DNA of 64,000 nt, from positions 11,998 through 75,997 of the forward strand of contig JAVBLM010000049.1 of NCBI GenBank assembly GCA_031553535.1, given 5' to 3'. Positions 1 to 64,000 of this stretch are shown here, one piece after another. The translations under genes were made by a program, and so were the position numbers. Positions within the stretch are counted from its first letter, which is position 1; every line of letters starts with the position of its first letter. The notes under the pieces were generated by a model. That model did no database searches and was not told where the DNA came from. It worked only from the letters and a program-made list of their open reading frames with translations. Source of the stretch: Bacteroidales bacterium. Its GTDB lineage: Bacteria; Bacteroidota; Bacteroidia; Bacteroidales; WCHB1-69.

Positions 1-900
1 ATAGGTCTCTTTATCTGTCTTTAAACGCCCTAATACATATGAATTGAATCCGCGGTTATGCGGCACCCAAATGGTAAGTGTATAACAATATATCTTTTCC
101 ATATTGGTAACGGCAGGATTGTCGATATCGGCGACATTGGGATTGGTTGATTCGTCGTACCATTCAAAATCGGCACTTCGAAGGTCGAATGAATTGATGT
201 TGGCATTGCGATGGTCTATGGCATTATCGCAAATCAGGATTGATTTTCCCGGTTGTACCGGATAATCGGTACCATTGCCGGGTATACGGTAAACAGCATC
301 CACCGCAACGGCACTCGACATAATATCGGGAGTATAATCAGATTTGGAAGTGGATAGGAACTTAGTCTCGGCAATCACCAATCCATCGGCATACAATATC
401 TCATCAGAATTGTTGAAAATGCGGAAATAGGTATCCCCTACATATTGTTTTCCTTCGGGAGTGAGTGTCCCGGTGAAAAATATCTCGGCAATAACGAAAT
501 CTCCTGCATTTTCTGAAAGAAATAAATTCAATGTGGCATTTGCTTGTGTGCCGGTTATATTTATCGACTCTTTATACCCTCTTAACGTTCCCGTTTTGAA
601 AGCTCCGTTTGTTTGATAGGTTGCTTTTGCTTCGAGTGAAAAATTATACAACCCTTCAAATAGTTCAAGGATATAAACTCCGGCTGAGTTTTGTTCCAAT
701 GGATAATCTGTGCTGCGGCCGGTAGTTATATTTTTTGCCGATAAAACAATCCTGCTTAGTTCTGCTTCGGAAATACTGTCCGGCATAATACAGGTTAGCG
801 TAACTTCTGTTGTTTTAAGTTCTTTTTTACAGGAGAAAACAACACTTCCCAGAATAAGTCCGGGCAGGATAATCTTTGCATATTTTAAAAATCTGTTCAT
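1..900 (-). CDS. Surface lipoprotein, possibly DUF4876 family (N-terminus complete, C-terminus runs off the left edge)
   Basis: Own minus-strand translation from ATG at 900-898: MNRFLKYAKIILPGLILGSVVFSCKK... (signal peptide plus lipobox Cys). The frame stays open to base 1 (...HNRGFNSYVLGRLKTDKETY). It lies directly downstream of the TonB-dependent receptor gene. It is absent from the ORF track because it has no stop in the window. Confidence 0.6.
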   Translation of the reverse strand, partial: MNRFLKYAKIILPGLILGSVVFSCKKELKTTEVTLTCIMPDSISEAELSRIVLSAKNITTGRSTDYPLEQNSAGVYILELFEGLYNFSLEAKATYQTNGAFKTGTLRGYKESINITGTQANATLNLFLSENAGDFVIAEIFFTGTLTPEGKQYVGDTYFRIFNNSDEILYADGLVIAETKFLSTSKSDYTPDIMSSAVAVDAVYRIPGNGTDYPVQPGKSILICDNAIDHRNANINSFDLRSADFEWYDESTNPNVADIDNPAVTNMEKIYCYTLTIWVPHNRGFNSYVLGRLKTDKETY

Positions 901-974
901 TGTATGTTTTTTTATTGTTATATACGGATGTTATTTTTATTTTATTTCTAATTACTTGGACTGCTTTGTCATTC

Positions 975-1135
975 TTCCTATCAATGGCAGGGATTAACTC
1001 CGTTGAGCTCGCAAGCTCGGTTATCTCACTGCATTTCGATGCTCTTAACTAACATATTGCCGTCATGCTGAACTCGATTCAGCATCCCCTTCCTTTAAGG
1101 GGGGCGGATCAAGTCCGCAAAGAACTATGTTACAA
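975..1135 (+). repeat. Mosaic intergenic repeat copy (module gattaactccgttgagctcgcaagctcggttatctcactgc.tttcgatgct plus extra hairpin modules)
   Basis: Near-identical module recurs at 24021-24135 (+), 35037-35150 (-) and 46430-46900. Contains hairpins atgctgaa/ttcagcat and cccctt/aagggg. Sits between the receptor gene and the lipoprotein gene. Confidence 0.8.
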
Positions 1136-1180
1136 ATTTGGCTTTTTAGATAAAAAATGTTGCTCATAACACGTTTTGTT

Positions 1181-3943
1181 TTATATTTTAATGTTTATTT
1201 CCATTCCGAAATAAGGCGTTACGTTTCTACGGATTATTACTCCATTGGATGCTTTATAATTGGGTGCATAATCAAATAGTTTATCTATAAAGAAAGCCAG
1301 TTTTATATATTTGGTAATAGTTTTTGTTACTTTCAGGTTGAGATAGCCTGCAAATGGGGTTGTAATTTTATTGTACATTGCCTCACTGTTTGGCTCGATA
1401 ATCAGCCATTGTTTATAAATATCCGATATGTCTTCTTGCGTGTAATCGTATATTGTTCCTGTATTGTCCATATAAGCTACAGGAACGCCGTCGCGATATA
1501 GGGTTTGCCTGCTTGAATAGCACTCCAGTTGGAAGGTCAGTGAAAATGTTAAACCCAATTTTTCAAAATGGGTATCAGTAATCAGATTAATGGTTAAACG
1601 TTCTCGTTCTGATCCATCTGTCCAATTATAATAACCGATGTAGAGGTCATTTACCGACGTACCGTCAATCACTGTTGTTACTCCTGAATAGAACATGGGC
1701 TGACTATTTACATAAGTAGTCCTAAACCAACCTCCATTCAATGTGAAACGTGTTTTGATGGCTTTTACCCGTTGTGATGAAAATTGAAATTCAACACCTT
1801 GTTTTTCTATTGTACTTCCGTTTGTTGTTTGCGAATAAGTATCCAAAACAGCCATTTCGGCATAGGGTAATGTTAACAAATCAGGAGGAGCAGTGAGGGC
1901 TTCATAATCAATGCCGCTGGCATCATACTTCTTATACGTGTAAGGGAGGCATACCGTTGTCGACCGGAAACCCGAATTCATGTTTTCACGGAAATAGGTA
2001 ACAGAAAAGTTATTTCTGTTGTATTCGGCACTTAAACGGACTTCCCATTTCAGGTTTTTGGCCGGTTGTAAATCATAGTTTACCGGATCGATTGCATAGG
2101 TGAGGATATTCAACCGGCGGTAATCAGGATTTTCATGCCAGTAATTCAATTGTATAACATCTTTATAATAAGTAGCCGGATATAATTGTGTTAGAGTAGG
2201 CATTTTCGTATGTAAGCCAATTCCTCCTGACAGACTGAATTTCAATTCATGTTTTTTTGTTTTAATAGCAGGGAAAAGCCATTGGGCATTCAAACGCGGA
2301 TCGAAATACATTTTACCATGCATTGTGTATCCTTTGTCCAAGTTTAATAATTGTGTGCTTCGTATTCCTGCCATTATTGTTAATTGATGCCGGGCAATAG
2401 CAATGTTCATTTCATCTTCCAGAAAGAATGATAATTGATGTCCTGCCGGTATTTCCCAATATGTTCGGGGACGAGTATACATGGGAACATAAAGCGGGCG
2501 AGAGAGATCAAATACTTGCCCGTCCCCGAAGTTTTTATCCATTTTCCATTCCACACCGGCAATTGCTTTGTGTTGTACTTTCCCTGTGGCAAACCCGAGA
2601 TTTGCTTTTAATTTTGTATATGCACCGAATGGCTTGCCATCCACTACATGTTTAGCTACATAGGTATAAGGCAAATACGTGCCGTCGTGTTCCCCCGGTT
2701 CGGTATTGGTTTGCATCGGACGGTCACGGTCTAGGGAAACAAAGCGGGTCTGTTCGATACGGTCAGCCTGATAGCTTAAATTGGTATTCATCTGTATTGA
2801 TTCCAGCACTTTCAACTTCTTGAAAACTATTTTCAATTGATTTGCCAAAGATGTCCGGTGGTAAGTAGAACGATAGGAGTCCTCTTTCATATAATTCAAA
2901 TCAGAATCCGTTTTGTCATTGTCGATAGATCCTGTATAATCGGCATTAATATTCCATCTGATGTTATAAGCTTCCTTTTCCCACAAATGCGAGTAACGGA
3001 CGGAAGCCGTTATTCGTTTATAGTTTTCCAAATTATCTCTGGGATCGGCTTTGGCATCCAGATAGTCTACCCCTACATTAAGAGTTGATTTCCCCTGATT
3101 GAAAGCAAATCCCTTTCCTGCATAAAATAGTTTCCCAAAACCATCTGTCTTAAAACGCGCCTCCCAAGGAGTTTCTTTCATTTTCCTTTCTATTTTAACC
3201 AATCCGCTGGTTAAGTCTCCATATTCTACAGAAGCGATTCCCCGGATAATCTCCACTTTTTCGATCTCATCGGTAGAGATACTTCTCATATCCACTCCTT
3301 TGTTAGTAGTATTACGCGAATAATCCTGGCTACCTGATCCTGCCTGGGCTACGTATTGCATATTAGCATCCGTGCTGATAGGAGCGCCGTCTATAACAAA
3401 TGCCGTTCCCAATGAACTGGTAGCATAATCACTACTTTCGATACCTGCTTCTCGCAGTTGGATCAGATTAGCTTTGTTCATCTCGGGAGCTTTTGTCCCT
3501 TCTCCGGGAAGTAAAGCCAAAATATCCGTAAAACTAGTCGGCTGAAGATGTTCCATTGCCTCTCTGTTAATGGTAGATGAACTGCTGATACCTTTTGATT
3601 CCGATGCCGTAATTACAACTTCTTTGAGAGAATGAATATTAAGTTCTAATGCAAAATGTAAAGAGGTATCTTGTTGCAGGTCGAATGCAATAGTACGGGT
3701 TACATAATAGGAATGAAGTAAATGGATGGTTATTTTTCCTTTTATTGCATTAAAATATGCGTTTCCTTCTTTATCGGAAACTCCGGAAATAAAATTACCA
3801 TCAGTGTACACGATATAGACAGAAACATCCGAAACAGAAAGTCGAGTCTCCTTATCAGTTAGTTTTATTTTAAGTCTTTCGGCAGATAAACTCATAGTGC
3901 TGAAAAACAATAGGAACAAAACTATACTATACTTTATCCCCAT
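1181..3943 (-). CDS. TonB-dependent outer-membrane receptor with N-terminal carboxypeptidase-regulatory-like domain
   Basis: 920 aa ORF. It has a signal peptide, then a CarbopepD_reg-like beta-sandwich (LKIKLTDKETRLSVSDVSVYIVY...GNAYF). A plug region follows (TDILALLPG...VIDGAPIS) and a long beta-barrel ending in an aromatic terminal strand (...YFGMEINIKI). Confidence 0.85.
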   Translation of the reverse strand: MGIKYSIVLFLLFFSTMSLSAERLKIKLTDKETRLSVSDVSVYIVYTDGNFISGVSDKEGNAYFNAIKGKITIHLLHSYYVTRTIAFDLQQDTSLHFALELNIHSLKEVVITASESKGISSSSTINREAMEHLQPTSFTDILALLPGEGTKAPEMNKANLIQLREAGIESSDYATSSLGTAFVIDGAPISTDANMQYVAQAGSGSQDYSRNTTNKGVDMRSISTDEIEKVEIIRGIASVEYGDLTSGLVKIERKMKETPWEARFKTDGFGKLFYAGKGFAFNQGKSTLNVGVDYLDAKADPRDNLENYKRITASVRYSHLWEKEAYNIRWNINADYTGSIDNDKTDSDLNYMKEDSYRSTYHRTSLANQLKIVFKKLKVLESIQMNTNLSYQADRIEQTRFVSLDRDRPMQTNTEPGEHDGTYLPYTYVAKHVVDGKPFGAYTKLKANLGFATGKVQHKAIAGVEWKMDKNFGDGQVFDLSRPLYVPMYTRPRTYWEIPAGHQLSFFLEDEMNIAIARHQLTIMAGIRSTQLLNLDKGYTMHGKMYFDPRLNAQWLFPAIKTKKHELKFSLSGGIGLHTKMPTLTQLYPATYYKDVIQLNYWHENPDYRRLNILTYAIDPVNYDLQPAKNLKWEVRLSAEYNRNNFSVTYFRENMNSGFRSTTVCLPYTYKKYDASGIDYEALTAPPDLLTLPYAEMAVLDTYSQTTNGSTIEKQGVEFQFSSQRVKAIKTRFTLNGGWFRTTYVNSQPMFYSGVTTVIDGTSVNDLYIGYYNWTDGSERERLTINLITDTHFEKLGLTFSLTFQLECYSSRQTLYRDGVPVAYMDNTGTIYDYTQEDISDIYKQWLIIEPNSEAMYNKITTPFAGYLNLKVTKTITKYIKLAFFIDKLFDYAPNYKASNGVIIRRNVTPYFGMEINIKI

Positions 3944-4171
3944 TTAATAATTATCTTTATATAAAAGATTACTAAATTATCACATTAGTTTAAATGAGTA
4001 TATAGCCATAAATTATGATTTTTCCATTGAATTATCCCTATAATAAGGGATGTGATGTGCTTATATTGTTTAGATTTTATATAGTCAAAAGTTAAATTTG
4101 AGATAGAACAAATAAAATGTCCGTTTTCATTACAATGATCGAAAGACATTTGTTATGATTCGTGCTCTGTA

Positions 4172-4240
4172 AAATGAAATAAGCCTTAAGATCAAGCGAT
4201 CTTAAGGCTTATTTTGTACCCGAGGCCGATACAAAACCTG
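4172..4240. repeat. attL: degenerate copy of the tRNA-Leu 3' end plus adjacent hairpin
   Basis: aaataagccttaagatcaagcgatcttaaggcttattttGTACCCGAGGCCGatacaaaacc aligns with 20698-20766. The 13 bp core GTACCCGAGGCCG (4216-4228) is identical to 20742-20754. Confidence 0.8.
4178..4213. terminator. Bidirectional stem-loop terminator (16 bp stem, loop aagc)
   Basis: aataagccttaagatc-aagc-gatcttaaggcttatt, with T-runs on both sides. It resembles the weaker hairpin directly downstream of tRNA-Leu at 20705-20738. Confidence 0.65.
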
Positions 4241-4342
4241 GAAAATAAAAGAAATAAAAAATAAATATAAGAATAAATATCAAATATTTACGATTTTATA
4301 GGTAGGTTTTATTTTCCTATTTTTTCTTATTATTAGTCATTT

Positions 4343-4362
4343 TTTGCTCCCTATTTGCGCCC
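4343..4362 (+). promoter_or_regulatory. 20 bp box tttgctccctatttgcgccc (candidate integrase arm-type site, P' arm)
   Basis: Identical 20-mer at 20674-20693, same orientation. In a circularised element the two copies would flank the att core. Confidence 0.4.
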
Positions 4363-4379
4363 CCAAATAAAATTAGTTA

Positions 4380-4387
4380 TACTTTTG
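4380..4387 (+). promoter_or_regulatory. Bacteroidetes -7 promoter box (TAnnTTTG) upstream of the integrase
   Basis: tacttttg lies 38 nt upstream of the ATG at 4425. Confidence 0.4.
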
Positions 4388-4424
4388 TAAACAAAAGAAA
4401 ATAAAGGAAAAACAATTTATTAAG

Positions 4425-5612
4425 ATGGCTAAAAATGATTCTTTAGTAACAGATAATCCAAAGCTTAAGGAAAAACAATTATCTGATGGGCAAATTAGTC
4501 TTTTTTTAGAGTACTATTTAGGTTATTCTAAAGTATATGATGAAATAAAAGATAAAGAAATTATAAAAGTGAATCGGAAAAAAGAATTCTTGAATCTTTA
4601 TTTATACTCTAATCCACGTACTCCTATTGAAAGACAACAAAATAAAGAAACTGTCATTCTTGCTAGAAAAATAAGGGCAGAAAGAGAACAAGAATTGAAA
4701 GAAAATAAGTATGGATATAGACTCAGGAAGGATAAAGTTATTAATTTCCTTGACTATTTTCAAAATTATATAAATAACTATACTAAAAAAGATATTAGGA
4801 TGATGCAAATGTCTTTAAATAGATTTAAAGATTTTTTAAAAGAGGATTATCCCCAATATTCAGATTGTATTAAACCTCCTCAAATAACAAAGGAGATGAT
4901 GCTTTCTTTTGTTGAATACCTACAAGGAAAAAGTGTAGGTGAAGGAGCAAGAAGTATTTTTCAGCGATTTAAGAAAGTGATAAATTATGCTGTAGAGCAG
5001 GATATTATATTGAAAAATCCCTGTATTGGAATAACTTGTAAAATTGATAATCAAACTCTTAGGAAAGATATTTTGAGTCTAGAGGAGATGGAAAAACTCA
5101 TTACGACTACTTACCTGGGTCAGAACCAGGAAATTAGAAGAGGATTTATATTTAGCTTATATACAGGTATTAGATTCTGTGATCTTACTGAATTGAGATT
5201 CAGAAATGTAGATTATTCAAATAGGGTATTGAAGTTTGAACAAAGTAAAACAAAAGGACATAGTGTAAATAGTAGTGTTATTATTCCTTTAAATGATGGT
5301 TTATTAACACTGATAGGTAACACTTCATCCGATAATAAAGAGAATTTTATATTTAATCTACCGAGTCATACAATGTGCTTAAAAGCTTTAAGACGTTGGA
5401 CGAAAAGAGCAGGTATAGATAAACATATAACATGGCATTGTGCGAGGCATTCTTTTGCTGTAAATATCCTTAACAATGGAGCTAATATAAAAACTGTAGC
5501 CAGTTTATTAGGACATAGTGGGTTGAAACATACTGAAAAATATACACGTGCAGTAGATTCTTTAAAAGAAGCTGCAATTAATAGTTTACCAAAATTAAAT
5601 TTATATCAATGA
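4425..5612 (+). CDS. Tyrosine site-specific integrase (Bacteroidetes type with N-terminal arm-binding-like domain)
   Basis: 395 aa. C-terminal catalytic signature ...GIRFCDL...WHCARHSFAVNIL...LLGHSGLKHTEKYTR (R..HxxR..H..Y). Located immediately inside attL. Confidence 0.9.
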   Translation: MAKNDSLVTDNPKLKEKQLSDGQISLFLEYYLGYSKVYDEIKDKEIIKVNRKKEFLNLYLYSNPRTPIERQQNKETVILARKIRAEREQELKENKYGYRLRKDKVINFLDYFQNYINNYTKKDIRMMQMSLNRFKDFLKEDYPQYSDCIKPPQITKEMMLSFVEYLQGKSVGEGARSIFQRFKKVINYAVEQDIILKNPCIGITCKIDNQTLRKDILSLEEMEKLITTTYLGQNQEIRRGFIFSLYTGIRFCDLTELRFRNVDYSNRVLKFEQSKTKGHSVNSSVIIPLNDGLLTLIGNTSSDNKENFIFNLPSHTMCLKALRRWTKRAGIDKHITWHCARHSFAVNILNNGANIKTVASLLGHSGLKHTEKYTRAVDSLKEAAINSLPKLNLYQ

Positions 5613-6433
5613 ATCTTAACATTAACGATATTTTAAAGGAAATGCCTATAAATGAATGCAGTGCTATTACAAAGCATTTTACGGTACGAAAAAATCCCCA
5701 ATTATGTAAAGAATTTGAATTTAATGGTGCTAAGAAGTGTTGTTCTAAAATTAAAACATGTGAAATCATAAACGTACACTCCGAAAATACATGCGATTAT
5801 TTTATTTTGAGTAATAATCCTCAAGAAATATTTGATTTTCATTTTCATAACCATAAAAGAGGGGAAACATCCTTAACAGAAAAAATATTTGCAAGGTATG
5901 AAAAACAACGTATGGAAAGAATGTTGAATAAAATTGACACTGAAAAGAATGATTTTTTTACTTATTGGGAAGAACACTTTATCTATTTGATTTATATTGA
6001 ATTCCTTGATAATTTATTGGAGGAGAATATAAAAATTAAGCCTAAAAATAATATAAATAAACACTTTACTCGAGAATCTAAGATGAAGGAACTAAAGAAA
6101 TTATTTGATAATTTGATTAAAGGTGGTTATATATTAGAAAATACTCTTTTTAGTCATTTTTGCTATGTATTAGATGGTATTCCTATTCCAGATAATGAAG
6201 TGCCATTTGCTCTTATTCAATGGATTGATAATCAGATATTACTTGCTTGTTTTATCAGAGATATGTTTTCTGATATTGATAATGATTATTGGGAAATATC
6301 AAAATCATGTTTTCAGATTCAAGGAAAGAGTATAAATATCATAACTATGAAAAAAAACATGAGCGATATAAAGTGCGGACGTAGGGGATATCCTAGAAGA
6401 TATTCCGATTTGAGGGATATTATGATTATTTGA
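5609..6433 (+). CDS. Hypothetical protein (island cargo)
   Basis: 274 aa ORF whose ATG overlaps the integrase stop (ATGA). No motif recognised. Confidence 0.5.
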   Translation: MNLNINDILKEMPINECSAITKHFTVRKNPQLCKEFEFNGAKKCCSKIKTCEIINVHSENTCDYFILSNNPQEIFDFHFHNHKRGETSLTEKIFARYEKQRMERMLNKIDTEKNDFFTYWEEHFIYLIYIEFLDNLLEENIKIKPKNNINKHFTRESKMKELKKLFDNLIKGGYILENTLFSHFCYVLDGIPIPDNEVPFALIQWIDNQILLACFIRDMFSDIDNDYWEISKSCFQIQGKSINIITMKKNMSDIKCGRRGYPRRYSDLRDIMII

Positions 6434-6476
6434 TAGTTAAGATAATATATTTCAAAAGGGTACTAAATTAGATTAT

Positions 6477-6758
6477 ATGATAAGTAAAAAAGATAAAGAA
6501 ATCGCCTTATCCATGAATAATGAAGATATGTTTACCTATATAACAAGAGTTCAGAAATCAGATAAAAATTATGGTTCCGTTATACGGTTGTTAGTGGGAG
6601 TGATTGACTCATATGAAGATGTATATAAAATAGTAAGATATTCATTGAGAAATAATAAAAAATTACATGCTATTTATCCTGAACTTGGAGAAGAGCCAAC
6701 ACAAAATATGAAGTATTTAGGTAGTATAATAGATGGTGCTTTATACATTGATAAATAA
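6477..6758 (+). CDS. Hypothetical small protein (island cargo)
   Basis: 93 aa ORF, same strand, 43 nt after the previous gene. No motif recognised. Confidence 0.4.
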   Translation: MISKKDKEIALSMNNEDMFTYITRVQKSDKNYGSVIRLLVGVIDSYEDVYKIVRYSLRNNKKLHAIYPELGEEPTQNMKYLGSIIDGALYIDK

Positions 6759-7140
6759 ATATTTACAATAGAATAATGTTTTCTTGTTTTTTTTAAAAGT
6801 ATGTTTATTTGTAAGTGCAAATTTGGAATTGATTTACAGGTTTTTGTATTTTCTATTAATAGTAAATTTGGAATTTAAAAAGGTAAAAAGAAAATCGATA
6901 AACATCTTTAATAGATATCTTATGAAATCAGATTTAATTATGCTGATTTTCAAATAAATATTATCAAGTTTTACGTATTTTCAATAGAGGCTTAATACTT
7001 TAGATTGGAGATTTTATTCTCATAATTAATGAGTTATAAAAATAGTAATTTACTTCTTTTTTACGTGCTTTTTACTTTTTTTGTTGCATTTTTACTATTT
7101 TACTTAATATTATATTGTTTTTCTACTTAATTTTACTTTT

Positions 7141-7164
7141 AAATCCTCTTTTCAAAGAGGATTT
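7141..7164 (+). terminator. Strong stem-loop followed by a T-run inside the 700 bp non-coding stretch of the island
   Basis: aaatcctcttt-tc-aaagaggattt, then tttagtctttttt. Confidence 0.45.
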
Positions 7165-7454
7165 TTAGTCTTTTTTATGTATTTTTATAGTAAAAAATAC
7201 AAAGGTAATATATTGAATGAGAAATAGTTATTTTGTTTTCGAAATTTAATAAGATAAAAAAGAAGTAAAAGAGAGATAAAAAGGTAAATTTACATATTTT
7301 TACATGATTTTGATGTTTTGAAATTTACAGATTTTCGATACCGGATATTTTTTTCTTTTTAAATTGCAGTAATTCAATGTTTTAGTGTGTTTTTCGCTTC
7401 TTTTATAAATTTATCCAATTAAGAGGTTGATTTTTTAGGAAAAATATTCTTTCT

Positions 7455-8324
7455 TTGTTTTCAGAAAATAAATATAATATGAATTTAAAAGAGGTACAAT
7501 TAATAATTCAAAATATTGACTATATAAATCCGAATGATGAAAACGCGTACGAAAAAGTAATTATACAATTAATGTCTATTAAACCTTTCCCCGTAATTAC
7601 GCATAAAATACATTCTGGTGAATTTCTTTTTAGAAGTAAAATTAAAAAGAGAAATATATTCTTTGACGAAATAGATAAATTATCTATAACCCCTAATAAA
7701 TTTATTCAATCATTTGGAAGGTGTAATAGACCTTTTCAATCAAAATTTTATGCATCAGAGAATAGACCAACATCATATGCTGAATTATTAGAATCATGGG
7801 TTGAGGGAAAAGAAAATAATGACATTATTTATGTGACAGTTGGAATGTGGGAATTGAAAAATAATTTAAATTCTATAATCATTACCACTCCAGATTCTGA
7901 AAATCGATTAAATCAATATGACAAAGAAAATGGGATAATTTTAGATGAATACATTGCTCAATTTGACTCTGAGAGTCAAGAAGCAATAAAAGAAATTTAT
8001 AGATTTTTCTTTGATAGATTCAGGAAAATATCGAAAAACAATTTTAAAAATTATATAATAACAAGTGCTATTACCAATTTAAGTTTGTCGTTAGCAGATA
8101 AAAATGTTTTTGCAATTACTTATCCTAGTGTTCCATTACGTGAGCAAGGAATTAATGTTGCAATTAATAAAGATTTCCTGACCCAAGATAATATTTTCTT
8201 GACTAAAGTTTTAAGAAGTGAATTACTATTATTATTGGATAATGAATCAAAACATATTCTTCGTGAAATAAATCAGAAAGAATCAAAACAAATAAATTAT
8301 AAAACAAGAAAGATTATCTGGTAA
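7455..8324 (+). CDS. Hypothetical protein with a RES-domain-like motif (possible NAD+-targeting toxin)
   Basis: 289 aa (TTG at 7455; first ATG at 7479). FLFRS...FGRCNRPFQSKFYASENRPTSYAELLES resembles the Arg/Tyr/Glu core of RES domains. By-eye call only. Confidence 0.35.
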   Translation: MFSENKYNMNLKEVQLIIQNIDYINPNDENAYEKVIIQLMSIKPFPVITHKIHSGEFLFRSKIKKRNIFFDEIDKLSITPNKFIQSFGRCNRPFQSKFYASENRPTSYAELLESWVEGKENNDIIYVTVGMWELKNNLNSIIITTPDSENRLNQYDKENGIILDEYIAQFDSESQEAIKEIYRFFFDRFRKISKNNFKNYIITSAITNLSLSLADKNVFAITYPSVPLREQGINVAINKDFLTQDNIFLTKVLRSELLLLLDNESKHILREINQKESKQINYKTRKIIW

Positions 8325-8542
8325 TCAAAATCATTATATCAATTAGGTTATAAATACAGTGTGTAATTTTACTTAAAATGTATTTGTTTTGAAATATGGA
8401 TATTTATTATGCTTATTATGAATGCGTTATGTTGCTAATGAAAGGTTCTTTTTCTTGTTCAACGGATTTGACATATATCATCTTTTTAACAAATAATATT
8501 TAATCCATCTAAATTACTTGTTGTTCTACCTTCATTTTTTTG

Positions 8543-8550
8543 TACTTTTG
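8543..8550 (+). promoter_or_regulatory. Candidate -7 promoter box (TAnnTTTG) for the hsd operon
   Basis: tacttttg lies 84 nt upstream of the hsdR ATG. An 8 bp-stem hairpin ttattatg/cataataa sits between the box and the ATG. Confidence 0.35.
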
Positions 8551-8633
8551 CACTTCTATTATGAGTATGAGCATAATAATATGTTACCGTCTTGAATAAT
8601 AGAAACATCTGATATAAGAGAGTTAATGTTTTT

Positions 8634-11600
8634 ATGACTTTTAATGAAGACTCACGTGTGAAAATACCAGCCTTATTGCATTTGGTGCGATTAGGTTATA
8701 CTTATATTTCTCGAACGGAACATGAGAAACGAGATGGGCAAAGTAATATCTTCTCTGATATCTTTAAAGAAAGTATTGCTCGTTTAAATCCGATGTTATC
8801 CGTTAATGATATTAATAAGTTGTTTGAAGATGTTCTTCTTAAATTAGATTATGATGATTTAGGGCGGGATTTTTATTCTATTTTAACGGCTAATTCCGGT
8901 GTAAAACTATTTGATTTTCAGGATGTAAAAAACAATAGCTTTCATATTGCAACTGAACTTACATATAAAAATGGAGATGAGGAATTTCGTCCCGATATTA
9001 TAATTCTAATCAATGGAATGCCATTAGCATTTATTGAAGTAAAGAAACCGAATAACCGTGAAGGAATCTTAGCTGAGCGAAAACGAATGAATAATCGATT
9101 TGCAAATCATAAATTTAAACGATTTGTAAATATTTCTCAACTGATGATTTTTTCAAATAATATGCCATATGAAGACGGTGTGATTGAACCTATACAAGGA
9201 GCTTATTATGCTACTTCGGCATATTCTGACTTGCATTTCAATTATTTTCGAGAAGAAGAAAATCTTAACTTAACTGAATTGTTAGCTGAGGAGAATGAAG
9301 AAATTGAAAATCTGATCTTAAAGGATAATAATCTGGTTAGTATAAAGTATTCTGATGAGTTTAATGTAAATAAACATTATAATACACCAACTAATAAGAT
9401 AATAACATCATTATTAAGTAAAGAACGTTTAGCTTTTATATTGAGATATGCTATTGCTTATGTTGAAGATGATATTGATGGAATAAAAACCATTCAAAAG
9501 CATATTATGCGTTATCCTCAATTGTTTGCAACTAAAGCTATTGAGAAGAAACTAAGCGAAGGTGTTAAAAAAGGCATTATCTGGCATACACAAGGAAGTG
9601 GCAAAACTGCATTAGTGTATTTTAATATTCACTTCTTAACTGATTATTTTCAGGAACAAAATGTTATACCTAAGTTTTATTTTATAGTTGATCGTATTGA
9701 TTTGGCAGATCAGGCAAGCCGTGAGTTTGCTAATCGTGGCTTGATTGTAAAGAGAGTGAATTCGAAAGATGAGTTTTTACAAGATATTAAAACGATTAGT
9801 CCTTTTCATAATACTCAAGGAAAACTGGAAATTTCAGTTGTGAATATCCAAAAATTCACAGAGGATACAATTGTCACTTCCAATATCGAATATGATATTA
9901 ATATACAACGAATTTATTTCCTTGATGAGGCTCATCGCAGCTATAATCCAAAAGGGAATTATTTAGCTAATTTGGTTAACTCTGATAAAGATGCTATTTT
10001 GATAGCATTAACAGGAACACCTTTGCTACGTGATATTGTAAAAGATTATGATACCAAAGCTCTTTTTGGTGATTATATCCATAAGTATTATTATAATAGA
10101 TCTATTGATGATGGGTATACTCGTCGTTTGATTCGTGAAGGTATCGACACAAATTATAAAATGCAAATGCAGAATATAATTGAGCAAATACAAATATTAC
10201 AAGGAAGTATCTCTACTAGGGATATTTTTGCTCATAATAGGTTTGTAATGCCTATGCTTGATTATATTCTAAATGATTTAAAACAATTTCGAAGAACCGA
10301 ACAAGATAATTCTTTAGCAGCAATGGTTGTTTGTGATAGTTCCGGCCAAGCTAAGGCTCTTTTCTCTCATTTTGAAGGGATATACGGTAAGCAAGAAGTT
10401 GATTCAACTATAACGCTTAAAACAGCTGATAAGGATAATAATTCTTTAAGAGCAGCTCTTATTCTTCACGATGTAAATGATAAGCATTACAGGAAACAAC
10501 AAATAGAAGATTTTAAAAACGGAAAATTGGATATTTTATTTGTATTCAATATGCTGCTTACTGGTTTTGATGCTAAACGTCTTAAAAAATTATATTTAGG
10601 GAGGGTAGTAAAAGACCATAATTTGCTACAAACATTAACTCGTGTTAATCGTCCGTATAAGCATTATATGTATGGTTATGTAGTAGATTTTGCTGATATA
10701 ACTGCTGCATTTGATAAAGCTAACTATAATTATCTGAAAGAGTTGCAATTTGAACTGGGCGATGAAATGGAATCGTACAGTAATTTATTTAAAAATGAGA
10801 ATGAAATCGAAAAAGAAATTGAAGAGATAAAAGATACGCTTTTTCGTTATGATACAAATAATGCAGAATTATTCAATATACAGGTTAGCGAAATCAAAGA
10901 ACGGAAAGATTTGATATTATTGCTTAATGCTTTGCAAAATGCAAAGGAACTTAAAAATCTAATTCGTTTTCAAGGTTTTAAAGATCTGTTAGAACGGCTT
11001 GATTTTCATAAAATGAACCAATTACTAAATGTAGTACAAGCGCAATTGGATAAATTAAACCTGATAGACGCTCTGAATAATCAGGTGGATACTACAAATT
11101 TGTTAAATGAAGCATTGGAAGATGTTGTTTTTACTTTTACTAAAATTTCCGAAAATGAATTAGTTATTGCGGATGAACTACGTGAGCAATTGAGGAAGAC
11201 ACGAGAAGCAATGCTAAATAATTTTGATACAAAAGACCTTGCCTTTATATCGCTGAAAGAAGAATTGGAACGTTTGTTTAAGAAACGAAACTTAGAAGAA
11301 ATATCACAAGAAGGCATGAAGGAAAACATTCGCTTACTTCAAGCAATATATGATAAGGTAACCAAGTTAAACCGTGAAAATGATCTCATTAAAGCTAAAT
11401 ATGAGCAAGATGAAAAATATGCACGCGTACACAAACGATTAATGGAGGCGAAAACTTTGACAGAGAAAGAGCGTAAGCTACATGAGGCATTATTAAGTGT
11501 TAAACGAACGGCTGATAATCGTTTGTCAAGGGATAGGAATATTTTGAGAAATGAAGAATTTTTCAAAACAGAAATGATGACTTATGTGATTCAACAATTT

Positions 11601-11702
11601 ATTGATAATTATAAGATTAAACTTAATGTGAAAGCAACCGATCAAATCAATGATCTAATTGTGAATGAATATTATAATGAGTATAGAGGAATAAGAATAT
11701 GA
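8634..11702 (+). CDS. hsdR: Type I restriction enzyme, R subunit
   Basis: 1022 aa. N-terminal MTFNEDSRVKIPALLHLVRLGYTYIS. PD-(D/E)xK-like region (RPDIIILINGMPLAFIEVKK). Helicase motifs HTQGSGKT and DEAHRS, and a long coiled-coil tail. Confidence 0.9.
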   Translation: MTFNEDSRVKIPALLHLVRLGYTYISRTEHEKRDGQSNIFSDIFKESIARLNPMLSVNDINKLFEDVLLKLDYDDLGRDFYSILTANSGVKLFDFQDVKNNSFHIATELTYKNGDEEFRPDIIILINGMPLAFIEVKKPNNREGILAERKRMNNRFANHKFKRFVNISQLMIFSNNMPYEDGVIEPIQGAYYATSAYSDLHFNYFREEENLNLTELLAEENEEIENLILKDNNLVSIKYSDEFNVNKHYNTPTNKIITSLLSKERLAFILRYAIAYVEDDIDGIKTIQKHIMRYPQLFATKAIEKKLSEGVKKGIIWHTQGSGKTALVYFNIHFLTDYFQEQNVIPKFYFIVDRIDLADQASREFANRGLIVKRVNSKDEFLQDIKTISPFHNTQGKLEISVVNIQKFTEDTIVTSNIEYDINIQRIYFLDEAHRSYNPKGNYLANLVNSDKDAILIALTGTPLLRDIVKDYDTKALFGDYIHKYYYNRSIDDGYTRRLIREGIDTNYKMQMQNIIEQIQILQGSISTRDIFAHNRFVMPMLDYILNDLKQFRRTEQDNSLAAMVVCDSSGQAKALFSHFEGIYGKQEVDSTITLKTADKDNNSLRAALILHDVNDKHYRKQQIEDFKNGKLDILFVFNMLLTGFDAKRLKKLYLGRVVKDHNLLQTLTRVNRPYKHYMYGYVVDFADITAAFDKANYNYLKELQFELGDEMESYSNLFKNENEIEKEIEEIKDTLFRYDTNNAELFNIQVSEIKERKDLILLLNALQNAKELKNLIRFQGFKDLLERLDFHKMNQLLNVVQAQLDKLNLIDALNNQVDTTNLLNEALEDVVFTFTKISENELVIADELREQLRKTREAMLNNFDTKDLAFISLKEELERLFKKRNLEEISQEGMKENIRLLQAIYDKVTKLNRENDLIKAKYEQDEKYARVHKRLMEAKTLTEKERKLHEALLSVKRTADNRLSRDRNILRNEEFFKTEMMTYVIQQFIDNYKIKLNVKATDQINDLIVNEYYNEYRGIRI

Positions 11703-13324
11703 CAGAAATACAATTTATTCAACAAACAAAAACATTGATTGATAATCTAAAAAGTGTTTGTGCTAATTATGGACTTGGCAATGATGGAAATGAATTCAAG
11801 ATCATAACACAAGTATTTTTATATAAATATATTAACGATAAGTTTCGTTTTGAGGCAAAGAAAGCAAATAAAGTTTTGCAAAAGTCTAAAAACTTTCAAA
11901 AAGCATTTGAAGAGCTTTCAGATGAAGATTATGGATTTTTAATAAGAAGAATAGGGAATAAATCACCAAAGCTAAAACCAGAGCAAACAATTGATTATTT
12001 ATTTAATCGGCAAAATGAAAACGATTTCGCTGCTTTATATTTTGATACAACTTTAAAGGGAATTGGCAAAGAAAATGCAACTTTATATTCTATTAAATCA
12101 ACATCAGGAGCAAAAGATTTGATGTATGATGAACTTAGCCACTTTATTTCCGATCCTTCACAACGAGATGCTTTTTGTCGTGCACTGATATCAAAGTTAG
12201 TAGAATTTAGTTTTGAACATATGTTTGAAGCTAAATATGATTTCTTTGCCACTATCTTTGAATATTTGATTAAAGATTACAATAGTGATAGTGGAGGTAA
12301 ATATGCCGAATATTATACTCCTCATGCCGTAGCTCGTATTATGGCAGCTATTTTAGTAGATTCAGATGAAGATATATACGGTGTAAAATGTTATGATCCT
12401 AGTGCGGGTTCGGGCACACTGTTAATGAATCTGGCACATGCTATCGGTGAACAAAACTGTACGATTTATTCGGAAGACATATCTCAAAAATCATCGAATA
12501 TGCTTCGATTGAATTTGATTTTGAATAACTTATCGCAATCTATTCCAAATGTAATCAAAGGTAATACAATTCTCGAGTCATATTATCATAATGAAAATTT
12601 CGATTATATAGTATCAAATCCTCCGTTCAAGCTTGATTTTTCAGATTATCGGGATGATTTGGATAAAGACAGCAATAAGGAACGTTTCTTTGCAGGAATT
12701 CCTAAAAATCCGAAAAAGGACAAAGATAAAATGGCAATTTATCTGCTTTTTATTCAACATATCATGTTTTGCATGGATGCTAAAAATGGGAAAGCAGCAG
12801 TTGTAGTTCCTACAGGTTTTATTACAGCACAAAGCGGAATAGAAAAGAAAATACGTGAAGCAATGATAAAACGAAAAATATTACGTGGAGTGGTTAGTAT
12901 GCCAAGTAATATTTTTGCCAGTACAGGAACAAATGTAAGTGTGTTATTTTTAGATGCACAAGCTGATACTGAAAAAATTGTGTTGGTTGATGCTAGTAAG
13001 CTAGGTGAAACTGTGAAAGATGGCAAAGCACAGCGAACTATTCTTACACCTGAAGAAGAGCAACGTATTATTGCGGCTATGAATAAAAAGCAAGCCGAAG
13101 AGGATTTTTCAGTAGTAATAACAAAAGAAGACATTATAGCTAAAAATTACTCGTTTAGTGCAGGGCAATACTTCGAAGTAAAGATAGAATACGTAGATAT
13201 TACAGCCGAAGAGTTTTCTGAGAAAATGAAAAGCTATACAAATATGCTTGATTCCCTTTTTTCCGAATCACACCGATTGGAAGAAGAGATAAAAAAACAA
13301 TTGGGAGGATTAAAATATGAATGA
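11699..13324 (+). CDS. hsdM: Type I R-M N6-adenine DNA methyltransferase, M subunit
   Basis: 541 aa with a 4 nt overlap on hsdR. Motifs YYTPHAVARIM, DPSAGSGTLL (motif I) and IVSNPPF (motif IV). Confidence 0.9.
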   Translation: MTEIQFIQQTKTLIDNLKSVCANYGLGNDGNEFKIITQVFLYKYINDKFRFEAKKANKVLQKSKNFQKAFEELSDEDYGFLIRRIGNKSPKLKPEQTIDYLFNRQNENDFAALYFDTTLKGIGKENATLYSIKSTSGAKDLMYDELSHFISDPSQRDAFCRALISKLVEFSFEHMFEAKYDFFATIFEYLIKDYNSDSGGKYAEYYTPHAVARIMAAILVDSDEDIYGVKCYDPSAGSGTLLMNLAHAIGEQNCTIYSEDISQKSSNMLRLNLILNNLSQSIPNVIKGNTILESYYHNENFDYIVSNPPFKLDFSDYRDDLDKDSNKERFFAGIPKNPKKDKDKMAIYLLFIQHIMFCMDAKNGKAAVVVPTGFITAQSGIEKKIREAMIKRKILRGVVSMPSNIFASTGTNVSVLFLDAQADTEKIVLVDASKLGETVKDGKAQRTILTPEEEQRIIAAMNKKQAEEDFSVVITKEDIIAKNYSFSAGQYFEVKIEYVDITAEEFSEKMKSYTNMLDSLFSESHRLEEEIKKQLGGLKYE

Positions 13325-15200
13325 CTTGCGGGATTTTATTGATCAATTGAGGCAAACGGATGAGTGTGATAATCTGGAAGCTAAAAAAGCATCAGAGATT
13401 GGAAAATCTGTTTTGGAAACAGTTTGTGCTTTCAGCAACGAACCCGGCTTAAACGGAGGACATATTCTGTTGGGCGTGGAAAAGGAAGACGAAACCATGA
13501 GTTTGTTTCCTGATTATGTAGCAACAGGCATTGAAAACAACCTATTGGATAAAATACAATCCGATTTAGCTTCGCAATGTGCCGATAGTTTTAATATTCC
13601 TATTCGTCCCCAGATAAAGACCAACAAAGTCAGTGATACACATAGTGTAATTATTGTTCATGTTAACGAATTAAGCCCGGAACAAAAACCGGTTTATTTT
13701 AAAAATGCAGGACTTCCCAAAGGAGCTTTTCGTAGAATTGGCGCAACTGACCATAAATGCACGGAAGATGATTTGGCTATTTTCTATCAAAGTAATGATT
13801 CTTTGGATAAATCGGTGGTACAAGATGCAAGCTTAGAGGATTTAGACGAAAGTGTCATTGATCTTTATCGTAATTTGAGAAATAAAGTCAATCCGATAGC
13901 AGAAGAGCTGAATTACAACAACATCGATCTGCTATATAGTTTGGGCGCATTGAAAAACATAAAGGGCAATTATTCCGTTACTTACACAGGATTGCTGTGT
14001 TTTGGAAAACGGATGGCGCTCCGCCGGTTATTGCCATTGGTGCGTGTTGATTACGTTCGAACGTCTACCAATCAATGGGTGCAAGACCCTGAAAAAAGAT
14101 TCGAAACTACGTTGGATATGCGCGGTTCTTTGTTGGAAATGGTACAACGAATTATTCACGCCATTTCGGATGATTTACCAAGAGGATTTGTTTTGACCGA
14201 CGAAAATATTCAAGCCAAAAATATAGGATTGCCTTTACGAGTATTGCGTGAAGCTGTTGTAAATGCCTTGATACACCGTTCGTATCGAGAAAACCGACCC
14301 ATACAGATTATTCGTTATCCTAACCGGATTGAAATTACAAACCCCGGCTTCTCATTAAAGTCGGAAGATAAATTAGGAGAGCCCGGCTCAATAAACCGAA
14401 ATCCTTTTATTGCCAGTATATTTCATGAAACCAATTTAGCTGAAACCAAAGGGAGCGGTATTCGCACTATGCGAAGTTTTATGCAGAAAATGGAGATGAT
14501 TCCACCTACTTTTGAAAGCAGCCGAGAAGAAAATACATTTACTGTTCGCCTCTTACTGCACCACTTCCTTAACGAAGATGACCTTGTATGGTTGCAACAA
14601 TTCAACGATTACGATTTAGACGATAACCGAAAACGTATCCTTATTTTTGTGCGTGAAGTCGGAGCGATAGATAATCTGTCGGCAAGGCAAATAAACGGAA
14701 CGGGACAAGCGGTTACCAATGTCGATTTAAAGAAAATGAGAGACAAAGATTTGCTTGAGCAAAAAGGAAAAAATAAGTCAACGTATTATATTGCTGGTAA
14801 AAAGCTTATAGAACAACTTCCCACTAAAGAAAATTCGGAAGAAGAGATTAGTGCACCACCTAAAAACCTTAGTGCACCACTTAAAAACCTTAGTGCACCA
14901 CCTAAGCAACAAGAAAAAGTATTAATCAAAATACAACAACGGATAGCAGAACTGCCACAGCGAATAAACGATAAGCAGGTTTTGATGGATATTATTTGTG
15001 AATTATGTTCTATATATCCTGTCAAATTGAGCGAATTGGCACGAATAACGAAAAGAACAGAAAAATATATTCTTCGCCAATTTGTACGTCCTTTGTTAAA
15101 CGATAAACGGATCGAATATAAATATCCTGAAATGATTAACCACCCTGACCAAGCATATAAAGCAAAAAACAAAACTGGACAAGACAATGGGGATAAATAG
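13317..15200 (+). CDS. AlbA_2 (Schlafen-type) DNA-binding plus HATPase_c_4-like ATP-binding protein with C-terminal wHTH-like region
   Basis: 627 aa with an 8 nt overlap on hsdM. N-terminus DNLEAKKASEIGKSVLETVCAFSNEPGLNGGHILLGVEKED is AlbA_2-like. REAVVNALIHRSYRENRPIQIIRYPNRIEITNPG is HATPase_c_4-like. Such genes are often annotated as RecG-like or divergent AAA regulators. Confidence 0.55.
   Translation: MNDLRDFIDQLRQTDECDNLEAKKASEIGKSVLETVCAFSNEPGLNGGHILLGVEKEDETMSLFPDYVATGIENNLLDKIQSDLASQCADSFNIPIRPQIKTNKVSDTHSVIIVHVNELSPEQKPVYFKNAGLPKGAFRRIGATDHKCTEDDLAIFYQSNDSLDKSVVQDASLEDLDESVIDLYRNLRNKVNPIAEELNYNNIDLLYSLGALKNIKGNYSVTYTGLLCFGKRMALRRLLPLVRVDYVRTSTNQWVQDPEKRFETTLDMRGSLLEMVQRIIHAISDDLPRGFVLTDENIQAKNIGLPLRVLREAVVNALIHRSYRENRPIQIIRYPNRIEITNPGFSLKSEDKLGEPGSINRNPFIASIFHETNLAETKGSGIRTMRSFMQKMEMIPPTFESSREENTFTVRLLLHHFLNEDDLVWLQQFNDYDLDDNRKRILIFVREVGAIDNLSARQINGTGQAVTNVDLKKMRDKDLLEQKGKNKSTYYIAGKKLIEQLPTKENSEEEISAPPKNLSAPLKNLSAPPKQQEKVLIKIQQRIAELPQRINDKQVLMDIICELCSIYPVKLSELARITKRTEKYILRQFVRPLLNDKRIEYKYPEMINHPDQAYKAKNKTGQDNGDK
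14850..14905 (+). repeat. 21 bp in-frame tandem repeat (2 full units plus a 14 nt partial third unit) encoding SAPPKNL/SAPLKNL/SAPPK
   Basis: agtgcaccacctaaaaacctt / agtgcaccacttaaaaacctt / agtgcaccacctaa... An echo, aaaaccttagtgcactactt, lies in the intergenic region at 15301-15320. Confidence 0.85.
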
Positions 15201-15351
15201 ACTTTATACTGCAAGGATAGAACAAGCTGTTTTTCTTTTTGACAAAAGTATACCAGAAAGTACCCTTAGTGATACAGCTGTTTGGTTTAGTGATACAGTT
15301 AAAACCTTAGTGCACTACTTAAAGATAAAAAACAGTTGGGAGGGTTGAGGT

Positions 15352-17205
15352 ATGAATAAGATTAAGCTCAAAGAGGTCGCTTACTACTCTAAATTAAGAG
15401 GAAATATTGAAGAAATAAGTTTAGATAACTATGTAACAACAGACAATCTTCTTCAAAATAAATTAGGAGTTGGGAAAGCTGTTAATCTGCCCCCTAATGG
15501 CATATCTTTTCCTAAGTATAGAGAAAATGACATTCTAATTTCAAATATTCGCCCATATTTAAAGAAAATATGGTTTGCAAATCAATCCGGTATATGTTCT
15601 ACTGATGTTCTTGTATTAAAAACATATGATAATTACAACGAAAAATTCATATACTACAATCTATTTCAAGACGCTTTTTTTGAACATATGACAAAAGGAG
15701 CAAAAGGAACAAAAATGCCTAGGGGAGATAAAAATCAAATATTAAATTTTGAAATACCAGAATTTTCATTGCAAACGCAACAACGCATAGCTTCCGTTCT
15801 TTCTTCTTTAGATGACAAGATCGAACTTAACAACCGAATCAATGCCGAATTGGAAGAGATGGCCAAAACGCTTTATGATTATTGGTTTGTACAATTCGAT
15901 TTTCCCGATGCCAATGGCAAACCCTATAAATCGTCGGGAGGTAAAATGGCGTATAATAAAGAATTGAAACGGGAGATTCCGGAAGGGTGGGAAGTAGTTG
16001 AATTAGAATCTATATTGACTGAATTTATTAAAGGTATTACTACCGAATATGTAGAAAAAAGTAATTTAATAAATCTAAATCAAAAAGTAAATAAAGGAGC
16101 TAAATTAGAAAGAGAGTATTTCAAGTATCTAGATGAGTCAAGACCTATTCCAAAAGAAAAATATGCAAAAGAAAAAGATATTCTTATAAATTCTTTAGGG
16201 CAAGGAACATTAGGAAGGGTTCATTTTTTTTGTGATAAAGCAAATAATATTGTAGTAGATCAACACCTTTTTATATTGAGATGCAACGAGAAAATTATGA
16301 AGCCGACATATTTATATCTTCATCTAAGTAGTAATCCTTATCAACGACAGATAGAACGACAAATTACAGGTAGCACAGGGATGTTGATGCTTAACGGCTC
16401 TAATCTAAAAACATTACAAATCATAAAACCTAAATTTGAATTGCTCAATAAGTTTGAAAGCAAAGTTTTTTATTTGTATAATACAATAGCTCGAAATGAA
16501 TCTGAAAACCAACATCTTACTTGTTTTCGCGATTGGTTACTGCCTATGCTGATGAATGGGCAAGTTGGGTTTAAGGAAGATTTTCAAAAACAAACAATTG
16601 CAGTGATTGTTAAGAAATCAACTCAAGAAGGGAATTATCATAAAATACAAAGTGTTTATACTGTTTTATGGGCAAATAATTTAATTGGAGTCCAACAAGG
16701 GGAAATGGCATTAGCCAAAGATTTATATTTGGTTGATAGAATAGCAGGAGTTAATACTGGCTTTGCTTATGCTCAGCATAATTGGGGATCATATGATCCA
16801 TCTTTCAAAAAGATAATAACCAACAAACAATATTTTACAAAACATAACTTTCCAGGTAGTAAGGCTTATTACTGTAGTACAAACGATGATGGTTATCTAC
16901 TTGCTAAAATACCAGACGATACCAAGCAAAGGGTGAAAGCTACTATTGAGTTATTACATAATAAGATTTTTATAAAATATTTTGGAAAAAAAAAAGCAGA
17001 AATGAAAGAGTTATATGCAACAGTTTTAATGTGTATAGAAAATACAAAAAGTACGGAGCTACCTGTAATTCGCCAAGCTATGGAAGATTGGAAAACACCT
17101 AAACAAGATTTTTCGGATAAAGCGGCAAAGTTTTCGGAGCAGTTGACCAAAGAAGCTCTATATATAATATTGGAAGCAGGTTGGGATAAAAAGGTGATAA
17201 AATAA
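15352..17205 (+). CDS. hsdS: Type I R-M specificity subunit with an unusual ~200 aa C-terminal extension
   Basis: 617 aa. Two TRDs are separated by the central conserved helix (LQTQQRIASVLSSLDDKIELNNRINAELEEMAKTLYDYWFVQFDFP). The canonical HsdS C-terminal motif WLLPMLMNGQVGF occurs near residue 400, encoded at ~16540-16578. About 200 additional residues follow. Confidence 0.85.
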   Translation: MNKIKLKEVAYYSKLRGNIEEISLDNYVTTDNLLQNKLGVGKAVNLPPNGISFPKYRENDILISNIRPYLKKIWFANQSGICSTDVLVLKTYDNYNEKFIYYNLFQDAFFEHMTKGAKGTKMPRGDKNQILNFEIPEFSLQTQQRIASVLSSLDDKIELNNRINAELEEMAKTLYDYWFVQFDFPDANGKPYKSSGGKMAYNKELKREIPEGWEVVELESILTEFIKGITTEYVEKSNLINLNQKVNKGAKLEREYFKYLDESRPIPKEKYAKEKDILINSLGQGTLGRVHFFCDKANNIVVDQHLFILRCNEKIMKPTYLYLHLSSNPYQRQIERQITGSTGMLMLNGSNLKTLQIIKPKFELLNKFESKVFYLYNTIARNESENQHLTCFRDWLLPMLMNGQVGFKEDFQKQTIAVIVKKSTQEGNYHKIQSVYTVLWANNLIGVQQGEMALAKDLYLVDRIAGVNTGFAYAQHNWGSYDPSFKKIITNKQYFTKHNFPGSKAYYCSTNDDGYLLAKIPDDTKQRVKATIELLHNKIFIKYFGKKKAEMKELYATVLMCIENTKSTELPVIRQAMEDWKTPKQDFSDKAAKFSEQLTKEALYIILEAGWDKKVIK

Positions 17206-19235
17206 TGGATTTCTTCACGCAGAAAGATTTAGATATTGTAGTAGAATATGCCGGTCAAGACGTATCAACAAATAAGCATAATGAATTAAAGTCTGTTTAT
17301 GAAAAATTAGAATATTTTCTTCAACTTTTACAATTAAAAGGATTTTCATATGAAATAAGAAAAGATCCCCGTAAACAACATGGACGAGGAAAATTTGTTT
17401 TTCAGGACTACCTTTGGTCTAGGGTTTATCCAAAAGAGTTTGTGAAAGATTCTAAAGGAAAATTTGGTTATATTGTGGGAGCAAATGATGGAGTTATAGT
17501 ATTTCATATAATGGGGATCAAAGAATTCCAAAATCATGAAGCTTCTTTATTCGCTCATAATAGTTGTTATACAAAAATCAATATAAATGGATTAGATTAT
17601 GATAAACTTGTAGAACGTTTCATTGATTTTGATAAACAATATAGGGAGTTGTATATATCAACAGGAGCTAAATTAGGCATAAAAAAATTTCAAAAATATT
17701 TAGAGAAAAATCGTATGGAAAGCATTGTTAATCTATTGAAAAGCAAAAAACAGATTATTCTTCAAGGAGCTCCTGGTACAGGTAAAACATATTTGGCAAA
17801 AAAAATCGCACATCAACTTGTTGGTAACGGAATTGATAGTATTTCAGCTCAGGATATCAAAAAATATATTTATAAAGGATTGACTATAAATAATTGCTCA
17901 CAAAGAGGAACATATATCATAAGAGATATTACTGAAAAGAATGTCATTATTGGTGGGGAAGGTATTGAAGATAAAAATGTTAGTTTTAATAAAATACAAG
18001 AAGCCTATAGCAATACTAAATGGGAAGCAGGAAAGATTACAAATGGATTAGATTCTTATGAGGCTGCAATTGCGAAGTATATTTTCAATAACAATATAGA
18101 TAAAGATTCTCGTATAAAATTAGTCCAATTCCACCCATCTTATACATATGAAGATTTTGTAAGAGGTATTGAGGTTAAGACAGAAAACGGGCAGCCAGAA
18201 TATATAACAAAGAATAAAATTCTAGGAAAATTTGCAGAAGAAGCATTAAAGAATTGGGAGGATTCAAAAAAACAGCCTGACGTTTTATCAAAAGAAAAAT
18301 GGGTGGAAAATCACTTGAAAACTTTTAAGGAAGAATTACAAGAGAAACTTGAAAATGGAGAAATTATTGAATTAAAAGAAGGTAATAAACCGACATTAAC
18401 AGCAATAGAAGAAGATGCATTTAGATGTAATCGCTATAATAATCCCCAAGACTCAGTTCTTATGAAAGATAAGGATATAATTTATGGATATATTGGATTG
18501 TACATGGATAATTCAATATTAAAAATTAAGGATAATCAGAATTTATCAAAATCCGCCCGCAGTGGTATGTATTATTTATATCAAAATCTAATAAATCTAT
18601 TCAAAAAATATCTGGAAGATAAAAATATTTCATATACATATTCGAAGATAAATGGGCTGTCTTTAAGCGAAGATAATTATGTAATTATCATTGACGAAAT
18701 CAACAGAGCTAATCTTCCTGCTGTATTAGGAGAGTTAATCTATGCGTTGGAATATCGTGGTGAAAAAGTAGAAAGTATGTATGCAATAGATGGTGATAAG
18801 GGATTAATCTTACCACCTAATCTTTATATAATCGGTACAATGAATACCGCAGATCGCAGTGTTGGACAGATAGATTATGCAATTCGTCGTCGTTTTGCTT
18901 TTGTTGATATGATTCCAAAATCATTAGCAGGAGAGGTTGATGGCTTTGAAGAAAGATTGTTTAAAAAAGTTTCAGAACTATTTATAAAAGATTATGATGA
19001 ATATACGAGAACTAATAAGATTGTAGCGTCTAATTATATTTCTGATGAATTTCGACCAGAAGATATTTGGATTGGTCATAGTTATTTTATCATGAAAGAT
19101 AAAGAAGGGAATGATATCATGGAAATGCGATTAAAATATGAAATTGTTCCGATATTGAAAGAATATGTGAAGGATGGGATTTTTAAGGAGGCAAAGGTTG
19201 TTGAGAAAAAAATAAGTGAATTATTTCCATCATAA
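17205..19235 (+). CDS. mcrB: McrB-family AAA+ GTPase (modification-dependent restriction component) with uncharacterised N-terminal domain
   Basis: 676 aa. The ATG overlaps the hsdS stop (TAATG). Motifs GAPGTGKTYLAKKIA, VQFHPSYTYEDFVRGI, IIIDEINRANLPAVLGELIYALEYRG and NLYIIGTMNTADRS...RRRF. Confidence 0.8.
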   Translation: MDFFTQKDLDIVVEYAGQDVSTNKHNELKSVYEKLEYFLQLLQLKGFSYEIRKDPRKQHGRGKFVFQDYLWSRVYPKEFVKDSKGKFGYIVGANDGVIVFHIMGIKEFQNHEASLFAHNSCYTKININGLDYDKLVERFIDFDKQYRELYISTGAKLGIKKFQKYLEKNRMESIVNLLKSKKQIILQGAPGTGKTYLAKKIAHQLVGNGIDSISAQDIKKYIYKGLTINNCSQRGTYIIRDITEKNVIIGGEGIEDKNVSFNKIQEAYSNTKWEAGKITNGLDSYEAAIAKYIFNNNIDKDSRIKLVQFHPSYTYEDFVRGIEVKTENGQPEYITKNKILGKFAEEALKNWEDSKKQPDVLSKEKWVENHLKTFKEELQEKLENGEIIELKEGNKPTLTAIEEDAFRCNRYNNPQDSVLMKDKDIIYGYIGLYMDNSILKIKDNQNLSKSARSGMYYLYQNLINLFKKYLEDKNISYTYSKINGLSLSEDNYVIIIDEINRANLPAVLGELIYALEYRGEKVESMYAIDGDKGLILPPNLYIIGTMNTADRSVGQIDYAIRRRFAFVDMIPKSLAGEVDGFEERLFKKVSELFIKDYDEYTRTNKIVASNYISDEFRPEDIWIGHSYFIMKDKEGNDIMEMRLKYEIVPILKEYVKDGIFKEAKVVEKKISELFPS

Positions 19236-19243
19236 ATACTAAT

Positions 19244-20228
19244 ATGATTGTAATATCCGAACAGTACGGTTTTAAATTAGAAAATCGGCGGCTTCTTAAT
19301 TTGAAACAAGATTGTCGTGATAAGCTTTCTGAAGATGAATGTTATCAGTATAAAGTAAAACGTAAAAACGACAACAAACTTTGCTATGAAATATATTTTG
19401 ACAAAGATGATAATGATTTTCATTTTCAAACTTCTTATTTTATTGGAGTTGATTGGATAATGTCGAAAGATACGATTAACGCTTTTATTAAATGGTTAAG
19501 TGAGAATTTACATGATAAGAAATATCTTATTGTGAGTTGGTTTGGAGGAGAACCATTGCTTGCATTTCCTACAATAAAGGAATTAACAGAAAAAATAATT
19601 GTACTTTGTAATAAGCATAAATGTGAATATTTTGCGTCAATAACAACAAATGGCTATTATCTTACCGAAGATATTTTTAATTCCTTTCCAAAATTGAAAA
19701 TAAAGGATGTTCAAATAACTTTTGATGGAGATAGAAATATACATAATAAGTATAAGTTTGATAAAAATGGTATTGGTTCTTTTGATAGATTGGTAGATAA
19801 TGTAGAGAAATATTGTGAAATGTCATCTAACGATTATCCGTTAAAAATACGTGTCAATGTAACAGATGATAATTTTGATTCAATACCGGCTCTATTAGAC
19901 CGTTTTTCATCAAATGTAAAAGAAAGTTCATTAATTTTTTTCAGATGGGTCTTCTCTAAGCGAAAAAATAAAATTCAATAATATAGATTATAATGAAATA
20001 ACACCTCTTCCATTTATAGAATCTTATAATGAAGTGTTGCCATTTATTACTAACGTTTACTTAGGAGCAGCTGTCGACAATTTTGAATATTGGGCATCGT
20101 ATTTTGAACATCGAAAAAAAAGGATATGTTCAAATTTAAAAAAAGGTAATCAAATACAAAAGGGAAAAGCAGAATGTATTGAGAAAATTAAAATTGAACG
20201 TTCTAGTTGTCCTTATAAAAAAAAGTAG
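19244..20228 (+). pseudogene. Chimeric remnant: McrC-like N-terminus (~72 aa) fused to a radical SAM/SPASM-family fragment lacking the CxxxCxxC motif, then frameshifted
   Basis: Residues 1-72 (...FHFQTSYFIGVDWI) sit in the McrC position after mcrB. From MSKDTINAFIKWL...VSWFGGEPLL...ITTNGYYL...ITFDGDRNIHNKYK the sequence parallels the intact rSAM at 58277-59596, but it starts just after where the Cys cluster would be. The frame breaks near a T7 run (~19935-19941). The continuation is the 20034..20228 ORF frame. Confidence 0.65.
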
Positions 20229-20673
20229 CTTATCTAAAGTTGATTTTAAAAACTTGGAATAATATTCTAATTGTTAACTAGTAAAAACATGTTTTTGAAG
20301 TTATTTAATGATGACAGCTTTAAATAACTTCTATTACAAAATTATATTCGAATTATGATTCTTAATCAAATTGCATAAAAGAGAATAGTAGATGTGGTAT
20401 CTTTTTATTATAATAAACTTTATTATAAAAGCTATATTTACAAGTAAATGTGAATCCATTATTTCATATTGATCTTACTTGTATAGTTTTAGAAATTTGA
20501 CAAGTTTAAGATTTAAATAAATATTATATATAGAAAAATTTTTATCGGAAAGTATTAGATGCTATTTCTTGATTTACAGAATTTTATTAAAAATGCCCTT
20601 GCAATGTGAATAAAATATATTAAATCCAAAAGATAAACTTATATTTCATTACTTTTTTATTAATCCGTTATAG

Positions 20674-20693
20674 TTTGCTCCCTATTTGCGCCC
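20674..20693 (+). promoter_or_regulatory. Second copy of the 20 bp box tttgctccctatttgcgccc (candidate arm-type site, P arm)
   Basis: Identical to 4343-4362. It lies 48 nt before the att core at 20742. Confidence 0.4.
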
Positions 20694-20697
20694 TGTG

Positions 20698-20766
20698 GAA
20701 TAAAATAAGCCTTAAAATCAAATGATTAAAAGGCTTATCGAGTACCCGAGGCCGGAATCGAACCGG
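20698..20766. repeat. attR: intact tRNA-Leu 3' end plus imperfect hairpin
   Basis: aaataagccttaaaatcaaatgattaaaaggcttatcgaGTACCCGAGGCCGgaatcgaacc aligns with 4172-4240. Confidence 0.8.
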
Positions 20767-20826
20767 CACGAGTGTAACCTCATCGGTTTTTGAGACCGAC
20801 GCGTCTACCAATTCCGCCACTCGGGC
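20743..20826 (-). tRNA. tRNA-Leu (anticodon CAA), class II with long variable arm
   Basis: Folded by eye. Acceptor GCCCGAG/CTCGGGT, classic Leu D-arm TGGCGGAATTGGTAGACGCG, anticodon stem TCGGT/ACCGA with loop CTCAAAA, variable arm TGAGGTTACACTCGT, T-arm GCCGG-TTCGATT-CCGGC. Confidence 0.9.
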
Positions 20827-21030
20827 TTGAATTTTGGAATTGCAAAAGTATGATTTTTTTTTATATGTAATTCGTTTTTCAAATAATTTTTCAAAAATAT
20901 AAAGACAGTTGTTTGTTAATCAGAAAAATCCGGTTTATATGTTTATCCTGTTTCATATTGGTGTCCTAAATAATGGATTTTGTTTGAATTTACTATGTAG
21001 GAAAAACATTCCGACCGTTAAAAAAAAGTG

Positions 21031-21038
21031 TAAATTTG
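21031..21038 (+). promoter_or_regulatory. Candidate -7 promoter box (TAnnTTTG) for recJ
   Basis: taaatttg followed by cagac, 14 nt upstream of the ATG at 21052. Confidence 0.4.
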
Positions 21039-21051
21039 CAGACTTTATAAA

Positions 21052-22830
21052 TTGTCTATGCAAAAAAAATGGATGTTATATGCCACATCGGATAAAGATT
21101 TGGTTAATAGATTATCAGAGGAATTACATATCTCTGAATCATTAACCAATTTATTGGTTCAAAGAGGAGTAAAAAGTTACGAAGAGGCACGTTCTTTTTT
21201 TAAACCTTCCTTACAAAATATCCATGATCCATATTTATTGCAAGATATGGGAAAAAGTGTAGAACGCGTAGAATTGGCAATCAGGAATAAAGAAAAAATA
21301 CTTGTTTTTGGGGATTATGATGTGGATGGAACTTCTGCGGTAGCTTTAGTGTATTCTTTTCTTAAAAATCTTACTCAAAACATAGAATATTATGTTCCGG
21401 ATCGTTACGAAGAAGGGTATGGAATTTCCGTACAATCGGTAGAATATGCAAAGGAGAATGCTTTTTCTTTAATGATCAGTTTGGACTGTGGGATCAAATG
21501 TCATAAGGAAATAGATTTGGCAGCGCTATATGGTATCGATGTAATTGTCTGTGATCATCATTTTCCTGATCAGACTTTGCCCAATGCATATGCTATATTA
21601 GATCCTAAAAGGAAAGATTGTTCTTATCCTTATAAGGAACTGTCAGGTTGTGGTGTCGGTTTTAAATTAGTTCATGCTATTGCACAAAAACGAAATATTC
21701 CATTTAAGGAGTTGGGACAATATTTCGATTTATTGGTTTTAAGCATTGCTTCGGATGTTGTTCCGATAACAGGCGAGAACAGAGTATTTGCTTATTTTGG
21801 TTTGAAACTAATTAATATGAGGCCGCGTCAAGGGATAGAATCATTACTTGCCTACAGTAAAATTATTCGTAAAGAATACCCAACGTTGCCTCCTCATAAT
21901 ACTGTTTTTGCCAGGGAAATTACAATCAGTGATTTGGTTTTTTCCGTTGGTCCACGTATTAATGCAGCAGGAAGAATGGATACCGGAAGAAGTTCGGTAC
22001 ATTTGTTAATAACAAAAAAAGTAGAAAAAATTGCAGAATTGGGAGAGCGGGTTGATATGCACAACAACGAACGCCGTGAATTGGATTTGAAAACAACCAA
22101 TGAAGCAATTGATATGGTTTCGACAGAGTTGGATATACAGGCGAAAAAATCTTTGGTAGTGTATAATCCTTTTTGGAGTAAAGGAGTTATTGGAATTGTT
22201 GCATCCCGTTTGGTAGAATATTTTTATAAGCCTTCTGTTGTATTGACATTATTTAATAACGTAGTGACAGGTTCAGCCCGTTCTGTTAAAAATTTTGATG
22301 TTTATGTTGCGTTATCGCAATGTCGGGATTTGTTAGAGCATTTTGGGGGACATACATTTGCGGCGGGTTTGTCGCTTAAACCTGAAAATTTGGAAGAATT
22401 TGTAAAAAGATTCGAACAAGTGGTAGCATCAACCATACCGGAAACATCCATGTTCCCTACAATAGATATTGATGAAGAAATACCGATACATGTTGTTAAT
22501 ATGAATTTCTTCAATATATTGAAAAAATTTGCCCCTTTTGGCCCAGGAAATATGTCACCTATTTTTATGACAAAAAAAGTTATAGATGCCGGTGATGTTC
22601 GTATCGTGGGACAAAATCATTTGAAATTGTCTCTTTCACAGAGAAACAGCCGGAGTTATCCTATTGAAGCAATTGCATTTGGATTAGGGCAACATTATGA
22701 ACGTATCGCTAACGGTGAATCTTTTCATATATGTTATCATATTGATGTCAATGAATGGCAGGGAAGAAGTTATTTGCAACTCGTTATCAAAGATATAAAG
22801 TTTGAGTTTGATTCTTCAGATATTGTATAA
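21052..22830 (+). CDS. recJ: Single-stranded-DNA-specific exonuclease RecJ
   Basis: 592 aa. DHH-family motifs GDYDVDGTSA, DCG and VCDHH, plus DHHA1-like GGHTFAAG. Confidence 0.9.
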   Translation: MSMQKKWMLYATSDKDLVNRLSEELHISESLTNLLVQRGVKSYEEARSFFKPSLQNIHDPYLLQDMGKSVERVELAIRNKEKILVFGDYDVDGTSAVALVYSFLKNLTQNIEYYVPDRYEEGYGISVQSVEYAKENAFSLMISLDCGIKCHKEIDLAALYGIDVIVCDHHFPDQTLPNAYAILDPKRKDCSYPYKELSGCGVGFKLVHAIAQKRNIPFKELGQYFDLLVLSIASDVVPITGENRVFAYFGLKLINMRPRQGIESLLAYSKIIRKEYPTLPPHNTVFAREITISDLVFSVGPRINAAGRMDTGRSSVHLLITKKVEKIAELGERVDMHNNERRELDLKTTNEAIDMVSTELDIQAKKSLVVYNPFWSKGVIGIVASRLVEYFYKPSVVLTLFNNVVTGSARSVKNFDVYVALSQCRDLLEHFGGHTFAAGLSLKPENLEEFVKRFEQVVASTIPETSMFPTIDIDEEIPIHVVNMNFFNILKKFAPFGPGNMSPIFMTKKVIDAGDVRIVGQNHLKLSLSQRNSRSYPIEAIAFGLGQHYERIANGESFHICYHIDVNEWQGRSYLQLVIKDIKFEFDSSDIV

Positions 22831-22839
22831 GCAAGAAGT

Positions 22840-23268
22840 TTATCTATTGTTCATGGGTAATAGACTTTCTATCGCAAGCCGGTAAGAGTCTAAACCGAAT
22901 CCACATATATTTCCAATGCAAACTTCCGATAAATATGATTGCTTTCGGTATATTTCCCTTGCAAATATATTTGAAATATGAACTTCAACAACTGGAATAA
23001 CTATCGAACGGATAGCATCGCTTATGGCAATAGAAGTATGAGTATATGCCCCTGCATTTAGAATGATGGCATTATAAATTTTTTCAGCCTGCTGTATACG
23101 ATCAATCAATATAAATTCATCATTGGATTGAATATAATCAATAATTATAAACTCATACCTTTTCCGCAAGTTTACAAGAAAATCATCAAAAGACGTGGTT
23201 CCATATATATGAGATTCCCGATTGCCCAATAGGTTTAAATTTGGACCATTAAGTATCAAGATTTGCAT
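22840..23268 (-). CDS. aroQ: Type II 3-dehydroquinate dehydratase
   Basis: 142 aa. MQILILNGPNLNLLGNRE..IYG and ...NAGAYTHTSIAI.DA are hallmark AroQ sequences. Confidence 0.9.
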   Translation of the reverse strand: MQILILNGPNLNLLGNRESHIYGTTSFDDFLVNLRKRYEFIIIDYIQSNDEFILIDRIQQAEKIYNAIILNAGAYTHTSIAISDAIRSIVIPVVEVHISNIFAREIYRKQSYLSEVCIGNICGFGLDSYRLAIESLLPMNNR

Positions 23269-23276
23269 AGATAATT

Positions 23277-23573
23277 TTACTTTTCGTTTGTATATACAAT
23301 CCGAAAAATATCTTCATTCTCTTTTTTCAAATGATGATGTTTCCTGAAGTATTCTTCTTGCTCTTCTTTGGAATTAATTGAAGATAAGCTATGTTGTGTT
23401 TTTATACCAACAACAGTTGTTTTATAGTGCCCCAACTCACTCTCCAAATCTTCAATTTCGTTATTTAGTTTTCGATTTTCCAAAATGTTATTGTCACCCA
23501 GAAATAGGTAAAGAGCAAAAACAATAAGAGTCAGGATATATTTATACTTGATACAAAAATTAATTATTTTCAT
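23277..23573 (-). CDS. Septum formation initiator (FtsB/DivIC-like) family protein
   Basis: Small bitopic protein with a TM helix, then a coiled coil (NRKLNNEIEDLESELGHYK), ending ...KKENEDIFRIVY. The ATG at 23573 is preferred over the TTG at 23597 in the ORF track. Confidence 0.5.
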   Translation of the reverse strand: MKIINFCIKYKYILTLIVFALYLFLGDNNILENRKLNNEIEDLESELGHYKTTVVGIKTQHSLSSINSKEEQEEYFRKHHHLKKENEDIFRIVYTNEK

Positions 23574-23775
23574 GATATAAATGCTTTTTTCTTGCAAAGA
23601 TAATTACTTTTTTTGAGCGCATGCTTTTTTTGTTGAAATGTTATCAAGGATTTGATGTTATTTATTGAATTTTATTCTGATTTGATTATTAGTTTGTTGG
23701 TTTGTTTTTCTATTGATAGAATAAAAATCTTAGATGATATTTTAAGAAATTTAACACAGATATAAAAAAAAAATA

Positions 23776-23783
23776 TACCTTTG
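23776..23783 (+). promoter_or_regulatory. Candidate -7 promoter box (TAnnTTTG) for the tRNA gene
   Basis: tacctttg lies ~40 nt upstream of the tRNA 5' end. Confidence 0.4.
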
Positions 23784-23823
23784 CATCCGAAATATCGGAA
23801 CAGAAAAATTGTTATGGTATTTG

Positions 23824-23897
23824 GGTCCCTTAGCTCAGGTGGTTAGAGCATCTGACTCATAATCAGAGGGTCCTTGGTTCGAGCCCAAGAGGGACCA
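23824..23897 (+). tRNA. tRNA with CAT anticodon (elongator Met or lysidine-modified Ile2)
   Basis: Acceptor GGTCCCT/AGGGACC, D-arm GCTC-AGGTGGTTA-GAGC, anticodon stem TCTGA/TCAGA with loop CTCATAA, T-arm CTTGG-TTCGAGC-CCAAG. The acceptor stem resembles E. coli ileX (GGCCCCT). Confidence 0.85.
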
Positions 23898-23908
23898 CAA
23901 AGAAAATT

Positions 23909-23940
23909 AAGCACTTGCAATATTATGTAAGTGCTTTTTT
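23909..23940 (+). terminator. Rho-independent terminator after the tRNA
   Basis: aagcacttgca-atatta-tgtaagtgctt followed by tttt. Confidence 0.7.
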
Positions 23941-24020
23941 GTTTTTACTTTCTTCTGCTTTTATGGTTTTTGGAGAGATATTGAAGTGAGGAAGTGAACC
24001 AAGAGATAAACCAAAAATGC

Positions 24021-24135
24021 AACTATCAATGACAAAGATTAACTCCGTTGAGCTCGCAAGCTCGGTTATTTCACTACGTTTCGATATTCTCGTCGCATTT
24101 CACGGCTCGGTTGGTTGACTATGCCGAACACTTTA
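24021..24135 (+). repeat. Mosaic intergenic repeat copy
   Basis: aactatcaatgacaaagattaactccgttgagctcgcaagctcggttatttcactacgtttcgat..., ending in tttcgggtctt. That ending is the first half of the hairpin used in the 42 bp array at 32261. Confidence 0.8.
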
Positions 24136-24400
24136 GGTTTCGGGTCTTGTAATTAAGGTTTTTATTTATTTAATGTTTTAACTTAGTCCTTAATTTTCTT
24201 CCATTCTTGTTGTGTGTTCTTGTGTTCTGTTTTTTTTCTGTAACTTCTTGTAACTTGCCTAACTTCTGTTCCCCTTTTATAATATATATTGATAGGTAGT
24301 GAAATCATAGTGAAATGTAACTTTTTTACTCGGACTTTCGTATCAAAAAAAAATGCATTATTTTAATAATTAAGAAGTACTTTTATATTAAAAAAAAATG

Positions 24401-24408
24401 TACTTTTG
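24401..24408 (+). promoter_or_regulatory. Candidate -7 promoter box (TAnnTTTG)
   Basis: tacttttg lies 21 nt upstream of the ATG at 24429. Confidence 0.4.
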
Positions 24409-24428
24409 TGTTTTGAAAAACAAAAAAG

Positions 24429-25478
24429 ATGAATAGAGTACGGTTATTTGCTTTATTGGCAGTGGTTCTGTTAAGCATTTGGATGCTACCTGCGAAGGCA
24501 CAAGATGCTCATTTTTCGCAATTTTACGCAAATCCACTATATTTGAATCCTGCATACGCGGGAGCGGCAGTGTGTCCTCGTATAGTGGCAAATTTCCGTC
24601 AACAATGGCCTGTATTGGATAGTAAATATACCACATACTCTGCCTCTTATGATCAGCATTTTGAGGCTATATCCGGTGGAATAGGGGTGTTGTTTTTAGG
24701 AGACAGGGCAGGATCAGGTACAATAAATACGAATGCCATTAGTTTAATCTATTCTTTTAAAGCCGATTTAACACGTGATGTGGCTATGCGAATTGCGTTA
24801 CAAGCCACATACCAACAAAAATCAGTTGATTTTAGCGGAGCGCTTTTTGGTGATATGATTGATGCTAAATTCGGATTTGTATATCAAACGGCCGAAAAAT
24901 TGGAAAGGTATATAAAAGGAGTTGCTGATTTTTCTGCAGGTATAGTCTTTTATTCGGATAAATTTTATGGCGGAGTTGCTGTTAATCATTTTACTCAGCC
25001 ACGTGAAAGTTTTTATAATAATACGGGTCAGGAAACTCGTATTCCGATGAAGATATCAGGGAATTTTGGAGCAATGATAGATATCAAACAGCAGCAAAGA
25101 AGAGAAAAGAGTATCGGAGATATGTCCATTTCTCCCAACTTGATATTTCAATATCAAAGTAAATTAACGGGGGGAGAATCTTATTCTTATTTAAATCTTG
25201 GATTGTATTATACATGGTATCCGATGGTAGTAGGACTTTGGTATAGGCAGGGGCTCTTAAGGGAAGGACAATATACGAATAGACCGGATGCTTTCGTGTT
25301 TTTGGCAGGGATTGAATATGCATTTTTTAAAGTAGGATATTCTTATGACTTTACGATACCAGCTATGAAAATAGGAAAGCCAAGTACAGGTGGTGCTCAT
25401 GAAGTATCAGCACAATTTTATTTGCCATGCCCTGTTAAGTCTCGTAGGGTACGACATATTAATTGTCCGAAATTTTAA
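24429..25478 (+). CDS. PorP/SprF-family type IX secretion system membrane protein
   Basis: 349 aa. A signal peptide is followed by the family hallmark AQDAHFSQFYANPLYLNPAYAG and a beta-barrel-like remainder. Confidence 0.8.
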   Translation: MNRVRLFALLAVVLLSIWMLPAKAQDAHFSQFYANPLYLNPAYAGAAVCPRIVANFRQQWPVLDSKYTTYSASYDQHFEAISGGIGVLFLGDRAGSGTINTNAISLIYSFKADLTRDVAMRIALQATYQQKSVDFSGALFGDMIDAKFGFVYQTAEKLERYIKGVADFSAGIVFYSDKFYGGVAVNHFTQPRESFYNNTGQETRIPMKISGNFGAMIDIKQQQRREKSIGDMSISPNLIFQYQSKLTGGESYSYLNLGLYYTWYPMVVGLWYRQGLLREGQYTNRPDAFVFLAGIEYAFFKVGYSYDFTIPAMKIGKPSTGGAHEVSAQFYLPCPVKSRRVRHINCPKF

Positions 25479-25514
25479 TAGTAAAGAAACTTAATAAGCA
25501 AAATACATATAATT

Positions 25515-27008
25515 ATGGATACGAAAAAATTGTTTAATGTAGTTCTTGGGATAGCAATATGTTCTTTATTGCTGGTCTCATGTAAAAAAGAAATGTCAAA
25601 TGCCACAGGATGGGACTATAACAATGCTAAAAATGGTGGGTTTGAACTTCCTCCATTTCAGGGGCAGATAACAGGTCCAGGGTTGGTTTTTATTGAAGGA
25701 GGGCAATTCACTATGGGGCGTACTGAAGAAGATGTTATGAAAGACTGGGATAATTATCCCCGGACAGTAACTGTTTCCTCTTTTTATATGGATGAAACGG
25801 AAATAACAAATCAGTATTATCTGGATTATTTACATTGGCTGGGGCTTGTTTTCTTTCCGGCGGATTTAGTTTCTGTGTATAATGCAGCTCTTCCGGATAC
25901 TACGGTATGGAGAAATAAACTTTCCTATAATGAGCCTTATGTTGAATATTATTTGAGATATCCTGCTTATAGAGATTATCCCGTAGTAGGTGTTAGTTGG
26001 ACACAGGCAGTAAAATATTGTGCATGGCGTACCGACCGTGTGAATGAGAAAATTTTGATTGACCAGGGTTTGATAAATATGACGAACGAACCTTCATCAG
26101 ATGGTTATTTCAATACGGAAGCTTATTTGATTTATCCTGATTATGAACAAAATAGTGATAGAAGATTACAATATATAGCTACTGGAGAAGAACGCAATGC
26201 ACGAATGGAAGATGGTATTTTGTTGCCTAAGTACAGACTCCCGACCGAAGCTGAATGGGAATATGCTGCTGTAGGTTTAATAGGAAATACACTTCAGGAA
26301 CGCGTTTTAGAACGTAGAACATATCCATGGAATGGACAAGTTACACGGACGGATGATAAAAAATATATGGGAGCGTTTGTTATGAATGTTCGTAGAGGAC
26401 GTGGTGATTACATGGGGGTTGCCGGTAATTTGAATGATGCAGGTGCATATACCGTCCCTGCTGTTTATTATTGGCCAAATGATTATGGATTGTATAATAT
26501 GGGAGGTAATGTGGCTGAATGGGTAATGGATGTTTATCGTCCGTTAAGTCTTGATGATATGAATGACTTGAACCCATATAGAGGAAATGTATATACAACA
26601 GTTGAGATGTTAGACGATGGAACAGTTGCAGAAAGAGATGAACAGGGGGTAGTTCCAATGGTTCCCGTATCGGATTTTAAGAATGATAGACGTAGGAATT
26701 ATCGTTCAGCAGATAATATTAATTATTTAGATGGCGACTGGACATCACAATTAGATCCTGAAAGATGGAAAGATGCTGCTAATCCGGAATCAACTTCTAC
26801 AATGTATGATAAATCGCCTTATCCTGCCGGCACATATTCTATGGTCGCAAATAATGCCCGCGTGTATAAAGGTGGATCTTGGAAAGATATACAATATTGG
26901 GCAAGTCCGGGTAATAGAAGATTTTTAGATCAGGAAGAATCAACAGATTATATTGGGTTCCGTTGTGCTATGATACGTTTAGGGTCTGCCGATGGAAGGA
27001 ATAAATAA
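25515..27008 (+). CDS. gldJ: GldJ/GldK-family gliding-motility/T9SS lipoprotein (FGE-sulfatase fold), likely GldJ
   Basis: 497 aa. Lipoprotein signal (LLLVSCKK). SUMF1/FGE-like blocks FIEGGQFTMG, YPVVGVSWTQAVKYCAWR, RLPTEAEWEYAA, GNVAEWV, YKGGSW and IGFRCA. Confidence 0.65.
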   Translation: MDTKKLFNVVLGIAICSLLLVSCKKEMSNATGWDYNNAKNGGFELPPFQGQITGPGLVFIEGGQFTMGRTEEDVMKDWDNYPRTVTVSSFYMDETEITNQYYLDYLHWLGLVFFPADLVSVYNAALPDTTVWRNKLSYNEPYVEYYLRYPAYRDYPVVGVSWTQAVKYCAWRTDRVNEKILIDQGLINMTNEPSSDGYFNTEAYLIYPDYEQNSDRRLQYIATGEERNARMEDGILLPKYRLPTEAEWEYAAVGLIGNTLQERVLERRTYPWNGQVTRTDDKKYMGAFVMNVRRGRGDYMGVAGNLNDAGAYTVPAVYYWPNDYGLYNMGGNVAEWVMDVYRPLSLDDMNDLNPYRGNVYTTVEMLDDGTVAERDEQGVVPMVPVSDFKNDRRRNYRSADNINYLDGDWTSQLDPERWKDAANPESTSTMYDKSPYPAGTYSMVANNARVYKGGSWKDIQYWASPGNRRFLDQEESTDYIGFRCAMIRLGSADGRNK

Positions 27009-27030
27009 TAATTGAACAATTTATATATTT

Positions 27031-27058
27031 ACCCCCATTGGAAGATGGGGGTTTTTAC
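27031..27058 (+). terminator. Rho-independent terminator
   Basis: acccccat-tggaag-atgggggt followed by ttttt. Confidence 0.7.
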
Positions 27059-27068
27059 TTTAATATAA

Positions 27069-28355
27069 ATGAGAATGACTTCCATTAATGAACTATATGA
27101 TCTTTTTCTACAATCAACAGGGATAAGTACTGATACCCGAACCATTGTTCCCGGGAATATATTTTTTTGTTTGAAAGGTGAGAATTTTAATGGGAATACC
27201 TTTGCTATTAACGCACTGGAAAGAGGAGCTTCTTATGCCATCATTGATGAACTAGAATTTAAAGTGAATGAACAGTGTATATTGGTTAATGACACATTAT
27301 TAGCTTTACAAAAGTTGGCACGATTTCATCGTAATAGGTTGGATATTCCTGTTATAGGAATAACCGGAACCAATGGAAAAACAACAACAAAGGAGTTGAT
27401 TAATGCTGTATTGTCTTCAAAATATAAAGTCTATGCAACACAAGGGAATCTAAATAATCACATAGGGGTTCCTTTAACGTTATTAGAGATTGATAATAAA
27501 AATGCTCAAATTGCAATTGTCGAAATGGGAGCAAATCATGTCGGAGAAATAAAGGAGCTTTGTGATATTGCACAACCTAATTATGGAATCATTACTAATA
27601 TAGGGAAAGCTCACTTGGAAGGGTTTGGCTCTATTGAGGGAATCATTCAAACTAAGCTAGCATTATATCAGTTTATTGAATCAGTCAGTGGATTGCTTTT
27701 TGTTAATTCGGAAGATAAGTTTTTGATGAATTCTTCTACAAATATAAAACGGATTACTTATGGGGAATCAGGGGACTATAAAGGAATTTGTCTACATGAT
27801 GACTTGTTTCTGAAATTAAATCTGCCAGACTATGGTATTGATATGCAAACGCAGTTGATAGGTGATTACAACTTTTATAATGCGATGACAGCAATAGCGG
27901 TCGGGTTGTATTTTTCTGTCCCGATAGAAAATATAAAATCTGTATTGGAAACATATACTCCAAATAATAACAGATCGCAGCTTCTTAAGAAAGGGAATAA
28001 AACAATAATAATAGATGCCTATAATGCAAATCCATCCAGTATGAGATCTGCAATTTGTAATTTATCAAAAATACAACTTCCTACTAAAACCTTGTTGTTG
28101 GGAGATATGTTCGAGTTGGGAGATAGCAGTGTAATGGAACATCAACAAATTGTTGATTTAATCCGTGAACTGCCATTTGATTATGTTTATTTGTTTGGAA
28201 ATGAATTTGCAAAAACAAATGCAGATGCTTCCTGGCTTTATAATGATTATGATAGGTTGAAAAATTTATTAAAGAAAGAGCTTCCAGATAATGCAACTGT
28301 ATTAATTAAAGGTTCCAGATCCATGAGGATGGAGCGGTTTTTGGATGTTATTTAA
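27069..28355 (+). CDS. murF: UDP-N-acetylmuramoyl-tripeptide--D-alanyl-D-alanine ligase
   Basis: 428 aa. STDTR...G.IFFCLKGENFNGN.F and GITGTNGKTTTKE are Mur ligase P-loop features. DAYNANPSSM is also present. Confidence 0.9.
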   Translation: MRMTSINELYDLFLQSTGISTDTRTIVPGNIFFCLKGENFNGNTFAINALERGASYAIIDELEFKVNEQCILVNDTLLALQKLARFHRNRLDIPVIGITGTNGKTTTKELINAVLSSKYKVYATQGNLNNHIGVPLTLLEIDNKNAQIAIVEMGANHVGEIKELCDIAQPNYGIITNIGKAHLEGFGSIEGIIQTKLALYQFIESVSGLLFVNSEDKFLMNSSTNIKRITYGESGDYKGICLHDDLFLKLNLPDYGIDMQTQLIGDYNFYNAMTAIAVGLYFSVPIENIKSVLETYTPNNNRSQLLKKGNKTIIIDAYNANPSSMRSAICNLSKIQLPTKTLLLGDMFELGDSSVMEHQQIVDLIRELPFDYVYLFGNEFAKTNADASWLYNDYDRLKNLLKKELPDNATVLIKGSRSMRMERFLDVI

Positions 28356-28358
28356 TAT

Positions 28359-29435
28359 ATGCTCGGAGAGAATAATGCTATACATATAATTGGTTTGATG
28401 TCCGGCACGTCTTTGGATGGATTGGATGTGGCATGTTGTGAATTTGCATTCTTGGATAGTAAATGGCATTACCATATATTAGCAGCTACCACATATCCCT
28501 ATTCAGCGCAATGGGAGAAGACACTCCAAACATTACCGGAACAGGATGCGTTAACATATGCCAGGACACATGTTGAATATGGGCATTTGATGGGATCTTT
28601 TGTGAAAAGATTTATAAAAGATTATAAGGTAAAAGCAGATTATATTTCTTCTCATGGACACACCATTTTTCATCAGCCTCATATAGGATTGACTTCTCAG
28701 ATCGGAGATGGAGCCGCATTGGCAGCTGTATCAGGATTGAGTGTTATTTGTGATTTCAGGTCTATGGATCTTGCATTGAAAGGGCAGGGAGCTCCATTGG
28801 TTCCTATCGGAGATCAGCTATTGTTTCCCGATTATCAATATTGTTTGAACATAGGAGGAATTGCCAATATCTCATTCAATGAAAATAATATTCGGAAGGC
28901 ATATGATATTGTTCCTGCGAATATGGCATTAAATTATTTTGCAGAACAGGAAGGGATGCATTTTGATAAAGACGGACTGTTGGCCGGAAGCGGAAAGGTT
29001 CAATCGGATTTATTTGAAGAATTAAATACTCTATCATTTTATACTGATTATAAATCGAAGTCTTTAGGAAGAGAATGGTTTGAATCTGTGTTTTTGCCTG
29101 TGATAGATAAGTATAACTATTTCAATATAGATGTTCTCTCAACCATAGTAGAACATATTGGATATCAAATTGGGCGGGCGATATATGGAAAACCGAATGG
29201 GAAAATGTTGCTAACAGGTGGCGGCGCAAAGAACACGTTTTTAATAGAAAGAATATCATCTTATCTGCCCCATATTCAGATTGTTGTTCCGGATGATTTG
29301 ATCGTGGATTATAAGGAAGCTTTGGTGTTTGCTTTTTTAGGTTGTTTGCGTATTAATAATCAGATTAATTGTTTACAAACAGTAACAGGAGCTACATGCG
29401 ATCATGTCGCAGGAGCTGTTTATTATAGATCATAA
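28359..29435 (+). CDS. anmK: Anhydro-N-acetylmuramic acid kinase
   Basis: 358 aa. N-terminal IIGLMSGTSLDGLDVA, plus ...IGGIANIS... and ...LLTGGGAKN motifs. Confidence 0.85.
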   Translation: MLGENNAIHIIGLMSGTSLDGLDVACCEFAFLDSKWHYHILAATTYPYSAQWEKTLQTLPEQDALTYARTHVEYGHLMGSFVKRFIKDYKVKADYISSHGHTIFHQPHIGLTSQIGDGAALAAVSGLSVICDFRSMDLALKGQGAPLVPIGDQLLFPDYQYCLNIGGIANISFNENNIRKAYDIVPANMALNYFAEQEGMHFDKDGLLAGSGKVQSDLFEELNTLSFYTDYKSKSLGREWFESVFLPVIDKYNYFNIDVLSTIVEHIGYQIGRAIYGKPNGKMLLTGGGAKNTFLIERISSYLPHIQIVVPDDLIVDYKEALVFAFLGCLRINNQINCLQTVTGATCDHVAGAVYYRS

Positions 29436-29440
29436 AAACT

Positions 29441-30442
29441 ATGAGAGGTAAGGTATCATTAAAGTCTATCAATACTTTTGGAATAAATGCTTATGCAAGG
29501 AAAATAATCAAAATACGCAGCGAGTATGATCTCGTAAAGTTTTTATCCTTGTCAAAGGGGAAAGAGATGTTTTATGTTTTGGGAGAAGGAAGTAATGTTT
29601 TGTTTACCCGGGATTATGATGGAGTTATTTTGAAGATGGAGACAAAAGGGATTGAAATCGTCTCAAAGATAGGAGAGCAAGTAACAATAAGAGCAAAGGC
29701 AGGGGAAGATTGGGATGGATTTGTGCGTTACTGTCTTAAACATAATTATTGCGGATTGGAGAATTTGGCATTGATTCCCGGCAGGGTAGGCAGTTGTCCT
29801 ATTCAAAATATAGGAGCATATGGGAAAGAAGTTAAAGATTATATTACAAAAGTATATGCAATTGATGTTTCGGATATGTCCTTACATGTGTTTGAGAATA
29901 ACGATTGTAAATTCGGATATCGCACAAGTATTTTTAAACAGGGGAAAAGGGGGCAATATATAATTACCGATGTTGAATTCCGGCTTATAAAAGGTGGCAT
30001 TCCTGATGTAACTTACAGTGACATCAAAAATGAATTGTCTGATGTTGTGAATATAAAAGCACAGGATGTGTATAATGTGGTTTCACGTATTAGATCAACA
30101 AAACTGCCTGATTGTAAAGTTTTGGGGAATGCAGGGAGTTTTTTCAAGAATCCGGTAGTGAGTATTTCTCATTTTGAAAGACTAAAGAAGAGATATGCTG
30201 ATTTGAAATCATACCCCGTTTCAGATAAGGAATGCAAGATGTCGGCGGCGCAGCTAATTCAAATAGCCGGATGGAAAGGGAAAAGAATAGGGGATGCCGG
30301 CGTTCATGTCAATCAGCCTTTAGTTTTGGTTAATTATGGGAATGCCTCAGGAAAAGATATTTTGAACTTGGCAAAGCAGATCCAAAATAGTGTTTTTGAT
30401 TTATTCAAGATAGAATTGGAAATAGAAGTTAATATTATATAA
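29441..30442 (+). CDS. murB: UDP-N-acetylenolpyruvoylglucosamine reductase
   Basis: 333 aa. NTFGI.A.A, VLGEGSNVLF, GLE.L..IPG.VG..PIQNIGAYG, and C-terminal AGW.G...G.AGVH. Confidence 0.85.
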   Translation: MRGKVSLKSINTFGINAYARKIIKIRSEYDLVKFLSLSKGKEMFYVLGEGSNVLFTRDYDGVILKMETKGIEIVSKIGEQVTIRAKAGEDWDGFVRYCLKHNYCGLENLALIPGRVGSCPIQNIGAYGKEVKDYITKVYAIDVSDMSLHVFENNDCKFGYRTSIFKQGKRGQYIITDVEFRLIKGGIPDVTYSDIKNELSDVVNIKAQDVYNVVSRIRSTKLPDCKVLGNAGSFFKNPVVSISHFERLKKRYADLKSYPVSDKECKMSAAQLIQIAGWKGKRIGDAGVHVNQPLVLVNYGNASGKDILNLAKQIQNSVFDLFKIELEIEVNII

Positions 30443-30452
30443 GAATAATGAT

Positions 30453-32108
30453 ATGGAAATAGTTTGTGTTAATAAAGGGAATTTTAAAAAGCAATATCCT
30501 CACGGTACCAGATTATCGGAGATTGCAAAGGATTTAGATATACAATTGGCATATCCTATTGTAGGAGCGAAGGTTAATAACAGAATTAAATCGCTGAATT
30601 ATAGAGTTTATGCGAATAAAGTCATTGATTTTTTTGATGCCAGTAATGTGTCCGGAGATGCAATGTATAATCGTTCGTTAAACTTTTTGTTATACAAGGC
30701 AGTTAAAGACCTTTATCCTAATGAAGATATTGTTATAAAACATTCCATATCAGGAGGAAGATATTGTGAGTTTGAGAATCCTGATTTTCAGGTTGACGAT
30801 CTTGTTGTTGCCGGTCTGGAGGAACGAATGAGGAAATTGGTAGAATTGGATCTTCCTTTTGTCCGTAAAACCATGTTGACACAGGAAGCAATAGACTTGT
30901 ATAACTCACAGAGAATGCACGATAAAGAACAATTACTAAAACAGCGGAATGTGTTTTATACTTCTGTATATTCTATAGAAGGCACAATTAATTATTTTTT
31001 TGGTTGCTTAGTGCCTTCAACAGGGTATTTGAAATATTTCGGTTTGGCTAGATATGAAACGGGAATATTATTAAGAACTCCGTCAAGGCATGTTCCTGAC
31101 AGGATGTCTCCGGTACGTAAATCTCCAAAGTTATTTAGTGTATTTAAAGAACATAAGGAGTGGAGTCAAATTATGGAAGTTCCTTATGTAGGGGATTTGG
31201 ATGATGTGGTAAAATCAGGAGGAGGCAAGAATTTGGTTTTGGTTTCGGAAGCTCTTCAGGAAAAGAAGATTGTTAAGATTGCAGATGAAGTTGCTGCCCG
31301 GGGAAATGTGAAGATGGTTCTTATTAGCGGACCCTCTTCATCGGGAAAAACAACGACATGCCGCCGCGTAGCTGTTCAACTTGAAGTTTTGGGTTATCAT
31401 GCCGTGCAAATATCGGCGGATAATTATTTTGTAGAAAGGGATCTGACTCCTAAAGATGAGAATGGGAATTTTGACTTTGAACATATCGAAGCACTTGATC
31501 TGGAACTACTGAATCAACAATTAACAGATTTACTTGCAGGAAAAGAAATAAAAACACCTACATTTGATTTTCAGCAAGGGAAGAAAATATGGACGGGCTC
31601 TACGCTGAAACTAAAAAAGAATTCGATTATTCTCATGGAAGGAATTCATTGTTTAAATCCGACCTTAACCAAGAGTATAGACAGTTCCCTTACGTATAAA
31701 ATATTTGTTTCGGCATTAACTTCATTAGCTATGGATAAGCATAACCCTATTCATTCTAATGATAATCGATTAATACGTCGGATTGTACGGGATAATAACT
31801 TTAGGGGTTATTCGGCAACGGAATCTTTACGTCGATGGGCGAGTGTGCGGAAAGGAGAGGAAAAATGGATTTTTCCATACCAGGAGAATGCAGATATTAT
31901 GTTTAATTCTGCGATGCTTTGTGAATTAAGTTTGTTTAAAAAACATGCTGTTCCTTTGCTTGAACAAGTGCCCGAAAATATAGATGAACGAACGGAGGCA
32001 ATGCGTTTGATAAAACTGTTTAGCTATTTTATGGAAATATCTGAAAAAGATGTACCTCATTTTTCCATATTGCGTGAATTTTTTGGCGGCAGTGTTTTTG
32101 AATATTAA
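30453..32108 (+). CDS. Uridine kinase/PRK-family nucleoside kinase with N-terminal ThrRS/TGS-like domains
   Basis: 551 aa. P-loop ISGPSSSGKTTT, then ISADNYF...FD.PEALD and an NPRL-type tail (RLIRRIVRD..FRG). Confidence 0.55.
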   Translation: MEIVCVNKGNFKKQYPHGTRLSEIAKDLDIQLAYPIVGAKVNNRIKSLNYRVYANKVIDFFDASNVSGDAMYNRSLNFLLYKAVKDLYPNEDIVIKHSISGGRYCEFENPDFQVDDLVVAGLEERMRKLVELDLPFVRKTMLTQEAIDLYNSQRMHDKEQLLKQRNVFYTSVYSIEGTINYFFGCLVPSTGYLKYFGLARYETGILLRTPSRHVPDRMSPVRKSPKLFSVFKEHKEWSQIMEVPYVGDLDDVVKSGGGKNLVLVSEALQEKKIVKIADEVAARGNVKMVLISGPSSSGKTTTCRRVAVQLEVLGYHAVQISADNYFVERDLTPKDENGNFDFEHIEALDLELLNQQLTDLLAGKEIKTPTFDFQQGKKIWTGSTLKLKKNSIILMEGIHCLNPTLTKSIDSSLTYKIFVSALTSLAMDKHNPIHSNDNRLIRRIVRDNNFRGYSATESLRRWASVRKGEEKWIFPYQENADIMFNSAMLCELSLFKKHAVPLLEQVPENIDERTEAMRLIKLFSYFMEISEKDVPHFSILREFFGGSVFEY

Positions 32109-32159
32109 TAGAAGTTACGCAAAGCAGAAAATAGTGATAAATGATTAATCATGAAAACC

Positions 32160-32215
32160 AACACCGTCATCGCGAGAAGGAACGGCGAAGCGATCCGCAA
32201 GAAAACAATAAGCGA
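32160..32215 (+). repeat. Fragment of mosaic repeat (gtcatcgcgag...gaacggcgaagcgatccgc module)
   Basis: Resembles the gtcattgcgaggaacgaagc modules at 35037 and 46660-46720. Lies immediately upstream of 42 bp array A. Confidence 0.6.
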
Positions 32216-32260
32216 CAATAGGAATATCATTATTTCGACCATATCAAAATAGTAGGGTAC

Positions 32261-32400
32261 TTTCGGGTCTTCCCGAAATCTCCAAATGAAAGTTTAAAAC
32301 GTTTTCGGGTCTTCCCGAAATGTCCAAATGAAAGTTTAAACTGTTTTCGGGTTTTCCCGAAATGTCCAAATGAAAGGATAAACTGTTTTTAGGAACTGCC
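32261..32400 (+). repeat. 42 bp tandem array A (3 units plus degenerate end), unit tttcgggtcttcccgaaatgtccaaatgaaagtttaaactgt
   Basis: Unit starts at 32261, 32303 and 32345. Each unit begins with the hairpin tttcggg-tctt-cccgaaa. Confidence 0.9.
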
Positions 32401-32617
32401 GGATGGATAAAAATCTTCAAAAAGGTTTTTCCTTGTAAGTAATGATATTTTTAGCAGGTCGTTTACCTATGGAGAATTAGTGTTTTTCAAATCAAACGAC
32501 ATGTGTATTTTGAATATTAATTTTTTATAAAAACGCAAAAAGGATAGATGAAATACATATATAAAACCACGATGCTGGTCATGGTTAATATTCGATAATA
32601 GATAATGTTTTTTTTTG

Positions 32618-32625
32618 TACATTTG
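32618..32625 (+). promoter_or_regulatory. Candidate -7 promoter box (TAnnTTTG) for the polyene cluster
   Basis: tacatttg followed by cag, 34 nt upstream of the start at 32659. Confidence 0.4.
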
Positions 32626-32658
32626 CAGTTCAACTAGAAATAAGCAAAATTTATCATT

Positions 32659-34185
32659 GTGATTAATTTAGAGGAATTTAAAGCAATCGTTTTTTTTGGG
32701 AAAACGTTAAAATTAACAAAAGAAGACCAAAAGCAGGTTGAAGATAGCTATCATTTTTTGTTATCATTTGCTCAGAAGAAGGTCATTTATGGGATAAATA
32801 CCGGATTTGGTCCGATGGCACAATATAAGGTTTCGGATGAAGATATTCAAAATTTACAGTATAATATAATCCGTTCCCATTCAAGCGGGGCAGGGAAGCC
32901 GTTGGAAGAAATATATGTAAAAGCGGCTATGCTTTCAAGATATAGAACGTTTCTGTCCGGAAAATCGGGAGTACATATCGATACCCTTCTGCTGCTTAAG
33001 GAATTTATTAACAGGGGAATTTATCCCTACATTCCGGAGCATGGGAGTGTTGGTGCCAGTGGGGATTTGGTTCAATTATCACATCTTGCTTTAACGTTGA
33101 TCGGTGAAGGGGAAGTATTTTATAAAAATGATAAAAGAAGTACTGCTGATGTTTTGAAAGAGCAAAACCTGAATCCCTTAAGTATGTATTTGCGGGAAGG
33201 ATTGGCATTGGCCAATGGAACTTCTTTCATGACAGGGATAGGTTTGGTTAATCTCGTTTATTCGCAAAAGTTATTACAATGGGCGCTTATTGTTTCTACA
33301 TTAATGAATGAAATAGCATCTTCATATGATGATTTTATGTCTGAGCAACTCAGTGATGTAAAATTACACGACGGACAGCGGAAAGTGGCAGCCCTGATGC
33401 GTAAAATAGCTCAGGGAAGCAAATGTATGAAAAACAGGCAGAAAGAACTTTATGATAAAGAAACGAAAGATACGGTTTTACAGCATAAAGTACAGCCTTA
33501 TTATTCTCTTCGTTGTGTTCCGCAAATTTTAGGTCCTATATATGACGAGTTAATGAATGCCGAGAGCGTATTGATTAATGAGCTTAACTCTGTAGATGAT
33601 AATCCTATCGTAGATATGGACACTAAATCGGTATACCATGGAGGTAATTTCCATGGAGATTATGTCTCGTATGAGATGGATAAACTTAAGATAGGAATTA
33701 CCAAGCTGACTATGTTGATGGAACGTCAACTTAATTATCTGCTTCACGATAAAATAAATGGGATTTTGCCGCCATTTCTTAACTTTGGTAATTTGGGGTT
33801 GAATTACGGTTTACAAGGAACCCAATTTACTGCAACTTCCACAACGGCAGAATGCCAGACATTATCTAATCCCATGTGTGTACATAGTATTCCGAATAAT
33901 AACGATAATCAGGATATTGTGAGCATGGGAACAAATGCCGCATTAATAGCGAAGCATATTATAGAAAATTCGTTTCAGGTAATGGCTATCCATGCTATTG
34001 CATTGGCTCAGGCTGTAGATTACCTGAAAATACAAGATAATTTATCTCCTGCAACAAAGGAATTCTATATTCAAATACGGGAAATTATTCCTCTTTTTAT
34101 TCAAGATGAGCCTAAATATAAGAAAATAGATCAAATAGTGTCTTATCTGAAGAATGGTAACCCCATGATAGAACTTAAATCTTAA
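32659..34185 (+). CDS. Aromatic amino acid ammonia-lyase (HAL/PAL/TAL family, MIO cofactor)
   Basis: 508 aa, GTG start. YGINTGFG and SVGASGDLVQLSH (Ala-Ser-Gly MIO triad). First gene of an aryl-polyene/flexirubin-like cluster, hence probably a tyrosine ammonia-lyase. Confidence 0.8.
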   Translation: MINLEEFKAIVFFGKTLKLTKEDQKQVEDSYHFLLSFAQKKVIYGINTGFGPMAQYKVSDEDIQNLQYNIIRSHSSGAGKPLEEIYVKAAMLSRYRTFLSGKSGVHIDTLLLLKEFINRGIYPYIPEHGSVGASGDLVQLSHLALTLIGEGEVFYKNDKRSTADVLKEQNLNPLSMYLREGLALANGTSFMTGIGLVNLVYSQKLLQWALIVSTLMNEIASSYDDFMSEQLSDVKLHDGQRKVAALMRKIAQGSKCMKNRQKELYDKETKDTVLQHKVQPYYSLRCVPQILGPIYDELMNAESVLINELNSVDDNPIVDMDTKSVYHGGNFHGDYVSYEMDKLKIGITKLTMLMERQLNYLLHDKINGILPPFLNFGNLGLNYGLQGTQFTATSTTAECQTLSNPMCVHSIPNNNDNQDIVSMGTNAALIAKHIIENSFQVMAIHAIALAQAVDYLKIQDNLSPATKEFYIQIREIIPLFIQDEPKYKKIDQIVSYLKNGNPMIELKS

Positions 34186-34192
34186 ATAGATT

Positions 34193-34921
34193 ATGAAATA
34201 TGCATTGGTAACAGGAGGATCCCGGGGAATAGGTCGAGCGATATGTTTGGAATTATCCAAATCAGGATATGGTATTTTGGTAAATTATGTATCGAATCAA
34301 AATGCTGCCGAAGAAACGAAGAAAGCGATAGAAAGTCAGGGTGGAATAGCCGAATTAATGCCTTTTGATGTTGCTGATAAGAATGCCGTTGATACAACAT
34401 TAATTGCATGGATGGATGCACATCCGGATGATTTTATAGCTATATTAGTTAATAATGCAGGCATACGGCAGGATTCATTAATGATCTTTATGCAAGACGA
34501 ACAGTGGGATAATGTGATGAAAATCAATTTGGACAGTTTTTTTTATGTTACCCGAAGAGTATTGAAAGATATGTTATCCAAACGTTTTGGTAGGATTATA
34601 AATATTGTATCGTTATCCGGATTAAAAGGTTTACCGGGACAAACGAATTATTCGGCGGCGAAAGCAGGTGTGATTGGTGCAACAAAAGCATTAGCACAGG
34701 AAGTCGCCCCCCGTAAAGTGACGGTTAATGCAGTTGCTCCCGGATTTATAGATACGGATATGACAAAAGATATGGATGAGTTTTCATTGAAAACAATGAT
34801 TCCTTTGGGAAGATTCGGGAAAGCAGAGGAGGTTGCTTCATTGGTAGGCTTTTTATCTTCCGAACAAGCCGGTTATATTACCGGAGAAGTGATCTCTATT
34901 AATGGAGGACTATATACATAA
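34193..34921 (+). CDS. fabG: 3-oxoacyl-ACP reductase (SDR)
   Basis: 242 aa. TGGSRGIG, NNAG, and the catalytic YSAAK motif. Confidence 0.85.
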   Translation: MKYALVTGGSRGIGRAICLELSKSGYGILVNYVSNQNAAEETKKAIESQGGIAELMPFDVADKNAVDTTLIAWMDAHPDDFIAILVNNAGIRQDSLMIFMQDEQWDNVMKINLDSFFYVTRRVLKDMLSKRFGRIINIVSLSGLKGLPGQTNYSAAKAGVIGATKALAQEVAPRKVTVNAVAPGFIDTDMTKDMDEFSLKTMIPLGRFGKAEEVASLVGFLSSEQAGYITGEVISINGGLYT

Positions 34922-35036
34922 TTAAGAATTAAAAATTAATAATTAAGGATTCTGCTAAAATCTATGAGATTAGTAGGAAAATAAGTTTAGTTAATAGTAA
35001 AAAGTGAAAAGTAAAGTTGCATTGAACAAATAAAAT

Positions 35037-35150
35037 AGCGTCATTGCGAGGAACGAAGCGCTTGAGCCACGAAGTGTAGCGAAAGCATCGAAACGCAGTG
35101 AGATAACCGAGCTTGCGAGCTCAACGGAGTTAATCTCTGTCATTTGCAGA
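35037..35150 (-). repeat. Mosaic intergenic repeat copy (inverted relative to 975 and 24021)
   Basis: gcgtcattgcgaggaacgaagcg...gcatcgaaacgcagtgagataaccgagcttgcgagctcaacggagttaatctctgtcatttgcaga. Inserted between fabG and the KS gene of the cluster. Confidence 0.85.
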
Positions 35151-35243
35151 CATGGGATAATCCAGAGAAATTATTTATTAGAAACTGAATTGAGTAACTG
35201 AGTAAACAAAAAACATTCGGATTAGGAAATTGAAATATAATCT

Positions 35244-36467
35244 ATGAAAAGAGTTGTTATTACAGGTATGGGAATTTATTCTTGTATCGGGAAAGAATTG
35301 GGCGAAGTATGCAGGTCTCTTTATGAAGGGAAATCAGGTATAGGAATAGATCCTTTAAGGGCAGACTATGGTTATCGTTCCCCGTTAACAGGTATTGTGG
35401 AACGTCCGCAGTTAAAGGGTTTTTTAGATAGACGTGCCAGGGCATGCATGGCAGAAGAAGCCGAATATGCTTATGTCGCAACATTGGAAGCCTTGAAAAA
35501 TGCCCGGATTGATGATGATTATTTGGAAAACAATGAAGTTGGTATTTTCTTTGGCAATGATTCTTCCGCAAAGGCGGTGATAGAATCCCATACAATTGCC
35601 ATGGAGAAGAAAGATACTACATTGATAGGTTCCGGTGCAATATTTCAGTCGATGAACTCTACCGTAACCATGAATTTATCAACCATTTTCAAGATTAAAG
35701 GGATTAATCTGACTATAAGTGCAGCCTGTGCAAGCGGTTCCCATGCTATAGGAATGGGGTATACATTTATTCGCCATGGTATGCAGGATGTTGTATTATG
35801 TGGAGGTGCCCAGGAAACAAATTTTTATTCTATGGGTAGCTTTGATGGGTTGAGCGTGTTTTCTCTCCGGTTGGATGATCCTACAAAAGCTTCCCGCCCA
35901 TTCGATGCAAGCCGGGACGGTTTGGTGCCCAGTGGAGGCGCTGCCTGTTTAGTACTGGAAGAGTACGAACATGCAAAAAAACGAGGGGCTACGATTTTGG
36001 CAGAAGTAATTGGGTATGGCTTTTCCTCTAATGGCGGAGCGGCTATTTCGCAGCCTAATGAGACAGGATCGTATATTGCAATGAAAAGGGCATTGAAAGA
36101 TGCTCATATTCAAAGCAAAGATATTGATTATATCAATGCCCATGCAACTTCAACACCTCAGGGAGATGCTGTGGAGGCGATAGCAATAGATAAGTTGTTT
36201 TCAGGGACAAAGCCTTTGGTTAGCTCTACCAAATCAATGACAGGACATGAATGCTGGATGGCAGGAGCTAGTGAGATTGTTTATTCCATATTGATGATGC
36301 AGAATTCCTTTGTGGCTCCTAATATCAATTTTGAACATCCGGATGAATATTCTCAAAAACTGAATATCGCAACAGAAACAATAAATAAAAATATAGATGT
36401 CTTTTTGTCAAATTCTTTTGGATTTGGAGGAACAAACAGTGCATTAGTGATTCGAAAAATTAAATAA
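35244..36467 (+). CDS. Beta-ketoacyl-ACP synthase (KAS I/II type)
   Basis: 407 aa. Cys-His-His triad contexts SAACASGSHAIG, NAHATSTPQGD and MTGHECWMAG. C-terminal SNSFGFGGTN. Confidence 0.85.
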   Translation: MKRVVITGMGIYSCIGKELGEVCRSLYEGKSGIGIDPLRADYGYRSPLTGIVERPQLKGFLDRRARACMAEEAEYAYVATLEALKNARIDDDYLENNEVGIFFGNDSSAKAVIESHTIAMEKKDTTLIGSGAIFQSMNSTVTMNLSTIFKIKGINLTISAACASGSHAIGMGYTFIRHGMQDVVLCGGAQETNFYSMGSFDGLSVFSLRLDDPTKASRPFDASRDGLVPSGGAACLVLEEYEHAKKRGATILAEVIGYGFSSNGGAAISQPNETGSYIAMKRALKDAHIQSKDIDYINAHATSTPQGDAVEAIAIDKLFSGTKPLVSSTKSMTGHECWMAGASEIVYSILMMQNSFVAPNINFEHPDEYSQKLNIATETINKNIDVFLSNSFGFGGTNSALVIRKIK

Positions 36468-36472
36468 TTACC

Positions 36473-36721
36473 ATGACTAGAGAAGAAGTAGTAAAAACAG
36501 TAAATACCTTTTTAATAGAAGAAATAGAAGTAGAAGAAGATCTTTTGAAGGAAGATGCCTTGTTAAAAGAAGATCTTGGAATAGATAGTCTTGATTTTGT
36601 CGACATTGTCGTGATAGTGGAACGCTACTTCGGATTTAAGATTAAGCCGGAAGAGATGTCCGATGTGCGAACATTAGCTCAATTCTATGATTATATAGCA
36701 GATAAAGTAAAAGATAAATAA
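36473..36721 (+). CDS. Acyl carrier protein
   Basis: 82 aa with the phosphopantetheine site LGIDSLDFVD. Confidence 0.8.
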   Translation: MTREEVVKTVNTFLIEEIEVEEDLLKEDALLKEDLGIDSLDFVDIVVIVERYFGFKIKPEEMSDVRTLAQFYDYIADKVKDK

Positions 36722-36723
36722 GA

Positions 36724-37617
36724 ATGGAGCAATCCCGCGAATGGAAAGGGAAAACAGGAGGGGGCAAATTCGGGCAAAAGAGTTTGTTCTTTATGCTCCG
36801 TCTCGTGAATGTTTCTCTTTTCTATCCGATATTATTTGCAATAGTTCCATTTTATATGCTTTTTGGGCGGAAGGGCTATAAAGCAATTATGCGATATTTT
36901 AAGCAGTGCTATGATCTTCCGGGATGGAAGGCCTTTTGTCAAACTTTTCGCAATCATTTGGTATTTGCTCAAGTGGTATTAGATAAGTTTTCTGTAGTGG
37001 CAGGAAATAAAGATCATTATACTATTGATATTACAGGGAAGGCGTATTTTGATGAATTGATGTCTAGGGATACCGGCTTTATTGTAGCGAGTTCGCATAT
37101 CGGGAATTTCGAGATGGGGGGGTATATCTTTCAACAGAATAATAGGCAATTGAATGCACTTATCTATGGGGGAGAAGCTGAAGAAATGCTTCACAATAGA
37201 GTTCATGCTCTGAAAGAGGTAAATATTAATGCCATTTCGGTTAAGGAAGATATGTCTCATTTATTTACAATAAAGCAGGCATTGGAAAATGGTGAAATAT
37301 TGACAATTCCTTGCGATCGGGTTTATGGAAGTCCTAAAAAAGTAAAATGTGAATTCTTAGGACAAGAAGCTTATTTTCCGTTGGGTCCTTTTCGCTTGGC
37401 GGTACAAATGAATGTTCCTGTGGTTGCTCTCTTCATGATGAAAGACAATAGTAAGAAATACCATGCATATATTCTTCCTGTTGAAGCAGACGCTATAGAC
37501 CCCAATCTTGCTAAAAGAGCAGAATTATTGGCTTGTGAATTTGTCAGAAACTGTGAACAAATACTCCGGAAATATCCTCGTCAATGGTTTAATTTCTATG
37601 ATTTTTGGAAAGTATAA
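36724..37617 (+). CDS. LPLAT/LpxL-like lysophospholipid acyltransferase (ApeD-like)
   Basis: 297 aa. N-terminal TM segment and the HX4(D/E) motif SSHIGNFEMGG. Typical position in aryl-polyene clusters. Confidence 0.55.
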   Translation: MEQSREWKGKTGGGKFGQKSLFFMLRLVNVSLFYPILFAIVPFYMLFGRKGYKAIMRYFKQCYDLPGWKAFCQTFRNHLVFAQVVLDKFSVVAGNKDHYTIDITGKAYFDELMSRDTGFIVASSHIGNFEMGGYIFQQNNRQLNALIYGGEAEEMLHNRVHALKEVNINAISVKEDMSHLFTIKQALENGEILTIPCDRVYGSPKKVKCEFLGQEAYFPLGPFRLAVQMNVPVVALFMMKDNSKKYHAYILPVEADAIDPNLAKRAELLACEFVRNCEQILRKYPRQWFNFYDFWKV

Positions 37618-37721
37618 ATTAAAAACGCAACAAGCAACAAGGATAAAGCCGATAAAATAGATAAAGTCAATAAAAGGATAAAATGCAGAAATTAATCATT
37701 AACAACTAACAATTAACAACT

Positions 37722-38810
37722 ATGAAACTTCCGTCCCCTCAAAAAGAGATATACAGCAAAGAACGGATGACTGCTTTGCAAGCACAACGTTTTGCTCAGG
37801 AAATAGCTTTTGGCCCCATTGTATTCCAGGTGTCACGCTTAATGGTGAAATTTGGGATATTCAAATTATTGGATGATCAAAAGGAAGGATTGACAATGAA
37901 TGAAATTGTCGAAAAGACAAAACTATCCCGTTATGCGGTACAGGTTTTATTGGAATCGTCATTAACTATCGGAACGATTCTATTGAAAGAAGATAAGTTT
38001 ATTTTATCCAAAGCTGGTTGGTTTTTAATTCATGACGAAATGGTTCAGGTGAATATGGCTTTTAATCATGATGTTAATTATTTGGGAACGTTTGATTTGG
38101 AAGGTTCTTTGCTACATGGGAAGCCAGAAGGGTTAAAAGTCTTCGGGGATTGGCCCACTATTTATGAAGGCTTGTCTCAATTACCGGAGCAGGTACAAAA
38201 GAGTTGGTTCGGTTTTGACCACTTTTATTCGGACAATTCCTTTAAGCAGGCATTGGAAATTGTATTCGCAGATAATCCGAAGACTTTATTGGATGTAGGC
38301 GGTAATACCGGAAGATGGGCTACGCAATGCGTAAGTTATTCCGATACGGTAAACGTAACAATCATGGATCTGCCCCAACAGTTGGAAATGATGAAACAAC
38401 AGACAAAGGGCCTAAAAGGTGCGGATCGTATTGATGGATATCCTGCAAATGTATTAGATAAAGCCACCGCTTTTCCTGAAGAGTTTGATGTTATATGGAT
38501 GAGTCAGTTTTTAGATTGTTTTTCGGAAAAAGAGGTAACCGGCATTCTTACACGTGCGGCTGCTTCTATGAATTCCGGAAGCAGATTATTCATTATGGAG
38601 ACATTTTGGGACAGGCAGCGTTTCGAGACGGCATCCTATTGTCTGGCTCAGATCAGCCTGTATTTTACCGCTATGGCGAACGGTAACAGTAAGATGTATC
38701 ATTCCCAAGATATGGAGCGTTGTGTAAATGAATCCGGACTGTTTATACAAACTATTCATGATGGATTGGGGTTAGGGCACAGCATAATGGAATGCAGAAT
38801 TAGTTGTTAG
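37722..38810 (+). CDS. Class I SAM-dependent (O-)methyltransferase with N-terminal wHTH/dimerisation-like domain
   Basis: 362 aa with SAM motif I LLDVGGNTGRWA, then ...IMDLP.... Confidence 0.6.
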   Translation: MKLPSPQKEIYSKERMTALQAQRFAQEIAFGPIVFQVSRLMVKFGIFKLLDDQKEGLTMNEIVEKTKLSRYAVQVLLESSLTIGTILLKEDKFILSKAGWFLIHDEMVQVNMAFNHDVNYLGTFDLEGSLLHGKPEGLKVFGDWPTIYEGLSQLPEQVQKSWFGFDHFYSDNSFKQALEIVFADNPKTLLDVGGNTGRWATQCVSYSDTVNVTIMDLPQQLEMMKQQTKGLKGADRIDGYPANVLDKATAFPEEFDVIWMSQFLDCFSEKEVTGILTRAAASMNSGSRLFIMETFWDRQRFETASYCLAQISLYFTAMANGNSKMYHSQDMERCVNESGLFIQTIHDGLGLGHSIMECRISC

Positions 38811-38843
38811 TGATTAGCTGTTAGTGATTAATTAGTTATAAAG

Positions 38844-39209
38844 ATGAAAGAAAGTATATTGAGAGAGAAGAGTTTTCGCTTTGCAATAAGAATTGTGAAT
38901 CTTTATGAGTATTTATGTAGAGAAAAAAAAGAATTTGTTTTATCCAAACAGGCTTTACGAAGTGGTACTTCTGTTGGAGCGATGACCAGGGAAGCAGAAC
39001 ATTCAGAAAGTAAAGCAGATTTTATTCATAAAATGGCAATAGCTCAAAAAGAAATCAACGAAACTATTTATTGGCTCGAATTATTGAAAGAAACAAAATA
39101 TATTTCATACGAAGAATTTGAAAGTATTGATGCAGATGTGATTGAAATTATCAAGATGATAACGTCAACAATAAAAACAACAAAATCAAAATTAACCACT
39201 AACAACTAA
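38844..39209 (+). CDS. Four-helix-bundle protein (23S rRNA intervening-sequence protein family)
   Basis: 121 aa. FRFAIRIVNLYEYL...VLSKQALRSGTSVGAMTREAEHSESKADFIHKMAIAQKEINETIYWLELL is the family signature. Flanked by inverted word repeats. Confidence 0.8.
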   Translation: MKESILREKSFRFAIRIVNLYEYLCREKKEFVLSKQALRSGTSVGAMTREAEHSESKADFIHKMAIAQKEINETIYWLELLKETKYISYEEFESIDADVIEIIKMITSTIKTTKSKLTTNN

Positions 39210-39221
39210 TCACTAAAAAAG

Positions 39222-39644
39222 ATGTCAATCCCTTCCATTTCACGGTACATTCCACAGCGTTTGCCTTTTGTTATGGTGGATAAACTGATCTTTTGTAATA
39301 ACGAGCAAACACAGACAGAGTTCCTTATCCGGGAAGATAATCTATTTGTTGCAGATGGGCAGTTTCTGGAAATGGGTGTTTTGGAGAATGTTGCTCAGAC
39401 ATGTGCTGCCCGGTTAGGGTATTTAAATGAGAGTCAACCGGTAAAAATCGGAATGATCGGCTCGGTAGATAACTTTGAATTGTTTTATTCACCTTCCATA
39501 GGAGAGACAATTATTACCACCATTACTGTCACTGCTGAAGTTCTTAATGTTATATTATTATCGGCAAATACACTTTGTGGTGATACTTTGGTTGCTTCTT
39601 GTAATATGAAAGTTATATTAACGGATATCGTAAGTGAATCATAG
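39222..39644 (+). CDS. Hot-dog fold 3-hydroxyacyl-ACP dehydratase (FabA/FabZ-like, polyene type)
   Basis: 140 aa. IPQRLPFVMVDKL N-terminus, typical of dehydratases in aryl-polyene/flexirubin clusters. Confidence 0.5.
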   Translation: MSIPSISRYIPQRLPFVMVDKLIFCNNEQTQTEFLIREDNLFVADGQFLEMGVLENVAQTCAARLGYLNESQPVKIGMIGSVDNFELFYSPSIGETIITTITVTAEVLNVILLSANTLCGDTLVASCNMKVILTDIVSES

Positions 39645-39649
39645 AAGAT

Positions 39650-40081
39650 ATGGAGAAAGAAAAAGTTATATTGAAGGCGGAAAAGGAATTTAATGTACGT
39701 TTCAGCGAAGTGGATTCTATGGGTATTGTTTGGCATGGTTCCTATTCCCTTTATTTCGAAGATGCCCGGGAAGCATTCGGGAAGAAATTCGGCCTTGAAT
39801 ATTTGTATATGTTCGAGGAAGGCTTTTATGCCCCTTTGGTGGAGTTGCATTTCGAATACAAACGTCCTTTGAAATACAAAGATAAAGGTAGGGTAGAGGT
39901 TACATTTCGCAATACCGAGGCCGCCAAGATAATCTTTGACTATAAGATATTTTCTGTAGATTCCAATGAATTGATTGCAACAGGGTATTCTGTTCAGGTG
40001 TTTTTGGATAAGGATTATAGTTTGGTATGGTCGGCGCCTTCATTTTTTCTTCAATGGAAGCAACTCAACAGATTGATATGA
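39650..40081 (+). CDS. 4HBT/YbgC-like acyl-CoA/ACP thioesterase
   Basis: 143 aa. VRFSEVDSMGIVWHGSYSLYFEDAREAF is the hot-dog thioesterase signature. Confidence 0.7.
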   Translation: MEKEKVILKAEKEFNVRFSEVDSMGIVWHGSYSLYFEDAREAFGKKFGLEYLYMFEEGFYAPLVELHFEYKRPLKYKDKGRVEVTFRNTEAAKIIFDYKIFSVDSNELIATGYSVQVFLDKDYSLVWSAPSFFLQWKQLNRLI

Positions 40082-41232
40082 TATACAAGATAAGCGACAA
40101 TATTATTTCTTCATTGGGTTTTTCATCTTTAGAGAACTATCAGGCGGTTAAGACGGGAAGAATTGGATTGCAGTACTATGAACATGGATTTGGAGTACCT
40201 GAACCATTCGTTGCTTCTTTATTGGCGGAAGAAAAACTTGATCATACTTTCTTTAACATGCCCAATACAGGAAAAATAAACTATACCAAACTGGAAAAGG
40301 CTGCGATCCTGTCGGTTTATAATGCTCTTTCCAAAGCGGATATTGATCCTTCTAATGATAATGTTTTATTTATCTTTTCAACTACAAAAGGAAATGTAGA
40401 GTTGTTGGAAAAGAATGATTATGAGTCCGAGCGTATTTATCTATGGCGTTCGGCACAATTGATTGCCGGATATTTTGGAAACAGCAATGAGCCGCTTGTT
40501 GTTAGCAATGCTTGCATATCGGGCGTTGCGGCTCAGATTTCCGCAACGCGATATTTAACATCTCAAAGAGTTAAATATGCTATTGTTGTGGGTGCGGAAG
40601 TGCTTTCGAAATTTATCATTTCCGGTTTCCAATCTTTTAAGGCATTGTCTCAGGAGATATGCAAACCTTTCGATAAGAACAGGACCGGCTTGAATCTGGG
40701 GGAAGCGGCAGCTACTATTATTTATTCGATTGCCGGTTCAGAGGATCATATTCTGGATAATGCAATTGTTTTAGAAAACGGAGCCATTTGCAATGATGCA
40801 AATCATATATCGGGGCCATCCCGGACGGGTGAAGGGCTGTTTAATGCGATAACAAAGTCCATGCAGGGAATTGATAAAGAAGATATAAGTTTTATTAATG
40901 CTCATGGAACGGCTACTCCATACAATGATGACATGGAATCGATAGCAATAGGACGGTATGAATTAAGCACTGTTCCGGTGAATAGCCTGAAAGCTTATTT
41001 CGGGCATACATTGGGCGCAGCGGGCGTTTTAGAAACAATTATATCTGCCTGTGCACTGGAAGATAATGTTATCCTCAAAAGTTTTGGATGTGAAGAGCAG
41101 GGTGTTACATCACCTATACAGGTAAATACAAGTGTGACGGCATCCGGTAAAAATAGATTCTTGAAACTGATATCAGGATTTGGCGGCAGCAATGCAGCAA
41201 TCGTTATAAAAAGATACACCTCAAAAAAATAG
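40078..41232 (+). CDS. Beta-ketoacyl synthase (second KS of the cluster)
   Basis: The ATG at 40078 overlaps the preceding stop (ATGA). It is preferred over the ORF-track start at 40027. Cys-His-His contexts VSNACISGVAAQ, NAHGTATPYND and YFGHTLGAAG. Confidence 0.8.
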   Translation: MIYKISDNIISSLGFSSLENYQAVKTGRIGLQYYEHGFGVPEPFVASLLAEEKLDHTFFNMPNTGKINYTKLEKAAILSVYNALSKADIDPSNDNVLFIFSTTKGNVELLEKNDYESERIYLWRSAQLIAGYFGNSNEPLVVSNACISGVAAQISATRYLTSQRVKYAIVVGAEVLSKFIISGFQSFKALSQEICKPFDKNRTGLNLGEAAATIIYSIAGSEDHILDNAIVLENGAICNDANHISGPSRTGEGLFNAITKSMQGIDKEDISFINAHGTATPYNDDMESIAIGRYELSTVPVNSLKAYFGHTLGAAGVLETIISACALEDNVILKSFGCEEQGVTSPIQVNTSVTASGKNRFLKLISGFGGSNAAIVIKRYTSKK

Positions 41233-41862
41233 ATGGAGTTGGAATTGGAAATAAAGTCATATTGCCGGATTACAAATCATAGCGTGTCTTTGAATGGGAA
41301 GGAAATACCTGTAACCCGTTCGAATGAAGAAGAAAGTATATGGTTGGACGATATCTATAGGTCATTGAAAATGCAATACCTGAAGTTTTTCAAGATGGAC
41401 GGCCTTTGCAAAGCCGGTTTTCTGGCGGCGGAATTGGTATGCAACGATTGCGGTTTGGACAGAGATAACCCGAAAAGAGATACGGCAATTGTATGCGTTA
41501 ATAGTTCTTCTTCTTTAGACGATGATACCGTTTACCAGCAGACGATTGAAGACAAAGATAATTATTATCCGAGTCCTTCTGTTTTTGTTTATACGCTGGC
41601 AAATATTGTAACGGGAGAAATCGCGATACGTCATAAAATTATGGGGGAGACTTCCTTCTATATTACCGAGAACTTTTCCCCGCAATATATTTGTGACACA
41701 ATAAATGATGTGTTTGCAGATAATTCCGTTAACGGATTGTTATGTGGATGGACAGAATATTATCATGGCAATTGTGATGTCTTGATGATGTATATTTGCC
41801 GAAGCGACGAATCCCCGGTGAAGCTGATATCACAACATATTGCCGGCTTGTATGGTATTTAA
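41233..41862 (+). CDS. KS-N-terminal-like protein lacking the catalytic triad (chain-length-factor-like partner)
   Basis: 209 aa, starting 1 nt after the KS stop. Thiolase-like N-terminal pattern (FFKMDGLCKAGFLAAEL...) without an active-site Cys context. By-eye call. Confidence 0.4.
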   Translation: MELELEIKSYCRITNHSVSLNGKEIPVTRSNEEESIWLDDIYRSLKMQYLKFFKMDGLCKAGFLAAELVCNDCGLDRDNPKRDTAIVCVNSSSSLDDDTVYQQTIEDKDNYYPSPSVFVYTLANIVTGEIAIRHKIMGETSFYITENFSPQYICDTINDVFADNSVNGLLCGWTEYYHGNCDVLMMYICRSDESPVKLISQHIAGLYGI

Positions 41863-41977
41863 TATTCCTTGGAGCAAGTTTGTTCTTTCCGTTTCCGCTA
41901 TAGTAATGTCGTGAGCTTACTTATCGGTTGTCATTATGTATGGGGAATTTTTGTAATTTTGCCTTGAATATATATGG

Positions 41978-43048
41978 ATGTTAAAAATGAAAGTTAAGTT
42001 ATTCCTTACTTTTGATCATGAGTTACCTTTAGGTGGGTTAAATACTTCGTATAAGAAAGCATTGTTTGATCCGACTCAGAAAGTTATGGACATAGCAGAC
42101 AGGTATGGTATTAAAATAACCTTATTTTCGGATATTCTTTGTGCTTACAGATATAAAGAATGGGATTTCGAAGGATTTTATCTGCCGTATCAAGAACAAC
42201 TCCAATATGCAATTGTAAACAGGAATGATGTGCAGTTACATATTCATCCGCATTGGTTGACCACGGGATATAACAAGAAAGAGTTTTTACCCTCTAATGA
42301 TTTTACTTTATCTGATTTTAAGAATGATACATTGTTCGGAGGGATACCGGGAATTATAAAGTTTTCAATTAATGAGCTTTCCAATATATGTGTTCCGGTG
42401 GATAGCAATTACAAATGCATCGCCTTCCGGGGGGGCGGATATAATGTTCACCCCAATACGGATTTAATATTTAATAACCTGTATGATAATGGAATTTGTT
42501 ATGACAGCTCTATGGCAAAAGGTTATTATTTCAGATCCGGTATATCAGAGATTGATTTCAGAAAATTACCGGATTTACCTAACTGGATTGTTGATCCGGA
42601 GGATTATCATGCCGCATTATCGGATAGAACCGGGGTGCTGGAAATTCCCATTGCTACAATACCCAAAACCCCTTTTGAAATACCGACAAAGTTCAAATTG
42701 AAGAAATATGGGTACAGGGCAGTGGAAAATAGGGGTAGAGTTATTCATAACTACTATAAAGCCGACCTGTATTCAACGATAAAGATGCTTTTTGCTGCGA
42801 GAATGCTTACGTTTGATAATCATACATTGTCATTGGATTATCTTTTAAAAATAATTCAATACAACATTAGGAAATATGAAAATAAATCGAATGAGATCAT
42901 GCTTAGTGTAATCTCCCATCCCAAGAGTATGGGAAATTATTCTTTCGAATTGATGGAGGGATTTATATCTTCGATTCAGAGGTTGTACCCGGACGTGGAG
43001 TTTACTACATTTTCACAGCACCATAATATGTGGAGTCATACCAAATAA
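41978..43048 (+). CDS. Putative CE4/polysaccharide-deacetylase-like hydrolase
   Basis: 356 aa. LTFDHELPLGG, IKITLFSD and LHIHPHW resemble the Asp/His metal motifs of NodB-type deacetylases. Weak by-eye call. Confidence 0.35.
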   Translation: MLKMKVKLFLTFDHELPLGGLNTSYKKALFDPTQKVMDIADRYGIKITLFSDILCAYRYKEWDFEGFYLPYQEQLQYAIVNRNDVQLHIHPHWLTTGYNKKEFLPSNDFTLSDFKNDTLFGGIPGIIKFSINELSNICVPVDSNYKCIAFRGGGYNVHPNTDLIFNNLYDNGICYDSSMAKGYYFRSGISEIDFRKLPDLPNWIVDPEDYHAALSDRTGVLEIPIATIPKTPFEIPTKFKLKKYGYRAVENRGRVIHNYYKADLYSTIKMLFAARMLTFDNHTLSLDYLLKIIQYNIRKYENKSNEIMLSVISHPKSMGNYSFELMEGFISSIQRLYPDVEFTTFSQHHNMWSHTK

Positions 43049-43058
43049 CGGTGGAAAG

Positions 43059-43925
43059 ATGGAGATAAAAAAAATAATATGCAAGATAATCCCTAATCAT
43101 AAAATAGCAAAAATAAGGAATAAATACTATGTAGTACGCCAGGGATTTCATAGACCTATATCTGAGGATTTTTTCATGAATAAAGTTCTATTCAGGCTTG
43201 GTATAAACAAAGGGGATACATTGTTTATCCATAGTTCCATGGATTTCTTGAATATAGACTTTTCCCCCCTTCGGCTGTTGGATATACTGATTGATACGGT
43301 TGGGAAAGATGGGAATCTGATTTTTCCTGCCTGGCATTTTAACTACCGGGCAGAAGATTATTTGAAAGACGACAGTACTGTCTTTGATATAAAGCGTTCG
43401 CCGGCAGTAATGGGCTTATTACCTGAATTGGCAAGGAGGCTTCCGGGTGCACAGAGAAGTATTCATCCTGTAAGTTCGGTTGTTGCCGTCGGTATAAATG
43501 CGGAGGAAATAGTTGGTAGTCACGAACAATCCGTGTATCCCTGTGGGGAGTTAAGCCCTTATTATAAGATGTTGAAATATAATGCCAAGATAATAGGGCT
43601 TGGGGTTAACGCAAACTTTCTTTCGTTTGTTCATTGCCCGGAAGATATTATGGGAAAGGATTTTCCAATACAAACTCGAACCGACAAGTTGTATATAGGT
43701 AAAGTGAGATTAATTTCCGGTGAGATTGTTCATGTGGAGACACTGGCAGCGCATCAGAATATTCAGAAAAGGAATATACCTGTGTTCTTGAAGAAATATA
43801 TATCAGGGGAAATCTATTCTGCATATAGAATACATGGCAGTGATTTCTATGTTGTGGATGCAAATGCCTTGTTTGATAAAATGATCGGATTGGCCAAACA
43901 AAATAAAACGATATACAATACTTGA
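43059..43925 (+). CDS. AAC(3)-family (Antibiotic_NAT fold) N-acetyl/acyltransferase
   Basis: 288 aa. LGINKGDTLFIHSSMDFL...LLDILIDTVGKDGNLIFPAW matches the AAC(3) N-terminal signature. Confidence 0.55.
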   Translation: MEIKKIICKIIPNHKIAKIRNKYYVVRQGFHRPISEDFFMNKVLFRLGINKGDTLFIHSSMDFLNIDFSPLRLLDILIDTVGKDGNLIFPAWHFNYRAEDYLKDDSTVFDIKRSPAVMGLLPELARRLPGAQRSIHPVSSVVAVGINAEEIVGSHEQSVYPCGELSPYYKMLKYNAKIIGLGVNANFLSFVHCPEDIMGKDFPIQTRTDKLYIGKVRLISGEIVHVETLAAHQNIQKRNIPVFLKKYISGEIYSAYRIHGSDFYVVDANALFDKMIGLAKQNKTIYNT

Positions 43926-43926
43926 A

Positions 43927-45516
43927 ATGAAATATTTTATATTCAGGAATTATACAATCGAACCATTTTTTGAAGATATAAATGCTTCTTTTTCCGGATA
44001 TGGAGATATTTCTTTTATTGATGAGACGGCTGATGCTTATATCTGGTTTTATCTGCCGCCATATAAGGTCAGCAGTGATATAGCTGCTAAGGAAATATCG
44101 AATTATAGTAACTTATTGGAATTGATTTTGTCCCGATTGGATCCATCCAAGCCGTTTCTTATCTTTTCTATGCAGTTGATTTATAGTATACCTTATCAAC
44201 TGTCGGAGAATATATTGGAGGAGGCTATCTGCCAGTATAATCGTAGAATATATGGGATATCTGAAAATAATTTGAATATAAAAATCATTAATATATCCGG
44301 GTTTTACCGTCGCTTCTCTGAAAACGAATTGATAGACTGGAGGTTTTATTTCCTTTCGCAGATGTCTTTAAATCCTAAGCTGGCCAATGATTTTTCCCGC
44401 TGGTTTTTACGGCAATTGGATATTGTGGAAATGAAACGGAAGAAATGTATTGTTCTGGATCTGGATAATACCCTCTGGGGAGGAATATTGGGAGAAGATG
44501 GGGTGGAAGGTATAAAGATCGATGGCGATTACCCCGGTAATGCCTACCGTTTCTTTCAGCAATATTTGATGGAGTTGGGCCACCATGGGATATTACTGGC
44601 CATATGTAGTAAAAATAATGAAGAGGATGTTCTTGAAATATGGGAGAAATACCCTGATCTGATATTAGGGAAAGATAATATTGTAGCCTATAAGATTAAT
44701 TGGAATAACAAAGCCGATAATATAAAGGAGATCGCTTCGGAGTTAAATATCGGGTTGGACAGTATGGTTTTTATTGATGATAGCCCGGCAGAGAGGGAAT
44801 TAGTCCGGCAGATGTTGCCGCAGGTAACGGTTCCCGATTTTCCTGATCAGCCTTATCTTTTTCCTGAATTTATAAAAGGTCTTACAGAAAAGTATTTTAG
44901 CGCTTATCATTTGACCAGGGAAGATCTTTCAAGAATGCAACAATATAAAGAGAATTTTGCGCGTATACAAACCCAAGGTCGGTTTGCCGATTTTGAGAAT
45001 TATTTGCGAAGCCTGGAAATGGAGTTGACGGTAGAGCCATTGGATAATGTTAATATAACGCGTATTTCACAAATGACTCAGAGAACGAACCAGTTTAATT
45101 TGACAACTCATAGATATACGGAAGCGGATATTTTGGATTTTGCGAAAAGAAAATACTGGATTTATGCTCTACGGGTAAAAGACTGTTTCGGAGATAATGG
45201 CTTGACCGGGTTAATCATTTTAGATAAAAAAAAGGAATTGGCAAGGATTGATACATTCCTTTTGAGTTGCCGGATTCTGGGAAGGAATATCGAAGATGTG
45301 TTTATGCGGTATATGCTTATGAAATTAAAAAACAGTGGTGTACATAAGATTGAAGCTTCCTATATCGGAACCTCAAAAAATGGCCAGGTTGCTGATTTTT
45401 ATGACAGAATAGGCTTTGAGTTGAGGAATAACAATGAAGGAACTAAGAATTACTATTTGAATCTTAATAGATTTGAATATAATGTTGAGGATTTATATCT
45501 AATAAAAGAAAAATGA
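43927..45516 (+). CDS. FkbH-like HAD-IIIC family protein (glyceryl-ACP-forming phosphatase/transferase type)
   Basis: 529 aa. VLDLDNTLWGGILGEDGVEGIKI, ...LAICSKNNEEDV..., ...VFIDDSP.E. and a C-terminal GNAT-like region. Confidence 0.75.
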   Translation: MKYFIFRNYTIEPFFEDINASFSGYGDISFIDETADAYIWFYLPPYKVSSDIAAKEISNYSNLLELILSRLDPSKPFLIFSMQLIYSIPYQLSENILEEAICQYNRRIYGISENNLNIKIINISGFYRRFSENELIDWRFYFLSQMSLNPKLANDFSRWFLRQLDIVEMKRKKCIVLDLDNTLWGGILGEDGVEGIKIDGDYPGNAYRFFQQYLMELGHHGILLAICSKNNEEDVLEIWEKYPDLILGKDNIVAYKINWNNKADNIKEIASELNIGLDSMVFIDDSPAERELVRQMLPQVTVPDFPDQPYLFPEFIKGLTEKYFSAYHLTREDLSRMQQYKENFARIQTQGRFADFENYLRSLEMELTVEPLDNVNITRISQMTQRTNQFNLTTHRYTEADILDFAKRKYWIYALRVKDCFGDNGLTGLIILDKKKELARIDTFLLSCRILGRNIEDVFMRYMLMKLKNSGVHKIEASYIGTSKNGQVADFYDRIGFELRNNNEGTKNYYLNLNRFEYNVEDLYLIKEK

Positions 45517-45740
45517 GAGAAAGAATAAAATCCGTTATAAAACGGGTATTTAAATTAAATCATGTCAGGGATGATATATCGCAAAGTAACTGTGATCGGT
45601 GGAATTCATTAGGTCATTTGAATTTGATCGTAGAATTGGAGATGGAATTTGATGTCTCTTTTAAACCGGAGGACATTATCGAGATAAAATCATTGGATAT
45701 GATTGAAAAGAAATTAAACTCTTTTATTGCTGCGCGATAA
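45513..45740 (+). CDS. Acyl carrier protein (FkbH-associated type)
   Basis: 75 aa with a 4 nt overlap on the FkbH gene. Ser site in RWNSLGHLNLIVELE. Confidence 0.65.
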   Translation: MRERIKSVIKRVFKLNHVRDDISQSNCDRWNSLGHLNLIVELEMEFDVSFKPEDIIEIKSLDMIEKKLNSFIAAR

Positions 45741-45970
45741 TATTCCGGTATCAAACGATTACTATAACATGAGTTCGGGATTTATATCTCATTCCATCAA
45801 TGATTTGTCGAGTTTTAATATTGGAAAATCTTACAAACGAATGTAGAATCCCATTATATGAAAACAAAATATAGTAAAATAACGTTCCCTGATATAATAA
45901 AAGTATCAAATAAAGTAAGATAATCTATTTTTTTAGGGACTGTTTGATATAAAATACTGTTTCAAAAATG

Positions 45971-46240
45971 CCGGGCATACTTTCATAGTATTGCGAAATC
46001 GTCCCCGATGCTCCGGTCATACTTTCGCATAGTTGCGAAACCGTCTCCGATACTCCGGTCATATTTTCGCATAATTGCGAAACTGTCCCCGATGCTCCGG
46101 TCATACTTTCGCATAATTGCGAAACCGTTCCTGATGCTCCGATTATACTTTCGCATGGTTGCGAAACCGTCTCCGATGCTCCGGTTATACTTTCACCATG
46201 TTATGAAACCGTTTCCGGTATGCCGGGCATGATCCCGTGA
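45971..46240 (+). repeat. 42 bp tandem array B (6 units plus degenerate end), unit ccggtcatactttcgcataattgcgaaaccgtctccgatgct
   Basis: Unit starts at 45971, 46013, 46055, 46097, 46139 and 46181. Each has the hairpin tttcgca-taat-tgcgaaa. ORF 46008..46232 merely translates the repeat. Confidence 0.9.
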
Positions 46241-46429
46241 GTATTTTCCATTATTATTATTGTTTTCAGATTATTTTATTTCCTGCTGTAACCCAACCGG
46301 GCTTCAAAAAGACTGTCGTAATTATAAGAATAACATGAGTTTGGGATCAAACAAACAATAAATCAAAATATTATATAGTAGTGATTGAAATTTTTATTAG
46401 ACTTGTCAAAAGTTAAGATAAAATGAATA

Positions 46430-46900
46430 GGGATTCACTCCGTTGAGCTCGCAAGCTCGGTTGTTTCATCGTTTCTCCTCACAGTGACGGAAATGCGTCA
46501 TTGCTAACTTCATCCGCACCAGAACGCGAAGCAGGTAAGAGTAGTGAGACTTTTAAGCGAACTAATCCCTTCAAAAGAAAACGGATACTGAAACAAGTTA
46601 CCAATGACAGAGATTATCTCACTTCGCTTCGATGCTCTCACATGCTTTGCATTCGGATGCTTCGTTCCTCGCAATGACGCTCTTAACCAACATATTGCCG
46701 TTATTGCGAGGAGTGAGGGACGAACGACGTGGCAATCCCTGGCAAAAGAGCGATTTTTCTTTTCAGTTACTGTCATTTCTCACTGTTTGATTGTTTATTA
46801 TTTACCATTCAGTATGATACAGGTTTATTCAGAGCGAGGAACGAAGCACCTGGGGCACGAAGTGTAGCGGAAGCATCGAAACACAGTGAGATAACTCCTA
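46430..46900. repeat. Composite block of mosaic intergenic repeat modules in both orientations
   Basis: Contains ggattcactccgttgagctcgcaagctcggttg, agattatctcacttcgcttcgatgctc, cgttcctcgcaatgacg / ttattgcgaggagtgagggacgaacg, and gaggaacgaagcacctggggcacgaagtgtagcggaagcatcgaaacacagtgagataactcc. All have relatives at 975, 24021, 35037 and 52313. Confidence 0.85.
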
Positions 46901-46930
46901 AGTCAATTTTTGACAACTTTAATATATATC

Positions 46931-48124
46931 TTATAATAGACTTTCCTTCCGGAAGATTTTTGTTACGCGGTCAAAAATTCCTGTCAGATAGGCGATAGTC
47001 ATTCCATAATTGGAGACCGGAATACCAAGATCAACGATTTGTTTGATCCGGACCGAAACTTGTTTGTCCGTAACCATACAAGCACCGCATTGAATCGCCA
47101 TAGCATATTTGTCAAGTTTGGGTAGAGGGGAAAGGGCAGATGTCATTTCAAAATGAATATCCTTACCGGTAGTGGCGCGAATAAGATTTGGGATCTTATG
47201 ATGCCCGATATCTTCACAAGAGACGGGGTGTGTGCAGGATTCTAACATTAAAACGGTATCGCCGTCTTGTAGCTTGCTTAAATAGGGTGTTCCTTTGAGG
47301 TAGTTTTCAAAGTTCCCTTTTGCCCGCGCTAATATAACACTGAAACTGGTTAATGGAATATCCAATGGAACCAGTTTGGAAACGGTATCAAAAACCTGGC
47401 TGTCTGTGATTACTAAGTCCGGGGTTTGTTTTTGTAAATACATTTCCAACTCCTCCGGTTGAAGTCCTATGGCAACAGCATGATTGTCCAAGACATCCCG
47501 GATTAATTGTACCTGGGGTAATATCAATCGTCCTTCGGGAGCTTCCCGGTCTTGAGGCATCACCAACAGGATCAGATCATCTTTTTTAATAATATCACCA
47601 ATTAATGATTTTGCCGTATAAGCGGTAGGAGGCGTTATTTCAACTATTTTTTTTATCAGCTCATCCATACCTGTTTTACCAATAGCACTGGTTTCCAGGA
47701 CAGGGACGTTGTATTCACTCAATTCCCTTTTCAAAGAATGGGATAGGGGAATTAAGTCTGATTTGTTATGTACAATCAAGTAAGGTATCAGGGATGATTT
47801 CAGCTCGGCAATAATTTCTTTTTCGAATTCTCCCAGAAGGTTGCCGGTTAATACAATTATAGCAACGTCAATGGTTTTGAGGACTTCTTTGGTTTTTTTG
47901 ATACGCTTTTCTCCCAGCTGTCCGGTATCATCCAATCCGGCTGTATCTACCAGAACGGCCGGGCCCATTCCAAAGAGTTCAATGGTTTTTTTTACCGGAT
48001 CGGTAGTTGTTCCTGCTTGCGGTGATACGATAGCGATATCCTGATTGGCAATTGCATTAATCAAGGAGCTTTTTCCTGTATTCCTGCGTCCGAAAATGCC
48101 TATAAATACTCGTTGGGTTCCCAT
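46931..48124 (-). CDS. hydF: [FeFe]-hydrogenase H-cluster maturation GTPase HydF
   Basis: 397 aa. N-terminal GTPase (GRRNTGKSSLINA, DTAG, NKSD) and C-terminal Cys/His cluster motifs (ESCTH...GHHK...QCGAC). Confidence 0.75.
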   Translation of the reverse strand: MGTQRVFIGIFGRRNTGKSSLINAIANQDIAIVSPQAGTTTDPVKKTIELFGMGPAVLVDTAGLDDTGQLGEKRIKKTKEVLKTIDVAIIVLTGNLLGEFEKEIIAELKSSLIPYLIVHNKSDLIPLSHSLKRELSEYNVPVLETSAIGKTGMDELIKKIVEITPPTAYTAKSLIGDIIKKDDLILLVMPQDREAPEGRLILPQVQLIRDVLDNHAVAIGLQPEELEMYLQKQTPDLVITDSQVFDTVSKLVPLDIPLTSFSVILARAKGNFENYLKGTPYLSKLQDGDTVLMLESCTHPVSCEDIGHHKIPNLIRATTGKDIHFEMTSALSPLPKLDKYAMAIQCGACMVTDKQVSVRIKQIVDLGIPVSNYGMTIAYLTGIFDRVTKIFRKESLL

Positions 48125-48337
48125 AATTTTTAATTTGCAAAAATATATAAAATTATTAGTTTGATAGAATCTGTCTTTTAAATTTATTGAGCTGTTAAAC
48201 TGTTGAGTTGGTTATTCGGTTCTGCTTGTTGTGTATTGCCTTTTTCTATTTTTTTCTGTTGATCTCGCAGATTTTCGCGGATTTATTTAACCGTAAGGGG
48301 ATACGAAATTTTCAATTCTTCATTCTCCATTCTCAAT

Positions 48338-49579
48338 TTATAGAAAAAGGCATGCATCCCCATAACTTAGGAAACGAAAGTCATGGGAAATGGCATACTT
48401 ATAGATGTTTTTCCATTCCCCTCCGACAAATGCGGAAATTAATAATAATAAGGTACTTTGCGGTTGATGAAAGTTAGTGACAATTCCTCTCACCATTTTA
48501 GGTTGATAATCAGGTGTGATCATTAAAGCGGTAGACGCATGCAGGGTATTTATGTCGTTTTTATCCATGAAATTTAAAATAGCCTGTAGCGATTGTTCCA
48601 CGCTTAGCTGTTTTGGAATTAATGACTCGTATACTTCCCATTGGGCAATGTGTAACAGGGAATTATTTTCAGAAATATATTCCTGATTCGAAGCTGCTAA
48701 TTTTACCCCTATCCAATACAAACTTTCCAGAGACCGGGCGGTAGTAGTCCCTACGGCAATGATCTTTTTATCCTTATAATGTAAAAATTGTTTGATGGAT
48801 CCTTTTGTGAAAAGCAATTGTTCACAATGCATGGTGTGATTTTCAATACAGGTTTCGGTGACCGGCTTAAATGTACCTGCCCCGACATGCAATGTAATAT
48901 ATTCTGTCGGAATATTTTCCTTTCTGATTTTTTCTAAGACTTCTGTTGTAAAATGTAATCCGGCCGTAGGTGCCGCAACCGATCCTTTTTCTTTGGCATA
49001 GATGGTCTGATAACGTTCCGTGTCATCATGTATTGCTTTTCGTTTGATATAAGGAGGCAATGGAATGTTGCCGACACTGTCCAATACTTCTGCAAAAGAT
49101 AAGGTTTCGGGAGCCCAGCTAAATCGTATCCGGAAAGATGCAGAAGAATGTTTTCCTATTCTTTCCGCATGTAAAATACCTGATGATTGCCCCCCATAGT
49201 TGAATTCAAGGCTTAATGGAGTGGTGAACCGTTTATTATTGCCGACAAAACATTCCCATTCGCAACATCCTTTTGTCTCAAAGATAAGAGAATGTATCGT
49301 AGTAGGAGCTAATGGTTCCAGGCAGAATATTTCTATTATCGATCCTGTTGGCTTCGGAAATAAAATCCGGGCCTGTATTACGCGTGTATTATTAAAAACC
49401 AGTAAACTATCACCGGGAAGATATTGCGGTATGTGTTTAAAAGTATCTTCGGAAATAGTATTGTCTTTAAAAATTAGTAATTTAGACTCATCCCGGTTTT
49501 TACAGGGAGAAAAAGCAATCTTTTCTTCCGGTAGATTATAATTATAATCGTTTATATTAATGTTTTTTGGATTATTCAT
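48338..49579 (-). CDS. queA: S-adenosylmethionine:tRNA ribosyltransferase-isomerase
   Basis: 413 aa. DYNYNLPEEKIAFSP...RDESKLL, ...LPPYIKR..., ...YQTIYAKE.GSVAAPTAGLHFT.... Confidence 0.85.
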   Translation of the reverse strand: MNNPKNININDYNYNLPEEKIAFSPCKNRDESKLLIFKDNTISEDTFKHIPQYLPGDSLLVFNNTRVIQARILFPKPTGSIIEIFCLEPLAPTTIHSLIFETKGCCEWECFVGNNKRFTTPLSLEFNYGGQSSGILHAERIGKHSSASFRIRFSWAPETLSFAEVLDSVGNIPLPPYIKRKAIHDDTERYQTIYAKEKGSVAAPTAGLHFTTEVLEKIRKENIPTEYITLHVGAGTFKPVTETCIENHTMHCEQLLFTKGSIKQFLHYKDKKIIAVGTTTARSLESLYWIGVKLAASNQEYISENNSLLHIAQWEVYESLIPKQLSVEQSLQAILNFMDKNDINTLHASTALMITPDYQPKMVRGIVTNFHQPQSTLLLLISAFVGGEWKNIYKYAISHDFRFLSYGDACLFL

Positions 49580-50549
49580 TTAATAATCGTATAATCTGAT
49601 TGACATCAATTTCATTCATACACTTAAAGTGCTGCTTGGGACATTGTTCAAACCCTAATTTGGAACAGGGACGGCATCGTAAATTTGTGTTTTCAATAAT
49701 ATGGTAATAATTCGGATGCAGGGGCATGTACGGATACATCCCAAAAGACGGAACGGTGTTTCCCCAAACGCTTACAATCGGTTTATTGAGTGCTGCCGCG
49801 ATATGCATTAATCCGGTATCTCCCGTTAATATTATTTTTGATACATTAATACACGCAGCAGATTCTCTCAGCGTAAGTTTACCACACAAATTGATAATAT
49901 CTTTCTTTACTTTTAAACAAATCTCATTTGCCGGTTCAATCTCATTTGCTCCACCCAACAAAACGATAGTATGATCGATTCTTTTGCCTATTTCTATCAG
50001 CTTTGAAACCGGAAGTTGTTTAGTTTTATGTTGGCTCCCCATTGCAATGGCAATAAAAGGCCGTGGAATGTTATATGTATTGATTTTATTGTAATCTTCG
50101 TCTTTAATGAAGAAATCCAATCCCTGGCAATCGTTTTTTATCCCGGTAGGTAATCTTTTTGTCGCAGCAAAATATCTATCCACCACATGTATATCCGGTA
50201 GTAGGTTTATTTTAAAGTTAACCAATATCCATTTGAGGATGTTTAATTTAGGAAATGTTGCATAGGGAGCGTTTAATCTTTTACCCAGTTTATTGGATCT
50301 GAAACTATTCTGCAGGTCGATAATATAATCAAATTGTTCACTTATCAGGTGTTCCAATAAATGAGTGTCGCTTTTGGAATAGGAATGTATCTTTCGAAGG
50401 TAAGGATTTGTTTCCAGTATGTTTTTATATTCAGGCTTGCATAGGTAGTGTAATTCGGACTCAGGAATTTGTTGAACAATACATCGTATGATTGGTGTAG
50501 TTAATACAATATCTCCAATGCTGCTAAAGCGGATAATGAGGATTTTCAT
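49572..50549 (-). CDS. Glycosyltransferase family 9 (heptosyltransferase-like)
   Basis: 325 aa. MKILIIRFSSIGDIVLTTPIIRCI and ...TGDTGLMHIAAAL... motifs. Confidence 0.75.
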   Translation of the reverse strand: MKILIIRFSSIGDIVLTTPIIRCIVQQIPESELHYLCKPEYKNILETNPYLRKIHSYSKSDTHLLEHLISEQFDYIIDLQNSFRSNKLGKRLNAPYATFPKLNILKWILVNFKINLLPDIHVVDRYFAATKRLPTGIKNDCQGLDFFIKDEDYNKINTYNIPRPFIAIAMGSQHKTKQLPVSKLIEIGKRIDHTIVLLGGANEIEPANEICLKVKKDIINLCGKLTLRESAACINVSKIILTGDTGLMHIAAALNKPIVSVWGNTVPSFGMYPYMPLHPNYYHIIENTNLRCRPCSKLGFEQCPKQHFKCMNEIDVNQIIRLLNE

Positions 50550-50560
50550 TGCAGAATAGC

Positions 50561-51295
50561 TTAATAATAATAAGGCTTTTCTATTTCTTTTTTCTTTTTC
50601 ACTTGTTCTGTCCTCTTTTCATTCAGCATATATACTAAATAGAATGTCAAACTATTATTGTATTGTTTTCTTGTTTCTGCGGGAGTATAGATTGTTCTGG
50701 GATAAGAACGGGTACGAAGTGGTACCATGGAGTATTCAAACCGGAATCCGAATTTTAATTGTTGCCATATGCGGATACGTATATCCGCCATAACCGTAAA
50801 ATCGTTTGGACTGAGTTGTTTGACCGTATCGTATGTTTGTTGTACATCATACTCCTGTTCTTTAGACGAGAACATTCTGTTATAGGCAAATCCAATTCCA
50901 AAACTCCATCTTTCCCTGTCCGTATAATGTAAAAGAATAGGAATAGAAACATAATTTAATCGTAATAAATATTCAAATTTGCCTTTTGATAAGTTTGAAA
51001 CAGTATCTTGGGCACTGTAATAATAGTTTTTCTTTCGGGCGCCCTTTTGATTGAGTAGGATTTCCATGCTGAAAGACCAGGGTTTATATTCCTGTCCCTT
51101 TTTAAAACTGAAAGGAAACATGACCCCTATACCGGCATGAGCACCAACCTGTCTGTATCCAACCTGTTGGTCGCCATCTACTTGCGAAAGATTGACCCCT
51201 CCGATAATTTGTCCCTTAAAAACTTGGGCATCGGCCAAAATCAGGGTCATAAAGAATAGACAAAAAAAGAGTAACGATTTTTTAAGAAGGAGCAT
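50561..51295 (-). CDS. Outer-membrane beta-barrel protein (porin-family/PorT-like)
   Basis: Start at ATG 51295 (MLLLKKSLLFFCLFFMTLILADAQ signal peptide) is preferred over the longer ORF-track start. Alternating beta-strand pattern. Assignment to PorT is not secure. Confidence 0.5.
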   Translation of the reverse strand: MLLLKKSLLFFCLFFMTLILADAQVFKGQIIGGVNLSQVDGDQQVGYRQVGAHAGIGVMFPFSFKKGQEYKPWSFSMEILLNQKGARKKNYYYSAQDTVSNLSKGKFEYLLRLNYVSIPILLHYTDRERWSFGIGFAYNRMFSSKEQEYDVQQTYDTVKQLSPNDFTVMADIRIRIWQQLKFGFRFEYSMVPLRTRSYPRTIYTPAETRKQYNNSLTFYLVYMLNEKRTEQVKKKKEIEKPYYY

Positions 51296-51477
51296 ACGAT
51301 TGGTATTTACATTACAAAGATATAATTTTTTTATTCTAACGGGATAAAAAAGCGAAAAGTATTTGTCCGGCAGGATTAACGTTAGAAAGTGAAATTTCGT
51401 TGGGGAACTTTTTGTTATTTTCAAAAAAACTTCAATTATTTCTTGACCTAAATTTCATTGTCAGGGATTTTTTGTGT

Positions 51478-51485
51478 TATTTTTG
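51478..51485 (+). promoter_or_regulatory. Candidate -7 promoter box (TAnnTTTG) for purC
   Basis: tatttttg followed by cag, ~54 nt upstream of ATG 51539. Confidence 0.35.
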
Positions 51486-51538
51486 CAGCTAAAATATTCA
51501 ATAATCATAATATTATCATAAATCAAAGATTTTATACT

Positions 51539-52273
51539 ATGTACGATATCAAAAATTTCGAGAAAATATATACTGGAAAAACGAAAGATGTTTATCGGTT
51601 GACAAATGGAAGCCTTCTCCTTCAGTTCACAAATAAAACCACGATGAATGATAATGGAGAAGAAGATCCGGGTGGAAATAAAATAGGAAAAGAAGTTGCC
51701 GGAAGCGCCCGCGCGTGTATTTTGATGACGCAACACTTCTTCAAGCTGTTTGAAGATGCGGGTATTCCCACTCATCTTATTGCCGTTGATGTTGACAATC
51801 TGCAAATGGAAGTAAAACCGGTGGTTACGATTGGGAAGGAACTCTTTGTAAATGAAACCGGTGGAATTGAATGGATATGGAGAAACAGATTTACCGGCAG
51901 CTTTCGCAAGATTTTCGGACGATATAACAAAAACCTGAAAGACGGGGATGTATTTCCATTCCCGGTCGTGCATGCTACTGTAAAAGACGATGAAGCAGGT
52001 GATCCTTATATTGAAAAAGATTTTTTAGATGCATTAGGTATTTTACCCGGTAATGATTATGAAGTTCTAAAAGAATACACCAAGAAGATAGGAAAGATAT
52101 TATACGAAGAGTTTCAAAAGCTTGGATGTGATATCTGGGACTTTAAAGTTGAGTTTGGACGCGATAAAAACGGAACTTTGATTTTGATTGACGAGATTGG
52201 GCCCGGCAGTGCCCGCGTTTACAAAGGCGGAAAGAAAATGGAAAAAATCGAAATAGGGGAGTTGTTCGGATAA
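51539..52273 (+). CDS. purC: Phosphoribosylaminoimidazole-succinocarboxamide (SAICAR) synthase
   Basis: Start at MYDIKNFEKIYTGKTKDVYRL (ATG 51539). GKTKDVY plus ...AGIPTHLI... and ...LIDEIGP... fit PurC. The ORF-track start at 51458 is considered too long. Confidence 0.65.
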   Translation: MYDIKNFEKIYTGKTKDVYRLTNGSLLLQFTNKTTMNDNGEEDPGGNKIGKEVAGSARACILMTQHFFKLFEDAGIPTHLIAVDVDNLQMEVKPVVTIGKELFVNETGGIEWIWRNRFTGSFRKIFGRYNKNLKDGDVFPFPVVHATVKDDEAGDPYIEKDFLDALGILPGNDYEVLKEYTKKIGKILYEEFQKLGCDIWDFKVEFGRDKNGTLILIDEIGPGSARVYKGGKKMEKIEIGELFG

Positions 52274-52312
52274 ATTACAAGTTAATGGAGAGAAGTAAAA
52301 AGTGTGCGGGCG

Positions 52313-52398
52313 AAATAGCGTCATCGGACTTGACCCGCACCCGAACGCAAAGAATGTGAGGGGCATCGAAACATAGTGAAATAATCTCTCATTGACAG
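52313..52398 (-). repeat. Mosaic intergenic repeat copy (diverged)
   Basis: aaatagcgtcatcgg...ggcatcgaaacatagtgaaataatctctcattgacaga parallels 35031-35150. Confidence 0.7.
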
Positions 52399-52431
52399 AA
52401 CCTCGCAGGTTTTTTCTTTAATCTTGAATTC

Positions 52432-54930
52432 TCAATTTTCTTCACTTTCTTTTGATGCAATAACCATTCTTATTTCGCCATAACTTATTTCACCTTTGAA
52501 TGAGGCATATACTCCGCTTAATGAAGATGATGTTTTCAAAGCAGCTTTTATTTTATTTTCTTTCTCTTCACTGATAAAATTCCGCAAGGGAATATCTTTT
52601 GTTTTTATATAATGAGTCAAATGCCCTTCGATGGTTGTGGGGGTGAAATTTCGGCTTTTTGCAATTTCATCTATTGACAGTCCTTGCTTATACAAGTCAA
52701 AACTGACTTTTTTTGTATCCGGTTTCTTTTCTTTCGGCTGTTTTTCTTTTTTCTCTCTGGGTTTGCGTTCCCGTTTTGATTGCTTTTCGTGTATGAGCGA
52801 TTCCAAATCGTTTTCGTGACAATATTCCAGGATAATATCCAAAAACTGTTGTCCGTATTTGGCGACTGTAGCTTGTCCAAAACCGGTGATCTTTAACATG
52901 TCATATAAGGTTAAAGGAAGATAAGTCGCCAATTCTGTCAACCCTTTAGTGCTGGAAACCATATATAGGGGAATGTTGGAAGCATCGCATATTTTTCTGC
53001 GCAAATCGGCCAACCGGCGATACAAAACCGGATAACGTGCCTCCGTTTTGCCGGATTGATTGCTCCCTGCATACGAATTAATTGAAAAGAACGGCACAAC
53101 CAGGTTGTTTCTGGCATTATAATATTGTTCTACCGAGAAACTTCCTTTTATATTCTGGAAAATATGTTGTTTTTCTTCGACAGAAGCAAAAATCGTTTGC
53201 AAGTCATCATTATATTCCATTGCATTACCCTTGCTGTCGGTTACTGCCGGGGATTTTTTTAATTTGTCGGAAACGATTTTCAATTGCTGGGAAAAATAAT
53301 CCACTGCCGAAGAAATACGCTCTTGCAGTTGCCGTTCGTATGAAGAATCCATGGCAATTATCCGTTGCAATTGATTCTGAAATTTAATAGCAACATCCTC
53401 AATCGTTGAAATCTCTACTTGTATACTTGATAAAAACGGAATGGTTTCTTCATTAAAAGAGGAACCTTTTTCTTTTACAAAGTCTGTCAACCGATTGCAT
53501 TGTCCGGTAATGGATTTGAAATCGAAAAGAGAAAGCAGTATTTTTCCTTCAAACTCTTTTTTCGATATGTCTAATTGATTATTTAATATGTCTTTGGGAG
53601 CTTTCTGCTTTCCATGTTCGATTATATTTTGGTCGGTCTCTAAACTTTGGCGGTTTATTTGGCTTCGCAGAACCATTCCGTCCAACGAACGGCAACGGCT
53701 CAACGCCACATACACTTGTCCGGGAGCAAATGCTTTTCCCGCATCAATTATCACTTTGTCAAACGTTAATCCCTGGCTTTTGTGAATCGTAATTGCCCAT
53801 GCCAAACGCAAGGGATATTGTTGAAAAGTTCCCAAAACAGCTTCTTCAATTTGTTTGGTGTTAGGGTTTGATGAATAGGAAACATTTTCCCACATCTCCT
53901 GTTCAACGGAAATAATTTCTTCTTCTCCTGTACATTTTATCCAAATCTCATCCTCTTCAAAAGCAACAATTTCGCCGATTTTTCCATTGAAATATCTTCT
54001 TGGTGTCTCTTTGTCATTTTTGAGGAACATAACTTTTGCCCCTATTTTAAATTCCATGATCTTTTCGGTCGGATAACTTTTTTCAGGGTAATCACCTTTG
54101 ACTGTCGCTTCAAAACTTCTTTTTTTACCTTTGAGTTTATCCAGTTCATTGTTGTTGATGTTGTCGGCGATGTAATTATGCGTAGTTAAAGTTATATAGG
54201 AACCATCTTCCGATGGTTTGAAATCCGGTTTGTACAGACTTTGCAGCAAATTGTAACTTTTTTCGGAAATGATATTATTCCTTACTTCGTTCAACAATTC
54301 AATAAATTTCATATCGCTTTGACGGAATATCTTGTCAAATTCGATATACAGAGGTGTTTGTTGTTTGATAGCATGACTGTCGAAAAAGTAAATGCTTTTA
54401 TAATACGGTGAAAGTATTTCCCATTCATCTTCTTTATATACAGGAGAGAGCTGATACATGTCACCGATAAAAATAAGTTGAACGCCACCAAAAGGCTCGT
54501 TTCTTTTATATCTGTAATGCCGGAGAATGGTATCAATTTCATCCAGTACATCTGCCCGAACCATACTTATTTCATCGATAACAAGTAATTCCAATTCATG
54601 CAACAGTCTGCGGCGGGTGCTATTCATTTTTAGCTTGGAGAGCAATTCTCTTTTGTTTTCTTCGGTTGGGATAAAAGGCGAAAACGGTAGTTGGAAAAAG
54701 GAATGGATTGTTACGCCGCCTGCGTTAATAGCAGCTACGCCGGTTGGAGCCACAATAGCCATTTTTTTCTTTGTCTGCTCTTTCAGTTTCTTCAGAAAAG
54801 TGGTTTTCCCCGTTCCTGCCTTTCCTGTCAAAAAAAGCGAACGATTGGTGAACATTGCAAAATTATATGCGATGTTATAATATTGGCTTGTTTCTTGAAT
54901 ATGCGTTCCCTGTTGATTCGACTTTTCCAT
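52432..54930 (-). CDS. Pif1/RecD-like SF1B DNA helicase with C-terminal HRDC-like and HTH domains
   Basis: 832 aa. Walker A LTGKAGTGKTT, LVIDEISMV, ...AITIHKSQGLTFD..., VALSRCRS. C-terminal acidic/basic linker and an HTH (SIDEIAKSRNFTPTTIEGHL). Confidence 0.8.
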   Translation of the reverse strand: MEKSNQQGTHIQETSQYYNIAYNFAMFTNRSLFLTGKAGTGKTTFLKKLKEQTKKKMAIVAPTGVAAINAGGVTIHSFFQLPFSPFIPTEENKRELLSKLKMNSTRRRLLHELELLVIDEISMVRADVLDEIDTILRHYRYKRNEPFGGVQLIFIGDMYQLSPVYKEDEWEILSPYYKSIYFFDSHAIKQQTPLYIEFDKIFRQSDMKFIELLNEVRNNIISEKSYNLLQSLYKPDFKPSEDGSYITLTTHNYIADNINNNELDKLKGKKRSFEATVKGDYPEKSYPTEKIMEFKIGAKVMFLKNDKETPRRYFNGKIGEIVAFEEDEIWIKCTGEEEIISVEQEMWENVSYSSNPNTKQIEEAVLGTFQQYPLRLAWAITIHKSQGLTFDKVIIDAGKAFAPGQVYVALSRCRSLDGMVLRSQINRQSLETDQNIIEHGKQKAPKDILNNQLDISKKEFEGKILLSLFDFKSITGQCNRLTDFVKEKGSSFNEETIPFLSSIQVEISTIEDVAIKFQNQLQRIIAMDSSYERQLQERISSAVDYFSQQLKIVSDKLKKSPAVTDSKGNAMEYNDDLQTIFASVEEKQHIFQNIKGSFSVEQYYNARNNLVVPFFSINSYAGSNQSGKTEARYPVLYRRLADLRRKICDASNIPLYMVSSTKGLTELATYLPLTLYDMLKITGFGQATVAKYGQQFLDIILEYCHENDLESLIHEKQSKRERKPREKKEKQPKEKKPDTKKVSFDLYKQGLSIDEIAKSRNFTPTTIEGHLTHYIKTKDIPLRNFISEEKENKIKAALKTSSSLSGVYASFKGEISYGEIRMVIASKESEEN

Positions 54931-55322
54931 AGTTATAGATGCTGGTTATATTTTTTTAGAACCTGACCGATTCTTAGAAATCTCATTAGTTTTACAAAAA
55001 TAATAAAAAGGGATTAATTATTTTCTTAGTGGCTATTATTATTTTATAGAAGGTTATAGCGTCTTGAGTCATTGTTTGTATCTGAATTTCTTCTTTTTTT
55101 CTTCCATTTCCTTCTACTTTTTAGCAGATTAGATATTGAATGAAAATGTAACATGAATTCTGATAAGCTATAAATAATTCTATCTTACTTTGATATTCAT
55201 TTATTTAGATATGTTTTTCTCATTCGTAGATGATTATTGAAAAAAGAGCGGAAGAAAGAGTTTTGTATTGAAAAAATGACGAAATTTGCAGACTTATAAA
55301 TTTTTAAATTAAAAAATAAATT

Positions 55323-55988
55323 ATGCCAGTAAAAATTAGATTACAAAGACGTGGAAAGAAAGGGCAACCATTCTATCACGTAGTAATAGCGGATGGTCGT
55401 GCACCCCGAGATGGACGGTATATTGAGAAAATTGGCACATACAACCCGCTAACACATCCAGCTACAATCGTGCTTAACTTTGACAGAGCTTATCATTGGA
55501 TTGCTTGTGGAGCTCAACCTTCAGATACAGCGCGTATGATATTGAAACGGGAAGGTATTTATATGAAAAAACACCTTATGGGTGGTGTTCAGAAAGGTGC
55601 TTTTACGGAAGATCAGGCAGAAGCAAAGTTAGCTGCATGGAAAGAGGATAAAACTCGCAAGCTGAGTGATATGAAATTGGAAGTTATCAACTCGAAAAAG
55701 TCGGTAATGAAAAAGCGTATTGAAGCTGAGACAAAAGTAAAAGAAGCAAAAGAGGCTGTGGTAAATGAAAAACGCCAGGCAATTTTAGCAGCAGAAGCAA
55801 CTAAAAGAGCGGAAGCACAAGCAGCAGTGGCAGCAGCCGAAGCAAAAATAGAAGCAGAAGAACAAACTTCGGAAGTTCCGGAAATTTCGGAACCTGCAGA
55901 AGAACCGGTAGCGGAAACAACACCGGAAATAACATCTGAAAATACTGAACAAGCCCCTGAAGCAGAAGAAACTCCTTCTGCGGAATAA
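55323..55988 (+). CDS. rpsP: 30S ribosomal protein S16 with long Ala/Glu-rich C-terminal extension
   Basis: MPVKIRLQRRGKKGQPFYHVVIADGRAPRDGRYIEKIGTYNP. The low-complexity tail is common in Bacteroidota S16. Confidence 0.9.
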   Translation: MPVKIRLQRRGKKGQPFYHVVIADGRAPRDGRYIEKIGTYNPLTHPATIVLNFDRAYHWIACGAQPSDTARMILKREGIYMKKHLMGGVQKGAFTEDQAEAKLAAWKEDKTRKLSDMKLEVINSKKSVMKKRIEAETKVKEAKEAVVNEKRQAILAAEATKRAEAQAAVAAAEAKIEAEEQTSEVPEISEPAEEPVAETTPEITSENTEQAPEAEETPSAE

Positions 55989-55997
55989 TTTCAAACC

Positions 55998-56525
55998 ATG
56001 TTTGAAGATTATTTCTATTTAGGTAAAATAACAAAAAAGTTTGGTCTCAGAGGAGAACTCGTGGTTTATCTGGATACGGATGAACCGGAGAAATATCACA
56101 CAATGGAATCGGTTTTCTTTGATATGGAAGGAGAGCCGGTTCCTTTTTTTATAGAAGAAATCAAAATAAAAAGCAGAAATCAATTAATTGTCCTTTTTCA
56201 GGATATTGATGATGCTTCGTCGTCACATTATATAGATACGGATTTATATTTGCCGATGTCGATGTTGCCCAAGCTTACCGGAAATAAATTTTATTATCAC
56301 GAAATAAAAGGTTTTACGGTTATTGATAAAAACAAGGGAAATTTAGGAATATGCAATGATGTGTTAGACTATACCCATCAGGCTATTATGCAGGTTTTGG
56401 GTGATAAGGGGGAAGTACTTATCCCACTTGTTGATAAGTTCATAAAAAATGTGGATAGGGACAACAGGATTATTGAAATAGAAGCTCCCCCCGAGTTGAT
56501 AGAATTATACATCGGATCGTCTTGA
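55998..56525 (+). CDS. rimM: 16S rRNA processing protein RimM
   Basis: 175 aa. YLGKITKKFGLRGELVV..., PRC-barrel C-terminus, and conserved position after rpsP. Confidence 0.85.
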   Translation: MFEDYFYLGKITKKFGLRGELVVYLDTDEPEKYHTMESVFFDMEGEPVPFFIEEIKIKSRNQLIVLFQDIDDASSSHYIDTDLYLPMSMLPKLTGNKFYYHEIKGFTVIDKNKGNLGICNDVLDYTHQAIMQVLGDKGEVLIPLVDKFIKNVDRDNRIIEIEAPPELIELYIGSS

Positions 56526-56759
56526 CATAGGTTTTCATCCTGGAAAGTAATTGAAAATTTAAGATTCAAGATTCTGCGAAAATTCTGCGAGCTTTGCGGA
56601 AAAACAAAAATGCAACAAGCGGAAAGGGTAAAACCGATAAAGCAGATAAAAAATTAACTATTTATCATTAATCATTCACCATTATTTGTAACTTCCTGTA
56701 ACTTCGTTTAACTTGTGTTACTTCCAATCCCAAATTAGTTTAATAATGCTATTGAAATT

Positions 56760-57647
56760 ATGCCTGCAAATGATTTGAATTTTATCGAAGCAAAAACAAT
56801 ATTATCCAAGTTGAGGCAAACTGATAATTTCTTTGGACTAACTTATAATATGAATTTGTATAGAGGTTGCCAACACGGTTGCATCTATTGCGATACGCGA
56901 AGCGATTGTTATGGAATAGGGGATATTTCGAAAATTTCCGTTAAACAAAATGCTTTGAAATTGCTTGAAAAAGAACTTGCTTCCAAACAAAAGAAAAAAG
57001 GAACCATTGGGACAGGCTCTATGAATGATCCTTATATGCCCATTGAAAAAGACCTTAATTTAACGAGAAATGCACTTCAACTAATTGCCGGTAAAAAATT
57101 CCCGGTACATATCATTACCAAAAGCGATTTGGTTGTTCGTGATATGGATATTTTACAAGATATCACAAAAACATATGCGGCTGTTAGTTTTACGATAACT
57201 ACGTTTGATGATGAACTGGCTCGTAAAATTGAGCCAAATGCATCTTCGTCTTCTTCTCGATTCAAGGCTTTGGAATCTCTTGCCGGAAAAGGCATCTATA
57301 CAGGTATTACACTAATGCCTTTATTGCCTTTTATCAATGATACAAAGGAAAATATAGAGAATATCCTGAAAATGGGCAAGGATATGGGAGCCTCTTATGT
57401 TATCCCCGTGTTCGGGTTGACAATGAGAGATAATTCCAGGGACTATTTATATAAATCGCTTGATATTAATTTCCCCGGTATAAAAGAAAAATATCAAAAC
57501 TGTTTTGGTAATAAATATATTTGCAATAGTTTGAACTATGATGATTTATCTTCTACATATCAGAAGCTTTCAAATAAGTTGGAATTGCCTTATTCTATGA
57601 AATTCTATTCAGCGAAAGAAGAAAGTAAACAATTATCTTTGTTTTAA
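56760..57647 (+). CDS. Radical SAM protein (SplB/COG1533-like)
   Basis: 295 aa with the CxxxCxxC cluster in NLYRGCQHGCIYCDTRS. Confidence 0.65.
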   Translation: MPANDLNFIEAKTILSKLRQTDNFFGLTYNMNLYRGCQHGCIYCDTRSDCYGIGDISKISVKQNALKLLEKELASKQKKKGTIGTGSMNDPYMPIEKDLNLTRNALQLIAGKKFPVHIITKSDLVVRDMDILQDITKTYAAVSFTITTFDDELARKIEPNASSSSSRFKALESLAGKGIYTGITLMPLLPFINDTKENIENILKMGKDMGASYVIPVFGLTMRDNSRDYLYKSLDINFPGIKEKYQNCFGNKYICNSLNYDDLSSTYQKLSNKLELPYSMKFYSAKEESKQLSLF

Positions 57648-57722
57648 TTTTAGTTCGGTTTTATTTATCATTTCATCAATACTTTTTATGTATTAATGCC
57701 AAAAGAAAATTTTTCACCTATC

Positions 57723-58214
57723 CTATTTTTCATTTTCTTGCTCGTAGAACGTAGGTGTAGGTTCTAAAAGCAACGCAATTCCTTTTACTTCTCCGATACA
57801 GAGCCAGTTATTGCAAAATTCCTCTACGGTATAAGTTATTAATCCACTGCTTGGGTCGGCGACAAGCACCTCATTCCCTGTTTTCTCTAAAGTAGAGGTG
57901 TCTCCCATCTTTTGGAGTGGCTGAGGAAGGTGATAAACCACAATGAAATGTTTCTGTTTCCAATGTACGATACAAGGCAAAGGGGCATCTTCTACCAATT
58001 TTTCAAAGCCAATACGTACCCCTATTGTTTTAAAGCCCAATCTCTCTGCTGCATCGCTTATGCCTAACATACGTACTCCTGCATGGGTAGCATAACACAT
58101 CTCCCGCAGTTTTTGTATCGTATAGGTTTTACCGTAATGCTTGGCTATCATTGCCAAACAAACGACACCACAGTCCATTTGGCCGAATTGCGGGATAAAA
58201 GGGAATTTAGACAT
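57723..58214 (-). CDS. Stand-alone C39 (bacteriocin-processing, double-glycine) cysteine peptidase domain
   Basis: 163 aa. QMDCGVVCLAMIAKHYG (catalytic Cys), HWKQKHFIVVY (His), VADPSSG (Asp). The ORF stops where the ABC-transporter TMD would normally begin (…LLLEPTPTFYEQENEK*). Confidence 0.8.
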   Translation of the reverse strand: MSKFPFIPQFGQMDCGVVCLAMIAKHYGKTYTIQKLREMCYATHAGVRMLGISDAAERLGFKTIGVRIGFEKLVEDAPLPCIVHWKQKHFIVVYHLPQPLQKMGDTSTLEKTGNEVLVADPSSGLITYTVEEFCNNWLCIGEVKGIALLLEPTPTFYEQENEK

Positions 58215-58276
58215 AAAAAAATTATTTACTATTTAAAAGGAATTTGGAATTTTTCTAATTAATAAATATGTCTTTT

Positions 58277-59596
58277 TTATTGTTTAATATTATTTTGTTC
58301 CAATTCATGTCTTAACAATAAGTAATTTTCCCACTGATTACGCCAAGGAACACAATGATAAAAGCTTTTATTATTAAATTTGTTTTCGATACGCTTGTGC
58401 GGACAACCTCCTCTACATACAGGTAATGAAAAGCAATTCCGGCAAGTGGGGTCTTCAAAAGGATTAGCGCCATACAAATATTTGTTCAAAAGTGTATTAT
58501 TAGTTATGGAAACTATTCCGTTTTCTCCTATTTCTCCTACTTTATATTCTTGGTTTCCTATAATTTCCCAACATTTATACACATTTCCTTCTGCATCAAA
58601 TACCCAACAATTATTATTTCTTACGGCACATTCGGTAATCGTGTCACAAGGATAGATTAGTCTAGAATCACGAGTATGTAACGATACTTCTTTAGAAAAA
58701 GTAAATTTATCTGTATCGTATCTAAATAGACGCGGATTTTCATCGCTCGCCTTTGTGGTTTGTATAATAAATGCGGGTACTACATAGATATTATTGTTAT
58801 TATAACGATTTTTAAAAAAGTCATACACTTTTAAAAAGTCATTTTTGTTTTCTTTATCGGTATTAACACGGATACACAATCGTATATTGTTATTTTCCAT
58901 CACATTAAGTTCGTCTATGTTATGGATAATAGTAGCAAATGTGTCTTTATCCGTCTCTGTATATTTTTTATTATTATGTGTTTCAGGCATTCCATCAATT
59001 GAAACCTGAATATGTCGTATGTTGCAACGAAGTAACAAGTCAATATTTTCCCTTGTTAAGAAATATCCGTTTGTAATGATGTTTGCATTAATGCAGGTAA
59101 ATTTCTGTTTATCTATTTTTTCTGAAATATTTTCTATAATATGAGGAGCTAAAAGAGGTTCGCCTCCAAACCATGTTAGATTGAGCGTATTTATGTTATT
59201 ATGCCTATTGATAAAATCAACTATTTGTTGAACTGTTTTATCACTCATATGGCCCTTTTTCTTATTCTCAAAACAATAGGGGCATGAGAAGTTACAATCC
59301 ATAGTAGGAGCAATTGTTATTACTAATACATTATTTAACCTCCTCTGCTGTTCTATTATTGATTGGAAACTGAAAAAATCTTCTTCCTCATTATCTGTAA
59401 TTACTCTTTTTTCATATAATTTACTCCATAATTCATCATTTTCGACAGTATCGATTACATTGGTTCCATCTTCCTGTTTCTTTTTTAAAAATAAATAAAG
59501 TTCATTATTTATTTCGCCGAAATAATTTGTAAGGGAATTATATATAAAAAACGTATTGTCTTTACTAATTAATTTTGTATGTCTTGATATTTTCAT
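58277..59596 (-). CDS. Radical SAM/SPASM-domain peptide maturase
   Basis: 439 aa. CNFSCPYC cluster, WFGGEPLL, ITNGYFL, and a C-terminal SPASM Cys-rich region (ECAV...YKCWE...CRNCFSLPVCRGGCPHKR). Confidence 0.85.
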   Translation of the reverse strand: MKISRHTKLISKDNTFFIYNSLTNYFGEINNELYLFLKKKQEDGTNVIDTVENDELWSKLYEKRVITDNEEEDFFSFQSIIEQQRRLNNVLVITIAPTMDCNFSCPYCFENKKKGHMSDKTVQQIVDFINRHNNINTLNLTWFGGEPLLAPHIIENISEKIDKQKFTCINANIITNGYFLTRENIDLLLRCNIRHIQVSIDGMPETHNNKKYTETDKDTFATIIHNIDELNVMENNNIRLCIRVNTDKENKNDFLKVYDFFKNRYNNNNIYVVPAFIIQTTKASDENPRLFRYDTDKFTFSKEVSLHTRDSRLIYPCDTITECAVRNNNCWVFDAEGNVYKCWEIIGNQEYKVGEIGENGIVSITNNTLLNKYLYGANPFEDPTCRNCFSLPVCRGGCPHKRIENKFNNKSFYHCVPWRNQWENYLLLRHELEQNNIKQ

Positions 59597-59651
59597 AGGA
59601 TATTATTCATCAAACAATAATCTATTTATCTTGATTCACCGAATCCGGTTT

Positions 59652-60170
59652 TTATCGACCTTCTCCCCATTCCATTATATATCGAAACATTATTCCATCG
59701 GGATTATCAGGTTTATACGGAATCTCTATGCCTATAAAGAAAGTTAATTCTTTTTTTATCCATGAACCATCTTTTAAATATTCTGCCGGATTCCATTGAG
59801 GAATACGATTGAGAACCCGCAGAAATTCTCTACCAATCTTTGTCTTATGATCATACGTTACAATCCTTGTTCTATTACTATCATATGTCTCTACTCCCTC
59901 GTCCATAACATATTTAGGTTTTCCGGAAGCATATATTGTACATATTATATCCATACGCCCTTTTTTCAAAGTGGTATCTGTTACCAAATTCAGATTCAAA
60001 TTTTCATTTAAAAAACGGCGAAGTTCCTCTGTTTCTCCCGGCTTATCTCCCGGAATAGACGGTGGTCTTTTCTGTTCCCGTGGTGTTCTCGCATATTCAG
60101 TCTTTATCTGTCCCTGTACAAAGGAAAAGGAAGCAAAAATTAGACAAACTGTTAATATAAGCGGTTTCAT
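59652..60170 (-). CDS. Secreted TonB_C-like domain protein (paralog 1)
   Basis: 172 aa with signal peptide MKPLILTVCLIFASFSFVQGQ. LRRFLNENLNLNLV...GRMDIICTIYASGKP...IGREFLRVLNRIPQWNPAE..DG fits the TonB C-terminal domain pattern. Paralogous to 60312..60752. Confidence 0.5.
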   Translation of the reverse strand: MKPLILTVCLIFASFSFVQGQIKTEYARTPREQKRPPSIPGDKPGETEELRRFLNENLNLNLVTDTTLKKGRMDIICTIYASGKPKYVMDEGVETYDSNRTRIVTYDHKTKIGREFLRVLNRIPQWNPAEYLKDGSWIKKELTFFIGIEIPYKPDNPDGIMFRYIMEWGEGR

Positions 60171-60203
60171 ATTTATTAAGTACTATTATACATTCCTATT
60201 TTA

Positions 60204-60305
60204 AAATTATTTGTATTTCATTACTTTTTTCGCTGCCTCCTGTTTGTAAATAAGTGTATATGTCGGTAGATGATAATTCGTCTGCTTGTATTTTGATACT
60301 TTCCT
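60204..60305 (-). pseudogene. Orphan 3' fragment of a T9SS C-terminal sorting domain
   Basis: Own translation: FQESIKIQADELSSTDIYTYLQTGGSEKSNEIQIILK*. This parallels the last ~35 residues of the precursor ORF (LSIQIKADELPSAGIYMCVLTGDNEKSNEIQMILK*). The flanking DNA is also duplicated (compare 60171-60305 with 60753-60890). Confidence 0.8.
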
Positions 60306-60311
60306 GAAATT

Positions 60312-60752
60312 TTATTGGCCAAAATAAAGAAACACCAATCCATTAGGGTCATCAGGTTTGTATGGGATCCTTGCAAGTATAGAGAACTTAATTATCTCTT
60401 TTCCCCATAAACCATCTTTTATTAAATGTTCTCTATCTCTCCATTGAATGAGATGGGCAACCCGCAGAAATTCTCTGCCAATCCTTTTATTTCCGGTGTC
60501 TTCCAAGAAATATTTAGGGTTCCCTAATGTATCTATTACACATACTACTTCCACCGCTCCTTTTGCCAGACTGGTATCTGTTACCATCTTCAGGTTAAGA
60601 TTTTCATTAAAAAAATGGCGACACGCCTCCATTCCACCCGGAAAAGGAACCTCGTAATTTTCATGATACTCAGAAAGTCCCAAAGAATCTGTCTGCCCCT
60701 GTACAAAAGAGGCTACAAAACACACACAAACTATCAATATAAGTGGTCTCAT
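60312..60752 (-). CDS. Secreted TonB_C-like domain protein (paralog 2)
   Basis: 146 aa with signal peptide MRPLILIVCVCFVASFVQGQ. RHFFNENLNLKMV...GAVEVVCVIDTLGNP...IGREFLRVAHLIQW aligns with paralog 1. Confidence 0.5.
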   Translation of the reverse strand: MRPLILIVCVCFVASFVQGQTDSLGLSEYHENYEVPFPGGMEACRHFFNENLNLKMVTDTSLAKGAVEVVCVIDTLGNPKYFLEDTGNKRIGREFLRVAHLIQWRDREHLIKDGLWGKEIIKFSILARIPYKPDDPNGLVFLYFGQ

Positions 60753-60783
60753 ATTTTTTATTATTACGTGATATTATACATTC

Positions 60784-61767
60784 CTATTTCAAAATCATTT
60801 GTATTTCATTACTTTTTTCGTTGTCTCCTGTTAATACACACATGTATATACCGGCGGATGGTAATTCGTCTGCTTTTATTTGTATGCTTAATGTGCCGCG
60901 GTCTGTAATATCAAGAGTTTTTATTATAGAGCCCTCCATATCATGTATGTGGAATTCTGCTTTTTGAATGATTTCCGGTATATAACATGCAATAGTTGTT
61001 ATCGTATCAAACGGATTAGGATGGTTTTGAAATACGATTATCTCTTCCATTTCCCCTTTCAAAATCATTTGTATTCCATTACTTTCTTTGCCGTCCCCTG
61101 TTAATACATAGACGTATGTACCGGCAGATGGTAATTCTTTTGCATGTATTTGTATGCTTATTGTTCCGCGGTCTTTAATATCAAAGTTTTTTATTATAAA
61201 ACCTTGAATATCGCGTATGTGTAATTCTGCTTTTTGAATAGTTTTCGGAATATAGCATTCAATAGTTGTTCTCTTATCAAACGGATTGGGATAGTTTTGA
61301 AATACGATTATATCTTTCCCTTCTGCTCCCGCTTCTGGAAAAAAAACTTCGCAACTGCCTATTATAAGACGGGAATGTTGTGATAATTCAGTTATTATTT
61401 CAGGTTCCTTTACAGATGCACCTCCTCCCCACGAGACAAGGCTGGTGCTACTAGAATATGGGTTCGCCCCACCACCACATGTTGCAGCGAATGCTGAGGT
61501 ATGACATCCTGTTATCCAAAAGCAATTAGAACAAGTATACATACCATCAGCACCCTTATCAGCAGTACTAGAACAAGAGGTGCCAACATATATGGAATCA
61601 GAACCACCACCACAGCTCTTAAGCTCATGATAACAATTCATAACAACCGTTAATGGGTTACAATGACTTGCCGCTCCTCCTGCAATATCCCACATTTCAT
61701 TTCTTCCCATGCGTCCTTCTTCTATTGTTCGAAGGGTAAAATCTAATTCTTTTACTTTATCGTTCAT
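60784..61767 (-). CDS. Chimeric precursor-like protein: double-glycine leader, Cys-rich core and two tandem T9SS C-terminal sorting domains
   Basis: Preferred start is ATG 61767 (MNDKVKELDFTLRTIEEGRMGRNEMWDIAGG). The leader ends in the Bacteroidetes-type EMxxIxGG motif and has no hydrophobic signal peptide. The core has 9 Cys and three GGG motifs. It is followed by two 85 aa Por_Secre_tail-like domains (FQNYPNPFDKRTTIECYIP...GIQMILK and FQNHPNPFDTITTIACYIP...EIQMILK). The ORF-track start (TTG 61842) adds 25 residues with no signal-peptide character. Confidence 0.75.
   Translation of the reverse strand: MNDKVKELDFTLRTIEEGRMGRNEMWDIAGGAASHCNPLTVVMNCYHELKSCGGGSDSIYVGTSCSSTADKGADGMYTCSNCFWITGCHTSAFAATCGGGANPYSSSTSLVSWGGGASVKEPEIITELSQHSRLIIGSCEVFFPEAGAEGKDIIVFQNYPNPFDKRTTIECYIPKTIQKAELHIRDIQGFIIKNFDIKDRGTISIQIHAKELPSAGTYVYVLTGDGKESNGIQMILKGEMEEIIVFQNHPNPFDTITTIACYIPEIIQKAEFHIHDMEGSIIKTLDITDRGTLSIQIKADELPSAGIYMCVLTGDNEKSNEIQMILK
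60787..61326 (-). repeat. Tandem in-frame duplication (~270 bp x 2) encoding the two T9SS CTDs
   Basis: CTD2 spans 60787-61041 and CTD1 spans 61057-61311, each preceded by a 5 aa acidic linker (GEMEE for CTD2, AEGKD for CTD1). The DNA blocks ...aatacgattat... recur at 61031 and 61301. Confidence 0.85.
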
Positions 61768-62230
61768 TTTTTTTTCATTTAAACTACCTACTCTTTGAGG
61801 GGCTTTTCGGTAACCGCCCATACACAAATATTTTCTTTGCAAAATAGAAAAAAAATTAATACAAAATACAATAAAATAAAAAAAACATTATTTTGTTGTA
61901 TGTCAAATAAATAAAATTGATATTTTTATAAATCAAAGGCAGGCCTTCTGCAGGGATGAAAATATGTAAAAGTAAAAAACCAATGCAATTTTGCATGAAA
62001 ATTATAAAAATTGCGGAAAAAATAATAATTAACTATGGTGAATTATTTACATTCATTTTGTGGATTTATTGTGAAAAATGAGGTTGCAAGGTAATAAAAA
62101 GGAAGGCATGTAACGATGTTGTCAATAAAGCAAAATTGACTTCTATATTATTGCAATTACAGCCGGCCTTTGAAAGTCGTCCGATTGGCTTTGGAACAAA
62201 TGTAAGATAATATGAAAACAAAAATAAGAG

Positions 62231-62517
62231 GTTTCAAGAAAGTCTACAGGCGTTTTGCTTTTTCGTTTGGATCTTTCAGCAAATGTTGAAAATCTCCCGC
62301 TATTTACTTTGGGTCTTTCAGCAAATGTTGAAAGCCTCTCGCTATTTACTTTGGAACTTTCAGCAAATGTTGAAAGTCTCTAGCTATTTACTTTGGATCT
62401 TTCAGCAAATGTTGAAAATCTCCCGCTATTTACTTTGAAGCTTTCAGCAAAGTCTGAAATGATTAAACTATTTGCTTTAGAGGTTTCGGAAACACCCGAA
62501 AGAACTACGTACTTTTG
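62231..62517 (+). repeat. 42 bp tandem array C (4 good units flanked by degenerate units), unit ctttcagcaaatgttgaaaatctcccgctatttactttggat
   Basis: Unit starts at 62273, 62315, 62357, 62399 and 62441, with degenerate units at 62231 and 62483. Hairpin tttcagc-aaat-gttgaaa has one G.U pair on the + strand. The terminal unit has tttcgg-aaacac-ccgaaa. Confidence 0.9.
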
Positions 62518-62686
62518 TTTCTAAATGTATGTTATGAATGATATCCGGAAGATGTCTATTCTTTGATTGAATGACGGATATTTGTGTGAGGCGCACTATT
62601 ATATGCCTTTTAAATTCTAATCCGGTTTTAATCTCAGGTTTATTGTTTTCTAATCTTTTTCAAAATTAAATCTAATACATAAGAAT

Positions 62687-62694
62687 TACTTTTG
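62687..62694 (+). promoter_or_regulatory. Candidate -7 promoter box (TAnnTTTG) for the TolC-family gene
   Basis: tacttttg lies 25 nt upstream of ATG 62719. A second tacttttg at 62510-62517 abuts the end of array C. Confidence 0.4.
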
Positions 62695-62718
62695 TATCGT
62701 AAAAATTATGTACCGAAC

Positions 62719-64000
62719 ATGAATAGATTTCTTTGGGTATTAGTAAGTTTTTTTTGTTTTGTGGGTGTATCTTCTCAGGCTCAACAAGTACAGAAAATGA
62801 CATTGGAGGAGATAGAAACCCTGTTTTTGAAGCAGAACTTGCAACTTATAGCAGCGCATTATAATATCGATATTGCGGATGCGGCAATTACACAGGCTAA
62901 ATTATGGGAAAACCCTTCCTTTTCTATCGGTCAGGTAAATTTCTGGAGTACCCCTTCTCAACGGGAAGGAGAAGCCGAAGTTATTCCGCCGTTATTTGGA
63001 AATTTTGCCAGAAATACCGAATTCTCATTGGAACTAAGCCAGATGATTCAAATCGCGGGGCAGAGGAGAAAACTTATGAAAATGGAGAAAGTCTCCAAAG
63101 AAATGATTATCGGCGAGTTTGAAGATGTTTTGAGAGGGCTTAAGACAGAACTGCGAAAGTCGGTCAGTGAAATTGTCTATCTACAAGAATATCGAATAAT
63201 CTTATTGAGCCAACAACAAATCCTCAATCAACTTGTCTCGACATACCGGCAACAGGTTTCGCAAGGGAATGTCGGGAAAAATGAATTGTTACGATTGCAT
63301 TCTTCTCTTTTGGATATAGAGAACGAATTGCATGAAATTCAGATGGAATACAATGAACAACAAAAAGTACTAAAAACCCTATTAAACCTTGGCCCGATGA
63401 CAGTTGTTGAAATTGATGATGTTAAAATCCAATATAAAGATCCTCAAGATATTTCTTTGGAGAATATGCTGGTTTTTGCTACTGAGTCTCGCCCCGACTT
63501 GAAAAGATTACAATTGCAGACACAGTATTACGAAAAATCTATTGCTTACGAAAAATCACAACGTGCTCCTAATTTAGAGTTGAGTGTTAGCTATGATCGT
63601 TATGGAGGTGTTTGGAAAAACTTTGTTGGTTTTGGCGTAAGCATAGATTTGCCGGTTTTGAATCAAAATCAAGGGAATATACGAATTGCGGAGTATAGCA
63701 AAGAACAAAACCATCATTTGGTATTACAGCAACAGAATATTGTTCAACAGGAGGTTGTAGAAGCCTTTAATAATTACATATCGACATATAATTTATATAT
63801 GAACATGGAAAAAGATGATTTACTGCTGGAGATAGACTACATGTTGGATACTTACACACAAAACTTATTGCAAAGGAATATCAGTATGCTTGAGTATATT
63901 GATTTTATGGATGCATACAAAACCAATAAACAAACAGTATTATCTATACAGAAAAGAGTAAATCAACAATTTGAGGAACTTCAGTATGCTTTAGGAAATG
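62719..64000 (+). CDS. TolC/CzcC-family outer-membrane efflux protein (C-terminus runs off the right edge)
   Basis: Own translation: MNRFLWVLVSFFCFVGVSSQAQQVQKMTLEEIETLFLKQNLQLIAAHYNIDIADAAITQAKLWENPSFSIG... with later coiled-coil repeats. The frame is open to the window end. It is absent from the ORF track because it has no stop. Confidence 0.75.
   Translation, partial: MNRFLWVLVSFFCFVGVSSQAQQVQKMTLEEIETLFLKQNLQLIAAHYNIDIADAAITQAKLWENPSFSIGQVNFWSTPSQREGEAEVIPPLFGNFARNTEFSLELSQMIQIAGQRRKLMKMEKVSKEMIIGEFEDVLRGLKTELRKSVSEIVYLQEYRIILLSQQQILNQLVSTYRQQVSQGNVGKNELLRLHSSLLDIENELHEIQMEYNEQQKVLKTLLNLGPMTVVEIDDVKIQYKDPQDISLENMLVFATESRPDLKRLQLQTQYYEKSIAYEKSQRAPNLELSVSYDRYGGVWKNFVGFGVSIDLPVLNQNQGNIRIAEYSKEQNHHLVLQQQNIVQQEVVEAFNNYISTYNLYMNMEKDDLLLEIDYMLDTYTQNLLQRNISMLEYIDFMDAYKTNKQTVLSIQKRVNQQFEELQYALGN

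Follow-up and report, generated by a model that had tools for sequence, protein, structure and literature searches.

The 42-bp tandem repeats described here constitute a widespread, apparently undescribed intergenic family of paired short palindromes that elsewhere normally lies just 5' of genes encoding DUF6261 proteins. Members of the family are present in a 64-kb stretch of a Bacteroidales genome (the window), where TRF detects exactly three 42-bp arrays, A, B and C. The original prediction that these arrays belong to a single family, sharing a TTTC...GAAA frame and an unchanging 42-bp period, is borne out by TRF, pattern counts and a covariance model. What that prediction missed is that, in much of the family, the 24-nt "tail" of the unit forms another palindrome, at a distance of 21 bp from the first.

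Array A (32261-32400) consists of three full 42-bp units and a decayed partial unit (TRF: 32261-32389, 3.1 copies, 93% matches). Its first palindrome (P1) is TTTCGGG-TCTT-CCCGAAA, and folding of its tail gives no recognisable second palindrome (P2). Array B (45960-46240) contains ~6.5 units of 42 bp with degenerate end units; TRF places it at 45971-46194 (5.3 copies, 85% matches) and the decayed ends widen the span to ~45960-46240. Its P1 is TTTCGCA-N4-TGCGAAA, where N4 is TAAT, TAGT or TGGT, and its tail folds into a weak P2, CCG-N6-CGG, centred at unit position 30.5. Array C (62232-62525) has ~7 units of 42 bp; the TRF span of 62266-62459 (4.6 copies, 89%) is extended by a repeat search and by reading of the sequence. 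Its P1 is TTTCAGC-AAAT-GTTGAAA, with one G·T pair, that of the final unit is TTTCGG-AAACAC-CCGAAA, and no P2 is found by tail folding. Covariance-model matches reach 19-23 bits in array A, 25-35 bits (E 3e-6 to 7e-4) in array B and 16-21 bits in array C, scores that are slightly circular because the seed alignment of the model includes the three window consensus units. The window holds 22 TTTC-N10-GAAA matches (4.4±2.2 in shuffles), 15 of which are array units in the 42-bp register, and when the covariance model is run over the window with filters off, no single units outside arrays A-C score E<0.1.

Several details of the original prediction can be made more precise. The stem sequences of the three arrays stand as first given, including that of the terminal unit of array C, and array B is indeed a 42-bp array; only four of its six proposed copies are clean, because units 1 and 6 are otherwise degenerate. 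Compensation within end units is also seen: pair 5-14 changes from G-C to A-T in unit 6 of array B, the G·T pair becomes G-C in unit 5 of array C, and the last two units of array C have altered stems with pairing kept. The claim that all arrays share the same orientation does not hold, as arrays B and C score best on the minus strand and array A marginally on the plus strand (22.8 vs 21.2 bits). Since the units are nearly dyad-symmetric and the strand preference of the covariance model differs, orientation is ill-defined, and we assign no strand to any of the three arrays. A half hairpin reported at 24131, TTTCGGGTCTT, is present at 24138-24148, an 11-nt match of only marginal significance.

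As first proposed, all three arrays are intergenic, and their neighbours in the window include genes for a PRK-like kinase, an aromatic amino acid lyase, an ACP-like ORF, HydF and a T9SS cargo protein. No long ORF encloses the window arrays, which are overlapped only by ORFs of 42-74 aa confined to them, and a coding repeat (42 bp being 14 codons) was rejected on this basis. Other intergenic repeat modules are abundant in the window.

A survey of one-genome-per-species contigs for the TTTC-N10-GAAA frame with a 42-bp period identified more than 106 loci with the same frame in species-representative genomes, mostly in Bacteroidota. The family is widespread, with some members beyond Bacteroidota, chiefly in the FCB group. 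Only 4 loci occur in 2.9 million viral contigs and no PHROG match was obtained, which led us to reject a phage origin. The survey pattern imposes TTTC/GAAA and the period and leaves the inner stem and the tail free. By our estimate the chance of the frame in a 42-bp unit is ~6e-4, and loci L047, L068 and L029 are examples of probable chance matches. Among the matches listed, the inner pairs are all Watson-Crick in 37 of 93 true 42-bp arrays (2 in the control), and two of the three are Watson-Crick in 41 of the 93 (14 in the control). The centre of the tail hairpin falls exactly on unit position 30.5 in 28 of the 94 arrays listed and at 30-31 in 46 of them. The P2 centre is exactly 21 bp from the P1 centre and P2 often reads ..GCA-N4-TGC.., while a clear P2 is absent in about half of the family. 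The 42-bp period persists in two loci (L122, L123) although the motif is replaced, and a 21-bp sub-family keeps TTTC-N10-GAAA with loss of stem complementarity. Among the matches listed, a spanning ORF is absent in 81 of 93 family arrays and 8 of 39 scorable arrays lie between convergent genes; arrays occur in all four flanking-gene configurations.

Covariation of the inner stem, first noted among the window arrays, is upheld over 84 independent arrays from other genomes. The covariation score is 0.399, compared with 0.156±0.011 in shuffles (0 of 500 reach the score) and 0.11-0.17 for slid partners, and both-sided changes occur at all 11 variable pairs. Strong compensatory covariation is not evidence of RNA here, as palindromic DNA gives an equal signal, and a comparison of G·U with A·C mismatches separates RNA pairing from palindromic DNA. 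These mismatches number 80:80 overall, with no within-array consistency, and 84:88 when counted on the strand that is sense for the downstream DUF6261 gene. Because G·U and A·C are equally frequent, the symmetry is at the duplex level and not RNA-like. The units are palindromic on both strands, and the arrays face either way with respect to the gene (10 vs 6). Orienting the arrays by expectation-maximisation reveals a modest strand asymmetry (LLR 482 vs 388±22) that does not track gene direction. These sequence patterns suggest that the family most likely acts as DNA, not as folded RNA.

The arrays are strongly linked to DUF6261 genes. At least 14 arrays lie directly 5' of DUF6261 genes, with the gene always directed away from the array, and DUF6261 is the neighbour of ~15% of pattern-found arrays among the matches listed. 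In a reverse test, for which loci were picked by protein search, blind to repeats and so independent of the pattern, a 42-bp periodic array was found upstream in 9 of 9 DUF6261 loci. The array B hairpin type itself lies 5' of DUF6261 in three of its five metagenome matches (L126-L128) and also at L028 and L120. Arrays end ~20-100 nt before the start codon, and in many cases the gap to the ATG is no more than 20-50 nt. In none of 25 loci does the gene-sense strand of this gap carry the canonical Bacteroidetes -7 box (TAnnTTTG), so the arrays could lie inside 5' leaders; TAnnTTTG is slightly commoner upstream of arrays (4 sense vs 2 antisense). Visual inspection and a pattern scan of the gap before the ATG for Sigma-54 boxes gave nothing consistent.

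DUF6261 itself is modelled by AlphaFold as a plain helical bundle (pLDDT 89), with no Foldseek hit at E<0.1 and no PDB sequence hit, a result that neither marks it as an evident DNA-binding protein nor speaks against such a role. The 21-bp arrays precede a second protein family, unrelated to DUF6261 (no homology by hhalign), and neither family has a PADLOC or PHROG match. DUF6261 is located in stable syntenic chromosomal contexts, and a tblastn search of the 64-kb window yields no DUF6261 homologue.

The arrays are old and conserved. Three Chryseobacterium species share an array at the recR locus whose orthologous units show identities of 0.86-1.0, except for the fourth unit in the more distant species, at 0.67. 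Units within one recR-locus array are only 0.62-0.74 identical, below orthologous units, and the orthologous arrays persist unit-for-unit. A neutral minisatellite, which the original prediction had named as its alternative, is thereby contradicted, the family being conserved instead. That the arrays are neutral minisatellites alike by chance, with the genome matches a search artefact, seems to us highly improbable. The survey pattern does impose the frame and the period, and some matches are probably chance, but the unconstrained features (inner stem, P2 centre at 30.5, taxonomy, DUF6261 link) are non-random. The reverse test, independent of the pattern, already contradicts this reading, as do the covariation and the cross-species orthology of the units.

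The position of the arrays also bears on the idea that they are RNA repeats, part of a 5' leader or of a transcript of their own, which might for instance bind or sequester a protein or act like a type III antitoxin with DUF6261 as its partner. ToxI consists of 5.5 repeats of 36 nt 5' of toxN, an architecture of tandem repeats directly 5' of one protein gene, and CptIN, TenpIN and AbiQ are related systems. The 42-bp arrays resemble type III toxin-antitoxin systems in that 34-60 nt tandem repeats lie right upstream of a single protein gene, as in all nine unbiased DUF6261 loci. Strong stem covariation in two hairpins is consistent with an RNA, array B folds better than shuffled sequence does on either strand (z ~ -4), and arrays that end 20-50 nt before the ATG without a -7 box may be transcribed. 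Type III antitoxins are, however, processed RNAs co-oriented with the toxin, whereas the 42-bp arrays lack RNA-type asymmetry, show no excess of G·U over A·C and have no fixed orientation relative to the gene. The 21-bp arrays are without hairpins, no Rfam family matches, and DUF6261 is unrelated to ToxN/AbiQ, matches no PADLOC model and sits in stable syntenic contexts. Many arrays, those of the window included, have no partner gene, and no ToxN/AbiQ-like toxin is encoded among the window neighbour genes. The strand argument is an indirect one. We consider an RNA function unlikely. Of the bases for selection originally proposed (an RNA hairpin, a DNA cruciform or a dimeric-protein operator), the RNA hairpin is the least supported, given the parity of G·U and A·C.

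The reading that best fits these observations, though we hold it tentatively, is that the arrays are phased sites of dyad symmetry at which a protein binds along one helix face. The 42-bp unit comprises P1 (TTTC-N3-N4-N3-GAAA) and a variable P2 with centres 21 bp apart, and the usual array lies immediately 5' of a DUF6261 gene, next to its promoter and start codon. The arrays would work as double-stranded DNA that presents a dyad-symmetric site every 21 bp, or two helical turns, with the whole unit spanning four. We infer that a dimeric DNA-binding protein would load side by side on one helix face and that the loaded row might set the transcription or local architecture of the neighbouring gene or genes.

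Precedents for such phased rows exist. BvgA forms phased dimer rows at the fha and ptx promoters with ~22 bp per dimer, its sites being inverted TTTCCTA heptads, and LytTR regulators bind 9-bp repeats with a 21-bp period. The arrays are like these rows in their spacing of ~21-22 bp on one face, up to the core promoter, and in half-sites rich in TTTC/GAAA. BvgA and LytTR rows differ in having 2-6 sites of decaying affinity that are not tandem duplications and contain no covarying positions, and, unlike for them, no regulator is assigned to the 42-bp arrays.

The F plasmid centromere sopC provides a second parallel: SopB binds there to 7-bp inverted repeats, one in each of 12 tandem 43-bp repeats. 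In both cases head-to-tail units of about four helical turns carry one short inverted repeat and a spacer, and sopC acts as double-stranded DNA for a dimeric protein, as we propose for the arrays. Unlike sopC, a single plasmid array by sopAB, the 42-bp arrays are chromosomal and numerous per genome, vary in their palindromes, add another palindrome at a distance of 21 bp and have no parA/parB-type neighbours. No recurrent par or rep neighbour is found among at least 106 loci in the matches listed. A plasmid centromere or iteron array (sopC, parC, ori iterons) was rejected on the ground that three arrays lie within 64 kb of chromosomal-looking DNA with metabolic neighbours.

Some features do not sit easily with protein-binding sites. 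Recognition of TTTC/GAAA alone would leave the complementarity of the variable inner bases unexplained, and this complementarity fits a hairpin or cruciform, or templated quasi-palindrome correction, more naturally. The TTTC-to-GAAA centre distance is 14 bp, compared with the 10-11 bp usual for helix-turn-helix dimers. Arrays between convergent genes, dispersed paralogues in MAGs and the lack of a -7 box count as further points against it; array B is itself between convergent genes, at a site that has no promoter to regulate. No candidate binding protein was found, and DUF6261 has no structural or sequence match. In a more specific scheme, DUF6261 and its tandem array would be a two-part system in which the protein binds its own upstream repeats, as DNA or RNA, as well as orphan arrays dispersed in the genome. 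Binding as DNA would parallel SopB-sopC and binding as RNA would parallel ToxN-ToxI. We regard this scheme as quite improbable; if true, DUF6261 and its array would be a new Bacteroidota-specific protein-repeat module, with the 21-bp arrays and the second protein family as a parallel case.

The surroundings of the window arrays raise a different idea, namely that the palindromes are selfish or structural elements of the REP/BIME or MITE kind, with incidental effects on genes and with the window arrays as insertions. An approximately 390-bp segment with array A is enclosed by direct repeats on the plus strand at 32088-32109, the final ~20 bp of the PRK-like gene upstream, and at 32477-32521, as identified by repeat search and sequence. 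From its sequence, this direct repeat looks like an insertion scar. Similarly, an 18-bp direct repeat, ATAACATGAGTTYGGGAT, at 45764-45781 and 46330-46347 (both plus strand) encloses a 566-bp segment with array B; its 2 copies compare with 0.12 expected, even with 3 mismatches allowed. Because they lie in short segments bounded by direct repeats, the window arrays probably arrived by insertion or duplication. They look like degenerate orphan copies that lack a DUF6261 gene and whose P2 is weak or gone. MAGs rich in arrays carry them as dispersed paralogues, with 75-95% identity and several loci per MAG, a pattern that resembles a spreading repeat.

We judge selfish or structural palindromes of this kind to be rather unlikely. 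The arrays would then spread within genomes, and their hairpins would either arise in single-stranded DNA and serve as targets of a transposase or owe their palindromy simply to template-switch correction. The 14-20 bp direct repeats that bound the array A and B segments, the short motif GAAAACAA that recurs around arrays, paralogous arrays within one MAG, the occupation of all four flanking-gene configurations and the richness of the window in other repeat modules all favour them. The strand-symmetric upkeep of the palindromes is expected of quasi-palindrome correction, and in BIME-2, Y and Z2 palindromic units likewise alternate in a tandem row. Like REP/BIME, the 42-bp arrays are intergenic rows of two alternating imperfect palindromes dispersed within a genome, with conserved bases at the stem foot and a variable yet complementary interior. 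Unlike REP/BIME, which in the account drawn on here are GTAG- and CGTC-tagged repeats of enterobacteria and Pseudomonas (PMC3733652), the arrays have TTTC/GAAA at the stem foot of all units and no GTAG/CGTC tag, and combine a strict 42-bp period with an absence of window singletons and a fixed position 5' of one gene family. That position is conserved across families, and orthology across species is unit-for-unit, neither of which a selfish repeat that spreads would lead one to expect. With regard to a RAYT-like partner, no transposase cluster was found among 199 proteins flanking the arrays in the matches listed.

A MITE that bears a minisatellite is also known from Bacteroidales: BrickBuilt of Porphyromonas gingivalis, in the portion of its description considered here, has a 23-nt unit and a leader and tail with terminal inverted repeats and is species-specific (PMC4596501). 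The 42-bp arrays share with it an intergenic location in Bacteroidales, spacerless tandem repeats, many loci and a proposed influence on transcription, as far as that description extends (PMC4596501). They differ from BrickBuilt, as so described (PMC4596501), in the 42-bp unit with its two palindromes and in the flanks of arrays A, B and C, which have only motifs of 12-25 nt in common and no shared leader or tail.

Comparison with catalogued elements agrees with the original view that the arrays are not a described element class, no description of them being found in Rfam or literature searches. At gathering score, Rfam finds only 2 tRNAs and DUF805b in the window; at E≤10 the array B region gives nothing but chance matches, and eighteen related loci give nothing at the arrays. 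Literature searches for 42-bp repeats in Bacteroidetes or for DUF6261 found nothing relevant. A CRISPR array was rejected, as the entire 42-bp unit repeats, tail included, with no unique spacers. We likewise set aside Flavo-1 (Weinberg 2010), which is in Rfam and gave no match; a defence or toxin-antitoxin protein, with no PADLOC match; and dCas12f guide RNA arrays, which are unrelated, with 85-105-nt guide RNAs (PMC13472631). GUCCY-hairpin, a short Bacteroidetes hairpin that is not in Rfam, is, in the section of the source that introduces it, a lone hairpin that lies between GUC and CY and is associated with genes for GIY-YIG endonucleases, with neither a 42-bp tandem structure nor a TTTC/GAAA frame (Weinberg et al. 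2010, PMC2864571). A copy of this motif adjoins array A (32163-32196).

Bacteroidota are major gut and environmental bacteria whose transcriptional control regions are poorly charted. A strictly phased element that occurs across the phylum, as a rule in front of the uncharacterised DUF6261 genes, offers a handle on DUF6261 function, and also on a putative regulator or structural DNA feature. The arrays have practical consequences as well: they attract spurious gene calls and break short-read assemblies, as exemplified by the Logan contig of the window, which stops ~150 bp past hydF, short of array B. Many DUF6261 contigs are only ~1 kb long and may share this array-caused breakage.

Tandem Repeats Finder detects exactly three arrays with a 42-bp period in the window: array A (32261-32389; 3.1 copies, 93% matches), array B, the subject of this analysis (45971-46194; 5.3 copies, 85% matches), and array C (62266-62459; 4.6 copies, 89% matches). 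With the decayed end units recognized by sequence reading and repeat search, they extend to approximately 32261-32400, 45960-46240 and 62232-62525. TTTC-N10-GAAA frames occur 22 times in the window, compared to 4.4±2.2 in dinucleotide shuffles, and 15 of these 22 frames belong to array units and keep the 42-bp register exactly. The original prediction of three 42-bp arrays built on a shared TTTC...GAAA frame is thus confirmed, and the hairpins match those it described: TTTCGGG-TCTT-CCCGAAA in array A, TTTCGCA-TAAT-TGCGAAA in array B (with loop variants TAGT and TGGT) and TTTCAGC-AAAT-GTTGAAA, with one G·T pair, in array C. End units have altered yet still partly paired stems: pair 5-14 changes from G-C to A-T in unit 6 of array B, the G·T pair becomes G-C in unit 5 of array C, and unit 6 of array C reads TTTCGG-AAACAC-CCGAAA. 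The intergenic placement is upheld, as the only ORFs overlapping the arrays span 42-74 codons and none reaches beyond the repeats. A covariance model of the family, run across the whole window, found no lone units outside the three arrays. Units are nearly dyad-symmetric, so the claim that the arrays share an orientation is not meaningful, and a half hairpin previously placed at 24131 actually lies at 24138-24148, where its 11-nt match carries marginal weight.

When GTDB representatives (one genome per species) were scanned for three TTTC-N10-GAAA frames spaced 42 bp apart, at least 106 stretches matched. The matches listed come mostly from Bacteroidota (Dysgonomonadaceae, Tannerellaceae, Chryseobacterium, Flavobacterium, Chitinophagaceae and many termite-gut MAGs), with a minority from Fibrobacter, Caldithrix, Verrucomicrobiota and one array-rich Desulfovibrionaceae MAG. 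The identical scan yielded 4 matches among 2.9 million viral contigs. Because the scan pattern imposes both frame and period, we confined our tests to features outside it. Among the matches listed, 93 of 121 arrays have a true 42-bp period and the other 28 are really 21-bp repeats. All three inner hairpin pairs are Watson-Crick in 37 of the 93 arrays of 42 bp and two of three in 41, compared to 2 and 14, respectively, under control pairing. The 24-nt tail of the 42-bp arrays has a position profile that is dyad-symmetric around unit position 30.5 and, folded alone, forms a hairpin centered at exactly 30.5 in 28/94 arrays and at 30-31 in 46/94. The tail symmetry and fold center thus identify the unit as two palindromes 21 bp apart, the first (P1) being TTTC-N3-N4-N3-GAAA and the second (P2) exemplified by GTTGCA-CCCT-TGCAAC in Chryseobacterium. 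P2 is mostly gone from the window, where array B retains CCG-N6-CGG at the correct position and arrays A and C lack it.

Inner-stem covariation, originally proposed from the window arrays, is borne out on this larger scale. When 84 distinct consensus units from the arrays are aligned, the two-hairpin structure has a covariation score of 0.399, compared to 0.156±0.011 for shuffles (0/500 reach the observed value) and 0.11-0.17 for slid partners, and changes on both sides are seen in 11/11 variable pairs. Shared ancestry is a minor concern here, since the units come from independent loci in different genomes. These observations show that the intergenic arrays form a family conserved across the phylum, with a fixed 42-bp (or 21-bp) period and two strand-symmetric palindromes per unit.

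Clustering the nearest ORFs on either side of all arrays revealed one large neighbor cluster, found at no fewer than 14 independent loci, that encodes a ~245-aa protein belonging to the uncharacterized family DUF6261 (Pfam, E = 2e-42). At all listed loci the gene is directed away from the array, which lies on its 5' side. For a reverse test, DUF6261 proteins were collected by protein search, their contigs were taken irrespective of repeats, and the upstream regions were inspected. A 42-bp periodic array is present at 9/9 independent loci (L112, L113, L115, L117, L119, L120, L121, L122 and L123; the first scan had already found L115, as L088). TTTC/GAAA-like frames occur at seven of these nine loci, and L122 has different palindromes at a period that is still 42. 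A metagenome scan for two units of the array B type (TTTCGCA-N4-TGCGAAA) returned five loci, and at three of these a DUF6261 gene lies immediately downstream of the array. About 20-100 nt separate the array end from the start codon. A position 5' of DUF6261 genes is thus almost obligatory.

A second array-linked family consists of ~220-aa proteins with a C-terminal 'RWENTRGEKGPW' domain, directly upstream of which lie 8-11 units of 21-bp TTTC-N10-GAAA-N3 (L022, L058, L072, L057 and L063; e.g. ORF L058:4674-5333). Pfam has no match for this family, and hhalign shows no relationship to DUF6261.

Modeled with AlphaFold from 42 homologues, DUF6261 is confidently predicted (pLDDT 89) to be a long helical bundle. 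Foldseek comparison with the PDB gave nothing below E = 0.1, the best similarities being generic four-helix sensor bundles, and a profile search of PDB sequences gave no match. The single NCBIfam match, to a CMD domain, was weak and below threshold, and neither PHROGs nor PADLOC matched. These searches speak neither for nor against nucleic-acid binding by DUF6261.

Selection was originally ascribed to a structure (RNA hairpin or DNA cruciform) or to an operator. An RNA hairpin read from one strand should tolerate G·U but not A·C pairs. We found 80 G·U and 80 A·C pairs in the 84 consensus units, and 84 and 88, respectively, on the sense strand of downstream DUF6261 genes in individual units from 18 loci. 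Wobble type within an array is no more consistent than chance (S 76 vs 84±7 overall; 31 vs 44±5 in well-formed arrays). Expectation-maximization orientation recovers a modest asymmetry between a G-rich and a C-rich strand (LLR 482 vs 388±22 for symmetrized data), the intrinsic orientation relative to the downstream gene is mixed (10 vs 6), and 21-bp arrays retain TTTC-N10-GAAA while stem complementarity is mostly missing. Together these features indicate a constraint symmetric between strands, which fits duplex DNA (palindromic sites, cruciforms or template-switch-corrected palindromes) and does not fit a conventional structured RNA. Of the alternatives originally proposed, the RNA hairpin is the least supported. 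An explanation by RNA repeats, including ones paired with DUF6261 in the manner of a type III toxin-antitoxin system, is improbable, mainly given the absent G·U bias and the mixed orientation relative to the gene.

We infer that the arrays act as duplex DNA. An array may provide dyad sites in phase, spaced two helical turns apart, along which a dimeric protein would load on one helix face and affect the neighboring promoter or local DNA architecture. BvgA at the fha and ptx promoters, LytTR regulators with their 21-bp repeat period, and SopB on the 12 × 43-bp sopC repeats operate in a comparable mode. The main weakness is that a half-site reading leaves the complementarity of the variable inner bases unexplained, a feature that calls for hairpin or cruciform formation or for templated quasi-palindrome correction.

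The age of the arrays bears on the neutral minisatellite that the original prediction named as its alternative. In the divergent recR/DUF567-like intergenic region, three Chryseobacterium species keep orthologous units in equal number. Between species, these units are 0.86-1.0 identical (the fourth unit 0.67 in the more distant species), compared to 0.62-0.74 among units inside one array. The recR-locus arrays are older than the species splits and not homogenized, whereas a fast minisatellite would behave in the opposite way. Changes in copy number can still occur: an identical DUF6261 protein is encoded on two metagenome contigs, one with four units (L113:2100-2500) and the other with less than one (L114:300-470), a copy-number polymorphism between populations. 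In array-rich MAGs, arrays at separate loci are 75-95% mutually identical, with limited flank homology.

No Rfam family matches the arrays of the window or of 18 related loci, and literature searches under DUF6261 (full text) and 42-bp repeats in Bacteroidetes returned no relevant description, in agreement with the original failure to recognize a described class. Among published elements of Bacteroidales the closest is BrickBuilt, with a 23-nt unit and a MITE leader and tail (PMC4596501); the GUCCY hairpin is a different, single hairpin (Weinberg et al., 2010; PMC2864571). The arrays differ from BrickBuilt in their 42-bp unit and lack of a common leader or tail, as only motifs of 12-25 nt are shared between the flanking sequences of A, B and C. 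Tandem palindromic intergenic repeats and operator-like arrays are a familiar kind of element; the architecture and gene link appear to be new.

Array A lies between a PRK-like kinase gene and an aromatic amino acid lyase gene, array B between a small ACP-like ORF and hydF on the opposite strand (convergent), and array C between the 5' side of a T9SS-tail protein gene and a stretch without a long ORF. The array A segment is bounded at 32088-32109 and 32477-32521 by two copies of the upstream gene's 3'-terminal ~20 bp, and the array B segment by an 18-bp direct repeat (45764-45781 and 46330-46347; 0.12 matches expected even at 3 mismatches). These direct repeats look like insertion scars. Selfish palindromic repeats of the REP/BIME or MITE type, a rather doubtful account of the family, find their best fit in these window copies, which are degenerate, bounded by direct repeats, without a partner gene (the 64-kb window encodes no DUF6261 homologue) and, in one case, placed between convergent genes. 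The readings are compatible, as orphan copies can arise from a functional cis element.

Several other features surround the arrays. A short motif, (T)GAAAACAA, recurs beside all three, and a GUC-[hairpin]-CY element of the GUCCY-hairpin type (GTC ATCGC...GCGAT CC; 32163-32196) lies ~65 bp before array A. The 'mosaic repeat modules' of the original prediction are dispersed intergenic modules (978-1045, 24023-24090 and 46418-46485; also 35041-35107 and 46829-46895), one with the core CTCCGTTGAGCTCGCAAGCTCGGTT and another a 67-nt module, that have no sequence relation to the 42-bp arrays. The 46600-46900 stretch is dense with inverted copies of TGCTTCGTTCCTCGCAATGA. The sole public contig with the window's HydF protein (L107; Logan contig SRR23967709_155306) stops ~150 bp beyond hydF, within the repeat-rich stretch adjoining array B, and many DUF6261 contigs are only ~1 kb; it seems that these repeats interrupt short-read assembly.

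Arrays A and B lie just before and just after a gene cluster (32659-45740) that comprises the lyase gene and ~13 kb of co-oriented genes ending in the ACP-like ORF. Judged from the lyase, the one gene checked, this resembles an aryl-polyene or flexirubin-type cluster. Near array C, an Rfam DUF805b cis-regulatory motif (61785-61820, minus strand; 39.5 bits, gathering score 35.6) sits where the Por_Secre_tail ORF (60784-61842) has its 5' end, so the listed TTG start is probably too far upstream. A 270-bp unit present twice within the T9SS-tail protein gene (60787-61316, 85% matches) is a duplicated protein domain, with two near-identical 90-residue blocks in translation. A 21-bp tandem repeat at 14848-14905 (2.8 copies, 94% matches), within ORF 13317-15200, is probably a 7-residue coding repeat.

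Follow-up and report, generated by a model that had tools for sequence, protein, structure and literature searches.

Genes of the cassette

The window analyzed here is a stretch of 64,000 nt from a Bacteroidales bacterium (WCHB1-69; assembly GCA_031553535.1, contig JAVBLM010000049.1, positions 11,998-75,997 of the forward strand). Five co-directional ORFs lie on its minus strand between positions 57723 and 61767, and all were confirmed at the coordinates proposed in the first-pass annotation (Table 1). The unit had been described as RiPP-like, with a radical SAM (rSAM)/SPASM enzyme, a GG-type leader and a matching C39 peptidase that stands alone, and this description was borne out. The window also contains T9SS genes, as claimed: PorP/SprF at 24429 scored 213.7 bits (cutoff 90.55) and GldJ at 25515 scored 450.3 bits, under its cutoff of 458.2. 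The ORF starting at 62719, previously assigned to the TolC family, gave weak TolC/NodT-type matches (about 36 bits). It has no counterpart in the other cassette loci, which places it outside the conserved cassette, and it shows no relationship to the TolC encoded by the relatives described below.

Table 1 Features of the cassette and their positions in the window
Feature	Coordinates	Strand	Evidence or characteristics
DUF805b RNA motif, Rfam RF02914	61785..61820	-	39.5 bits vs gathering 35.6, E 1e-8
Precursor, 327 aa	60784-61767	-	GG leader, 9-Cys core and 2 T9SS sorting domains
Leader peptide, aa 1-31	61675..61767	-	MNDKVKELDFTLRTIEEGRMGRNEMWDIAGG; alignment of 8 family members
Cys-rich core, aa 32-150	61317..61674	-	ORF translation and 8-member alignment
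T8 homopolymer, codons for ...EVFFPE...	61339..61346	-	Exactly at core/CTD junction
Type-A T9SS sorting domain (CTD), copy 1, about aa 151-237	61057..61316	-	FQNYPNPF...GTYVYVL...IQMILK
Type-A T9SS sorting domain (CTD), copy 2, about aa 238-327 and stop codon	60784..61056	-	PF18962
Accessory secreted protein, paralog A, 146 aa	60312..60752	-	Signal peptide ends ...FVQG, followed by Q
Accessory secreted protein, paralog B, 172 aa	59652..60170	-	Paralogy to A and AlphaFold2 model
Radical SAM/SPASM peptide maturase, 439 aa	58277..59596	-	PF04055 and TIGR04085
Stand-alone C39 double-glycine peptidase, 163 aa	57723..58214	-	PF03412; Q9, C15, H89, D120

The maturase assignment was upheld by matches to PF04055 (7e-18) and to the SPASM model TIGR04085 (57.9 bits, cutoff 27), with an intact CX3CX2C motif (C101/C105/C108) and a seven-Cys SPASM pattern. 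The enzyme shares 69-78% identity with the rSAMs of sister cassettes. A match to curated rSAM models was not obtained, the score being far under every equivalog cutoff, also for the best model, TIGR04463 (198.7 bits, cutoff 525). Its curated neighbours are TIGR04463, Clo7bot, CefB and PapB-type ranthipeptide maturases.

The C39 protein matched PF03412 at 1.3e-32 and aligned over its full length with the peptidase domain of PCAT1 (E 8e-18), with Q9, C15, H89 and D120 at the catalytic Gln/Cys/His/Asp positions, in agreement with the intact triad reported earlier. It is comparable to the excised C39 domains of PCAT1, ComA and LahT. Unlike PCATs, it is naturally devoid of transmembrane and ATPase domains, and the reported lack of an ABC portion behind it was confirmed. 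This stand-alone form is held in two lineages, an ortholog of 163 aa with 68% identity being found in L003-L006. Over its whole length the protein shares 51% identity with the N-terminal domain of a full PCAT (locus L014) and it ends at the domain boundary, where the PCAT membrane domain would start. By its sequence it looks like an excised PCAT domain.

Paralogs A and B share 49-50% identity and both have signal peptides. Paralog A belongs to an unannotated family of 35 proteins from Bacteroidales metagenomes. Of their earlier description as secreted TonB_C-like paralogs, secretion and paralogy stand. The TonB_C identity was not supported by HMMs, Pfam detecting this domain neither in A and B nor in 30 relatives; paralog B had no Pfam match. 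The AlphaFold2 model of paralog B (mean pLDDT 83) yielded nothing in the PDB at E<=1e-3 with Foldseek, the best recurring weak matches being TonB C-terminal domains. The accessory family is also represented by orphan genes that lie far away from rSAM genes.

The precursor: leader, core and start codon

The 31 aa double-glycine leader that had been noticed in the precursor ORF (M1-G31, ending in ...RNEMWDIAGG) was confirmed. In an alignment of eight family members its LRTIEEGRxG box is invariant; the double-glycine cleavage motif, with E-8, M-7 and I-4, comes next. The suggested fit to known GG-Bacteroidales leaders failed, as the curated model TIGR04149 gave no match at E<=10. The core has the 9 Cys and three GGG motifs ascribed to it; 8 of these Cys are invariant in the family, and the segments SWGGGASV and IITELxxHSxLxIGSCEVF are also kept. 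Searches of the core against Pfam and NCBIfam returned zero matches at E<=10. Residues 1-151 have an AlphaFold2 pLDDT of about 25, so no confident fold is predicted for leader and core, and the model predicts both to be disordered or unstructured.

The proposed absence of a Sec signal peptide was substantiated. No hydrophobic h-region was found in any precursor homolog or in either alternative N-terminus, the maximal Kyte-Doolittle value over 11 residues being <=1.34, compared to 2.6-3.5 in the signal peptides of four accessory proteins out of five aligned (the fifth, from L003, fell outside this comparison because its start was called inside its signal peptide). The second N-terminus derives from a 345 aa gene call starting at ATG 61821. 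This codon adjoins the DUF805b RNA motif, hence the extra N-terminus would be translated motif; moreover, L003 has TTA at this position, which indicates that ATG 61767 is the true start. The motif, a hairpin with a conserved tail and a candidate cis-regulatory element, sits in the precursor 5' UTR, 17 nt before the ATG. It also precedes the precursor in L003 (39.4 bits) and L024 (36.9 bits), and its stem shows covariation (GGC/GCC to GGU/ACC).

Sorting domains and the integrity of the reading frame

The whole precursor scored 48 bits with TIGR04183 (cutoff 23) and 44.3 bits with PF18962 (cutoff 27). Scanned alone, the first and second CTD copies scored 25.5 bits (E 1.7e-5) and 26.1 bits (E 1e-5) with PF18962, just below the Pfam cutoff of 27. 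They form a tandem duplication with a period of 270 bp, 85% identity and no indel. AlphaFold2 predicts a 7-stranded beta-sandwich for copy 1 (pLDDT 65-83) and a beta-sandwich for copy 2 (pLDDT 75-90). The tandem domains reported earlier are thus recognized here, but the double CTD is confined to this genome. Their assignment by HMM holds for the whole protein but does not extend to the homologs: in all seven, the CTD scored below threshold (15-19 bits) or gave no match. The QNxPNPF and GxY hallmarks are nevertheless invariant across the precursor family.

A T8 tract marks the junction of core and CTD, and the fusion could in principle be an assembly or frameshift artefact, with the CTDs belonging to a separate gene. 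Logan contig L028, from a different run, indeed carries T9 at this place, which shifts the frame, splits the core from the CTDs and leaves a product without CTD. However, the CTD-only frame of L028 lacks a start codon with a signal peptide, and the independent Logan assembly L007 has T8, as does the window. Furthermore, seven homologs from independent samples (43-62% identity, one CTD each) keep leader, core and CTD in a single ORF with no homopolymer at the junction. The fusion is therefore real and conserved in related genomes, and an artefactual origin, already contradicted by these data, is extremely improbable. Homopolymer frameshift variants were found in the precursor of L028 and in the sister rSAM of L003, and these sequences suggest that some populations may be losing a functional cassette.

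Sister cassettes and short relatives

The cassette family is very rare, with 2 clusters in a set of 1.84 billion representative proteins. Its precursors are 215-327 aa long and carry one or two CTDs. In every locus read far enough (those of precursors P0006, P0007 and P0004, the rSAM of the last being cut off) the order is precursor, small secreted protein, rSAM; in the P0006 loci C39 comes next. The GG-less precursors P0007 and P0008 pair with C39-less loci, no C39 gene being found within 10 kb in L001 or on the whole 10.9 kb contig L002. GG motif and C39 gene are thus either both there or both missing. The CTD is retained in the GG-less, C39-less members, which implies that export cannot depend on GG recognition. 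None of the family's cassettes, in the loci read, encodes an inner-membrane exporter.

The nearest relatives have precursors of 81-107 aa without CTD and rSAMs 38-51% identical to that of the window. They are Bacteroidota rSAM/SPASM RiPP clusters with a GG leader and a Cys-rich core, and they have the leader signature (RTIEEGR...EMxxIxGG) and the core end (SC(S/E)xVF) in common with the window. The RTIEEGR...GG leader is common to the short precursors of L029, L031 and P0044, and P0044 matched the family profile over its leader and first block of Cys, with 96% probability in hhalign. In L029 and L031 the rSAM (47-51% identity) lies beside precursors of 81-87 aa (e.g. 'MEKHKFVIRTIEEGRMENGEMKQVLGG...SCSGVF'). 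Behind these come a Peptidase_S41 gene and a full C39-ABC PCAT, and L031 adds an AprE/HlyD-type gene after them. L014 (rSAM 38%) encodes OEP, a ~90 aa CTD-less GG precursor, DUF4932, rSAM, HlyD and PCAT, whereas in L015 the rSAM (38%) is accompanied only by a precursor of 81 aa and a secreted protein resembling DUF4932. These four loci are uncurated relatives found in this analysis.

Clusters of this type share with the window a homologous rSAM, a C39 of the same lineage and a secreted protein encoded beside the precursor, although their secreted partner is DUF4932 or Peptidase_S41 instead of a member of the small family found here. In these relatives C39 forms part of an ABC transporter, and the clusters with a PCAT have an HlyD-type gene too, L014 also TolC, whereas in the CTD-bearing cassettes C39 is stand-alone or absent and no transporter is encoded. 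Descent of the family from short precursors that share this leader, lack a CTD and are exported by PCAT/HlyD(/TolC) is well supported by these sequence comparisons, which also point to the gain of a T9SS tail and the loss of a type-I-like exporter in this lineage. The core would have been lengthened, a T9SS CTD added behind the conserved SCEVF motif, and the PCAT reduced to its peptidase domain.

A possible route to type IX secretion

We estimate at roughly one half the probability that this rare Bacteroidales locus is a RiPP-like maturation cassette which has been rewired for export by the T9SS. In the cytoplasm, the rSAM/SPASM enzyme would bind the leader box and cross-link the Cys-rich core, most likely by thioether or ranthipeptide-type bonds, judging from the nearest curated relatives of the maturase. 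The stand-alone C39 would then cleave behind Gly-Gly, and the modified protein would enter the periplasm via an exporter encoded outside the cassette. The T9SS would recognize the CTD, carry the protein over the outer membrane and lead to removal of the CTD, after which the cross-linked core would be released or surface-anchored. The co-encoded secreted protein may act as an extracytoplasmic partner, chaperone or immunity factor. The first-pass annotation had likewise suggested that an rSAM-modified peptide is handed to the T9SS; its observations of the fusion, the leader and the missing Sec signal hold, while the hand-over itself we infer.

The steps up to entry into the periplasm have a precedent in the Qhp system (QhpC/D/E/F). 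QhpC, the gamma subunit of quinohemoprotein amine dehydrogenase, is a signal-less polypeptide whose leader measures about 28 aa. A cytoplasmic rSAM/SPASM enzyme cross-links it, a stand-alone protease takes off its leader, still in the cytoplasm, and the product is moved by ABC export to the periplasm, where it joins secreted partners (PMC7876137). That system differs in its dedicated ABC exporter QhpF, its subtilisin-like protease and the lack of a T9SS tail. It is conceivable, though rather unlikely, that the cassette likewise matures a protein subunit and not a peptide natural product, the T9SS tail serving only for delivery and the stapled core forming a surface complex with its secreted partner, e.g. 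for metal or ligand binding. The length of the core (about 120 aa), its strongly conserved non-Cys segments, the secreted partner gene that always lies between precursor and rSAM, and the documented Qhp logic (PMC7876137) are consistent with this, as are metal-related neighbours in L001 (Zip, ArsP+HMA) and L008 (ArsP_2). However, this metal-related context is missing in the window and in L003, members of the accessory family are often found as solitary genes, and the window rSAM, at 74.7 bits (cutoff 453), is no ortholog of QhpD. Moreover, the precursors of the nearest relatives are short, with a classical GG leader, and are paired with PCAT exporters, an arrangement typical of bacteriocin-like RiPPs.

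Other objections concern the proposed secretion route and the cassette as a whole. T9SS substrates are described as requiring a Sec signal peptide (PMC12618676), whereas this precursor family has a cytoplasmic-maturation leader instead and its cassettes encode no inner-membrane exporter; if the leader is cut off in the cytoplasm, an ABC exporter would even lose the one obvious feature by which it could recognize the protein. Each CTD copy taken alone is a borderline match, the CTDs of the homologs score below threshold or give no match, the rSAM misses all equivalog cutoffs, and the accessory family is not tied to the cassette. A profile of the family CTD recovered no solved T9SS CTD and also missed the PorZ CTD in L027, and a fold search with this domain returned generic Ig/FnIII domains only. 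It is therefore possible, at well under even odds, that the C-terminal beta-sandwich is a non-working T9SS signal, a CTD-derived or merely Ig-like domain serving as scaffold, as solubility tag or as the site where the accessory protein or the maturase docks. In that case the modified product would act in the cytoplasm, or exit by lysis, vesicles or an unrelated exporter. Against this, Por_Secre_tail is the sole family match of this region, covers nearly the full model and lies at the extreme C-terminus. The precursor shares with type-A CTD cargo (TIGR04183/PF18962) this location, the QNxPNPF and GxY motifs and the predicted 7-stranded fold, in a genome that has T9SS parts, and departs from it in duplication of the CTD as well as in its N-terminus. 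In addition, the domain arises exactly in the lineage without ABC/HlyD export genes, and a gene for an extracytoplasmic partner is always there.

If the cassette indeed delivers its product by type IX secretion, a T9SS cargo that bears a leader and lacks a Sec signal suggests an undescribed route for feeding this secretion system.

Organization of the cassette and its surroundings

The five-gene minus-strand cassette described in the first-pass annotation was recovered in full, with all ORFs in one direction and intergenic gaps of 31-141 bp. Its first gene encodes the precursor, in which a leader and a Cys-rich core are followed by two C-terminal type IX secretion system (T9SS) sorting domains (CTDs). 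The T9SS components PorP/SprF and GldJ, also claimed for the window, were found as well, GldJ scoring slightly below its cutoff. Coordinates of the features are collected in the table.

Table. Features of the window and of related loci
Locus	Feature	Position	Strand	Basis or content
Window	Precursor	60784-61767	-	ORF
Window	Small ORF, accessory paralog	60312-60752	-	ORF
Window	Small ORF, second accessory paralog	59652-60170	-	ORF
Window	Radical SAM protein, 439 aa	58277-59596	-	PF04055-type radical SAM plus SPASM
Window	C39 peptidase, 163 aa	57723-58214	-	PF03412
Window	DUF805b RNA motif, Rfam RF02914	61785-61820	-	39.5 bits, gathering score 35.6, E 1e-8
L003	DUF805b RNA motif	1303-1338		39.4 bits
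L024	DUF805b RNA motif	1120-1155		36.9 bits
Window	T8 homopolymer	61339-61346	-	Core/CTD junction
L028	T9 homopolymer	~464-472		Core/CTD junction
L003	T8 homopolymer	~3400-3415		Radical SAM gene
Window	42-bp repeats	62266-62502		4.6 copies, 89% matches
Window	TolC-like gene	62719		Weak matches
Window	Second radical SAM gene	56760-57647	+	PA0069/Rv2578c family, 173.9 bits, cutoff 360
Window	PorP/SprF	24429		213.7 bits, cutoff 90.55
Window	GldJ	25515		450.3 bits, cutoff 458.2
Window	Integrase and restriction-modification region	4425-19981	+	Integrase, then HsdR, HsdM, HsdS
L001	Metal/arsenic neighbours	13008-17514		Zip, ArsP_1+HMA, several methyltransferases
L008	Arsenic neighbour	4689-5861		ArsP_2
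L015	Grasp-with-spasm SPASM maturase	2418-3536		TIGR04193, 278 bits
L015	Second GG-leader peptide	8468-8731		Weakly TIGR04149-like, 16.6 bits, cutoff 25
L009	Orphan accessory gene(s)	6001-6513
L011	Orphan accessory gene(s)	6001-6465
L027	Orphan accessory gene(s)	7001-7504

An ABC transporter, HlyD or TolC is encoded in none of the cassettes of the family. When the window was scanned for an ABC exporter near the cassette, the large ORFs between 1181 and 19981 were assigned to a TonB-dependent receptor, to an integrase and to a type I restriction-modification/defence island. The integrase and type I restriction-modification genes share their region with a Schlafen/AlbA_2-HATPase protein, an AAA_5/nSTAND3 ATPase and a small radical SAM protein, and this region looks like a defence island. 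The TolC-like gene, which had been noted beside the cassette, was rejected as a part of the system: no sister locus has such a neighbour, the gene is unrelated to the OEP gene of the relative locus L014, its best matches, all weak, are RND or metal-efflux types, and it is specific to this genome. The 42-bp repeats lie between this gene and the precursor promoter; every unit contains the near-palindrome CTTTCAGCAAATGTTGAAA, and the whole resembles a series of operator sites. Scanning for promoter and terminator consensus sequences gave no useful information. The second radical SAM gene is convergent with the C39 gene; because it is missing from the sister loci it is probably unrelated to the cassette. 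Metal and arsenic genes stand beside the sister cassettes of L001 and L008, though neither the window nor L003 shows such neighbours, a possible hint at a metal-related role of the Cys-rich product.

The precursor family

The N-terminal 150 residues of the precursor comprise a 31 aa leader, ending in EMWDIAGG, and a core with nine Cys and three GGG motifs. This region had no match in Pfam or NCBIfam even at E<=10, and AlphaFold2 gave the core (residues 1-151, with the leader) no confident fold (pLDDT ~25). Two start codons further upstream were rejected: TTG 61842, and ATG 61821, from which the 345 aa gene call P0001 begins. The extension that they add is the DUF805b RNA motif, which in P0001 is translated as an N-terminal extension, and the upstream ATG is not conserved, its position reading TTA in L003; the true start is therefore ATG 61767 and the leader has 31 residues. 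In the window, L003 and L024 the motif directly precedes the precursor ATG, and its stem covaries (GGC/GCC to GGU/ACC). The gene downstream of it here is unrelated to DUF805. No DUF805b motif was found in L001, where the precursor lacks the double-glycine (GG) motif, or in the relatives' loci L014, L029 and L031, where it lacks a CTD.

The leader had been assigned to the GG type. A leader of this type is expected to have Gly-Gly preceded by an acidic -8 position and by hydrophobic -4, -7 and -12 positions; here these are E24, I28, M25 and M20, before G30-G31, and a cognate C39 peptidase is encoded in the cassette. The curated model for GG-Bacteroidales precursors, TIGR04149, failed to match leader plus core at E<=10. 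A GG-type motif is present in six of the eight family members. The proposed lack of a Sec signal was confirmed by Kyte-Doolittle hydropathy: a hydrophobic h-region is absent from all eight members and from both alternative starts. Over 11 residues the precursor family reaches a maximum of <=1.34. Of five aligned accessory proteins, four have signal peptides that reach 2.6-3.5; the fifth is called from a start that lies within its signal peptide.

A search of 5.8 billion proteins revealed seven homologs of 215-259 aa, 43-62% identical, and all seven hold leader, Cys-rich core and one CTD within a single ORF, so that the check for a shared reading frame in relatives favoured a genuine fusion. 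Invariant in the family are the LRTIEEGRxG box of the leader, eight core Cys, the SWGGGAS segment, the I..E...H..L....CE residues preceding the CTD and QNxPxPF inside it. An independent assembly, Logan contig L007, encodes the identical double-CTD protein. A fusion created by misassembly or frameshift is ruled out by the single ORF of the seven homologs together with this second assembly, and the artefact reading is dismissed for the whole family. An exhaustive HMM search of 1.84 billion representatives with a leader plus core profile yielded two family clusters and one weak relative; the same profile found no locus in 185,579 species genomes and only two in JGI metagenomes, both already known. 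The precursor family is very rare and is known solely from metagenomes.

A T8 homopolymer lies precisely at the core/CTD junction of the window precursor. Logan contig L028, assembled from a different run in the same series, carries T9 at this junction, and the resulting frameshift gives a CTD-less product of leader, core and a 26 aa tail. Sequencing error could account for the difference, as could a decaying allele or slipped-strand switching between a form with the CTD and one without. A second homopolymer frameshift in this type of cassette concerns the sister radical SAM gene, which is split by a T8 tract into ORFs of 259 and 182 aa in three independent assemblies (L003, L004 and L006), while the intact copy of L005 has T7.

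Maturation enzymes

Both enzymes named in the first-pass annotation were corroborated. The radical SAM protein carries the CX3CX2C motif (C101/C105/C108) and a SPASM domain above the TIGR04085 cutoff (57.9 bits, cutoff 27) with its seven Cys complete and invariant (C323, C342, C385, C388, C394, C398 and C415). None of the curated radical SAM equivalog cutoffs was reached, all lying far above the score: TIGR04463 was best with 198.7 bits (cutoff 525), followed by Clo7bot (178/600), CefB (170.5/600), PapB (120.7/340), SCIFF (77.4/425) and QhpD (74.7/453). The C39 protein matched PF03412 at 1.3e-32 and aligned over its full length to the PCAT1 peptidase domain (E 8e-18), with Q9, C15, H89 and D120 kept. 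Its ORF stops at residue 163, the convergent gene following 75 bp further, and the ABC-fused form of a peptidase-containing transporter (PCAT) is absent in the window. The same 163 aa form recurs in L003-L006, and this C39 is predicted to be a natural stand-alone double-glycine protease.

The gene content of the sister loci varies. Those of homolog P0006 (L003-L006) encode precursor, a 169 aa secreted protein, radical SAM protein and the 163 aa C39; that of P0004 (L008) encodes precursor and a 161 aa secreted protein before a gene cut off at the contig end. The P0007 loci (L001, L002) encode precursor, a 152 aa secreted protein and radical SAM protein, with no C39 within 10 kb in L001 and none on the whole 10.9 kb contig of L002. 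The EMxxIxGG motif is missing from only two members, P0007 and P0008. Since the C39-less P0007 loci coincide with GG-less precursors, cleavage site and protease appear to occur or be missing together, a pattern that points one way although it is drawn from a small sample.

The C-terminal sorting domains

As a whole protein the precursor scored above both curated cutoffs for T9SS sorting domains (TIGR04183, 48 bits, cutoff 23; PF18962, 44.3 bits, cutoff 27), in agreement with the two CTDs first proposed. Scanned separately, the single copies reached 25.5 and 26.1 bits, slightly below the Pfam cutoff of 27. The copies form a tandem duplication of 270 bp, 85% identical and without indel, and AlphaFold2 predicts the CTD as a 7-stranded beta-sandwich (pLDDT 65-90).

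Outside this genome the evidence for a CTD is borderline. The C-terminus may have been formed by co-opting an Ig-like domain and may not work as a secretion signal. The CTDs of all homologs are sub-threshold against the Por_Secre_tail models (15-19 bits or no match), and independent confirmation failed in three ways: a family CTD profile had no match among PDB sequences, solved T9SS CTDs included, Foldseek with the whole precursor model returned only generic tandem Ig/FnIII domains, and a local HMM scan of all DNA fetched detected a single Ig-like domain, in a GH53 protein. However, the hallmark CTD motifs are kept, the domain sits at the extreme C-terminus, T9SS genes occur in the genome, and presence of the CTD coincides with loss of the exporter, all of which argue for a sorting domain.

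The accessory secreted proteins

The two accessory paralogs are 49-50% identical to each other and belong to an unannotated family whose 35 members come from Bacteroidales metagenomes. In every member the signal peptide ends in an invariant G-Q, which fits the signal peptidase I 'Q-rule' of Bacteroidota. Their description as TonB_C-like found no HMM support. None of 32 family members had a Pfam match, TonB_C (PF03544) included, and a profile search with the accessory family against PDB sequences did not detect it. AlphaFold2 gave a confident alpha/beta model (mean pLDDT 83) for which Foldseek found no PDB match at E<=1e-3; among weak matches the C-terminal domains of TonB, HasB and FusB recur (best E 0.1, probability ~0.6, TM 0.39-0.59). 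As neither Pfam nor the PDB profile search detects TonB_C, the likeness is a remote fold resemblance at most.

Members of the family are also encoded alone in four other genomic contexts without any radical SAM gene nearby. Such orphan accessory genes, single or in tandem, were observed in Bacteroidales MAGs (L009, L011, L025/L026 and L027), at a long distance from radical SAM and precursor genes. Judged from these contexts the accessory family is broader, with one branch embedded in the cassette. A less likely alternative is that the cassette product is no bacteriocin-like peptide but a protein subunit, matured to form a pair with the accessory protein.

Relatives and origin of the cassette

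Homologs of the radical SAM protein fall into tiers: six clusters of >=63% identity form the cassette family, about thirty lie at 45-51%, and many at <=42%. Two loci of the 47-51% tier were read, L029 from a Marinilabiliaceae MAG and L031. Both encode, in this order, an 81-87 aa precursor, a radical SAM protein, a Peptidase_S41 and a full PCAT (C39, ABC_membrane, ABC_tran), which in L031 is followed by an AprE/HlyD-type gene. The L029 precursor (MEKHKFVIRTIEEGRMENGEMKQVLGG-DIGCSG...SCSGVFSIKIPLPNT) shares its leader box, GG motif and SCxxVF ending with the window family but lacks a CTD. In the 38% tier, locus L014 of a Bacteroidales MAG encodes OEP/TolC, a CTD-less Cys-rich precursor of ~90 aa with a GG leader, DUF4932, radical SAM protein, HlyD and PCAT; L015 encodes an 81 aa precursor, a DUF4932-like protein and a radical SAM protein. 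Several RiPP systems are clustered on the L015 contig, among them a grasp-with-spasm maturase and a second GG-leader peptide. P0044, the sole weak match of the exhaustive search, is a CTD-less precursor of 107 aa adjoining a DUF4932 gene; hhalign aligned it to the family profile with 96% probability, and against TIGR04149 it scored only 15.1 bits (cutoff 25).

GG-leader RiPPs of Gram-negative bacteria are described as exported via PCAT/HlyD/TolC. Over its whole length the window C39 is 51% identical to the N-terminal domain of the L014 PCAT, and its C-terminus (...LLLEPTPTFYEQENEK) falls exactly where that PCAT runs on into its membrane domain. The most economical reading is that the ancestor was a conventional GG-leader radical SAM RiPP exported by PCAT/HlyD(/TolC). 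In the window lineage the core would have been lengthened, a T9SS-type CTD added past SCEVF and the transporter cut down to the protease, which the GG-less branch would have lost too.

A proposed route to the type IX secretion system

The mechanism proposed here takes as established the domain content, its conservation, the GG/C39 co-variation and the descent from PCAT-linked relatives. The radical SAM protein would bind the leader box and cross-link the Cys-rich core, after which C39 would cleave behind G31. An exporter encoded elsewhere would carry the product into the periplasm, where the T9SS would recognise the predicted beta-sandwich CTD and secrete or anchor it; the secreted accessory protein may act as partner, chaperone or immunity factor. 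The inner-membrane step is the weak link. T9SS substrates are described in print as carrying a Sec signal peptide (PMC12618676). The QhpC/D/E/F system offers a precedent for the general logic, in which radical SAM cross-linking in the cytoplasm is followed by a stand-alone protease taking off the leader and then by ABC export into the periplasm, but it encodes its own exporter (PMC7876137).

Of the RiPP-to-T9SS route suggested in the first-pass annotation, the architecture stands, conserved in the family; an inner-membrane exporter is not encoded in the cassettes. That a leader-guided, radical SAM-cross-linked protein reaches the periplasm independently of Sec and is secreted or anchored through its CTD, the T9SS tail having replaced PCAT/HlyD/TolC, is a tentative reading to which we give roughly three chances in ten. 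If true, both the class of T9SS cargo and the logic of RiPP export would be new.

In the literature searched, no paper was found that connects the T9SS to maturation by radical SAM enzymes or to leader or precursor peptides, and neither the precursor N-terminal region nor the accessory protein has a curated model in Pfam or NCBIfam. Each component is of a known kind, while the combination of RiPP leader and core with a T9SS CTD, no Sec signal and a PCAT-derived stand-alone C39 is undescribed. The family joins a RiPP front end to a T9SS back end, and its closest relatives keep the ancestral arrangement. If the CTD is functional, cytoplasmically cross-linked proteins can enter the T9SS, so that Bacteroidota could be made to display stapled peptides on their surface, and an unrecognised inner-membrane route must exist. 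If it is not, the family would clearly exemplify how a domain for secretion signalling is taken over for a different role. In both cases the cassette defines a precursor family and a family of secreted proteins, neither of them annotated, and a predicted natural stand-alone double-glycine protease.
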